A stretch of DNA of 61,976 nucleotides, the filler included, from Choristocarpus tenellus KU-1152 (lineage: Eukaryota > Protista > Phaeophyceae): NCBI GenBank assembly GCA_964200185.2. It is 5 parts of 5 records of this genome, joined end to end, with 100 filler letters (N's around TTAATTAATTAA, not from the genome) between each part and the next. Parts side by side here need not be neighbours in the genome. Positions count along the whole stretch, not along the records: positions 25,451 to 56,316 come from CAXNAD020000087.1; 4 more parts are not named here. One strand, written 5' to 3'. A model generated the notes under the pieces. It was not told the origin of the DNA. It ran no database searches and saw only the letters and a list, made by a program, of their open reading frames with translations. Position 1 is the first letter of the stretch. Each line of letters starts with the position of its first letter. This document shows positions 1 to 61,976 of the stretch, in pieces. The position numbers were made by a program, and so were the translations under genes.

Positions 1-429
1 CAACAAACCACAAAACAAAAGAATCATCCACAGCAAAATCGAAAAGGGGGGCGGGCAGGGCCGGGGGCAGGGGGGGGGGGTAGATAGGTGTGCACCCATA
101 GGACAGAGGATAGATAAGGCGATGCTTAATGAACCAAGGTATTGTTCAACAGGGGGAGTGACAAGTGGGACTGGTATGACGCAGACCTCTATGGCAAGAG
201 GCGTGTGAGATTTACGTATGTTATCCTGCCTTTAAAAGGCGTACACCTTACAATCATGTGATTGTGTTTCCTCCGGGTCTTGCACAAATACAGGGAAGCA
301 GACACAAAAACACAGACCATACTGCTATACTCCGATGGTGTTACTTTTCTTAAATAGTATAATTCATTTCTGTTCTTCTTTAGTACCAAGCACTACCTGG
401 CACTTCGCTAACATACATAACACAGTGCT

Positions 430-456
430 TTGAAAAAAAAAAACTTTATTTTCTTA

Positions 457-495
<39 letters not shown>

Positions 496-600
496 CTATT
501 TTTTTAAAAATTTTTTTTTTTTTTTTTTTATTTTTTAATATAAAAAAAATAATTATTTGATAATTTTTTNNNNNNNNNNTTTTTTTTTTTTTTTTTTTTA
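430..600. other. Low-complexity poly-T/A tract around a 10-N gap (570-579); unreliable sequence
   Basis: Long homopolymer runs flank the Ns. Confidence 0.9.
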
Positions 601-1481
601 CAGATTGTGTGCGCACCAAGATTGTCAACAAGAGCCTTCGATTTATAGATATCATTTAACAGCAAAAAAATCATCAGTGGGACATTCCTGGTACTTCTAG
701 TACAAAATGCGACAGTCTTAACATTAACACACCCACTACACCTATTTTCCAGTACAAGACATTAACTAAACTGTACCAGAAATAAGCTTCGTCTGTTCTT
801 GTACTAACAAACACACAAAACAGGTCAAGGTACGGCCTGGACTTTCAAATGACCTAAACAAACAAACAAACAAAAAATCACAGCCGCAGGGGGTTCATTC
901 ACTTCCCTTCAACCAACTTTGACCCTACCTGTCATGGCAAAAGAGTTTCTCCAATGTCCTCCAAGCCATCAACATAAAAGAAACCCTACCACAGACTTGT
1001 CCCTGGCTGTTAACAGCATAGCAGTCCAGGGTATATTTCTCACTCTTTTTTGTTTTGTACACCCTGTGCCAATTTCACTCATTGTATTTCCCAATACCTG
1101 AAATGATTGTGCAGTCCTGATGCTGCTATCAACCCCCCCCTTCCCCCCCTCCCCTAATACACAATTTCTTTTTCTCTCACAATTTTAATAAACACCTTCA
1201 CACACATCGTAAGACCCATGAGATACACCCAAGGTGGACGATCACCATGCCCTCCTCGATGTCTCCTACTGATGACATTATTACAATTCAAAACGGTACT
1301 CTAAATGAAAATAAATAAATTATTCTGAACGAAAAACCAAATCGATTCTGTTTTCACCTTTCACCATCACTATTGTAGCATCCGCAGAGAGTGTCCCCAC
1401 TAGAAGCACTTCAGAGACAGTGAGAGACCAATTAAGAGAGGGGTCGCTGGAATGATCCTGCAAGCATTAACGTGCTCTTAC

Positions 1482-4400
1482 CTCGAGCTGTTGAGGTGTT
1501 TTGTTTGGTAAACTGTCTAGCTCCTCCATAAAAGCCTCCCAAAACATGTCAATTGCTACCTCCGAGTAGCCCAGCGAAATCAATGTGTCCTTGCTGGATG
1601 GGAAAACAGGGGAATTGATCGTGAGCGGGGGATGATCACACCAACACATCAGGAAATAGCAACTAGAGCAGAGAGATGCCACTGCAATGTGGGTGAATGC
1701 AATTCCATCCCACAGTGTAGATGTACATTACAGTTCAAAGTTAGCATTTCATGTTTCACCTCTACAGCTGGCAGAACATGATGTTCCTGTAAAAATATAC
1801 CCACATCAATCACTGACCCCACCCTGAGGAATTCACTGTATTCTTGCCATGTGTTTCAACTATCAAGAGGTGCGGCTAGAGCTGATACATACTTCTTACT
1901 GGACATGAAGGACGATTGCCGCTTGGGAAAGAGCACAAGGGGTACCAGGCTCACACAGCACATAGTCCAAAATCAAGAAACATGAACCCCATTGCACATA
2001 CACACACATACGTATACATTGTAGAACCAACCAAGTCAGAGGTTCTATATAAATTGTGAAGGCGTATTGAATCATTGCACCTGGTTCGCATGAGGGCTAT
2101 CCGAGCCATCACTCTTGATAAAATTTCGGATCACATCTTTAAAGCGTACTGAGTGGAGGGTCCTTGAAGCGGTACCCCCAACCCCTGCACTTCAAAGCTT
2201 CCCCAGTTCAATCCAACTTGTTAAGTCTACTATTTAGAGGTCTATACATCCAACTGTAGTAAAAGTGGCAATAAGACTTCCCATACCGACGGCTTCATGA
2301 CGCAGGCGAGGTGTATTCAAGGTGACTATTTGAAATATAACAAACAAGAGGAACACTATTACCACGAAAAAAATGATCAAAGGCTCTTTGTTGCTGTACA
2401 TTGAATACTACACACACTGTAGGAGGGGGTAACGCTGTACTCTTAGCAAAAAATAACTATGGCACACCTATCTTGCAACATATCTATGCACTCAACGGGC
2501 TAATATGCTTTGGAAGACCTTGAGCGACAACTGACCTTCCCCCCACTCCCACTCCACCACCCCAAATAGTCCAGATTGGTCCCGGGTCAGTCAAGCTAAT
2601 GACATTTTGATCCCATCTCTAGTACAGAAGTATCGACATCACTTGTACCGTTCGGGGGATAAAAACACAGCATCGTACCACTCTGCCATTTGCCGATTTT
2701 AATCTCGACAGAACACAGAAATTTCCTGGATCGTTCAACAGCCAGCTAGAAAAAAACTTCCATTGAAAAACGCTCCATGCAAATGCACTTAGCAGCATGT
2801 GAAGCATTACATCTTCAAGATGCCAACGCCGACGCCAACACACTTGAACGTGTGATTTCCTCAAACCCTAACCCTAAATATTTTACATGTAGCTATGCAA
2901 CAGAACAAATCCCAAAACAGCAAGTGAAGTGTAGGTGGCGTCCCTTTGTTAAAAACTCTTGGCACCATTATATTTCCTAATGCGCCCAGCTCACACAGCT
3001 GCTGTCTCACAATATTACTAGCACTGGTGATTATCCATGATACCTGGCCACAATACACGCCTTTAATCTCTCTAGCTCCACCTTTGCCCGGTCTCCTCCA
3101 TCCCCCTCGCGCTTGAGACCAGCCAATGTACCCTCCAAGAGACTGAACAAAAAGCATCGATAAAAACAGTTTCCATCACCACGGACGCGTCGGAGGGAGG
3201 AGTACCGCTGTGTCAACAACAGCACAGTCAGGGTGGGCCCAGAGGAGTGGAAGGGGGGAGGGTATGTCACTTGTGAGTTGGTTTTCTCACCCTTGCTCGA
3301 TGATGCAAGTACCATCACTACTGTGAAGGGTTGTAACTGTCACTTATTGCATCAGTCAAACCTACTTTTCCAACCAGGCGGAGATGCCAGAATCTCTTCA
3401 TGCTGATAGAAAGCTCGCTTGTTGTTCTTCACATTTAATTATAGACTAGAGTAGTAGAGCGGTGCTCTTTTAAAAATTATTCATATTGTGGAGGGTATCC
3501 TCTCAATTGATGACAGCAGACTTTAATGGGGTTCTCAGAGTCTGGACAGAGTCTTTGGAATAGAGTACAGCAAGAACCCTCCAAGAATTCTGAGGCAATG
3601 TTAGCATGAGCAAAGAGGTGGAATAAACCCATCACATGCCAACCATATCATTGTGGCGATATGGTATGCTGTTGGAAGACCCCTTTCATGTCTGGAGCAA
3701 GAGAACATGGCCCTATGAACGCCTGATTATGATGTGTGTATGCATTTAACAAACGGGATTATTCAAAGCAATGATTTGAGACAAATACAACTTCCTTCTT
3801 GCAGTGTTGGAATATTTGCCAGTGTGCTTGGCCCATATACATACACAACCATATAATGACGAACATTTATTGCTGGGGAAGTGTGGCATCAAAGGGATTG
3901 AGAATGAGCACCATTTGCGCTACCACCACTGCAGGGAGGGCTAGATACTTTAATAAACATTGATCCTGCCAATACAATTTCACGCAAGCTCGAGAGCAAC
4001 TCAATGGAGTGTTATTGCACTCCGAATTCCGAGCAAGGTGGTTCAACGACAATTTTGCACTCCACTGCAACAAAATTTAGGCATACACTGCTTGTGTCCA
4101 AATTCTGTACAAATTTTGAACATGTAGAACGTGCCCAGTCCAACGGTGGACCAAAAAAAGGTTCACCAAAGTTATGGGCGAGTTCACGCAATTCACAACT
4201 GAGAGATGCATACAAGATATTCCCCTACATCCCCTTAGGTGAACCAGTGGCTTGGGATCAAAGATCGCGGTGTTGTTGAAATGAGCAGCTATCACAACAC
4301 GAATCACGAACTAGGAAGCAAACACAGATGGACCTGCAACGCGACAACTGGGCCTATCCATCAAGCCCAAAGATTGGTGGATAAACGACAAGCACCATGG

Positions 4401-5130
4401 AACAAGAAAACTGTTCAACATCAGACAATCACGAGGATGAATAATGAACCAAGCTTGTTCTGCATCATAATTGCTGTTTGTACATCGTAAGTACAATGCG
4501 ACAAACCTGTCACTGGCAGCGTAGGATAGTAAAAAAAAAACGACGAAATGTGGAAGGGTTAGGTGGAGCATTTTGAACTACACAACGCAGAAGTAGACAG
4601 GAGCAGTCTAAGACGTTTCCTAAGCGGAACCTTGAAAGACACTACCATCGCCCGATAACCATCCGGCTTAGCCGAGATGTTTAATGACAAAACTCCACAT
4701 GCTTACCCTACAAAGGTCTTCCACACCCTTGGTGAAGCCAGGCTTGGGGTTCCCCTGGTACTCTGGCAGGAGTACTGACAGACTTTCCTTGGTTCCGATT
4801 AGAGGCTATCATAAGAAGGAGCGGAGAGGAGTTCAGGCGGAAGAAAATGGCATCACAAGGGTTGCGGGTGGCGTACTAGTGGCATGGAAATCCCATAATC
4901 TAATTTGAGGACCGCATCGATGTGAACAAAACCGTCAAGCATCGACGTACCTGGTCCACAACACAAGACACGATACAAAATATTCTGTCCACTAGAAGAT
5001 CAAGTACTCCCTTCACCTGCGAACTGGCGATCTCATCACTGATCGCATTGGTCTGCGCCACAATCTTGTTATTCTCGACCTGTTTCGCCTGGTCAGCCTC
5101 ACTACTGTTATCTCTCTCCCCTCCATTCAT
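1482..5130 (-). CDS. OTUB: Otubain-family (peptidase C65) deubiquitinase, 3'-partial; exons 5130-5017, 4805-4707, 3207-3044, 1593-1482
   Basis: Phase-consistent GT-AG splicing gives MNGGERDNSSEADQAKQVENNKIVAQTNAISDEIASSQ/PLIGTKESLSVLLPEYQGNPKPGFTKGVEDLCR/RYSSLRRVRGDGNCFYRCFLFSLLE.../SKDTLISLGYSEVAIDMFWEAFMEEL. RxxRGDGNCFYR is the otubain catalytic-Cys motif. Remaining exons were not found and are probably beyond the gap or window start. Confidence 0.92.
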
Positions 5131-5579
5131 AACTTCCCAACAACTTCGATTTCCCTGTCTATGCAATGCACTCTCCGGGATCCCAGTCTCAACTGCACCC
5201 TGTACAGAATGCCACTCGACCGATCACGTCAACAAGCCCTCCTTTTTGTAGGTACTTGGTAGATGCACATTCGTAAAAAGTTAGTTTCTTGTTTGTTGCG
5301 GGTTATAGGAATTGCTTTGGAGAACTAAAATACACTATACTATCGTATCTGTGAACTGTTATTGATATACTTTGATGTATATACTTTCAGAACATTCATT
5401 TTATTCTTACATGCACCATAACATGGGAAGTGGATGTACTCCAGACCTTAGAGTTCGTGTTTGTTTGCAAGTCAGAAAGAGATTACTGCACTCAACTGTG
5501 CATACGATCTTTGTACAAGCTAGCGTTTAGGATAATTTATCAGACCCTCGTTGCACCCTCAACCTTGGATATCGCGATC
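5131..5579. promoter_or_regulatory. Putative bidirectional promoter between otubain and CcP
   Basis: Divergent ATGs at 5130 (-) and 5580 (+) are separated by 449 bp. No specific motif was identified. Confidence 0.5.
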
Positions 5580-8500
5580 ATGATGGCTCTGCGTGGTGCT
5601 TCCCGGCGATCACTCTCAACTGTGTTGGCAGCTACAGCCAGACCCATCCCACGTGTAGGCGCTGCTACCTCAACTCACCGTGCCCTGACATCGAGCATAC
5701 CTAAGGCACAAGAGAATGTAAGATCCTTATATATCAGTTGCACAACCTACCAAATCCCATGTTCTTTGATGGATGCCTATGAACACAGACACTACTTTTC
5801 ATAAGGTGTGCTCAAAACAGAGTATTGTAATCCTTCTGAAGATGTTCAATGAGGAGAAGATAGGGGCAAAGTTTTGTGCCCGGTATTTGGGACCGCTCGT
5901 TCTTCTTTGCTTTGTTGTGGTTTGACCAATTACTTCTGTCGGAAGAGGATAAGGACCAACTTGATTAGAACCTTGACAAAACACCCCGCTTCGAATTCCC
6001 TCCACACTTCGTGCACAAGGCATGGCCTAAGTTCGTCGCCACGGCAGCCCCCGCTGTGGGTATTGTTGCTGTCTTTCTTGCCAACGTGGACCAAGCTGGT
6101 GCTGCTGCCCCAACTATGAACTATGACTTGGTGAAGAAGGTGCGAACGATAGATGCGATAGAAAACCGAGCTTGATTATCCTTCTGTGATCAATGTTCTC
6201 CTTGATACCCGTATCAAATATTGTGGTTTGCAAGTGATAATTTGATTCAGCAAACGCTAAGAGCACGTACTGTTTTTTTACATGAAGTGGACAGCTGTTC
6301 CTTCAGGTCTCGAACACTGTGACTTTTAGTTGAGCCATGACCTTGAGAAGGCATTGACAGGGCGCGTTTGTGTGAGACGCGGAACCTTGCTGAGGCAGGC
6401 AGGCTATCCTGGGTTGAGACGACAGCCCTGAGCTACGCCCTACACATTCTCATGCAACCAGAATATATATTCGACGATCTTTCCTCACCCCTCCCCAGTT
6501 CATTCCTTTTAACTCTGGTGAGATGATCATTTAAATGATCCCCTGCAATATCTACAATACGGTTGGTCGGTTTCTAGTCTGCAGACAATATGCAGTCATG
6601 CCAAGACGACATTAGGAAGGGCATTGAGTGAGTGAAGTGCCCGAGTCCTAAGACGAGAACTTAACCTCTACCCTAACCCGGACTGTTCACCACATCCCTG
6701 CCTCCGCCCCCGCCACCTGCCAAAATCCCACATAATATTTTTAAAGGATATAATTGCTGCAATCGAGGAAGATGCAGAAAAGAGAGGCGATGGAACCTCC
6801 ATGGCTGGCACCTTGGTACGACTGGCATGGCATTCTTCAGGAACTTTCTCCAAGGCAAGATAATGATGACCCTCCAATACTCATTGCGAAGGGTGCGTGA
6901 CAACTTGACCTTTTATCTATGTATAGAAACTTACACCCTCTTAACCCTGGTGATCACTGCATTGACTCATCAAACAATACAAAAAACCTTTTGTGGTCTT
7001 GAATGTTCTTGTGCAATGGGGATGATGCTTTGCTCCAATATTGCTGGCATGCGTGCAGGTTGATAGGACTGGAGGTTCAAACGGTGCATGCATGCGATAC
7101 TCTCCAGAGAAGGATTGGGGAGCAAACGCTGGCCTTGACATTGCCAGGGATTTCCTTGAACGTGAGCCAGCTTTTTTTTGTTACTGCAATGTTTACGAGC
7201 GTTGGTTGCATTCATGCCTATGTTTTCCACCTGTTGTGAGGTATATTGATAACATTGCGTGGATTTTTTTATCCAATTTTCAAACCCCTTGACTACAGTC
7301 TATTCTCCTGCAAGCTCTGTTTCTCTTCTCATATTGGCCTTGACACCTTTCCGATCAAAGTCAAGTTATTTTGAAATATTTCTGCCTCCCAATGTGTACA
7401 GGATGGAGGCCTGTCGTCTTGGGTTTTTATTTTTTACTTGCATTATACCTTCGTTTTGTGTTGATTTTGAGTTAGGGCTAGGGTTTATAATTTGTAATGG
7501 AACAGCAGTACCCTTTTGAATTTTGGTCAAGAAGAGATTATGAGTTCATTTTGAGATAATTTTATCTTGATCCACTGAGTATTGCGCTACAGCTGAGAGG
7601 TTGGTGTGCCTGAAAATCAATTCAACTGAGCCAAGGTTGAGATATTGAAGAAATTGATTGCGTGCAGTACAGTCCATGCGCTTGTATGTCATACCCGCCG
7701 TCCCTGGTATAGTTGATCCAAAGTCTATTATACCACTATTTTGAGTATGCTTTGTATGTTGTCACAACCTTTTGGGATCATATATGAATTACGTAACATG
7801 GCTGCATTTTGTGTAAATCTTGACTAGAGTTTTAGGTATTTTTCCATACATCTATGTAGATTGTGTGTAACAACCACGTGCCATTTGGCTTTTTAACAAG
7901 TTTGGGCAGACCAAAATGTAGTAGTAGGTTAAACTTTCAAGCACAGATAGCTTTTGTGATCAAAAGCCGCCTGTGTGGAAGGAAGTGATTGCAAAATTTG
8001 GGACATCATTATATGTACACAGTTCGAAGCATATAAAATGAATCAATGATTCAAATGGGAAAAATCTGTGTCTATTTTCTGTTATGATGTTTTCATGTGC
8101 AAATTCACCACCCCAGCACGCACTATTCCAACCTAGAGTATTGATGCAAGAAGGTGTAGGGTATACCCTGATTTGGAGTCATGCAAGTAGTACCTGGTAC
8201 AGTAGATGTACAGGTCACCTCATCTTTGTCAAATTCAGTGCCTTTGCTACCTGGGTTGATTGGGAAATGGATGCGCATCGGCTGTTAGGATGGTGCCTGT
8301 GGGAGGAACTATGGACCTAGCTAAAAGAGACTTTTTATGTTGCCTCATGTAGTTGCTAAGAGTCCCCATGTTGTGAGACTGTAAGACAGTGCAGTGGCAC
8401 TTTGGGTACAACTAAGAAAGATATCTGTTCATTGTACATTCAGTCACTTCAAAATTGTGCTTGTTAGTAACTATGCTTGTCTTCCCTTCCAACTCCTTGT

Positions 8501-11500
8501 TCAATCGATGCCCTTCCCTCCATCCATGCCTACACTACCTAGAGCCAAGGCTATCTATCAACGCCTCTTCAAATATGTGGAACTCTTTTCACCCCCTCCC
8601 ACAGGCACCAACACGCCTTCCAATAGAGACAATTCTCACTTCACAATCACACCTGATTATCCTCTCCCCTCAAGCTACATCACGGTTTGTTGTGATACAC
8701 AGTTGTCATGATGGTGATCATGTGTGACTCCTTGCCCTCCTCCTCGCCAATAACAATCCACAATTCCTTAGCCCTCAAGGCCAAGTATCCTGAGGTCTCA
8801 TATGCTGACCTGTGGACGCTGGCGGGAGCGGTGGCCATTGAACAGATGGGGGGACCAGTGATCAACTGGAGGCCTGGACGCAGTGATTCTGATAAGCCCA
8901 CCACTGTGCCAGACGGTGAGGATGTTGGGATTGTACTCGGAATGTTGGTGAAAAGTAGAAAGGTGTCTGTGGTTGAAGTAGAGCATTGAGAGTGCTGCTC
9001 TATGGAGATACTCGTATCCATTGCTACATGGAAAAAGTTGTGTATAGTTGTAACCACAGTGAGACAAAACAACCTCACCCTGAGAAAGTGCTAAGACATT
9101 GAAAAAAGTGCCATCTCTGTGACCAGTCAGCTCCAGCAACAGAAAGTAATAGAAATATGGTAAATAGAAATATTACTATAACCCATCCACTTTGGCAGTT
9201 GTGTTTTTCGTTCTGGATGTGTACAAAAAACATGCTGTGCACAACGCACCTTAAGATCAAAGCAGTCAAGGACATTAACATTCTGGGAGACTGCCTACAC
9301 TCTTTGAAGCAAAGAAGAAGCATGCAAGAATGAAAGTGGTGCTGTATGGCAGCAAGATTAGATTAGGTGCTCTGCTGCAACACCGCCTGGCGATGATATG
9401 TTCTTTTCGGCCCATGACTAATAACTAGTATTGTAGCTGTGATAAGATGGTCGTGAGGGTCATAACCTAGGTGTTGTCAAGTTTTTGGTGTATGCTTCTG
9501 TGCTTGCTGCCTTCTGCTGTTTGTTTGCCCTCTGGACATGCAGTTAAGTCCACCCCGGTATGGAGAGGTGTTATTGTGTTTGAGTTTTGAACCAGTTGTG
9601 TCTAGCTGAGGCACCTGTCTCCGTGATTGCCCTCGATGGGTTTTTGGTTACTGCTACAAAGTGCTTAGTTTTTCCGACAAGCACTGTTGAAGTGTTACAT
9701 ACTTTGAAATAACAGAACATGAATAAATTTATATATATATATATATATATTTGGCTTGGTTGTTGCGCTGTGGTAGGACGCCTACCCGATGCAGACAAGG
9801 GCAGCATCAGGGCCACTCCAGCACACATCAGGGCCATCTTTGGACGCATGGGATTTACTGATGAGGAGATGGTTACCCTTTCTGGAGCGCACGCAATTGG
9901 GAGGTGTCACACTGAGGCATCAGGTGAGGGATTGAGGTTGAGATGGATGGGCAATGACTGTGTTCGGCACTTACTGATTGTAGTGCTGGTGTAGCACTGT
10001 TGATGTACTGTCTCAACTTAATTTCCTGTCTGCATCAGTCGTTTTTCTTCTTTTTTTTGGTGAGATTGTTTGAAGTGAATATATCTTAGCAATGAAGTAT
10101 TGAAGTTTGGTGTGACGGTTATTTTATTATCTTACACAGACTCATGAGAGGTGCAAATATGTCTGCACAATACCATCTTTGTGTGTTTAGGACCCTTTGT
10201 TATGTGATCACGTTGTTTCTTGTTGCATGATCTGTTTGTGTTGGTCTTGTCAGGTGGGGAGTGAAAGGGGTATTTTAATAGTTTTCATACTTTTTTTCCA
10301 AGAACATAACAGTGGTCTGTACACTCAGTGTGTAGTAGTTTTTTTGTAGTCTGTAGCAAACAGGCTCTGTGGCACTAGGAGCAATATATATATTTTTTCA
10401 AACTGAGTGCATCTGGTTGAATCTATTTTTTTTAATATTTTGAGCTCATTAGGTTACTGGGGCCCTTGGACGTTTGCTGAGACAACCTTCTCCAATGAGT
10501 ACTTCCGGCTGCTGTTAGAGGAGACCTGGACCATCAAGACCACTCATGAGGGGAAGGAGTGAGTCATAACACAACCTTCCCCTCTATTCCCCCTCACTTA
10601 TCCTCACAACTTGTGTCTGTCTGGGAAGTAAACCAAGACTGAGAGGAAACTGTTTTATCAAGCGTAGAGTCATTTGTAGCTGAAGTGTCTTACTTAGACA
10701 GGTCCGTGAGAAGATCAAGGAAGGTTCTATGTGTTACTGTGATAGGACCAAAGTCAATGTGATAGATACTGCTCAAGGTGTATTGAAGGCATTTGAGCTC
10801 AGGGGTTAGGTTGAGAGACAACTGTGGCGAGTATCTTTCCAGAGTGACAAACAACAGCCGGGCCCCGTCCTCAACCCTCACACGATTAAGGTGTACCTCT
10901 GATGAGACATGACTTCGGGTGATTCGTTGAGGGTCAAAGCAGGCAAGTGGTCAAAAACTTGTTGAATTCTTGGTAGAAAATCTTTTGTGTTAGGGCTTAG
11001 ATCAACGTGGAAGACACCTTCGTACTGTCCGGGGACTTACTGTGATGGTGATGTACTAGATCGTACTTGTGTCTTTGGCAGCTTGCTGTTTACCTTAATA
11101 CCCCTACCTGTCCATCTTCCCACTTGCATTTGTGCAGGTGGACTGGCCCTGATCAGTTTGAAGACCCCACCGGCAAGCTCATGATGCTTCCCTCCGACAT
11201 GGCTCTTGTGTGGGACAAGGGTAAGGTTTATGTTGGGCGAAAGCAGCGAAATAATTTTCTTTTTTAAGGACCGAACCTTGTATTTTCTTCTGTTCTTCTC
11301 GACCTGTTGCGTAAGAAATGTAATTGCAATTGTGATAGACAGCCTCCACATTGAGACCCAAGTATGATTTTTGCGAAAGAGTGTGTGATGGTATGGGACT
11401 GTTTGTGTTGCATAGTATCGATTGATTGAACTGTGGGGGTGTTTGTGAGGAGAATCCTTGTCTCCACCCTTGACTTCTGTAAACCCTGTTTATACTCTCA

Positions 11501-12406
11501 GTTAATAATCTTTTGGTGGTGCACCTTGTAGAGGTGATCATTTTCTTCTTCGTTGGATGGAGAGTTGTGTGTATTCCTGCAATTAGTTGTTGATCGGCGT
11601 TTCTTTGTGTTTATATTTCAGTTAGTTCTCATTGTTTGTTGCATCCGAAGTACTTGGAAGTTGTTGGGTGGTGTTGGAAATGATATTTTTATTGATTTTG
11701 GAAGATGATGCTATTGTGGAGTTGATACTACTACTTCAAAATGGTAACTGACTTTTTTTGCTATTGGATCAAGGTTGTGTCCACCGTTGACGTTAATTGT
11801 TAAAAAAACAAAAACAAAAACAAAAACGCTTGTATCATAGTCAAAGATTTTGCAAAGAATTGCCCACCTTCCTAGGTATGCCTGCTGAGAGGCGGTCTGC
11901 CCTCTATTGCTGCATCAAAATACTTCTGTTTCTTAGTTGTAGTGCATTTAAAACACTCCAAGCCCAAGTATGTTGTAGGTACTGAGCAAACAGTGCATCA
12001 AACCACTCCCTCCCAGTTTGGACTAAGCATCATGGCTTCAAGGGTGGAGCTGTTGAGCTTTTCTTCCAACATGTTATCAAACTGAGGATTTGATCCACTA
12101 CATCATGTACCCTGACAAGTAGAGACAGATACATTCGTTGTAAACTCTTGACTGCTTTCTACTCAACAGATCCCCCATTCCCCTGTTTATTCCTACTATC
12201 CTTTTATGTCTGGGTGCCGCTGGATGGGTCAATATGTTGATGAAGATTTCCGTAAGGTGGTTGAGGTGTATGCAAAGGATGAAGACAAGTTTATGGCCGA
12301 TTTCTCCAAGGCCTTTTCAAAGCTGCTTGCACTTGGTGTGCCTGCAGCCAGCAGTCAGGGTAGTGGTGGGGTCCTATCAAAACTGAAGGCAATGCTTGGC
12401 ATGTGA
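5580..12406 (+). CDS. CCP1: Cytochrome c peroxidase (class I heme peroxidase), probably mitochondrial; 9 exons: 5580-5717, 6020-6139, 6747-6854, 7059-7161, 8772-8915, 9777-9923, 10453-10558, 11138-11220, 12246-12406
   Basis: Distal motif [31 protein letters not shown], proximal [16 protein letters not shown] (Trp-radical position) and LMMLPSD (CcP-type Met-Met...Asp). The Arg/Ser/Ala-rich, acid-free N-terminus ([21 protein letters not shown]) resembles a mitochondrial presequence. All splice phases are consistent, with one GC donor. Confidence 0.92.
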
Positions 12407-13298
12407 TGCAAGGTTGGGTCTTTAGTGAGATAGGGAAGGCGGTGATAATGCCAACCATGTTGATCGTGGCTGAAAGGACTTTTTGTTAGGTGGCTTGATG
12501 GTTTCTACTGTGTGCTGATGCACTTGCAGAAGAGAGGGGCTCTTCTGTCGTTCCGGAGGGGGACTATTATTGGAGAGTAACCACACCCAATTTCTTTTCA
12601 TTCGTCTTCATATCCCCGTGTATCCCCTGTTTCTTGAGTTTGTCGCAGCTCTTGTTGCATACATAGTGTGGTGATGGGAGGGATGGTCATGCCTCCTACT
12701 AGTATGATAGGTGCTCCTCAAGTCAGATAAAGTTTCTAGTTGTGGTTGTGCCTTCGCCGGTCCAACAGGCACTGCAATTCTGGAGTCTGTTACAATGCAT
12801 AACGTTGGGTCAAATTAGAGGGGATGTGCTTGCTGCCTGGATGACCCTACTGAAGCATACATTAAGGCTTGTGTCGTAAACTCGTGCTCCAAGGGCATAA
12901 CCACGGGTCTCTAGAGTGGGTGGGTACTCCATTTATATAAAGATGTGGTATTATTTATTTGTATCTGGACACAAGCTAACCACAGAAAAGAACACTACGC
13001 AATTTTTATGGGGGTGCATTATTGAATGTCTTTTGGTCCCTCACCTGCCTGCCTTCACCGGTGCAAAATGTTTCAAGGAGACAGCTACTGTCAATAGTTG
13101 AATGGCAAAGAATGTAGGTTTCACCCTGATCGATTATTCTAGAAGTAGCATTTAGAGGTGTGTATGTTTGGACTGTGTCCTCTAGGAACCTGTTGTCTGT
13201 TGCACCACATAGTTCAAGGTAAATGATACTTCCATTTTTTATATTAGTAGTCTGAGGTCATCAAGGCTGTACCAGACTGGGCTGCAGGACATGGCCAG

Positions 13299-14318
13299 TC
13301 AATGCTGTGAGAAGCCATGCTTTAAGGTAGGTATGTAGTCAAATCGTGTTGGTTGTAGACCATCTAAACTGGGATTCATACTCGTCCTCATGAAGTATAG
13401 TTTGTTGTTCAAAGTAGGCGTAAAGTTGTCATGCGAAAACATTAGGGAGCACTTTGTTGCAGTGAGCTGTTTCACTGTCTGGTCTTTCTTACTGTGAAAG
13501 TCTTCGATGACAGTGTCCTTCCATTTCTCCGACTTGACCTCACTTATCCATACATCAAGCACAACTTCACAATAGCCCTTCACGGAGGTGTCCAATAGTA
13601 GTGCAAGGCTGAGGAGTTCCTTTAAGCTTTCAATGTGCTTTATTTGGACCTCGTAAGTTGTATGACAGCTTGGCATTAGTTTGTTGTGGTCAATCGGAGT
13701 TTTGAAGAGGTTCTACAACAGTGGCAATAAGTGTTGAATGATACGTTCCTCTCGATATTTTTGAATCGATATTTCAACTAAATGGTGGGAACCATTGCAG
13801 AGAGGATAGATCAGAGGAATCTGTATTTTGCAGGGATTTTCACAGGCGTGGTAAATGAAATGACCCCGTCCACAGCCGGACCTGTATCACAATTATTTAA
13901 CATGTCTTGGTACATGTCCGCCGGACTGAGCAGAACAAAAGCTCTCAAACGTGTCCGGACCATGTCCATTGGGTATTGTACTGGTCGTTGTCTGCCAGCC
14001 GTACCAGGTCTGGCAGACTCTAAAATGTCTAGATATGTACTATTGTGATCTTTGACATTTTGTAATTGTGTCAGTGAAAAAGTCAAACCAATATCACAAG
14101 GACCCCTGAAAAAATAGTTGCTATAAATGTGAAACATTATCTCTTGTAGAAGTGTCAAGGTTCAAAAGCTCTCTGCAAAAGGGGGTAATAACAATCACCT
14201 TGGACATGTAGGGTGGGAATACTGGTAGGGAGGGTCTCAGGGAGAGTGTTGATGATGGCTGAGCAGCATACGCTGTTGAAGGCGTTTTTCCATCTACACT
14301 ATTACCCATTCGCCACAC
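13299..14318 (-). pseudogene. Degraded intronless coding relic, possibly from a transposable element; family not recognised
   Basis: Three consecutive minus-strand ORFs (14318-14121, 14158-13811, 13676-13299) have protein-like composition but lie in shifted frames with stops between them. No recognisable motif. Confidence 0.3.
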
Positions 14319-15130
14319 TCATACTTTATGTCCAGTAGGGCACGCTCAACCCCATTTTGGGACCCGTACACCAAACTGTGTCTAGATCATGTCAACTAGT
14401 TTTTGTACCAGTCCATGTCCACTGGCAGATTAGTCAAACTTTTCTGGCATGTCAGTACCATATCTACCGCATGTTGAACTAGTGCACGATGAAAAATGTG
14501 CGAAACAAGTCAAAGGTTAGGTTTAACTCCAGTATCTATCTGTGCAAAGGCAACGAATGGTTGTTTGTTATCATACCGTTATTTTCGTATCCTATATACC
14601 TACATACCGATTTAGAATCTTTTCCGAGAACTTCGGTTCAATGGTGGAGGATTTTCGGAGGGATAATTTTCCGTGACTTCCTGTGACGTCTCTTCATGAG
14701 TATGTTTTCCGGAGGGTGATCTCGCATCTGTGATGGGTTTCATTTCTGAACCTCATCCAAACCGTCATCCCCTTCACTTCCTCAGTCCTTCTCCTTTCCA
14801 ACCTTTACCTCGTCCTCTCCGATACGTTTCGTCTTGGTTCATTTTTCCTGGTGATTCTCTTCACCATCCTTTCCCACTATCACAGAATCACACGATTCAC
14901 ATATATCCATACTACATAGGTTGGAGGTACAGGAAGGTATTGTGGTACAACATAGCTGGTAGTAAAATAGTAAATAGATCAACGTCTTTCACATTTTATG
15001 ACAACTAACAGAGGATTTTCAAAATTGGGCATGGAGCAGGACTACGAGGATGGTTGTTTAAAAGTATCCTGAGGTTTTTTTATGCGACTGTATTTGCACT
15101 TGGAAGGGCCCCTTTTATGACCTTGTTTTG

Positions 15131-15230
15131 NNNNNNNNNNNNNNNNNNNNNNNNNNNNNNNNNNNNNNNNNNNNTTAATTAATTAANNNNNNNNNNNNNN
15201 NNNNNNNNNNNNNNNNNNNNNNNNNNNNNN
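15131..15230. other. Artificial contig linker (N44-TTAATTAATTAA-N44)
   Basis: Exact 100-bp construct with stops in all six frames; it recurs four times. Confidence 0.98.
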
Positions 15231-15394
15231 CTTCCTCCCTCCCCCCCCTCCCCAGCAACCAGAACGTGTCAACATCGACTACTGATTTTTGAACAATTGT
15301 CTACACACTAGAGACACTGTTTGGTTACCTTAGGTTGGTTACTTGGTCATCGAACCCTATTCTATGATTCCCGGTGGGCACTCTATTGAGATAG

Positions 15395-17184
15395 GTCAGG
15401 AGATAAAGGAACTCTGGCTGGAGTATGAGGACTGCTCATCTGCAGAGGCTGCTGTTGTGAAAGACCTGGACAAGTTTGAGATGATTGTGCAGGCTGATGA
15501 GTATGAGCGGGGTGAGGGTGATGAGTCGGTCCATATCCCTTGTCATCTTTGCTCAACCACTTTCATTCCTACTACATAGTCTTGCTGTAACACTGGGGAG
15601 TAGACACCTCGTTGGATATAGTTCAATTTGTGCTTTCGGTTGAGTTTTGCACACTATGTACTATCAATACATGTTATAGTAGTGATATTTTAGTGTTAGG
15701 GTTAAGTATGTTATAGTAGTGATATTTAGTGTTAGGGTTAGATATGTTATAGTAGTGATATTTTAGTGTTTGGGTTAAATATGTGGAAGTCACTGAATAT
15801 GTGAGATGGCGTTCAATGGAGTTTCTGTGCATGCAGCACAGCGCCTGTCTACTTTTATAAACAAGTTTTTTTTTTACTTTGAGTTGATGGGTACATTGCC
15901 CCCTTTTGGAGATTGTAGCGTATCAATTTTGCAAGATATGCAATCTTTTCATTTGTTTGCATGTGGCAGGTTGAATGGGTTTTGAGATCATGGTATCAAG
16001 TAGTGCTTGATCAATGGCGACTGAATCGATTCTGTCCAGGGATAGGTCATAGAGGGTGAAAGGATACGATGTTAATAGTGATACAGTGTTGATAGGGGTA
16101 TGGTGACTATGATTGTAAGTATATCGTACCACCACCACCTACCATGTCTTTTGGATTGGTTCATACCACTAGAGGTGGCCAAATTTGGTCAGTAATCTCA
16201 AAAACCTTAAGAAATGTTGGTTGCTATATTATTGATACATGCAATGACCTTCATTCCTTACCAATGTCAAGATGGTTAGATCAGGATTATTGGTATCATA
16301 CTCACCTTAAGTATTGTGCAAGTTTTCAGTTTGAGATAGATCATCACTTTGTGGTGCATGCTTAGGATTAGGGATAAAATTGTAGTACACCATAAATATC
16401 AACCTTGTGCTATCCCATTGGGGTTGTTGATAGATTCCACCCCACCTTACAGGTCAAGGAATGGACTTGAGTGAGTTCTTTGAGAGCACTAAGGGGTGCT
16501 TCGCAACTCCTCAGGTCAGACATGAACTGTCCCCACTGTCCAGGCAACGTTAATTACATTATCTATTGTTGTATCCTCATTTCTCAACATGATTCTGATG
16601 CGACTCAGGAGGAAGAATTTTTGTGTGTTGGAATGCCTGATGGCATCTGGTGAAGCCTTCACGGTGGTATCCATGTGCTGCTTGGGTACTTTGTTGCACC
16701 ACTAATGGATTGATTTGAGAGACTTCAATCACAACTCAAAGTAACCCTAACCCTAAGTTGCACCACTAATGGATTGATTCGAGAGACTTCAATCACAACT
16801 TAAAGTAACCCTAACCCTAAGTTGCACCACTAATGGATTGATTCGAGAGACTTCAATCACAACTCAAAGTAACCCTAACCCTAAGTTGCTCTCGAATCAA
16901 TCCATTAGTGGTGCAACAGTCAGATAGAGACATTCCATTCAGAAGCTTTTTTGAGAGCATTGCAGTTGGATTGGAAGGTAGCATCCCAACCCTTTGTGTC
17001 AAGGTGGGGCAGATTGCTGCTTGACCTGTGTTAGGCCATGCCATGCTCTGTCTTGTCCCACCACTGTGCGTCTCTATTCTGAAAGGTGCACTCATGGGAC
17101 ACTGAGCTGAGAGCAGACAGGAAGGCTAGATTAGATACGGCGCTCGGAAGAGAAAATATCAAGAATAGTCCACCTACTGTGTGA
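15395..17184 (+). CDS. HDDC2: HD-domain 5'-deoxynucleotidase (HDDC2/YfbR-like), 5'-partial; exons 15395-15511, 16453-16514, 17086-17184
   Basis: [76 protein letters not shown]...* matches the HDDC2 C-terminal pattern (LWxEYE...EAxxVKDLDKxEMIxQAxEYE...LxEFFxST). Splice phases are consistent. Confidence 0.88.
15671..15784. repeat. Tandem repeat, 3 x ~37 bp, each unit ending in TTAGGGTTA or a variant
   Basis: ATGTTATAGTAGTGATATTTTAGTGTTAGGGTTAAGT occurs three times with minor changes. Confidence 0.9.
16692..16918. repeat. 3 x 64-bp tandem unit ending in TAACCCTAACCCTAA, closed by a 30-bp inverted copy of the unit start (MITE-like hairpin)
   Basis: Units start at 16693, 16757 and 16821. CTCTCGAATCAATCCATTAGTGGTGCAACA (16889-16918) is the reverse complement of TGTTGCACCACTAATGGATTGATTCGAGAG. 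Confidence 0.9.
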
Positions 17185-17565
17185 TCCTCTCCTACACACG
17201 GGGACAGGAGGGATGTCCCAGTGTCAAGAAAGAGATTAAAATAGGTTGTAAATAGCCTTTTTTTTTTTGTTTTTCCTTCTTGGGTTTTTGTGTGTGAGGC
17301 TGGTTATTCATATGCAGCATCTCCAGGAGGCTAGTAATATTGAAATATTATATTCATTACTCTCCAGGTTGTTGAAATTGTTGAACATTGCAGTCTATAG
17401 CTTACACTTTTTGGTTATCAATAGTCCTATCCCTGCTCTGTATCAGAATGTGTCCTTTGTTGTAACTTCTGGAGAAATTTTCCTGGGCGACTAAAACTCT
17501 CTACAAGGGGTGCACAAGTGTGATCCCATCGTAGCTGAGTTAAGGTGTTATCTTGGACTTTGCCC

Positions 17566-19116
17566 TTAACCAAGGAATGGTGAATTGCCCTTGTGTGGTA
17601 ACAAGTCTTGCAGAGCTTGACCCATGCGATGCAGAGCATGAACAGACAGTTTCCTGAATTGAAACTTTGCAACCAGTGTGGCCAATGCACGATTTGGTAC
17701 TGTGGCTTCCACAACGACAGACCCGGTACTGCCTCCTCCACATTGGTGACACCAAGGAAGTCCCTGCCTGGCTGAATCCTGTTTGTAACAATTTGAGCAA
17801 AGAGTGTGTCCACATGGTACAAGGGTAATTGGGTCCTCAAAAATTTTCATGCAGGCCATGCACGTGAAGGTCACCTCACTAGCCTCCTCAATTGAGTGCA
17901 GTTTATCTATTGTCACACACAGCTCTGTGTGTATTGCCTCCAGACTCTCCTTCACATTGCCCAGGCCTTGTTTTGGAAGAGCTTTTGGTCCCGCTTGCAA
18001 TAGGTCAATCCTGAGGATTGTTTGGAGTGCGAAATGCCATCATAATGTAGTTACAAAGTGCTAGTAGTATTTTGTCCCCTGTGTGCATAAACCTTTATGT
18101 TATTCTGTCTACACAATGGAGTATGAGGGTTAGGGTTAGGGTTACAAGTACGCGCACCAGGTTGCCCAGAGGACCAACCGGAGTGGGTATGCCATGCTAA
18201 TGTAAAACACACCCACTGACTGCATTCCATGCTTCACATACACACACACACACACATACATCTTCCCTAGATGTTGGACTTGGAGGGTTGAATTGGACTA
18301 CCATCTTTACCTGGTCATGTAGGGAATACACGTCGTGTCCCCTCATGGCAAGACACTATCGATATGATTGCTGCTACTAATAATAGTGGCCATGTGTTGC
18401 ATGGGCCCAAAGTGTCTGGGGGGTGGGGGGGGATCTATACCAGATGTTCATTTGGGTCAAAACCCGGAAAGTGCACTTACATTATACAATTATACATCCG
18501 ACGTATGCAACCAAATCACCCAAAAATTGCAAGATGAAAAAATTGGCCCCAAATGACATCCGCCACCCCCTCCCAGATACTCTGAGCCATGCTGACAATT
18601 GGATGGCATAGTTCAAGGGGTAAAGACCTCCCAGATGCAGGGAAGGGGCATGGAGAATTAGTACTATATGAATCTTATTTTAAATGTGACCTGTTGGGCA
18701 ACCGCCACGCATTCATGCTATGGTTTGGGTTAGGGTTAGGGCTAGGTTGATTTTCTTTTAAATGTGAGCTTAGGGTCAACCATCACAATCTAAGCTATGA
18801 TAAACTTACTTTGTGAGGAGATCATGCCTGTCCTTCTCAGCAAACGCTTTGGTGTCGGAAAGATCTTTCTGCAATTTGTCGTTTTCTTTCTTCATCCTAT
18901 CATTTTCTTCCTTCATCATATCATTTTCTTTCTTCATCCTGTCCACCTGATTGGCAAAGGTCTCGTCAGACCTGACAAGAGAAGGGATGCTAGTGAGTAA
19001 CAAATTCCGGGTGTCGTTCAACAGCATTAATAGCTGATACTAATATAAATAGCACTCTAAACTCATGAAAACGTTGCTGCACATTGAAAGGCGTGTATCG
19101 GCAAATGCGTCTTCGA
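17566..19116 (-). CDS. Coiled-coil + C3HC4 RING-finger protein (putative E3 ligase), 5'-partial; exons 19116-19083 (tentative), 18971-18810, 18010-17566
   Basis: The terminal exon has CMAC-x11-CGHTLCSNC-x12-CHQC. The upstream exon has a heptad 21-bp repeat (RMKKEND/MMKEEND/RMKKEND) and joins in phase 2 (AA|G = Lys). Confidence 0.82.
18404..18588. mobile_element. MITE family A, full copy (185 bp) in a RING-gene intron
   Basis: Imperfect TIRs GGCCCAAAGTGTCTGGGGG...CCCCTCCCAGATACTCTGAGCC, an inner CATTTGGG/CCCAAATG inverted pair, and a 3-bp direct flank (ATG). Further copies lie at 19344, 56417 and 61813. Confidence 0.8.
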
Positions 19117-19343
19117 CTTGGGCAAGATAGAGGATGGTTAACATCCCCTTCTCCTCACACATGGCTTCTGCACATGGGCAATTTCTAAAGACACACTGAT
19201 CTGTAGCATTGACATTGTCACTATGTGCTAGACAGAAAAGCACACAAAGATGAAACCGTTCTCCTTCAACGCCTCCCAAGATGAGGTAGTTTAATTGATG
19301 TGGAGGAGAAGATGAGCGAAGACATTTGTTTGATTGTATGACA

Positions 19344-19500
19344 GGCTCAAAGTATCTGGGGGGGGAGGGGATATCTACACCAGGATGTTCATTTGGGCCC
19401 TGACCAGGAATGGTGCACTTACATTATTCATCCAAGACATGCAACCAAATCACCCAAAAATTGCGACATGACAGCCACCACCCCCCACCCCCCCCCCAAA
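19344..19500. mobile_element. MITE family A, copy with truncated right end
   Basis: GGCTCAAAGTATCTGGGGG...GTGCACTTACATTATTCATCC...CAACCAAATCACCCAAAAATTGC is colinear with 18404-18588. Confidence 0.78.
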
Positions 19501-19564
19501 AACTTTTGGTAAAAAAAAAAGGACAAAAAAGGAGAGAGGGGTGTTTTTTACATATAACCCCCCA

Positions 19565-19664
19565 NNNNNNNNNNNNNNNNNNNNNNNNNNNNNNNNNNNN
19601 NNNNNNNNTTAATTAATTAANNNNNNNNNNNNNNNNNNNNNNNNNNNNNNNNNNNNNNNNNNNN
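19565..19664. other. Artificial contig linker
   Basis: Same N44-TTAATTAATTAA-N44 construct. Confidence 0.98.
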
Positions 19665-19941
19665 AGGGTGTTTGGGAAGAGGGGTACGGTGTATTGGAGA
19701 TGGAGATGGATCTTCCTCATTGCTTCAACACACACAGAGGAATACATTCAGTGCCTGAACAAGAAGAAGAAGAAAATAAATAAATAAATAAATAAAACAA
19801 AACAGGGCATGCCATGCGCACGAGAGAGCCCCTGCCCTTTTGTAAAAAAAAAAGATGAATAAATATCATCTCTGGTTTTCCATCCTTTCCTCTTCACAAC
19901 ACGGATGGATAAAAATTGGATACGCTGTTTTTTGTAGCCAT

Positions 19942-20026
19942 GGGTAGGGTAGGGTAGGGTAGGGTAGGGTAGGGTAGGGTAGGGTAGGGTAGGGTAGGTT
20001 AGGTTAGGTTAGGTTATAGGTTAGGT
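19942..20026. repeat. (GGGTA)n grading into (GGTTA)n pentamer microsatellite
   Basis: Read directly from the sequence. Confidence 0.9.
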
Positions 20027-20810
20027 AGTAATAGTATAGAGGGGAGTCTCACAAAGGTCAATATCTATTTATTTTATAATATTTTATTTTTTCTTATTTT
20101 TAAGAAAAAGAACCGCTTACAACAACAACAAAAAAATCATGAGCAAAATATATATATATATATAACATATATATATATATATCCAAAATCTTATGAATAC
20201 ATTTTTTTTTTAATAAAAATAAAAATAAAAATAGACAGGGCATGCGTCGAGTCGGCAACACAGAGTGGCACATCACATCCATCCCACGCGTACAAACAAG
20301 GTGATGGGGGTAAGAGCCAGAACACTCGTACAAAAACAAAAACAAAAACGCCGACAGACAGGCCTGGGGTGGCAAGTCTCCTCCCCGATTGAGGGGGCAA
20401 AAAAGAGCAAGGTCTTGGAGAGACAGCACATCACATGACAACGTACCAGCATCCCACTACGACTCTATTTACCTCTTCCACTATCCCACTATCCCACTAT
20501 GACCCCGACCGGCCTCAAACCGTCCATGCGATTATTTTTTTTTATTATTATAATTTTTATTTTATTTTATTTTGTAACGTTTTTTTTTGTGCCTTTCGAG
20601 GCGTGTGTATGTTTCTTACACAGCCCGTTGTGTCTTGAAAACATCCCCAAGGAGACAGTGAGCCGCACACTTGGGAGGGCGTTTAAGGCGTCTCTGCACA
20701 AAAGAGGCGTTTAAGCACGTGCCATGTCCCTCCCTCTGCACAGCCCTTCCCTCAAGTCCAATCCGCTCTCCCCCTTCCCCTTCCCCTTCCCCTTCCGCCA
20801 AATCAACTCA

Positions 20811-22466
<1,656 letters not shown>

Positions 22467-22768
22467 ATGGACACTGCACCAATTTAGTCGTCGAAGGTTG
22501 TTCAACACCGCAGAACGAGGATTGACGGATGACTGGCACCAAAGGGAAAACGAGCGCACACTCGACAGTGGTGTAGCAACGGGCATTCAAGTCCAGGTCC
22601 AATAGAGGTTGGTTGATCTGTGCAAGTTGTGAACCATAGAGAGAATCACAAAAAGACATGATTTGAATTGCAAACGCCACTTGAGAATTTAAGAGATCTC
22701 AACTTTTACTACAATGAACTAACTACCCCTTGTTTCTGTGAGGATTATTAATATATATAGTTGGGTGG
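22467..22768. promoter_or_regulatory. Putative bidirectional promoter between DIM1 and uvrD
   Basis: Divergent starts lie about 300 bp apart, if the split-ATG model for DIM1 is correct. Confidence 0.45.
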
Positions 22769-24211
22769 ATGAAGCAGGTGCTGCTTGCCACCCTGGCGGC
22801 AGCAGCCGTAACGTTAGGGAGTGCCTTCCACCGGGGCCTTTCCTCCACCCTCGCACCCTGTCGGCGCCATGGGATTGCTTTGCTGAAGGTGACCAGGACC
22901 ACACTACTTCATGGCTCTCAAGCAGCGCACACGAGGACCCACCACAGGAGGCTTCATGAAGACTGTTGTGCTACCTGGAGGTCTTCCTATCCGTTGACTG
23001 CTTTTCGAAGAGATATAATTGATGGTGGATATGGAGAATTACAGGGGGAGGGGGGGTATGAAATGGAAGACGGCCTCAATCCATCTCAGCAGGAGGCTGT
23101 TGTATCTCCCGTTGGACCCGTACGCGTGGTGGCGGGCCCGGGATCCGGGAAGACACGGGTCCTTACACGAAGAGTGGCTCATCTGGTGAGCTATGACTCA
23201 ATAAGCTTTCGCCTTTTCGCACGAAGGAGGTTGAGAGATCCTAGTAGTCAGTTGACGGGCAACGAACTCTTCTGAAGTACCTTGCAAGACCTGGCTAACC
23301 CGATTTCGCTCCCTGTATGTACTATTGACCACTTTCCCGTGACCTTGTGAAAATTATCCAAGGTTAGGAACTTGTCGGCCCCCCCATGGTCCATCCTGGC
23401 CGTGACCTTCACCAACAAGGCAGCAGCAGAGATGCGTGGAAGGGTAGCCAAAATTCTTGGCAAGGACGTCACCGGTCAGATTACCCTTGGGACCTTTCAC
23501 AGTGTATGCGCTCGTCTAATGAGGAGGTTCGGGGAGCACCTTCCTGCACTGATCCCGGGGCTTGACCGTCAGTTCACGATATTCGACACGGACGACTCCC
23601 GCAAACTGGTCGCCGAAATTATCAAGGAGATGGGACTGGACTCTACCAAGGTCATGAGAGAGTCTGCCATCTCCATTTATTTTTCCTAAGCCATCCTCAA
23701 TCCCACTCGCTTCTTGCTTCATACTAAGAGACTGCTTTATAATATGTAATTGTGTGTCCTGTTAGAGCGCTAAGTACCTTATGTAGGGGTCCTTGTAAAT
23801 GCTTATTACTTAAGCATATTGACACCTCCCGCTGCAGTTCAAGATCAGTTCAAGAAGATAAAACAACTGCTGTCCCTCTTTTATTTTCTCCTCTCCTATC
23901 TTGCATTCTGTTTCAATCCTGACTGCCGTGGCGCCGCTCTCGGCGCACATGTCCTTCCTCAAAAGAACAGGTCAAGCCGCAATGGTTCATCTCACAGATG
24001 TCGTGGTTGAAGAGTCAGGGGAAGGGACCAAACGACGTGATGGAGTTAAATAAGGGTAGGGGGGGAGGTACAATTTCAGCAGAGAAAAAGAAAATGCTGA
24101 AGACCTTGGCAGAGCTTTTTCCCATCTATCAGCGGAGGCTAGCTGAAAGCAATGCTGTTGACTTTGACGATCTGTTGTTGGTGACACTTCGCCTGCTGAA
24201 AGAGAACAAGG
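22769..24211 (+). CDS. uvrD: UvrD/PcrA/Rep superfamily-1A DNA helicase, probably plastid-targeted, 3'-partial; exons 22769-23185, 23363-23650, 23971-24211
   Basis: Q-motif LNPSQQEAV, Walker [15 protein letters not shown], motif Ia [15 protein letters not shown], Ib [15 protein letters not shown] and NAVDFDDLL. The N-terminus [19 protein letters not shown]|F is a signal peptide plus an ASAFAP-type motif. Confidence 0.93.
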
Positions 24212-24552
24212 GTGAGAGCTGAAAGAGGAACAACTCTGTTGATAGACATAGCTCCATTGTAGTAAGTGTGTTTGGTAGTATCTTATGTGATAGTACTCTT
24301 TTCGTGTGGGAGACTACAGTGATGACTCATGCTGAGGACAAGTTCATATCTCACTACTCTTATCTCATGAACGACCACCCCTAAGACATACTGCTTGCTT
24401 GACTTGACCGATATTTTTTATATTTTCATATCTTTTTTTTTGTGCGTGTGTGTGTGTGTCCCTTTTTCAATTGTGTTGCTGCTGTTTGCCTGAAACGCAC
24501 TAGTTTTTGATCAATCTGTCAACCTCCTTGCCTCTTGCGACCACAAACAACG

Positions 24553-24601
24553 ATGCCGTGGGCATGTCATGCCGTGGGCATGTCATGCCGTGGGCATGTC
24601 A
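24553..24601. repeat. 3 x 16-bp tandem repeat ATGCCGTGGGCATGTC
   Basis: Read directly from the sequence. Confidence 0.9.
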
Positions 24602-25350
24602 GGTGTATGTATGTTGCATCATGTCATCATATCATCATGTCATGGGCTCTCATGCTGTGATGTTTTGTTTCTCACATGCCAATGCCCACGCAACTGTACT
24701 GTTGTCACTTTTTGATTGTAAGGTACGCCATGAAGCCCTAGTCCAACCAAGGAGGGTATTGATTTAGTTTGTAGAAGTACTTTTTTTCAGGTGAAAAGAC
24801 AGATTAGTACATATCGGAAACGGGTTTCACCATCAGGCATGTAAATAAATAAATAATAAAGAAAGAAAATAGGTATTTGCTAGTAGCGCATACATACATT
24901 GCAACCACTCCAAGGGAGTTGCAGTCAGTTCCATGCCAAGAGAGATCGTGCGCAATTTATCCTTGCGGAAGCTGCCACTGTTCTATCCTCGGCAGCTGCC
25001 ACTATTTTGCAAAGACATTTAGACATCCCAGGAGCACCAGAGCGCTTGGTCTCGCACACACCATTGATTTTTAGAGCTCCAACTACTGGGCAACTGGATT
25101 GATACTCTACCTGGCATCAAATTCTGGACCTTTTGGTCGACTCGCCTCCATCGGCTCTTGTGTCCCACTTCAATAGACAACGAGCCCAAATACAGTTACG
25201 CCCAGCACATGCTCTTACTATAACAACAACCACTACCCGGTTTACCGCCCAAGCTCGCCCGCCCGCCCCTACGTCAGCATTGCTCTCCCCAAAGTGCGAG
25301 AATAGAGCCCTTTAAAAAAAAAAAATGGAGAGGCTGCCTCGCCAATAAAT

Positions 25351-25450
25351 NNNNNNNNNNNNNNNNNNNNNNNNNNNNNNNNNNNNNNNNNNNNTTAATT
25401 AATTAANNNNNNNNNNNNNNNNNNNNNNNNNNNNNNNNNNNNNNNNNNNN
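25351..25450. other. Artificial contig linker
   Basis: Same construct. Confidence 0.98.
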
Positions 25451-28400
25451 GGAGTGGTTTGGGTCAATCGAGGAGATGGTGAAGGTCATTAAGAAACAGT
25501 ATGAGTAAGATGAAACCACACTTGAGAGGGCTTGACAGCTCTTTTTTGTGGTGTACAATCAAGTACTTAGATACAAAGTGGGGAATGACTTCAGTGTGGA
25601 GCACACAGTGGTAAGGAAGAGGAAGTTGTCTGGCGAGCTTGGCAGCTTGAATGAAAACATGCCGAAGGTAGACATGGAGACTTTTTCTGTGGCTGATAAA
25701 GTTGTGATGGATGGGGAGTAATAATAATAATAATAAGAGCTGACCCTAGCCGGAAATTCATCAAGGATTCCAAATCTTCCAGAAATGAATTTCATCACCT
25801 TCAAAAGTTATGGACAATGTGGCACAGACTTAGGCACAGTGGTAGTATATTATTATTTTGTTAGTATCACTATATACTCGGGAGGAAGATGTTGAAGGGG
25901 TCTATATACCTTCAAGGTATCTAACAAACTTTTCTATTGTGATATTAATAGGTTGGGTGAGTAAGACAGATGAGATGGTGTTTGTTTATCTTTATGTTTT
26001 GGTACTGGATATCTTGATACTTCTGTTAGGGTTAGGACTAATTTGGTGATAAGCGGGGACTAGAACTTATTTAGGCTAGTGCATTGTGTTCTATACCTGT
26101 TGTGTTACCAACTGTGTTGTGTTTGTTTATTTTTATGCTTAATTTGTTACAACTATGTGTTTTTTATACATCATTTTTGTTTAGTGGTGTGTTGCTGGAA
26201 GATACTGGAAGTAAAGGTAATTGTGGTGTTGATGAAATGGACTCTACCTGTGGTGCCAAATGTGTAACAAAACATTCATGATAATGGAGAAGCATTGACA
26301 AAGGGTGGGATGATTTCGATCAGTGTTGTTACGTTGATTATCATGTTTTTGATTACTGTTTTGATTATTTTAGTATGTTCATTACTGGTGACACCAAGAG
26401 GACTCCTTCTGTGTTAACTGTAGTGTGCTGTTACTATTTAAATTGATTGTGGTAGTAGTTACCTTGTTTAGGCTATGGTTAAGGATAATGTGATGAGGAC
26501 AGAAGGATTCCCAACTTTGTTTCAAATTGTGTTTCCAAGCACGTTATTGACTGTCAGTGAGGGTGAAACATGATGGATGTGATGTGGTGTCTATAGAGGT
26601 GATAACGGTGATCATGGTGTGATGAGGGTGCTACTCAAGTCCCACCAACAGTCTTTGTGTTGTGATATTATGATGTTTACTATATATGCTGTTATCTTGT
26701 TTTGTTACATGCTGCAAAGGAGGAAGAGGAACAAGATGATGATGATGGCTATGAGGATGATGGGTGGGACTTTATGGATATAGAAGAGTACCTGGAGCAA
26801 GCAGAGGAGAAAGAGGAAGAGCCAAAGATGGAAGAGTCCAATGAGGCCAATGCTGACTTCATGAGGGGTCACGCTCAAATGTACACCAAGCAGGCAATTA
26901 AGGCTGGGGCGTCCCGGATTGTGAACCGTGCCATGAAGGACGGCTTCAATGCAATGAAAAACAAGGTGGGGTGACATTTTCTTCATTTTTTAAACTAAAA
27001 AAAACATTTATGTTAGTTCTACCAGTGTGAACATAATAGTAATAATCTTGTAGTTTTAAGAAGCAATGCTTGCAATATATAAGGTTGAGGTCGGCTGTTG
27101 CCACTGAGTCATAAATGGTCCACATAGTTAATATTTTTGTATAGTTAAATATTAGTGGATAGTGGAGATTGTCAACAGGACAGTTCTCAGGTGTTGGGTG
27201 CTTGGTGTGAGTGGAAGTTGCAATGTAGTTCACAGATCATGAATTCAGAATGATTTCGAAAAATCTCTTACTTAGCTGTGGATCAAAAGTGTTCCAACTT
27301 CTTACGTATCATGGAATGACAACCTTTTTTTGTCAAACCTAGGGAACTACATCGTGGTGTTGCTTTCAACTGACCAACCCTATCCCTAACTCTACCACAA
27401 GTTGGTGTTACTATGTATATACAATATACACTATTATTATCTTCCTGCAACTGTGACATTACATCAAGATTAGCTCAAACACTATTTTCATAACTTTACT
27501 ACTGCCTTTGCCTGCTGTGTCAATATTTTTTCAAAACGTTGAGTGTCTACAATGTGATGCTACTAATATTAATATGTTGATTTCTTAACCCTAACCCTTT
27601 GGTCTCTAATATACTGGTCGATTACATGATCTTTGCAATACAGAAAGAGGTAGAGAAAAATACAATGTTAATTATGTTGTGACAGGTTATCCTTGGCTTA
27701 GCTAAGAGGTGTAAATCCTGAAGCTTTATCAATAGATGCATGTTAAAGCATTCTAGATATTATTATTATTATTAGATACGTGATTTATGTGAGGGATAGA
27801 TGCAGTTTACAGCTTAAAGAAAAAATAGAAAATTTAATCTTGATAATAATTTAGAGATGTTGGAATTTTCCGATTGCCCCAACTCTATGTTTTATTCTGA
27901 CTGCTATTATATTTTGATACTGTTAATTATATTCATTTATCTATGTGCAACTTGACGTCCTTCTCTCTGTCTTTTTTCTTCTCTGATTCGAGCTGAAACA
28001 CTGATCTCTCAACTTCAACTTCAACTTCCAACCCCTCCACTGTACTCATACAATATTTATATATTTTTTTGTGAACTGTTTTGTCTTGGTGTGTAATTTA
28101 GTGACCCCTTGAGAGATAATGTATCCAATTCAATGTGGAAGGTGGACCGACAAGCAACCATTTTATTATTATTGTTATTATTGTTTTGTTCTCACTTATT
28201 CTAGAAGTACTACTTTACCTCCTACATTGGGTAGGTGGTGCACATACAGCCCTATCTTTTCCTCACTCTATTCTAATCCCCACCCCAGCTCTGGGGTGTA
28301 AAGAGTAAAAAGATAGTGATGTTGGTGTGGTGCAAAGGCCCTCACCTTGCCATCCAAAACAGTCCTTTCAGGAATTGAAATATTTTGTGGGATTTGAGTG

Positions 28401-31400
28401 TTAGATGACAGCTCCACAAGAAAAATATCAGAAGATAAGAGACAAGGACTTGTACTGGTATATGCTACAAGTGTAGAAACCCTAACTCATATCCTCCCAA
28501 AAACATCCCTAACCTTGAAAGGTAAGAGGTGACAGTGAGTTCAAATGGTACATGCTTAGGGTGCACAAGCAGAAGGAGCTCTACGTGAGAGACAACATTG
28601 TCAGTCAAATCAAAACATGGGGATGGGAGCACAAGGTGGATGAGCTATTTGTTCCCACCAAGAAGGTTGGTGCTGGAATTATTTCTTTATTTTTATTTTG
28701 GTATATGTGAGAAAAGGAAGGAATGACAAGCAAAAGGAAACCTGAAGCCTCCCTCCCAGTATAATATGATGATAATAATAATAATGTAGGGTTGTATGAT
28801 ATGATATGATATGATATGATATGAGACTATTCAATGGTACAAGCCACGGAGGGTAGGTACCCTCATGTACCATGCAACATGATACAATACTAGAAGTCAT
28901 ATGAACATGTACCTCAATTGTTGAACCTTTATATTGAGGCTGGTGGAAGGATCACACTGGATAGGAAGGATGTGATTTATGTGTATGTTGCAGTAGATAT
29001 GATGAGAGGTCAAAGAGTTGTCATGCAAACTAGTACTATTAAATTCAAATTCAAATCAATGTAGATGAAAAAAAAGCTTGTACTTGTATTAGTTACGCTA
29101 TATTAAAACATGCCACCCTGTAGTACAATGTTATTCAACAGGTCATAAAATGATGTATTACAGCATGCAACACGCACCTAACATATTAGGAAATCCAGCG
29201 CACATGAGTACACAACATCGTATCAACTCCTTACATCGTTGTGTTTTGATTTGGGACAGAGGTTCAACAACCAAGGCAAGGAAGTCACCTTTGTGGTGGA
29301 GCCCATGCATCCAGCCTATGTTTACCTCCATGCCACTATGGACTTAGAGGTAAGTTTGTGTGTGCGCATGGTGCATGTGTGTGTGTGAGAGTGTCTTTTT
29401 TGAACACTAAAAAGTGAGTGGTGATGTCAAGAATGGGATAATAAATTATGCCATGGGTGATGATGTCACTCACAATTGTTACACTACTCTATGATTGGAT
29501 GTGTTGGATGTGCATGGTGTAGCCCTAGCACTGTTAATAGTGAAATATGAGTGAAATGGTTTAATCTTATTATTATATGATAGTGAATTACATTATTTTT
29601 AATTGTATCTTGTCAGTGTTGTGATGACCAAGGTTTTGGTTTGCCATATATTTAATATTGATGGCTCTACTTAATTGAACCTCAAGGCCTGTTCCTAATT
29701 GGAAAATTGCATTGATTTTTTTGGGGCTTTTTTTTGGAACTTGAAAAGGGTCATTTCTGTAAATACAGCGATGACATTACACCAAGAGACTTGGATTTGG
29801 TGTAATCTGTTTGAAGTATTAATTTCAGGAGCATGTTCTGTTCTTCTTTTGAACCACTGGCCAATGGGAACCCCACAATGCAACTTCTTTTCAGAAGAGT
29901 TCAATTTTTGAAACCAAGGTCACTTGACTGGCCTCAGAAGCATCTCAAAGAATTGCCATATTCTTAGTGGTCTTATACTCTGGTTAATAATATTTGAACG
30001 TTCGTCTTTTAATATTACTACTAATAATAATACTTCATAGTGATAATCAACATCGTTATGATCTTCACACTATCAATACTCTGCTTTCAAAACCCCTGGG
30101 TGGATGTTTGCAATATTATTATTTTAATTCAAATTTATTTATATGTTTATATAATATTGATATTATAATGATCTGTTGATGTACTTTGACACAACTGATT
30201 GATTTCCCCTTTGTGATTGAGAACAGCTCCGTGACAGGATCAACGATATGGACAAAGTGGTTGGGTTTGCTGGAGTGCAGAAGGATGAAGATAAAAAGCT
30301 TATTCCCAAGGCAATGTCAGATGCTGAGATTGACAACATCAAGGAAACAGAGGCCAAGTTCAGGGCCGAGCCAGAAGTGAGAAATAAATCAGTACCCCCT
30401 GGAAAGTAAAAATATATGTTCATGGATCCATATATATATATATAGGAAGAGAAGCATTCAAATTTTGGAAGTATAGCAATTATTTTTTCATCTAGGGTAA
30501 TGGTATCATAGTTGTTGCTCTTGAAAAGGAATGATAATTATTTTTGTTTTCATCATGCCACCCGACGAACAATTGACATAGTCATCAAGACCAAGAGATG
30601 TTTAGAGTTGTATATTGTGACAATATTTATAATAATAATAATAATAGGTGCATCACATTACATTGTCTTTATCGTGTTGTTGTTTATGATTGGTTAGTTT
30701 AATTTGGCGGGGTGAGAACTGATTGTCAATTTGTTGTGATTGACGAGGACCTAATTTTGTGCTACCTTGATAAAGAGATCAATGTTAGTCATTATTAGTC
30801 AATATTAGTTCCAAAGAACGAAACCAAGTAGTCACTGGTTTTAAAGCTGGTTTGTTTCTAACTGTTGCACTCTGGTGTTAGGATTAAGGTTAGGGTTAGG
30901 ATTAGGTGTTGTTCACTCTGGTGTTGTTCACTCTGAATATAATATTAACTGGTTGACAAAAACATGGGAATGGTCTAGGGTGGGTAGAAGTATGTAGGTA
31001 TGTTTGCACCAATCTTGTAGAAGGCGTTATCCAATTTGTACCTTCTACCTAAGAGCGATTGATACCTATTAAATTATTAAATTACCTTGGAATACTTTCC
31101 TGGATATTTCTGCTGTCTGGAATACTTTCCTGAAAATGTCTGCTGTCTGGGTGATGTCTTATGTCTTGATTCAAGCAACATCAGTACAACCTCACCAATT
31201 TCATTTTTTAAACTCTTACTGAGGTTGTATATTTGGGGATTAAAATAGTTAAAAAGAAAAGTAATAATGTGACAGATTAAAAATTTTAAAGCTTGTCCCT
31301 GCCATTCTTGACTACCATGTACATTTTGGGGCATAGATGTGCTAACAAACTAGCTCTGCTTTGCTACAAGTGCAAGGCTCATGCTGCCATCTGTCAAGAA

Positions 31401-33161
31401 CGGCAATGGATTGTAAGGACTCCAATTCAGTTTTTTTTTTAATGAAACTGTAGATGTTTCGAGATGACTCTCTCATAACCCCCTTGTTTTTTGTTGCATA
31501 TTTTGAGTGATAACCCTGATCATCTTGATTGGAAGAAATAAAAGCAATAGACATGTCTTGTCACTGTACCAGTACACAAACATATTCCCATACTTTTTTG
31601 TGCTTCACTTTTTTTTTCTAGCGCAAGGTGATCAACAAGGGTGTCATGGTGGAGATCATGGAAGGAGGCTTCGAGGGTCACAAGGGGGAGATTTTTAAGG
31701 TCAAGGAAGGTGAAGTGAACAAACTTTGGGAATGTAAGATTGATATTAGTATGAGTATTAAGGTTTGTGTTAGTATAATCAGTTCTTGATACTTGATGAT
31801 GTATCAGTTATGGAGTTGAGAGATGTACTTTGAAGTGTAAAAAGCTCTGATAATAATGTTAAAAGTCTGAAACCTAACTGTGATGTAATTGAACATGCTG
31901 TTGATGTTATTTGAATGGAAAGGACAGTATAATTATGTCTTACGTCTTATACCCCATACTTTGTCGTAGTGGGTGAAGGGGTCAAATGGTGTGTTGAAAC
32001 GCTGTTATTTTTAACACCAGCCTTGAAAAATGAATTACTTAGTTCTTGTGACTGCTTATCTGCTTTTGGATGATGAGGTAACCAATTTGAAAGTCTTCCC
32101 AACTAGGAAAAGGAAAAATATATGTTGTTGCTACTGCCTTCGACTGTAAACTGAGGTACACATTTTATTGGTTAAGTTTATGTTTTTGATAATGTGACTA
32201 CCTGGTAAAAAATTGGTAAGTATGCTGTGTTTCTATTGGTGTTGTTTGTTTAAAAGGAATGTACCACATCTGTTTTTTGCTTTACACCCTCCTGTATTGT
32301 GCTTTCTTATCCCTCAAACAAGAGTCAACTTGTACACCAAACCATTTTGAGCATGAAACTGTTATTGGAGATACAAAGTCAGGCTGTGCCTGTTGCCTGG
32401 ACATGTTGGGATGTATTAAATTTTGTTAACAATATTTGATGTTTAAAAAAAAAAGATGCATCACCACATCGGGTTTTTTCTCTTGGTATAGGTAATGTGA
32501 TGTAGATATATGTATGCATTTTTTAAATTTTTCCCTACCTATCATTGAAATATTTTAAACTTTCATGAAACATATTATACATCATAATAATTGCTAATTG
32601 AAGTTGTATTCTGTACAGTTACTCTCCTGTACCTATATCTAACCATGACATCATGTTGAATATTGATTTTAACTTGAGGCAGTGAGGGTCTCTGAGGCTG
32701 GGATACCATTGGATAATTGTGTTGGGTTATTTGTCTCTCTGTTGTGTTACATGAAGTGTGAAGCATGATGTAGCAGTTCCTTGTCCAACACCCTCATACG
32801 TCTAAGACAGGCATGTAAACATTCATACACAAATATATATATATATATTTATTTACATACAATATTTCACACAATTGCATACTGATTTGTTATTATGTGA
32901 CAGTTTACAGTTACAAATTATAATACAGTCACAGTGTCATGAACAGTGTATGAAGAATCATGTTAACAAATATGGAGTATATATGTATGCGTTGCCCTCT
33001 TTATGAAATTTTTGGGGGCATTCAGATAGCAGATGGGAGCCCGACTTGTATGATATTTTATTATTTAACATTTCTTGTGAGTTGTAAACATACACTTGAA
33101 TCAAATAATTCTAAACATAAAGTGAATTTAGGGTATTAGACTTCTTTTGGAAGTTGATCAG

Positions 33162-33192
<31 letters not shown>

Positions 33193-36100
33193 CGTATCAC
33201 TTTGTAAGTACCACTGTTGATACAGCATACAGCCCTATGACCTCATTCACACTGAAGTGTCACTACCTGTTGTATTACTACTATTACTACCACTGTTAAT
33301 ACTACTACCTCATCACCTCATTACCTCATTCAAAACATAATACATCCTTGTATGTCTGCATTATAGGTGACCCTTTTATCTTGAATCACACATTACCTTT
33401 GTGTTAGTCTTTGTTAACCAGTGCATGTATATGTCTGGTAGTGCTTCTTGTAGAACATACAACAGGAGATGGGGATGTCTTGTAGTGATCTGGTAGTGGA
33501 GAATTAACTTGCTAAAATTGTGTAAAGTCAAAATGTTTGCTCCTCCCTCCATCATTGTCCATCATCATCCATCATCCATCAAGTAGGGAGACACTTAGCC
33601 CTGTGCTGCCCTGCTGACTTCATTTAACTTCCTACACTCTTTACTTGTATATAGTGGAGTATAAGACTGCTAGTATATTTTTTTAGAATGTAGTGTGTGA
33701 AGTTTGTAAATCTTTGTCAATGAGATAGTCCATGGCATGTTTTTCTTTGTAATCACAACACTCGTAGTATGTATTTTTAATATAGTACTTCCAACTTCTT
33801 CTGAGTTTTATTGTTTAATTTATTTTTTAGCATCTTCATTCACATTTAATTTCAACTCTTGTACTCATCATGAATGTAAATAAAATATATAAATAATATA
33901 TATATATATATTTCTCGATGTATGTTGGTATGTGTCTATTTGTATAATAATGATGTGATGTGAAGATGGGTATGCTGTGAAGATCTATGCCTATGGGAGA
34001 AACACAGATGTGGAAGTATCATGGGATGGTGTGAGGAGGTTATCTGAGATGGAGATACAGGAGTGGTTGGATGATACAAAGCAGGTAAGTTAAAATGTAG
34101 TATGACCAGAAGAGTTTCTTTCACCTTGGGGGAACTAAGAGTAGGTCCATTTTGGGGCAAAGGCTAGAGTTTGTGAAAATGCTGCACTACTATGGAGATT
34201 TGATTGAGGATATGATATGATATGAGTGTTTGGAGTTTGGGTTATTAGTAGAGACTGTCTGCTGTTTTGAGTATTTTTGATAGTATGGTTTTAGTTGGGG
34301 TTTATTGAATTGTGTCTTCAGTAGTGCACACTGCTTGTACATATTTGAGGTAGGCCTTGGCTTGCTTGCTTTTAAGAAAATTGAGAGGGTGAGGTACTGT
34401 ATTTAAACTGTAAGATAGCTTGTCAGCAGGTTTGTTTCATGGATTGTGTACTTAGGGAGGGTTGATCTGATCAATTTGACTGGACCAAATACAGGGTTAG
34501 GGTTTGTAGTTGGATAAATCATGGTAACAGGTTTGTGGCTTGTATACAATACAACAATAAATAACGTTGATAGGGTTAGGGTTATGGTTAGTGGTTGGAA
34601 GAATCAATATTCAAGGAGCAGGGTGTGTTTGTGTGTATGGTGTTATTGAGTACCTTCCTTGTGTACAACGTCCTCCCACTTGTCATAGTGATAATGACTA
34701 TTGACTATTGACTTCTCAATACCTATTTTTGTTAATGTGGTAATCTATTGTCATCAACTCTACACTTTTGGAGGTTCAAGAGAATGGACGAGTATTTTCT
34801 TATTGTTTAAAGTTGATTGTGAACTTTTGTGCTGATAATTTTCTTGAAAGAAAATTATTTTTCCTTTTCATCACCTATTCAATAAGGAGTTGTAATATTA
34901 TGTACTATCCCAGGTATGTGCCTTTTAGACCTCCTATGATTCCCCTTTTATTTTTTATTGTCATGTATAATGTGATGTACTGTATTGTATTGTATTGTGT
35001 TCACTGTATACCCTCTGTATAAAAGGGGTCTGACTCAGTTTTTGTTGCACTTGTCAAACAGCAGCATTGACAAATAATATTAAAACGTTGTGATTTTGTT
35101 GTGGTGCTTTTGAGAGGCTAGGTACCCTTTTTGACAAATTGTTTAATTTTAACTAAACGTTATATTTTTTTATTTTTTATTTTCATGCTTTTTGTTTTTT
35201 TCATCACCAATTAGTCATTTGACACATTCAGGTTGGATTGTGATTGTGATTGTATACATACAGGCAATAGATGCAACCTACATGAAACGTCAACATCAAA
35301 GTACAAGGAAATTTGTTGGGAGGGATGAACGCAAGGTCCTGTTGGGGGAAGAGGCACAGCAAGCAGAGGAATACCGACAGCGCTATTTCCAGGAAGGACC
35401 AGAGAGGCATATGCAAAGGAGAAACGGATACAATGAGGACATTAACAGTGGTCTTGGAAGGAATGAATATCCTCGTGGTCGTGCTGGACGTGGTAGAGGA
35501 AATAAAGGAACTAGGGGGCGTGTTGGGGTTGGTCGAGATGGAAGAGGTGGAAGAGGGTCTATGGGAGGATGGAGTGAGGGTTTGTTTGATCAGGATCAGG
35601 CGATCTTTGAGGCTAGGCAACCAAAGTCCCGCAGGTTTGTGTCCATTTCTTTTTTTTTGTTCAAAAGTGGTATTATTAGGGTTAGGGTTATTATCTCATT
35701 ATTATTACATTAGTAATTTTAAATAGCTTAATGAATTTATTGTTGTGCGGTATGAATGTGATATACTAGTATTTAAATAATAATCACTATTATGAGATTG
35801 TTGTGTACCATTCTGTAACCTATGTATTGTAGCATCTGATGTGAATTTGTTTCTGTTATGTGTGTGTGAATGATGATAATATATAATAATGATAATGTAG
35901 TATTAATATTAATAGTTCAATATAGACCACATACCAAATTTATTAGTTTTCACTTGCTGATGTCACAGGGCCTACAATTGAAGTCAAGTTTATTAACAGA
36001 CAAGATAATTTTTATCCCTCACAGCAAAGGGGTATGGTCCATGAAAATACAAGTAGTACATGGTGTGATACAATCCATAATACTATGTTATTATTTCTCA

Positions 36101-39100
36101 TGACAGTATATATATAGTACACTATTATTAGTAGTATTGAATAACATGTTTACCTCCAGCACCAGTCCCACTGTCCTTTTCTGTATGTTGTTGGTTGTCA
36201 TGGTCATGGTGGAGTTGAAGGGATAGGAAGTTTTGAACACACTATGAACATCCTTTCATTATTCACAATTACATTTACATGATGGTTTTTGATTCCTGTA
36301 TTTCTTTTTCTGCAAAAGATACAGACTCCTGGGAGAATAAAACAATATTATTCAGTGTGTGCCTTGTACTGGAGATGGGTTCATAATTATGATAATATAA
36401 TATATGCTTACTTTATAAATAGAGCTTACACTACTATTAGTACCAATGTGTGTGTAGTATTAGTACTTATTGTCCAAGTTTGCTAACAACCAGAAATACA
36501 GTGTGGTCATGGACTTACATTTTGACTAAAATCACTTGGATTGAGAAAACAGTATCTTCAACTTGGTAATGTAAATTTCCATGCATTTTATTTATTAATA
36601 GTGAATATAGAACTGGATGTGGACAGGTCTAGAGGTTTACCAAATTTTTTTGGTGGATGAAAGAACAATTCCTCACAAACACGCAAGGTACTCACATTTT
36701 TTTTAACTATTTTTGGTTTTATTGTAGTTAATGTAGTTTGGAGTATCCTATTCTATCTTGCCAGTATTCCTGCAGTACTCCTCCCATGTGGTCTTGTGCA
36801 TTGTGATGATTTTTCGTTTGATTTTGTTAGGGTATACCTTTATTTGGTTATCTATTAGAGTTATCTATTCTATTCTCTCCCCCTCACGTTGTCTTTGGAA
36901 TATACAAAAGTTTATTAGTTGTACTTTAGTTAATAATACCATTATTAATATGTTGTTGCATTAGTATCTGTACAGTGTGTACCTCACTATAAAAAAAAAT
37001 TTAGCATTAAGTGACAAAATGACATATTAGTATTTTGTAGTATGAGTAGAGTACAGTGGTGAACTGCAACTAATGTACCACTTGTGTAACACATTACATC
37101 ACATCACATACACAGGGATACACAGCCGGAAGGGGAGGATTTGGACAGGCTACTTCCAAATGAGGCATTTGCAAGCAAGGAGGATGCTGATGATTTCTTC
37201 AAGAGGTAATATTCACATATGCAAGACTAACAGGAGGAGAATTGTTTCAAAATTGATCATGGTCCATTCTACACAACTGGATAATATCTTGTGTTGGGCA
37301 TTCATTATATCACCAAGTGTTTATACATGGCAGATGGAGTGAAGATCTTTTTTGGACTCAATAAGTGGACTGCTAATAAGAGGCCGATCTTGAATTTGAC
37401 TATGAAAAGTTTGATACATTTTGGGGTGTAATTGTTCCTTATCCTCTTTAACTAAAATCATCCAGACCAAAGTAGTGTATCATGGATCAATATCAATATC
37501 AATATCCAAGGACAAAGAGTACAGGTCTAAATAGGTTTGTAATTTAGTAATATGATATGTCTATTGACTATTAAGCATAAATAGTGTCTGTGAAAGCGAT
37601 CATAAGTGGTGTATTGAATGTAGGATTGAATTATCTGACCATTTCTGATAAGTAGTTAATATTTTCGCCTGTCCCTCATTTTGTTTCCCTTTGTATATTG
37701 TTTTTTTGAGTAACATTATCTCACCTCTGTGAATAGCAACAGTATCTCCAGGAAAAATTCATTATTGGAGGACATTTCTTTGATAATTGTGAGTTTCATG
37801 GAGATACACATAGAATGTTTTATACCTACTTGTGTTTAAAGCTGTTTAAAATTTTCACAAAATATGTAAAAGTCAACCTTGTGTGCTCACTTGAACCCAT
37901 ATCAGAACCCATTTCAAAAATCATGTCAGCATGGTACTATATTATAATATAGTGTGAAATGAAGTGTGCTATTATTGTTGGCACTAAGTATGTACAAGTA
38001 CATGATCTGTTTTTGATAGTAATAGTAGTTGTTGTAGTAGTTGTAGTAGTTCCAACACCGATGGTAATATTTGATAGGAAGTGCGTGGTGCCTCCTCAGG
38101 TCTCTCAGCATGATTGGTTTAATCTACAGGCACAGGTACATAGAGTGATAGATATGGATAGATATGGATGATGGACAGTTTTGCTATTTGAAGAAGTACC
38201 TCCTCAAGATGGTATTGATTGGAGGTGACAAGGTAGGGATAAGATGTGTGGGGGATGATTGTGAGGCCAAGCACATTTAGAAGGGCATGTTCATTACTTC
38301 TCTAGGTAGACCACCATGCACTAGATTGTTGTAGATATTGTCTTTATGTGTGAAACTTTGTCCAGCCCTGTAGCCTTTCTTCCTTTGAAAGGTCTAGGAT
38401 ACTAATCATGAATTGTCAAACAATTTTGTTTTTGGTTCTTTGGCATGTCCCTTTCTGTCAAACACAATCCCACAGTCCCCTCTCCTTTCCTCTCCTCTGC
38501 CCTATGCTGCTCTGTTCACTTGACTCACAAGTCTGGATGGAATACTAAGCGAATTTGATGATTTTGATTCAAAGGACAACAAACGCCTACCACAGGTGTG
38601 TGGAACACACAAACCCTGATTTTTTTCCCCTGGGTCCAAGTATACCAAATATCTTTTTCAGGTGGGTTGAAACACCCACCTACTGCTTTCATAATATTAA
38701 TAGTACATAGTGTTTCCATGTGTACTAATAGAATGCTGTTAATTTTTATTATTATTACTAGTAGGCATGTTATACCTTGGTTGACAGGTAATACTCAGGG
38801 ACCATTAACACATACATGACAAATGGTAATGACAATGAGACTATTGATATTATTATTATTACTGTTATTGTTGTTATTTTGTTATTTGTAACTGCGTGTT
38901 TCAAGATTTAGGATGCAAAGGAAACAAGTTCTCACTCTGCCTAATTTGTTCATTATTCTGAGTACCAAAATATTTTTATATTGCAATTGTGATGGTGAAA
39001 TAGGACCTATTTGTTTGTCTTTCCAACCAACAACCAGTAGTGAACATTATCAACCCTTCTACAGAGGGGTGTCTCAGGGGGAGAGTTCCTAGGTGGATTT

Positions 39101-42100
39101 TCATATGTTTCAAGTGAGGAGAAATACATGTACATACACCAAATGAACCTTTTTATGGTACTGATTATGGTACTGGTGACAACATAAAAACAATCGATTA
39201 TGGGAAGAATAATCCTTTGCTTTGTTGGTACAATATACATAATGGTATTATCCCCAATGACTTCCAACAATGATAATTTCACCATCACATGAAACCCCTC
39301 TCTCTTCCACCACCCACAGGCTCCTGGTGCACGTCAGGGACCTTTGTCTGATGTTGAAAGAGTGCATGCTAAGGCTGCAGCAAAGAAGGAATTGTTAGAT
39401 TCCTCCCCTTCCCCATCACCTACAGTAGGGCTCAGCTCCACTTCTAGGTGTGATGTTGATAGATATTAAGCAAAAACGTTTGGAGTGTTTTAATACAGGG
39501 TGGTCGTGGTTGTCATGCCATGAGGAAATTTTTGTTGATGTACTCTTACTGTGTGATCTCTTCTTACTGCTAACAGACACCCCACCTTGTTACGTTGTCT
39601 GGTGAAATTTTATGTTAAATTGTAACATTCCCTAACCCTAAAGCAGTAAAGAATTGTAGCCCACTCCGGAACTTTAGCCTTGAAAAATAAATTGATACAG
39701 TGCTGACTGCCCTACCTGGGGTGTTCGTCCTTAATCCTGCCCTCCTCTAACTCTGAAGAGCATTTTTTATGCCCAGGATTGTAGCTAGCTCTAGAGGGGA
39801 ATTCTTGGATTGGTCATTGTATAGTAATACAAGTTTGTCTCAGGTGAAGCTTATATTGGCCTCATTTTTTCCCACAGTTGAGCATGGCATTAATATTTGT
39901 ATAGTAGGCATTTCCAATATATACAGTGTATTGATGGTGAAGTATGTGTAAGATAGATGTCATCCCTAGAGTAAAGAGGTGTTAAGTTAAGTTAGTCTTA
40001 ACCAATTTGTAAGGTGCTTCACTTCTACAAACAGTTAACTACTGTACTGCTCACTTGTATACTCAACCTGGTTTACGTCATGTTGTCAAGCATTTTCATT
40101 CAATTGATACAATCATTGATGTATCACACTTGTGGAAAGGTAATTGCGATACATCATAAGTACATCAGTCAATTTGATGTCGCACCAATGATCTAGGTAC
40201 TCATCCACATTATCCTTGGAATACCTATTAATACACACTCATGGCTCATGGACTAACTGAATAATTAAAAAGTTTAATTATTATCAATGTTAATGTAATG
40301 GTGAAGCCGGTTGGCTGGTTGTATCATATTCTCAAGCCAAGGCAGAGGTAAAAGAGAATATCACCAATCCTATGGAATATCCTATGGATTTCAGTTTGAT
40401 TAATTGGAAATGAATCGCTACAATTCACAACATACCTTGATTGATATAGAGAGAGAACCTTTACATCTCCATGTGTTGGACATCTTTTATTTTTATACAA
40501 TACTATAATGACCTGTGTGTTACATACTTGATCAGCAATGGTGGTTACCCTAACACTTGAAAGAGATTGTTAGGGTTAGTTAGGTGGATTGACGGTTTGT
40601 AAAGCTTGATATCAATTGTATCTTCATGCCATGTGATTTGTGAACATTATATGATCCAAGTACCACCACAGTATCGTATCAACTATCAACTATTGACTTT
40701 GATGCTGTGTCTGATACCATACACTGCCTCCAGGCTAATGGCAGGTGCTGGAGCTGACTCAGCATACTGGGATGGAGGAGATGATACAATTGCACCTTCT
40801 TGGGATGGCACTGGTGGTGACACTGTTCTCCCTGGTGATTCTTCTGTTAGCAGTGGGGGTGGAGTAGCAGAAGGAGGGGGGAGGGGGGGAGGGGAGATGG
40901 TCAGGGAAGATGAGCAAGATCCCATGGCAGCATTGGCGTTTGATGAGACTGGTGATGACGATGACTTCTTCAAGGTATCTATGTATCAGTTACATAGTTT
41001 TAACATCTTTGGTAATCATATATTTGTTTTGATTGTGTTTCATTGTAGTATTAGTGTTAGTACTAGTAAGGGGTAATGGTGTATGTGTTGTCCCTTAGTG
41101 TGTACCATTTGTGTCCACTCCTCAACTTCTATCAAACTGTAACTGTCAAACATACTGTGTCACCCACATTCACTTTTCATATACTGTATACTGTTTAACA
41201 TCTATTTATTTTTTACTATCAATTATCAAGTAGGTACTAATGTATGAGATATACATATCATTTCCCCTAACCCTTACAGGCTCTCATGGCGGAGTTGAAA
41301 GCACCTCCTTCTGCCAAGGTTGCACCACCTAAGAGACCTGTAAGTGGTGTGGATGTTGATATGGGTATGGGTACAAGAAACACAAGAAACACTAGGTGAG
41401 TTGTCGTATACATTGTGATTTGTCATCCGTCTTGTGATGATCGTTTGGAATGAAAATACTGACTGGAGTGTAAAGGGCAATTTTCCTTGTTATTTTTGTG
41501 AGGTAATTAATATATTAATACATTAATACATGATCAGATCGCAGGGCATCCAGACGACATTGAAATAGTTATGGCCTGGAACCAGCCCTGTGAGAAAAAT
41601 CTGATGGCTCGAAAAGCTAAGTTTTATAGAAGGGTTCGTCTAAGCCGATATATGCTAGCCTATGTGTGAAAAATTCAATACATTCTCACTTAGCGTTTGA
41701 ATAAGCAAGTGCCATGGACACCTTCCTTTTTGTATGCAGTTTTGTTGAATTGAACACTTCACATGTGTGTGTGGTGATGAACTTCTGATTGGAAGGTTGA
41801 CATGTATTCGTGCAATTCTGATGGGTAATCTAAACATTGGTAGTAGTAATCATAGGTTCAAGTAGAAGTAGAATGTATGTCCCTCTTTCCTGTTTATAAT
41901 AAATTTGAACAGTCTCCTTGATACGATTATTCCCTTGTCAATTTCATTGGTACTGTTAAGTGTTAATTGTATGCATACTTTGTACTTTATGTCTGGACCA
42001 GACCATCAGATTGAATGATGGCCCTGGGCCAGCCCTGCGACAATACAGAACCCATTCTGTACAACATTGCAGTCCGGTAACTAGTCAGGTAGCCCTACCT

Positions 42101-45100
42101 TTATTTATTATTGTGAGAATACATCAGCACTATTAATGGTAAAGGTGCAAACTCTGTCTCCCCCTTGACAACAGTTTTGTTATTATTATTAGCATGTTTA
42201 CAGTGTAACACACCAGTTACAGATTGTCATTCAATTGGTTTATTCTTAACTGTCAGAATTTCATCAAATTTTAGATTATCTGTGTTGTTAGAAGTCGTTC
42301 ATTCACCCACCCATGAACCAGTTGAGATAATTATTGTTTATTTTTATTTAGCAGCACTCTAATATATATTCATATATATTCCTACCAGAGGTCTAAATGA
42401 AGTATCAGAGGAAGGGAACAACAATGAAGACTGGCTGGATGGACCCCGTGTCAACAGAAATGCTAATGCTAATGAAAACACGAATGGAAGGCGTTTTTCT
42501 GGTAGCAAAGCAAGAAATGCAGCTACAGGGATGGGGGAGAAGTGTGACACAGATAGTGATTTCAGAAGTTGGGGTGATCTGGGTGACCTGGATATCGACT
42601 CACTTGACATTGAAGAACTATTGGGAGGACCTGGGTTGGATGGTGTTTCTGAAGGGATTTCCACTGATCCTGAAGGTGGTGTTGGTGGTGCTAGCAGCAG
42701 TCCTCCTGTGGGTGGTGGTCGTGATGGTTCTGACAAATCTTCTTTGGTGTGTATTATTGATTCATTTTGGTATGCTTGTGTTTTCGTGTTTGATGTGATA
42801 GTTTTTGTTTTGTTTTATGTGCTCTTCTGTTTCCCATTGTCAGGAAGGCGTGTAGAATTACTCACTGACTAGTTATGTTTCAAAGTAAAATTTTCCTACT
42901 ATTGATATTAGTATTATTATTAAACCATTATTAAACGTTACTGGTACCTCTTTGGACTGTACATTATTAGTAGTAGTAGTAGTATTGTTACTTGTCTGTG
43001 TTCTTCTCATGTGCTGCATTGTACCTATAAGAGTTAACTTCCTACATGTATTTTGTCAGAAAATTAATTTATTTTTTATGTGTGTGCTCTACTCTAGAAA
43101 GCTGATCAGTTTATGTGTGCCAGAATACCATACAAGATACTACCGTCTAGTATGTGCAGTGCAGTGATCTATTGCACTACACTACTGATAAGTTGATTGG
43201 GAACTAACTTGTGCTGTACTTCTCCCTGTGTGCTGAACATACTCTTGTTGTACAAACAAAAACATGTGAGAGATACAGTACCATCTACAAGGGGGGTATT
43301 GTTGAGAATTAAGGACCTCTATGACGATGACTTTATTGTCATACAGATGTTTTGAGCACTGTGGAGTAAGTACACTTTCACCTATCAAACACTATTCACA
43401 GCTGATTTTCTCTTTTTTATAATCATAGCCTTGTAAGGGTTAGGGTTAGATATAGCTGCATTTCAGGCGTAGGTGTATTAATAGTGTATAATTCACCAAG
43501 GTTTGAAGAGCTTTTAAAAGTCAAAACAGACAAAATCCCCCCCCTGCTGAGATTGTTTTTCTTTCTATCCAAGTTTTTCTATAGCTATTTTATTTTTTAT
43601 ATTTATTAATACCTCACTCAATTCAAGTCGTTTTAAATTGTGTTCCTGTAACCATCACACTAGCAACGAGAGGATATTATATAGTACTTACATACTTATA
43701 TAGTTGCTTCAAATGTTACAAAATAACACATCAACCTTTACTAGTTGATGTTAATTGTTTATCAAGTAATTACTTTTGACATCATAGTAACCTTGACATG
43801 AATCCATCACCTCCCAAGGTCAATGATGAGTTAAGATATAGAAGAGCCGATGTGAGTGTGTTTGTTGTGTGTTAGGAGAAAGTGAATACATGAGATGTGT
43901 GAATGTTGTGATGTTGAGTAAAGCGAGTTACAAGTATCCCCTTGTCCAGTAGTGGTGGTCCAACATGAACTGGAACCTGTGAACATATGTTCTTAATAGT
44001 GTAAAAATAATGCTTACAGAATGGTCATTTGCTTTTTAATCCCCTGCCAAACTTTACCTTTGTGTCCAACTCAGGGGATGAGTGGATTTGACAGCATCCT
44101 TGCTGAATTGGACAACATGGCAAATGAACCTGCCAATATTGGAACTGGAACTGGAAGTAAAATGGGGACTGGGGCTGGGACTGGGACTGGAAAAGCTTCT
44201 TCACTGGATACTTCTCACCTGGACAATGTTTTGGCAGAGCTCTCAGGTGTTGCACCCAAGCCTCAGAGAGGAGGTAAGCCTCGGGTTTGGGGAGATTATG
44301 TGGGGGATGGCAATGTAGGGGGTCGAAGGGGAGGAAGAGGAGGAAGGGGAGGAAGGATCCAGCAGCAACAGAACCAACAGTTCAATACATGGGATGATAC
44401 CAAGACCTATTTCAGGGGTGAAACAGAAGGTGGGACCAGTTATCGCACAGGACCAACTCCAGGTCCTAACTCTAGGCGTGCAGTGGATAGGATGCTGCCC
44501 GTGGAACCAAAGGATGCTGCCCCGCCTGGAGGATTCTCTGACATGGATCTTCTTAGACCAGAACCCATCTCAGATGAGGAGGAATGGATTTGGGATAAGA
44601 GGAAAAATGGAGGTGGCGTTGGGCAGGTTGAGGGGCAAGATGGGCAAGATGAAGACTATTTTAGTCAGCAAAGAGAAAAAAAGGTAGAACCTGTCTCAGA
44701 ACAAGAGTTTGATTTGTCTATGCCAACCCTCAGTGATTCAGTGGAACTTCCTCATGGGGAGCCAGATGTCTATGTTAACCCTCAGCCTGAAATGAAGCCA
44801 GCAGTAAAGGAGAGTGTTGCTTCTATTACAAAGTCAGATCTTGAGCCAGCTACTGATCCTGTTGAGGACCCAGTTATGGTTGATGTTTCTACAAAGGCAA
44901 AGGCAAAGGCAAAGGTCCTATCCACTCCACACCGAAAAAAAACTGTGAAGAAGGCCACTGCTAGTTCTTCTACTGCTACAGAGTCTACACTAGAACCAGG
45001 TGGACAAGGGATAGGTGGTGATGATGCAACCAAGATCAAGGCAATGAAGGTGAGGAGAACTAAATTTTGTTTTGGGTTTTCTACGCATGATCTGTTTTTC

Positions 45101-45591
45101 TTTGTTCATGGCATCATTTAGTTACTTCGTGCTGATCAGTTGTAATGGAGTTACAAGTTTTTGAGGTAAGGGGCACAATAACTGTATTTTATCTCCAGAG
45201 AGACTCTCTGTGCTGATACGATGAGATATGTACTCCACAAATACTGAATCAATATTTGAGGGAACCAAATGTGACATTTCCATGTTTTTCTGCTGTTGTT
45301 AGGGTTAGGGTTAGGGGTGCCACTGATAGCCAGCCCCTCTCACTTTTTTCTACTTCAGATGTATTGACCTTGAAATTGGGGGACACTAGATACGGATGTA
45401 AGTCCAAAACTGATACAATAGATTAATGCCCATGTGTTGCATTGATTCAGTCATTGGGATGCTAATCCTTTGTATTGGGAAACACTTCAACATTGCAGGT
45501 TGTGGAGCTGAAGGCAGCTTGCAGAGAGAAGGGTTTACCTGTGAGTGGAAAGAAGGCGGAGCTGCAGGAGCGCCTATTAAACTCTTTGTGA
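25451..45591 (+). CDS. nusG: NusG-family transcription elongation factor (NGN+KOW) with a long RGG/acidic disordered extension and a C-terminal SAP domain, 5'-partial; exons 25451-25504, 25571-25667, 26720-26965, 28522-28665, 29260-29349, 30227-30376, 31622-31709, 33966-34084, 35264-35634, 37116-37205, 38532-38595, 39320-39447, 40734-40974, 41280-41395, 42389-42746, 44075-45049, 45499-45591
   Basis: NGN: FKWYMLRVHKQKELYVRDNI...DELFVPTKK...EPMHPAYVYLHATMD...DKVVGFAG...PKAMSDAEIDNI. KOW: KGVMVEIMEGGFEGHKGEIFKV...VKIYAYGRNTDVEVSWDGVRRL. SAP: IKAMKVVELKAACREKGLPVSGKKAELQERL. All 16 introns are GT-AG with matching phases and no stop until 45589-45591. Confidence 0.85.
40183..40260 (+). repeat. Dispersed short repeat with a second copy at 54243-54323
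   Basis: ACCAATGATCTAGGTA(C/G)TCAT...AT(A)CACAC(AC)TCATG...GACTAACTGA is shared between the two loci. Confidence 0.65.
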
Positions 45592-48500
45592 TGATGACTT
45601 GAAGGGGAGGTTTTGTTTGGAGGTCTCTGTTTGGTGGTTGTCTCCTTTCTGTCCTCTTGCACTTTAGACCCTGCCACACAGACAGGGTGTTTACCAGAAG
45701 TACCTGCATTATGTGGTTTGAGATTGCTTTCTTTTTCATGAGATTATAACATACAACAGAAACAAGAATGATGGGTTGTCTACCTTAGAGCTGGTCTTGT
45801 TTCCTGACAAGGAGTAGGGAAGTGTCACATGCAATTTCAAACAAGTATACCTGCATCCATGGGGGACAATAGCATGGTTATGACGTAGAGGAGCAAGGAG
45901 TTTGTTAAAGTATATCTGTTTATGGTTTGTGGAACTTTGCTTGTTTCCTTCTTTTTATTTACTTCATTTTTGTTTTTTTAGGTAAGACAGTAGTGACAGA
46001 CATTCAAAACTTAACCCTAGGCCAACAGAGGCAATGGGCGGGTGGGTGGATGGATGGGCCATTACTACTCCTTGAGACCTTTTTGTTGTCTACACGTGGT
46101 GTGACTGCATTGTGCAGTGTATTGTTTGTCAGAGTTGTCAACCTAGAATATGGGGGTGTAAGGTTGGGTTTGACTTTGCTTTGGGATTGAGCTTTAATGT
46201 GAGGATTAGAGGGCTAGCTAGATCTACCATTTGCCTCTCAGTTGTGAGGTTGGGCTCGGTGAAGATATACACCCTTGGCTCGTTACATCTGTAATTTGCA
46301 GGAAGTTTTCCCCATAACCTGTTCTGTAGAAATTGTGTTGGGATCTATTGCTTCTTGAGCCAGCTCACATCATACATTTCATTTACTTGTATTGGCCATG
46401 ATCTCCTTTCCCCTCGCTGTTGCTTACCATAGAATAATACACAGAATCACTTTACTCAGGCAGAACAAGGTTGCATTGAGAAATCCTCTTTCAAGTTCAT
46501 GAAGTAGTCTGATTGTTGTGAGTAGTGAGTATCACTCTTTCCTTGTTTAAGTCTTGCCACATTCTTTGTTGTATATGGGTATATATAGGTATCAACTAGT
46601 ATACATACACAATGTCATTGGTTCAGGGAACGTTCAAGACCTGATGGCTATGGTGTTTGGGTCCATATTGTTAAACAAGATGTTCTGAATGGTACTCTAC
46701 ATGCTTGGTACATCCATTTAGCATACCTACTAGGCAATTAGATGTGGTAGGCATAAGAAATGTTATCAAATCACATGCCATGAGTTGCAGATGGGAGGTT
46801 GTGGATGTTCCTTTCTGCTTATTTTCTCTTGGTTTCTAGCAACTTGCTGAATGCAGGAGAGGTATGTATATATACTTAAATCACATAACAATTTCTGAAG
46901 GCGCAATACTTGTTTGTACAGATGATGTATGTGATAGATAGCATAGCATGCACAATTTGACAAGGGGACTAGTGGATTGGTTTGGAGGTTAGAGGGTAGG
47001 TAAAAAAAACAATGTGGGTGTATTGAGGGTGCATCTCCAATCTGAGCTGTTCTGGGGAAATGATTAATGCTTCCAGGATAAGATAGTGAGGGATTTAGAT
47101 TTCAAAGCAGAGTTGGGAGCCATTATTTGATGGTACAGAATTTATCTTTCTTTTGTCCTCCTTGTGCTATTAACACTCAAAATATACTATGGACTAGATG
47201 AATCAAAAGGATCTAAATGATAGAAAAGGCTAACAAACCTGCATGTTCTCAAGAAGCATAATGTACACTGAAGGAACTTGGTGGGACCATTGACTGATTC
47301 TGATTCGTTGCATGTAGTGTGTAGTGGATAATGCTGGCAAATAATCAATGTGATGGAGAATATCAAGATATACCTTATGAACAAACATGAATTGGGAGCA
47401 AGGAGAGGCAAAAAACTGATCACTGTTGTGATAGGGATGTCATTTGGCTTCATCTTTGTTATCATCTGTTTTAGTTGTAAATATTATTGATAAGTGATTA
47501 TTAGTGACATGTTGAAAGTATGTATTCTTGGTATATTATTGGAGACAAAATTTGGTGCTGACAGATCACCTACTGCATATACATGAATTGTTTCACATAC
47601 TTCTAATTCTGTTTTTTTACGATTTAGGTTGGACTAGAATGGCCCATAGAAAAATAACTCAAGAATAGTACTGTAAAATAGCATTAAATATTTGGAAGGT
47701 AAGTCCTACTTTCCAAATCTCGAAATTTCGGGAGCTTTTAGAATGATTGGTTTTTGAGAAATTAGGTTTGCTGTGGCTAGGAGGGGTTGGTTGTTGTTGG
47801 AGAGGTAGTCCCCGCCAGATAGGTGGGTTCAATTTGACACTGTGTGTGTATTGTGTATCCCTTGTCAAACATTTTGAGGACAAGTCATCCTATTATAATT
47901 GAGGGATCTGTTCCAGTGTTTCCAATTTTGGGTGTTTAGTTGGCACCCCCCCGCCCATTAACTCGGAAATATCTGACTTTTGTCGAGTAAGGAATTGGAG
48001 GTAAGGGGAGCAGTACAATGCTGAACGGTACAACGAATTTCACACATGCCCTCAAAAGTTTCATTCTCAGTCATACCTTGCCGCCAACTAAAGGGAAACC
48101 CTAATTTAGACACCACCGGTTTGCTAGGTGATTTTGAGTATTATTCTGGGCTTTTTGAAAACCTCCTGGCTGACACCCCTTTTTCTACCAGTGTCTGGAA
48201 TGTGTTTAATATGATTACGATGAGGAGCGACTAGCACAAGGTCATGATTCACTCATACCAACAAAAACGTCACACATCAACTTTCAATACTAATACCAGG
48301 TCATCTACTGTAGTGTGCGGGGGGTATTCTCAATAACCTCCAGCATCTAGCAACATTCCCAAAAATGAAACTAATATTATATTTGGTTCATCATGCATTT
48401 CTTGATCTACAACCTAGGAGAGATTAACCAATGTGAGCATGTCTTCAAACCTCCATAGCAACACCTCACACCCCTACATTCATCCATCTAGCAAAATAGT

Positions 48501-50260
48501 ATACTATTCTCCTTGAAAAGGTCCTAATCACCACAACTGGGTGGAAATGCATGCAGCTGCAAGGTTTAACTTAGTTGGCACTATGTACATCTTCAATAAC
48601 ACAGAAATGTTAAGGCAGAAGAGAAACTCATTGTTGCAAACAGTAATGCAAACTTCTGACTGAGAATGTATGAGTCAAACCAAGAGGTAGGCAAGATTAT
48701 ATTTTAAGGGTTCCAAGAAAGGGCAAAAATATGTCATTTGTACAATTGCAGCAAGAGCCTTTGCTGAATTATGGTGTCACTTTGAGTGTGGAAAGGGGAA
48801 ATATCAGTTTTGTGTACACTATTGTGCACCTAAAGCAATGAAATAGTGTGTATTGCACAAGGTAAAAAAGATGGATTGGAATGCAATAGGGTCCAAACCT
48901 GCCCCCCTAACAACTGGTTTGGCTCTACGCATATTATATAATACTTTTTGAACCTCTAGTATATAATCTTTGAGATAAGTTTACATGGTCAAAGTAACAA
49001 ACTTGCCTGTGTAATTATGGTATACTGATCCTACCTACCGTAGATAGGTTGCACCAGGTACAGGAGGTATGGATTTCACCATTTTTTGTACTATTTGTAA
49101 CCTAGTTGCAACGTCGACACTACCTTGAGAGATTAGTGAAAGTAAGGCTCATCACATGCAAATTAGAGTAAAAAGTATGTAAGTTTTACGTATCATGGTA
49201 TCACCACCAGTGTACAACATGAGGAACACAAATGACATCTGCAGTACACATCTACAGTACACATCATATCACATACAAAAAACAATGAAAATTGCACGAT
49301 ATAAGTATGTAGGTAAGGCCATGCACACAGTCTGTGAAATGTACTGTTGAAAGTACTTCAGTTAGGTCAGAGGAAACATCGGTGTGGACGACCCAACATC
49401 TCTAATTGCATGATGGTCTATACTACGATTACTACTAGTGGTGAAGGATCTCTAGCAGTTGTTGACCTTGCTGGTCTACCTTGTCTTGCTCACAAACAAG
49501 TTATACAACAAAAAAATGAGAAAAAATCAGCCCTTTCAAGTATGACTGTAGACACCATCTCCTCTTGAATTGTGGCTCAGAACATGTGCATAGCGAGTGA
49601 ATCTCATCAATTCCAAGTACCCATTTGATACCTCCTGCCCGACCAAGTATTCATTTGAATACAGACCATAGTGGTCTTGTATAACTTGGTGAAACAAATC
49701 AGCAGAGGCCAGAAATTCTAACAACCGAAAACATGGTGATTGCCCTAGTGGCAATTAATTCATGGCTATGCATAATGAAAGTCAATATTTTGGTACCCTG
49801 TAATTGAAAAGATTCTTCTCTAACTATTGTAGTCTACCAGACAGCTTGGCCAAGAAATTTCACTCAAACAGAATACATGCACGATATGTTCATCAGCATC
49901 ACCACTCCTGCAGTCATCGTGGAAAATAGTGTTGAAAACAAACACCTCTTTGTCCCTCCTGTTCTTCATAACTCCAGTATGGTATGCTCTGGGTGACTCA
50001 TGAATAATAATGTGGAGTTGCATCCTGATACCTCACACCATCTGACACTCACAGTCACAATCCTTTTCTCCAGGGCAGTTAAGCCCCAAGGCATGTCATG
50101 TAAAACCCACACAATCATAACCACATGTTCACACCAAAAAACGAACAAGACATAATTTGGACATGTACACCGCCAAGACCGGACAACAGTTCTGCTGACC
50201 ACTGTTTACCCATGTGCTTCTCCCTTTTCACCATACACAGCAACTGCATACATGCTACAA

Positions 50261-52729
50261 TCACAATTGCACAAATTGAAGTATTCCCGAAAGCAGGAAG
50301 GCAATTGGTATGGCTGCAAGGAGATAGATAGCGATAAGGGTGCGCCCCATGGACTTGGCAAGTTCTGGCTTGTTCTCCAACTGTAGTATGACAACACTGT
50401 TTTGCGCCGATGGCATGCATCTGTTTATATAGGCCAAACAAAAACGTGTGTGAGGGAGGGGAAGGCGGCAGTGAGGGAGAGAACATAGGTCCATGGTGTA
50501 GAGGTATCAAGAGTGTAGGAGTTAGGGTAAGGGTTAAAGGGCAAGTGAATCCTCTCTCTTCAGTGTGACACACACCTTCAGCATTTATTCGAATTTATTC
50601 TACACCTTACTAGTGTGAACCCTATCTTTAGTATTTATTCTACCGCTTACTGCTGTGAACGTTTCTTTGTACAATGTATTTGATAGCTACCTGTCAACCC
50701 GGATATTTCTCTAGGAGAGATTATGTTAGTCTTACCCAGTGATGGAGACACTTAGATACTCTGGGTTTGTGTTAGAGACTGATACTTCCCAAGTATACAC
50801 ATTGCACTATCTTGTGAAATCAAGACACATCATGCCCACATTAGATAGACAACCACTTTGCCATGTATTCCCCACAATGTCATCAAGTTCAAATAATTTG
50901 TTCCTACTCTTAGTTCAGACCTGCTCTAAAAAGGTTGGCGATGCCACCTGCAGTCTTGAGGGGTGAGGGAGGTTGTCCATCTTTTTGAAGTACCTTTGGT
51001 CGAGACATATTTAGTACACTATTTATTTACTAAGGAGTGGGAGTGTCAATAATTGATCAATTGGGCACACTTCTGAAAAGATCACAATCTCAACTCTCTG
51101 ATCTCAAATCAAAGGGGTCTGAAGTTAATTTACATTGGCATTGAGACAAGAACTATGCTGGTTTGTGGCTATATTCAAATCATCAACCAATCAGGCACAA
51201 CCTCTTCTTCAACTAAAAAAATATCCACCCCCAACTCTTTAAATGTTGTGTTTCCAACCATGGAAAATAATCAAGACACAGCCTCACCCTTGCATCAGCA
51301 TCACAAACCACAGCAGCTTGTCGTAGGGAATCAAACCCATCCTTGATCCGGACATGAGCATCACAGCTGCCAAGAATGGCATGATCAAGAATCGAGCAGC
51401 CATAATTGCTGACACCTGTCATCCCTCATGACATCATATACGAAAAAAAAGAAAAAAGAAACACCAACCACGAGCAGGAATATGGCATAACACAAGGGGG
51501 GGGGGGGGGGTGAAAGCAGAATGCCCTGCATTCAATCAGCTAAGAGGATAAACAACTCAAGGGAAGAACAACAAATATGGTTATGGTACCACTTTTTAAA
51601 TCACAATTCTAGCACAGCTTAGGTGTTACCACAAGCATGATTGATGGTTGAATGTTTGGATGGAAAATATCAATTGGAGAATGATGTCAAGATCGCCAGG
51701 TTAGAGGACAGAGGAGAGTATTGATACAAGAAATACTAAGACTAAACATATTAGCTCAACTGCAGAAGAGGTGGAGTCATCAAATAGGCTATCAAGAAAT
51801 ATTAATAATACCCCTCACTTTAGACATCACCCTTATCATAACAGGAGATATTGCTCTATCTGTCAAATAGTATTACCACAGGACTTGCAGAAAATATCGC
51901 ACTGCATTGTACTAGGATCACATCAGACAATAATCATAAAACTCTTGTGCATCAAATCTCACATGGCACATGAAAAATACCATCTCATCAGCCTCAATGA
52001 AATAACATTGTGACTCAAACAAAAAAACATGCAACTCTGACTCAGGTAGCTGTTATCACTAACCCTAACACTAACCCTAAAACATAAAAAAAGGATGACC
52101 TATGGTTTACACACCATTATAGTGTTTGTGAAGAAAAAATAGTCAGTGATTGACACTCATGCTTGATTTCAATAATGGACTGGAGAAAAAACCACACAGT
52201 GAAACACTTGGTTCAAACCATACACTAGAAGATACTCATAAGTATTTCACACATATATGTGATACATACATACGTAAGAGCACAGGACATGACTATACAA
52301 ATTCATCCCCTCCTTGAATTGCTTCAACAGGAAGTGCTGACTAACAAAACTGGTACAATACTGACCATAGACCTAGTACAACACAGTTCAACAGCATGTT
52401 GAGACACGTCAACTTGTTATTCAATTCAGAACAGAATGTAGGTGATGAGTGTAGAGATGTGGTCATTGCTACTACAGGTAAAAAGTAATACAAGCACTAC
52501 TTTTTCATTACAGGGGGGGGGGGGAGATTTTGGCAAACTTTTCCTCATTGTCTCTGTAATCACTATTACTGGATGTAGTTTGAAGTTGAACATTTCCCAC
52601 CTTTTTTGCAAATGCACGATCAAAGGACTTGTGAATCGGTGCTGGCTCTCCTAGCTTTGGTGAACCTCCACGGACAAGGGACCCTGCTAGAACCAGAATG
52701 GCAGCAGGAAGGTAGGCTTGGCCCAGGCT
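50261..52729 (-). CDS. PILS: PIN-LIKES / auxin efflux carrier (Mem_trans) family transporter, 5'-partial; exons 52729-52601, 51415-51288, 50420-50261
   Basis: SLGQAYLPAAILVLAGSL.../VSAIMAARFLIMPFLAAVMLMSGSRMGLIPYDKLLWFVMLMQG/CMPSAQNSVVILQL...TLIAIYLLAAIPIAFLLSGILQFV* matches the last transmembrane helices of PILS/AEC proteins (LGxxxxP...LxGxL; RxxxxP; DxLxxFVxLxQxxMP). Upstream exons were not resolved. Confidence 0.85.
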
Positions 52730-52817
52730 CTGTGTTTTCAATAAAGAGATTGTGATGGGATGGGTGGTGGATAGGGAGGTGTGCGAAAGTTTTTTTATAG
52801 TGAAACTACATATATAT

Positions 52818-53085
52818 AGACTAACATTTATAAGAGATACATTTATAAGAGATACATTGAACTGACTACTAACATTTATAAGAGATACATTGAACTGACT
52901 ACTAACTTTTATAAGAGATACATTTATAAGAGATACAGTGAACTGACTACTAACATTTATAAGAGATACATTTATAAGAGATACAGTGAACTGACTACTA
53001 ACATTTATAAGAGATACAGTGACTGTCTACTAACATTTATAAGAGATACATTTATAGGAGATACAGTGACTGACTACTTACACTT
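52818..53085. repeat. Nested minisatellite: ~33/47-bp units with one or two copies of a 14-bp CATTTATAAGAGATA-type core plus GAACTGACTACTAA
   Basis: About 6 units read directly from the sequence, in a PILS intron or upstream region. Confidence 0.9.
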
Positions 53086-53206
53086 ATACTTATACTTACA
53101 CTAATACTTAGATCAGGTACGGTTTAGGAAAGACAAGAAACGCTCAGGTTGTTTGTCAGTTACCTTTTCAGAACAAAATTTGATACTTTATTTGCAAGAT
53201 GAGATG

Positions 53207-53452
53207 ACCACCTTTAATTTCATTATTATTTCTGAAGTCCAATCAAAAACACTACTTTCAAGACTTAGTTCCCTTGTCAACACAACTCCTCTTGCACTCT
53301 TCTTATTGCTGCTTGCATGCTCTTTGCGTGGACTTTGACTTAAGGAAACCCCAACTATATGCCATAAACATGCCTATACATCTCTTATGTATGTTACTAA
53401 CAGTTGTGTTGGGTGGGCAATCTACCACCTTTAATTTCATTATTATTTCTCA
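53207..53452. repeat. 27-bp direct repeat ACCACCTTTAATTTCATTATTATTTCT, copies ~216 bp apart
   Basis: Copies at about 53207 and 53424. Confidence 0.75.
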
Positions 53453-56316
53453 AGTAAAATTATTCACATTTCAGATATAAAGGAAGAGACCATGCTTACA
53501 GTCTTGATGAGGTGATTCCAAAACGAGATATCTTTTAGAATGGACAAAAACCGTTCCAAATCCTTCTGTAGCAACGGGAGATGATTCCACCTATTTCACT
53601 ATGATTCATTAAAAAACATCACTTAGAATGATAACTGTAGTATCATGATCTATCTATCTCCATGCACTGGACCTCATAGCTTTATACAGATATTGGGATA
53701 ACATCGCACGACACAGAACCCACGGTGCATGCTCCAGAACATCAAATGTAAGGCTACAGGTGGCTACAGGTTAACACAGATCGACTCAGACCTGTTGTTC
53801 AGAGCAAAATTTCTGGGAATCTTTTCTCTAACTACATTTTCCCCAAGAAATCAGAACAATGGCATCTTAGATACTGTTTCACCATTCCTAAAAAGGAGTC
53901 AAAACAAGGTAAAAGCAGTCTTATTTACATACTGACTTTCCAACCACCTCCACTATGACAGTTTTTCTTGGTTGTATTTTCCGATTTTTGAAGAAAGTGG
54001 AAGGTGAAAAGAGCTTTCTGAAAAGTGTTTACCAGATGATTGACTATCATATGTATTAATTCCTCTCAGACATTACATATGGAACTATGTCTGGTATATT
54101 AATAGTATTGCATATTGTAGTATTGTATAACATAGTTTAGTTTAGTTTAGTATAGTATATTAGTGGAAGAGCACACACAAACCGGAGACATTGAAAAAAA
54201 ATGTTTTGCATCAGTCATGTCATATAACTGGCATATACAGTGACCAATGATCTAGGTAGTCATACCCATGATCCTGAGAGTGCCTACTGATACACACACT
54301 CATGACTAACTGACTAACTGACCCATAGAAGTGCATAGTGACTTCCTTGAGCGGTTCACACACTTCAAACCAGAATAAACTTCAAAAATCGAACCCCACA
54401 ATTAAGATCTCAATTCTTTCCCATTTGTTACTTTGAAGGAGTTATTGTGAACATGTACAGGAGTAAAGGTGTGTTGTGTGAGTAATACATTGTTTAACTT
54501 GTGGTAAAATGGTATTGACACCTACACATATACCAACTTTTTTCTACTTCAACACACACAGAAATCAGGAAATGATCCAAAAACATATCATAGCCCCGGG
54601 AGATCTGACCAAGTGCATATAATCTGATCAGACTCCATTTTGTTGAATCATCAAGGTCAAAGATGGTAAAAAATAACATTTTTCTTGTAAAGAAACTAAA
54701 AATGTGTTTGGTATCTTAGGTACCAGCTTGATCATCTATTTATTGTTAACATAAATACTGACATTTCTCCCCCTCTCTCTCTTCCCCCTCTTTCAAGCCA
54801 TCATGATAACCATGAGACCAAAACCATAAAACAAGTGATTTTCACTGGACAGACAGCACACCAGGTCATCGCGTGGTCCAATCAACAGTCTGTGAATGTT
54901 ACAACATGTTATGACACATATAACCGTCCATATTTTCAGGACTAGACCTTTCAATAATGTGCCTTAATGAATTCAACTGTAAGGCTTTTGAAAGGAATCT
55001 CAGTGATCTGGAACTGGACATACTAATATCAGGAAAACATTTCTGTGAACTGGCCCTTTCAAAATAAATTGGATCAACCTTTCCAAAACGGAGTCATTAG
55101 ATCTTCCTGCCAGAGGTTCAGGAGTATCATCTACAAATACACACAATACACACAATACACACAAAATACTTTTTCCCGTGATTACCAGGACAGGTCTATA
55201 CTACTATGAATGTTTAATATCTTACTCATAATAATTGTAGTAATAACAATAACGACCCAACTTGATGGTTGTAATTGAGGAGAACGCCTGGCAGGCTCAA
55301 GGAAATAATATTTGACAAACCTAGGTGACCCGGGACTGGACGTACCAGTGTCGTGTTTCACAGGGCTGACCTGAGGACCTGACCGGTATGAAACACCAGG
55401 GAGACACTGCACCACACCAGCCCAAGGACTGGAGGTTTCATAAGCATCTAGTCTTAGAAAGTTGGGACCAGACCATGCAAAAAATGTATCTAAGGCTAGC
55501 CAACTGACTGAACCTTTCATATTCTTTACGTCCAGTGAAAATATTGTAAAAAATGTTGTCTACAAAACTGTACACCAAGAGGCTTTCTTCTCACTCTACA
55601 TAGCCCATATTAATGTTAATGTTATACAATATCCCCTAAACCTATTGAGCTTTGTGGTGATGTGAACCAAGATAATTCAGTTACACCTACAAAATATTTA
55701 AAAACATGGTTCATGTCTCAAATACAGTCAGCTAATAGTCAATATTTCACTATTTGTGTACGTCATTGCAAACAACACAAACAGGAAATTACAGAGGCAT
55801 GTATGTGCACAGATGAGACATGGAACAACCAAATAGCCAGTCCAAAACTATTTTGCTATCAACTTAGATTGGTGCTGGTTCACAACTAATACAAAAAATA
55901 CATAGGAACAAAGAGTAACACTACTCATAAGTTTCCACAATAAACAGTGCAAACTCCATCTTGTAGCTATTATCATAATTAGTATACTCATACCCATTGT
56001 ATATATTTGCAATACAATGTGAACAATAAGACCATTATTGGATAAATATACCCCAGGTGTCACTTGCCACTCTATGTTCAATAACACGTGCTGTAACCAT
56101 ACTAGATACTAATGTTAATAGTATCAAATAGTATATACACAAGCAACATCCTATAAAAATCATATTTTTATTTTGATATCAATAAAAATACATGTGTTGA
56201 ATAAGCACAAGGTGGTTGGTTACTTGTAGTCATCAAAGTATAATGAAAGCATTAGAATCAAAATATTAAGAAAGAAAAAAAAAACGTGTGGCATGAAGTT
56301 GGTGAGGGGAGGGGGG

Positions 56317-56416
56317 NNNNNNNNNNNNNNNNNNNNNNNNNNNNNNNNNNNNNNNNNNNNTTAATTAATTAANNNNNNNNNNNNNNNNNNNNNNNNNNNN
56401 NNNNNNNNNNNNNNNN
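56317..56416. other. Artificial contig linker
   Basis: Same construct. Confidence 0.98.
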
Positions 56417-56580
56417 GGGAGGGGGGGGTCTACACCAGGGTGTCCATTTGGTCCATAACCAGGAAAAGTGCACTTTCGTTATTCATCCGACATATGGAAC
56501 CAAATCACCCAGAAATCGTGAAATGGGAAAAATTGTCCCCAAATGGACAGCCGCCACCCCCCCCCAAGATACTTCAACCC
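56417..56580. mobile_element. MITE family A copy, left end cut at the contig edge; mirrored at 61813-61976
   Basis: TCTACACCAGGGTGTCCATTTGG...GTGCACTT...CCAAATCACCC...CCCCAAATG...CCCCCAAGATACTTCAACCC is colinear with 18404-18588. Confidence 0.8.
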
Positions 56581-57127
56581 AAAAATGTCCAATAGATTAT
56601 GCTTTTATTTACGAATGCATGCATAGCATCCTTTCTGAATTCTGTTGAAAAGCCTCAAACAATAGAGAAATCAATGCTCATAAGTCAAAACTTAGCACTT
56701 CATCCATGGAGATATGGGGGTGAACTGCGCAAGATTGAAAAACTGGATTAAAGTGAGAAACAGAGAAAACCTGGGTACCTCTCATTTACTTGACTCACAA
56801 GTCCTGAAGTATTTTGCACCCCTTCATCAAAAGAAAGCAACAACTATACTGGACATGGCTATGAGAGTAACCCGTTTGTTCGATTTAACCAGTTCACTGC
56901 ATGATCCTACTCATCCCTTCAACCTTCCTTGCCACCTAGTCTTCTCCAAACTGACTAACTGTATTTTGAAAATTGTCGAATTAATCAGAAAAACTTGCTT
57001 GTTCCCACCCCATCTAGTCAACTTGGACCGCTTGGACATCAAATAGATCACAAATTATTTCAACCTTATCCATACCACACTCTGGATTACCAGTTAACAC
57101 TCCCTTCTTTTTTGATCTCATGGATTT

Positions 57128-57414
57128 GAGTGAAAGTATCTTAGAGGGTAGAGCTGCGTCCGTTTGGAGACCAAAATCCAATGTTGCCATTTTGATGTAA
57201 TTTTGGCAATCGTGTTTGTTAGGAAGTGTCAATATCCTTGTTCTGGACACAACTTTTCATAGTTTTATACAAGGTACCTGCTCCAAAAACGCATACATTG
57301 AACCTACTCCAAAACATTTTGGAGAAAGAAAATTTCATTAAAAAAAAACACGGGAAGCCAAGCCCCGAACGGACAAACAGGGCAAAACTCATACCCTCCA
57401 AGATACTTTCACTC
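57128..57414. mobile_element. MITE family B copy (287 bp, with an ~30-bp internal duplication); mirrored at 60979-61265
   Basis: 23-bp TIRs GAGTGAAAGTATCTTAGAGGGTA...TACCCTCCAAGATACTTTCACTC. Confidence 0.88.
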
Positions 57415-57516
57415 AAACCCCTACCCAGAGACTTTCCCTGAGCTCACAATACAATTCAATGCGCTCAAGCATTCAGCCCATAGCATGTTTGAAGAGTTAA
57501 GATCATACAGGCATAT

Positions 57517-57772
57517 GAGTGAAAGTATCTTAGAGGGTACGAGTTTTGCCCTGTTTGTCCATTTGGGGCTTGGCTTCCCATGTTTTTTTTTTTACATTTT
57601 TCTACTCCAAAATGTTTAGGAGTAGGTAAAATATATACGTTATGAAAAGGAGTGTCCGGAACAAGGATATCGGCACTTCTTAACAAACACGATAGCCAAA
57701 TTACATCAAAATCGAAACCTTGGATTTTGACCCCAAATGAACACGGCTCTACCCTCTAAGATACTTTGGCTC
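57517..57772. mobile_element. MITE family B copy (256 bp, opposite orientation); mirrored at 60621-60876
   Basis: GAGTGAAAGTATCTTAGAGGGTA...TACCCTCTAAGATACTTTGGCTC; the body is homologous to the other copies. Confidence 0.88.
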
Positions 57773-58034
57773 ATATGCACATATCGACTGATAGCAACTG
57801 CAACAGCTCCCTGCCCTGGCCTGCACGAGATCTCACCTGGTCACTAGATATCCCTTCTCTTTCTATTCTTCCTAATGCCATGCGATGTGGGAGGGCTTGG
57901 CCTTAGGGATGGGAGGGTTAAGCACAAGAGTCCTTGGGAGGTAAGGTAGTGGATTAGCATGAGGTGCAGTAGTCTGTAATACTCAGCTATTGTATGACTT
58001 CAGGCAGTTGCTTCAAAACTAGTGATAGTGCTTT

Positions 58035-58292
58035 GAGTGAAAGTATCTTAGAGGGTACGAGTTTTGCCCAGTTTGTCCATTTGGGGCTTGGCTTCCCATG
58101 GGTTCTTTTATGACATTTTTCGTACTCAAATGTGGTTAGGACCAGGTAAAGTGTATATGTTATAAAAAGGTGTCTGGAACATGGATATTGACACTTGCTA
58201 ACAAACACGATAGTTAAAATTACATCAAAATCGCAACATTGGAGTTTGGCCCCCAAATGGACGCGGCTCTACCCTCTAAGATACTTTGACTC
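58035..58292. mobile_element. MITE family B copy (258 bp) forming the inner edge of the left arm; counterpart at 60101-60358
   Basis: Same TIRs; four mismatches to its counterpart, at 58070, 58244, 58262 and 58289. Confidence 0.88.
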
Positions 58293-60100
58293 ATAATGAA
58301 GTACACAGGGTAGACTCCTGTCTTCGGGAGTCCCCACTGTCATTGGAGAACCTCTTTTGTCACACTTATTTCACTTCTTCAAACCAAGCTTAGGGGGGGG
58401 TTTCACACACAGGTTACGGATAGGGTTAGGGTTAGGGTTAGATTCTCGAAAATTGACGTTCAAAAGTGAAAAGTAGTGGATCCTCGAGAATTTGTGGTTC
58501 CCTGGTGCACACTACTCAAAGTAAACGTCATTGATGCATGACCATAGGGAGTATAGTCTTGTCCTAGTGTAGATAGAAATGATAAATTTCCATATCACAA
58601 CGTTACATGATCTTGGATGTATGTGTTCGCACACAATAGGGATAGTGTATTGTTTTAGCTGCCACTCTGAGCCAAATCCATGACTAATCTTGTTATATCT
58701 CCTTGCTGAATCCTCTAATCAGCTTGCAGATCAACGACTTCGTTATACCACTAAACGAAGTCAATGTCAAGTTCACTGAGACCAAAGTGCAACACGAAAA
58801 ATGGTGAGCTGGTATGCTACTGGCAATCTTGCTGCCTTTGGAACTTCCATAGGTGCTGAGAGTGACCTATTTCATATGCCCATCTTTAAGACAATCTCAT
58901 ACGTGATATCTGCTGGTACTATCGCAGGCACTACTCGGCATCAGATCACCATGTTTCCAACTGCTGCCAGGAGGCAGCCATGATCGAGAAAATGACTAGC
59001 CTAGCTCAAAGCCTTGCCATGGGTAACTCTGATATCAGTGACGGTAAACATTGCTTTTGGCCTGGCCTCTCCCTTACTACCCAGACTGTCCTGGATGCAG
59101 CTCATCAATCTGCTGTTCATAGTGGAAAGACTGTTGAGGTCAATTGTTAGAGAACGTCACTTGCCGCTCCTCATCCTCTGATGCCTTGACTCATACAAAT
59201 AGTGTCTGTAATGATCTTGACTCCGTCATTTTGACTTCGAGAGGCAAACCATGTATTTTTTAGCGCTTCATCTTGCTGCAAATTTGTTTCTGGCATTTAT
59301 GGTCTACTATTGTTGGTGCTGCAAGGAGTGGCGACCGGGCTCAGAACCTAAGTGGATGTATTTTGGGTAGGTGCTCAATGTCACTTTCTTATCTGTGACC
59401 AGCGCATTTCAAAGGGGAACACCCCCTTGTAATGTTTGAATTTCCACATATTTCTGTTATAAAGTTTGTATCATGACATGCCTCCGCCAGAGGTTCTATG
59501 AAAAATGAAAAATATTTACTCCAGCCTGAATAGTACCTTGATTTATACTTCCTTGTAGGTTCATGGTGTAGATATATGTGATTGTTGTTGATGAGGTTTA
59601 TCTAGTGATTGAGGGATGTTGAAGAACTTTCATGGACCTACCTGCTCACTTGCAAGGATGTCCTCATGTGGCTACATGCTGCCTGTGGCTACATGCTATC
59701 TTAGTAGAATTTTTGGCAATAAGAGCGAGTACAGGAGTTGTTTGTGAAGTAAACTAGTCGCTGAGAATTGGAGAGTGTGAGTGTCACCAAAGAATAGCTT
59801 TAAACACCCAGGATCTGCCAATTAAGAGGGATGGACACGTGGCGAGTTTGATGCTGAGCTTCCAGTGACCATATGGTGCCCATATTCCATTCTCGTGACC
59901 TGAGATATTCTATATTGTATTTGACATTGTGATAGGTGCACAGGTCAATCATAGGTGACTATGTATTGCACGTATTGCATTCTCACGTTCTTAGATATTC
60001 TGAGCAGTGTTTGGTGTCGTGATACCTATTGTGCAAAAATAAGTCATCATACCATTTCCTCTCGAAAGGATTATCTGTTCGATTTTGTTCTTATGCAAAA

Positions 60101-61976
60101 GAGCCAAAGTATCTTAGAGGGTAGAGCCGCCTCCATTTGGGGGCCAAAATCCAATGTTGCGATTTTGATGTAATTTTAACTATCGTGTTTGTTAGCAAGT
60201 GTCAATATCCATGTTCCAGACACCTTTTTATAACATATACACTTTACCTGGTCCTAACCACATTTGAGTACGAAAAATGTCATAAAAGAACCCATGGGAA
60301 GCCAAGCCCCAAATGGACAAACAGGGCAAAACTCGTACCCTCTAAGATACTTTCACTCAAAGCACTATCACTAGTTTTGAAGCAACTGCCTGAAGTCATA
60401 CAATAGCTGAGTATTACAGACTACTGCACCTCATGCTAATCCACTACCTTACCTCCCAAGGACTCTTGTGCTTAACCCTCCCATCCCTAAGGCCAAGCCC
60501 TCCCACATCGCATGGCATTAGGAAGAATAGAAAGAGAAGGGATATCTAGTGACCAGGTGAGATCTCGTGCAGGCCAGGGCAGGGAGCTGTTGCAGTTGCT
60601 ATCAGTCGATATGTGCATATGAGCCAAAGTATCTTAGAGGGTAGAGCCGTGTTCATTTGGGGTCAAAATCCAAGGTTTCGATTTTGATGTAATTTGGCTA
60701 TCGTGTTTGTTAAGAAGTGCCGATATCCTTGTTCCGGACACTCCTTTTCATAACGTATATATTTTACCTACTCCTAAACATTTTGGAGTAGAAAAATGTA
60801 AAAAAAAAAACATGGGAAGCCAAGCCCCAAATGGACAAACAGGGCAAAACTCGTACCCTCTAAGATACTTTCACTCATATGCCTGTATGATCTTAACTCT
60901 TCAAACATGCTATGGGCTGAATGCTTGAGCGCATTGAATTGTATTGTGAGCTCAGGGAAAGTCTCTGGGTAGGGGTTTGAGTGAAAGTATCTTGGAGGGT
61001 ATGAGTTTTGCCCTGTTTGTCCGTTCGGGGCTTGGCTTCCCGTGTTTTTTTTTAATGAAATTTTCTTTCTCCAAAATGTTTTGGAGTAGGTTCAATGTAT
61101 GCGTTTTTGGAGCAGGTACCTTGTATAAAACTATGAAAAGTTGTGTCCAGAACAAGGATATTGACACTTCCTAACAAACACGATTGCCAAAATTACATCA
61201 AAATGGCAACATTGGATTTTGGTCTCCAAACGGACGCAGCTCTACCCTCTAAGATACTTTCACTCAAATCCATGAGATCAAAAAAGAAGGGAGTGTTAAC
61301 TGGTAATCCAGAGTGTGGTATGGATAAGGTTGAAATAATTTGTGATCTATTTGATGTCCAAGCGGTCCAAGTTGACTAGATGGGGTGGGAACAAGCAAGT
61401 TTTTCTGATTAATTCGACAATTTTCAAAATACAGTTAGTCAGTTTGGAGAAGACTAGGTGGCAAGGAAGGTTGAAGGGATGAGTAGGATCATGCAGTGAA
61501 CTGGTTAAATCGAACAAACGGGTTACTCTCATAGCCATGTCCAGTATAGTTGTTGCTTTCTTTTGATGAAGGGGTGCAAAATACTTCAGGACTTGTGAGT
61601 CAAGTAAATGAGAGGTACCCAGGTTTTCTCTGTTTCTCACTTTAATCCAGTTTTTCAATCTTGCGCAGTTCACCCCCATATCTCCATGGATGAAGTGCTA
61701 AGTTTTGACTTATGAGCATTGATTTCTCTATTGTTTGAGGCTTTTCAACAGAATTCAGAAAGGATGCTATGCATGCATTCGTAAATAAAAGCATAATCTA
61801 TTGGACATTTTTGGGTTGAAGTATCTTGGGGGGGGGTGGCGGCTGTCCATTTGGGGACAATTTTTCCCATTTCACGATTTCTGGGTGATTTGGTTCCATA
61901 TGTCGGATGAATAACGAAAGTGCACTTTTCCTGGTTATGGACCAAATGGACACCCTGGTGTAGACCCCCCCCTCCC
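60101..61976 (-). repeat. Right arm of the 1,876-bp inverted repeat
   Basis: Reverse complement of 56417-58292. Confidence 0.97.

Follow-up and report, generated by a model that had tools for sequence, protein, structure and literature searches.

A probable nuclear gene of brown algae that joins a bacterial-type NusG through a long disordered tail to a C-terminal SAP domain

To our knowledge, hardly any work has addressed how transcription is organised in secondary plastids of red-algal derivation. Almost all knowledge has been gained on the PEP complexes of land plants, most of whose accessory proteins algae do not have. In chloroplast nucleoids AtNusG occurs alongside ribosomes and the plastid polymerase, pTAC3, a SAP protein, co-purifies with it, and homologues of AtNusG/pTAC13 were reported in 'photosynthetic chromists' (PMC9262611). 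At the locus described here a NusG and a SAP domain appear to be parts of one polypeptide. It lies on CAXNAD020000087.1, a contig of 30.9 kb from the early-branching brown alga Choristocarpus tenellus, which is included whole in a stretch of 61,976 nucleotides (the window). Our preferred reading, to which we give a probability of about 0.7, is that a single nuclear gene encodes a NusG, a disordered tail of ~780 residues and a SAP domain, and that its product is imported into the plastid, where it would keep the polymerase at the nucleoid.

Fifteen exons with GT-AG borders extend on the + strand from 26720 to 45591 and join into a frame of 3,273 nt (1,090 codons) whose sole stop is the terminal one. 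These are counts on the joined frame, for which length, stops and composition were determined, while domain searches were run on single exons and on the public proteins P0001, P0003, P0004 and P0005. The encoded order is an acidic stretch, a full-length bacterial-type NusG (NGN and KOW), a 781-residue tail that is rich in Gly, Asp and Ser and includes RGG boxes, and finally a SAP domain at the C-terminus. The spliceosomal introns mark the gene as nuclear-encoded, and an Rfam search of the piece gave no match. A public Choristocarpus tenellus protein is available (CAM9123584.1), and the public gene models of this genome project rest on RNA-seq and protein evidence (bioRxiv 10.1101/2024.02.19.579948). 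The model at this locus is partial: its 548 aa join NusG to five tail exons and stop at 40878. The first-pass annotation had counted 17 exons and ~1,140 codons with the 5' end missing. The 5' end does lie off the contig start and 15 exons stand; the two further 5' exons (~50 codons) are plausible from sequence, as putative coding exons on the + strand with open frames and GT donors, one from the contig edge to ~25505 and a second ending at 25667. From 25452..25667 the public model uses only 25659-25667 (ATG CCG AAG), the exon 1 of P0001, from which we number the exons.

The NusG core is encoded by short exons, all on the + strand. It is preceded by an acidic-region exon (26720..26965), which P0001 matches exactly and which has comparable acidic counterparts before NGN in Ectocarpus; the RNA contig described below reaches ~26 nt upstream of it, by arithmetic on the contig. 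NGN begins in an exon of 144 nt (28522..28665), recognised by NusG matches, with Aquifex NusG as its best PDB match, and continues in exons of 90 nt (29260..29349) and 150 nt (30227..30376), both used by P0001, the latter including the NGN-KOW linker and the invariant DEDKKLIP. Joining 28939-29008 to 30222 as the second NGN exon is also phase-consistent; this candidate was ruled out, as P0001 and Ectocarpus use 29260-29349. KOW is split between 31622..31709 (88 nt; P0001) and 33966..34084 (119 nt; P0001), the second ending at the donor CAG|GTAAGTTAA. The five lengths, 144, 90, 150, 88 and 119, are identical in Ectocarpus and Choristocarpus.

The profile searches bore out the claim of a bacterial-type NGN with a single KOW. 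Pfam NusG (PF02357) matches P0001 residues 93-201 (E 1.6e-9, 38.6 bits versus a cut-off of 22.2), and TIGR00922 nusG covers model positions 1-170 of 172 (E 2.6e-20). The single KOW is contiguous with NGN, and PDB NusG chains align to query residues 6-179, while PF00467 (KOW) on one exon alone is weak (E 0.096). All 12 of 12 PDB matches are bacterial NusG, the cyanobacterial chain 8syi_G scoring below E. coli NusG, a ranking that carries no weight for a plastid or cyanobacterial affinity of the core. Membership in the Spt5 family was ruled out: the profile TIGR00405 scores 19.3 bits versus a cut-off of 69.95, and the PDB matches contain no Spt5 chain. The core is thus supported as bacterial-type and not Spt5. 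At the same time it is a divergent member of the superfamily rather than a typical bacterial NusG, because the TIGR00922 scores of 72.9 bits in Choristocarpus and likewise 80.9 in Ectocarpus fall below the NCBI curated equivalog cut-off of 135.7. Structure comparison in the ESM Atlas matched NusG clusters at TM 0.63-0.70. An AlphaFold2 model of the core, built on a four-sequence alignment, has a mean pLDDT of 54, with only the NGN part at 70-86, and was used for secondary structure only.

RNA evidence comes from one RNA-like public run (X3), in which exons are covered at a depth of 87-198 and most introns at 0-4. A single contig of 1,325 nt and depth 198 joins 31709|33966, 34084|35264 (the junction from KOW to the RGG exon) and 35634|37116, all GT..AG. 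Transcripts ending behind the KOW exon had been named beforehand as the outcome that would separate two genes; the contig splices straight across this point. Loose ends of the assembly further link exons 5 and 6 (the end at 31622 holds the final 30 nt of exon 30227-30376), exons 9 and 10, and, in frame, ...TTCTTCAAG to exon 41280. The source of this last one is ambiguous, either exon 12 through a canonical junction or exon 9 at 37203 through a non-GT donor. For exons 13 to 16 the placement follows splice signals, reading phase and the model of Ectocarpus subulatus. The earlier claim of one transcript holds on RNA from KOW into the RGG tail, and is probable on these other grounds for exons 13-16; the two intron borders singled out for checking, 34084|35264 and 45049|45499, are exactly canonical GT-AG.

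Between KOW and the SAP exon we counted 781 residues (G 14%, D+E 17%, 6 RGG), in agreement with the RGG-rich acidic linker of ~780 aa described at first. The tail, also on the + strand throughout, opens with exon 35264..35634 (P0001; RNA joints on both sides), where a segment A-I/M-DATYM-K/E-R directly follows KOW, DATYM being invariant in four aligned sequences, and is followed by the first RGG/RG box. Next come a 90-nt exon ending in DADDFFK (37116..37205; P0001, RNA joint 35634|37116, and a loose end into exon 38532), which has a counterpart of equal length and phase behind the RGG exon of Ectocarpus, and exon 38532..38595 with the motif SLDGILSEF (P0001, RNA loose end at 37205), read SLDSILGED in equal phase in Ectocarpus. 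Exon 39320..39447 (P0001) carries a PGAR..GP..VER.HA motif and is merged with the preceding exon in Ectocarpus. Exon 40734..40974 (P0001 to 40878) is Gly-rich and acidic and ends in DDDDFFK; in Ectocarpus the corresponding exon closes with GDDDDDLFA, its donor being GTAAGG. Exon 41280..41395, of which a loose end holds the first 28 nt, is in phase and starts with ALMAELKAPP, corresponding to SLMKELKESPP behind a conserved acceptor in Ectocarpus. Exon 42389..42746, acidic and Gly-rich with the motif DSLDIEELLGG, is the sole phase-consistent pair of a strong acceptor and a strong donor. The largest tail exon (44075..45049, 325 codons), placed by splice signals and phase, contains FDSILAEL, LDNVLAEL, a second RGG box, FSDMDLL (FSDFDLL conserved in Ectocarpus) and a Lys/Ala-rich end, the last residues of which (IKAMK) start the SAP motif. 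The final exon (45499..45591) holds the SAP motif and the stop. As had been stated, the SAP domain is canonical and C-terminal: PF02037 matches at E 8.6e-13 (48 bits versus a cut-off of 23.9, model positions 3-35 of 37) with the stop directly behind. This exon shares 60% identity with the exon that closes the SAP model of Ectocarpus. There, too, the protein terminates directly behind the motif, so that SAP is kept at the C-terminus.

The same gene could give several products: if introns are retained or splicing varies, a short canonical NusG might be the main working form and the long protein with SAP a minor one. Intron 7 begins GTAAGTTAA, so retention would end the protein two codons behind KOW; the Ectocarpus donor behind the RGG exon overlaps a TGA, and an in-frame join 37203|41280, if used, would skip exons 10-12. 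Retention of intron 7 is, however, rare in the run, because depth just inside it is ~2.6 versus 124-198 on the flanking exons. Moreover, conservation of the tail motifs and of the SAP exon spans the full depth of the brown algae, which argues that tail and SAP are probably translated, and we consider it unlikely that the short form dominates.

The long product of the preferred single gene finds its counterpart in Ectocarpus, where corresponding exons follow in unchanged order and three overlapping models tile the path from a signal peptide to SAP. Sequence comparison thereby supports an order of exons from NusG to SAP that appears to be conserved across brown algae, and a gene predating the split of Choristocarpus and Ectocarpus is the best explanation. 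The E. subulatus annotation itself shows a NusG model (10001-19678) and a SAP model (23990-29646), and these might be taken at face value: two neighbouring genes on the same strand, one for a NusG-RGG protein and one for a separate disordered SAP protein, with the continuity in Choristocarpus an artefact of the chosen splice sites. That the public Choristocarpus model is partial and stops at 40878 would fit such an arrangement, as would the placing of exons 13-16 by splice signals, phase and the E. subulatus model. The ends of the two E. subulatus models tell against it. The stop TGA of the NusG model falls within a splice donor, CG|GTGAGC, whose phase agrees with that of the donor in Choristocarpus, while the 'start' ATG of the SAP model, which runs from the exon-13 homologue to SAP, lies only 6 nt behind an acceptor conserved in Choristocarpus. 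The 'intergenic' gap between them, which includes an assembly gap of Ns, is filled by three conserved tail exons that model P0005 of Ectocarpus sp. 8 splices onto NusG, this model ending at a donor only since its contig ends. Furthermore, the RNA loose end in Choristocarpus ties exon 41280 to one of the exons that the NusG model uses further upstream, and the N-terminus of the SAP model shows neither a targeting peptide nor any other feature that would mark a separate protein. Two genes therefore seem improbable to us. In at least four brown-algal genomes the public annotation truncates or splits the NusG-SAP gene and none shows it whole, so that domain-architecture surveys built on such annotations would miss the fusion.

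Searches for relatives have to be read with this in mind. Word-based protein searches (P0001 whole, its region 88-285, and region 362-580 of P0003) returned only Choristocarpus and three Ectocarpus species, within a length window of ≤959 or ≤1,139 aa that would hide full-length fused models and makes them uninformative on other taxa. When a single NGN exon of 46 aa was compared by phmmer with 1.84 billion representatives, the only matches were the protein of the window itself and one spurious hit. Two conserved peptides, scanned against metagenome contigs, matched as patterns 59 times, in no case in a relative. As to whether the architecture had already been characterised, our literature search found no paper describing the arrangement of NusG, tail and SAP.

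While the Choristocarpus presequence lies outside the contig, Ectocarpus orthologues offer a view of the N-terminus. In two species it reads, as judged by eye, as a hydrophobic signal peptide with ...CEG|FAPP behind it, and a Ser/Arg-rich stretch comes after the Phe. A signal peptide followed by Phe is the heterokont plastid-targeting pattern, so the proposal of a secondary-plastid factor draws its support from the Ectocarpus orthologues, and import of the NusG-SAP protein into the secondary plastid is most likely, judging from their presequence. The protein could instead act elsewhere in the cell, the nucleus being one candidate site, with a bacterial NusG fold co-opted there: SAP together with RGG is a pattern of nuclear matrix and RNA-binding proteins, and in Choristocarpus, whose N-terminus is off the contig, the visible coding sequence opens with a strongly acidic part. 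Besides the Ectocarpus presequences, this runs against a core that matches NusG end to end and not Spt5, and against the fact that brown algae have no bacterial-type RNA polymerase other than that encoded in the plastid, whose genome carries rpo genes in brown algae (PMC2765969). A site of action outside the plastid would surprise us.

For a plastid-imported NusG-SAP protein, the following mode of action can be proposed. The splice behind KOW would extend NusG into ~780 presumably disordered residues with RGG boxes, repeated acidic-hydrophobic motifs and a SAP end. By homology to bacterial NusG and AtNusG/pTAC13, the partner of NGN would be the plastid-encoded RNA polymerase, and that of KOW the ribosome (uS10); going by domain function, RGG would add contacts with RNA and SAP contacts with DNA, and the elongating polymerase would thereby stay at the nucleoid. 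A 'tethering device' in this sense is a reasonable inference from known domain functions. A further-reaching idea, which we put forward tentatively and with more doubt than confidence, is that since before brown-algal diversification a single polypeptide may have combined NusG, RGG and SAP as a built-in tether or condensate scaffold for polymerase, nascent RNA, ribosome and nucleoid DNA, land plants having independently arrived at pTAC13 plus pTAC3. If true, brown algae would have converged on what land plants achieve by pairing pTAC13 with pTAC3, their SAP protein. A NusG with a predicted RNA- and DNA-binding tail of its own offers a testable handle on nucleoid-coupled transcription in brown algae.

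Among known systems, bacterial NusG (TIGR00922; PDB 2jvv, 1m1g) is matched end to end in NGN and KOW, whereas the brown-algal gene is nuclear and split by introns and its product carries N- and C-terminal extensions of several hundred residues. Spt5, the NusG homologue of eukaryotes and archaea, likewise combines NGN and KOW with an extended, disordered C-terminus, possibly a platform, but has several KOW domains and pairs with Spt4, and its model reaches only ~19 bits on the brown-algal core. Nuclear proteins of the SAF-A/hnRNP U type combine a DNA-binding SAP with an RNA-binding RGG in one chain; the resemblance is in logic only, since they are nuclear, have SAP at the N-terminus and contain no NusG domain. 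AtNusG/pTAC13 is also nuclear-encoded, with a bacterial-type NGN and one KOW, but at ~330 aa it ends soon past KOW, while the brown-algal protein continues for ~810 more residues with RGG and SAP. Finally, pTAC3/PAP1, which in land plants is a subunit of the plastid polymerase, places a SAP domain beside the plastid RNA polymerase, as the brown-algal protein probably does; it is a separate polypeptide with PPR repeats, whereas the brown-algal protein is without PPR and has SAP on NusG itself, and is thus an analogue, not a homologue, of pTAC3/PAP1.

In the brown alga Choristocarpus tenellus, which belongs to an early-branching order, one spliced RNA joins a bacterial-type NusG to an RGG-rich tail, and the reading frame stays open all the way to a terminal SAP domain. 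Comparison of gene sequences shows that, of the brown-algal lineages sampled, the two farthest apart share this NusG-to-SAP layout.

The gene lies on the plus strand of CAXNAD020000087.1 (assembly GCA_964200185.2), whose entire 30,866 bp make up positions 25451–56316 of the window; G+C is 32–44% and the plus strand carries many short, exon-like open segments. The contig has a public product, CAM9123584.1 (548 aa, 'unnamed protein product, partial'), which phmmer found 100% identical across one NGN exon and exact look-up assigned to this contig. Its exact mapping onto the window gives exons 1 (25659–25667) and 2 (26720–26965), five NGN/KOW exons, 3 to 7 (28522–28665, 144 nt; 29260–29349, 90 nt; 30227–30376, 150 nt; 31622–31709, 88 nt; 33966–34084, 119 nt), the RGG exon 8 (35264–35634), and exons 9 (37116–37205), 10 (38532–38595), 11 (39320–39447) and 12 (from 40734). 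All mapped exons have AG/GT borders, save that the public model just halts inside the last, at 40878; splice signals in phase carry exon 12 to 40974. Strong splice signals of consistent phase add exons 13 (41280–41395), 14 (42389–42746), 15 (44075–45049) and 16 (45499–45591); the last, searched alone, strongly matches SAP (Pfam E 8.6e-13), with the opening residues of the motif contributed by the end of exon 15 (IKAMK). Joined by a local script, the 15 exons from 26720 to 45591 give a 3,273-nt frame with a single, terminal stop. The first-pass annotation had placed borders at 34084|35264 and 45049|45499, in exact agreement with those found here, and its estimate of about 780 residues between KOW and SAP compares with 781 counted up to the SAP exon (G 14%, D+E 17%, S 8%, six RGG). 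The 5′ end of the gene lies beyond the contig, and an open exon enters from the very first bases.

The public annotation, whose gene models were made from RNA-seq and protein alignments according to the genome-project paper (bioRxiv 10.1101/2024.02.19.579948), has no feature at 40879–50260, which leaves the SAP-bearing exons of the Choristocarpus genome without annotation. The next annotated gene (50261–50878 and beyond, minus strand) encodes a 209-aa product with no Pfam hit on record, and a tandem repeat array (periods 33, 48 and 81 nt, ∼3–6.6 copies, 78–97% matches) lies at 52818–53052.

Searches with our own exons were done exon by exon, and the single NGN/KOW exons returned only weak NusG and KOW signals, as is to be expected of pieces of 40–60 residues; joined-protein scores were computed on public proteins. 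CAM9123584.1 matches Pfam NusG (E 1.6e-9) and NCBIfam TIGR00922 (nusG; E 2.6e-20, model positions 1–170 of 172), the latter with a score under NCBI's curated cut-off. By sequence, all 12 matches in the PDB are to bacterial NusG, with alignments that run from the first NGN strand through the end of KOW, and superposition of the ESM Atlas model on clusters of bacterial NusG gives TM 0.63–0.70. The NCBIfam Spt5 model reaches only 19 bits. By these matches and the low Spt5 score, the core is a NusG of bacterial type, if a divergent one.

Three public sequencing runs contain the stretch, none on record as RNA; one, X3, was taken as RNA from its depth pattern (87–198 over exons versus 0–4 over most introns). 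One 1,325-nt X3 contig (depth 198) has GT..AG joints 31709|33966, 34084|35264 and 35634|37116, and its length matches exons 26720 through 37205 plus ∼26 nt more upstream. Loose ends extend the chain: the final 30 nt of exon 5 precede 31622, the first letters of exon 10 (38532) follow 37205, and ...TTCTTCAAG is followed in frame by the first 28 nt of exon 13. The nine letters TTCTTCAAG occur at two exon ends, in exon 9 up to 37203 and in exon 12 up to 40974, so this last end is either the canonical joint 40974|41280 or an in-frame skip of exons 10–12 from a non-GT donor; with either origin, exon 13 shares an RNA with an exon of the NusG model. Transcripts ending after KOW had been named as the outcome that would make two genes of this one; X3 carries the joint out of the KOW exon, and depth just inside intron 7 is ∼2.6 (∼2% of exon depth) against 124–198 in the flanking exons. 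Splicing from KOW to the RGG exon is thus the dominant form in this sample. Intron 7 opens with GTAAGTTAA (34085–34093), and its retention would give a normal-size NusG ending two codons past KOW. In the DNA run X1, 34465–34655, 34847–35228 and 35611–35801 stand at 3–11 times the surrounding depth and many contigs break there; these stretches of introns 7 and 8 probably represent dispersed repeats or pieces of transposons.

Beyond Choristocarpus, word-based protein searches, whose length filter and word index make blanks elsewhere uninformative, returned orthologues in three Ectocarpus species only, and a scan of metagenome contigs found no relatives. Ectocarpus NGN/KOW exons have the same lengths (144, 90, 150, 88 and 119 nt). 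The A-I/M-DATYM-K/E-R segment directly after KOW is invariant over the exon 7|8 junction, which a low-confidence predicted model spans with a single helix. At the E. subulatus locus (Ectocarpus sp. CCAP 1310/34, CACKRE030000058.1) the public annotation has two genes, a NusG model with its stop at 19676–19678 and, 4.3 kb downstream on the same strand, a 567-aa model starting at 23990–23992 and ending in SAP. Read literally, NusG and SAP would be separate genes there, but that layout does not survive inspection. The TGA of the NusG model overlaps a donor, CG|GTGAGC, which is in phase 2 like the donor that Choristocarpus has at 35634. The conserved exon that follows also agrees in phase and in its length of 90 nt, ending DADDFFD versus DADDFFK in Choristocarpus. 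An Ectocarpus sp. 8 model splices across this donor into the 90-nt exon and two further exons, and it stops at a GTAAGG donor simply for want of more contig; its tail exons are found at 90–97% identity in what the E. subulatus annotation treats as intergenic sequence. The start ATG of the SAP model lies 6 nt past an acceptor conserved with that of Choristocarpus exon 13 (SLMKELKESPP versus ALMAELKAPP, phase 0 in both). Given this donor, the gap exons and the acceptor, the three overlapping Ectocarpus models tile one reading frame, from signal peptide to SAP. An assembly gap (Ns at ∼20975–21060 of the E. subulatus locus), in the intron that follows the 90-nt tail exon, may be the reason for the split model.

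The Ectocarpus sp. 12 model begins, as judged by eye, with a hydrophobic signal peptide, followed by ...CEG|FAPP and a Ser/Arg/Gln-rich stretch. The E. subulatus NusG model is without this exon, which sits 2.5 kb upstream of the shortened model, at 7517–7921. For plastid import in heterokonts, the established presequence has Phe at the cleavage site of its signal peptide. To our knowledge, the plastid is the sole compartment of the brown-algal cell with a bacterial-type polymerase. Such a polymerase is encoded in brown-algal plastid genomes (PMC2765969). Ectocarpus also carries a tandem series of three or four Lys/Glu/Ala-rich repeats (MTPEEKAAKK..ALKRK) upstream of the acidic region, one 66–69-nt exon each (sp. 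12 locus 6837–6905, 7874–7942 and 8885–8950; E. subulatus locus 8967–11097); the window shows no counterpart, perhaps because it lacks the 5′ end of the gene.

By homology with E. coli NusG and with AtNusG (pTAC13) of Arabidopsis chloroplasts, NGN would bind the plastid polymerase and KOW uS10. AtNusG is reported to be located in nucleoids and to co-purify with the SAP protein pTAC3 (PMC9262611). Going by domain function, RGG would contact RNA and SAP would contact DNA, which would allow the tail to keep elongation complexes at the nucleoid. Acidic-hydrophobic motifs (DADDFFK, SLDGIL, ALMAEL, FDSILAEL, LDNVLAEL, DIEELLGG, FSDMDLL) recur along the tail as well; they are conserved in kind between Choristocarpus and Ectocarpus and look like docking motifs for a partner.

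Full-text literature on NusG with SAP, plastid, Ectocarpus, diatom, ochrophyte or stramenopile returned no description of this NusG–tail–SAP architecture, and one paper, a kelp transcriptome report, has a bare nusG label. The genome-project paper reports that domain fusions often occurred as brown algae originated, and its available text makes no mention of a NusG–SAP fusion (bioRxiv 10.1101/2024.02.19.579948). Among known systems, Spt5 is set apart by the core, which falls outside that family. The land-plant protein pTAC3/PAP1 is an analogue in SAP function, which it carries as a polypeptide of its own (bioRxiv 10.1101/2024.10.25.620210). Closest of the known proteins comes the plastid NusG, pTAC13, which is without any tail, whereas the brown-algal protein carries one.
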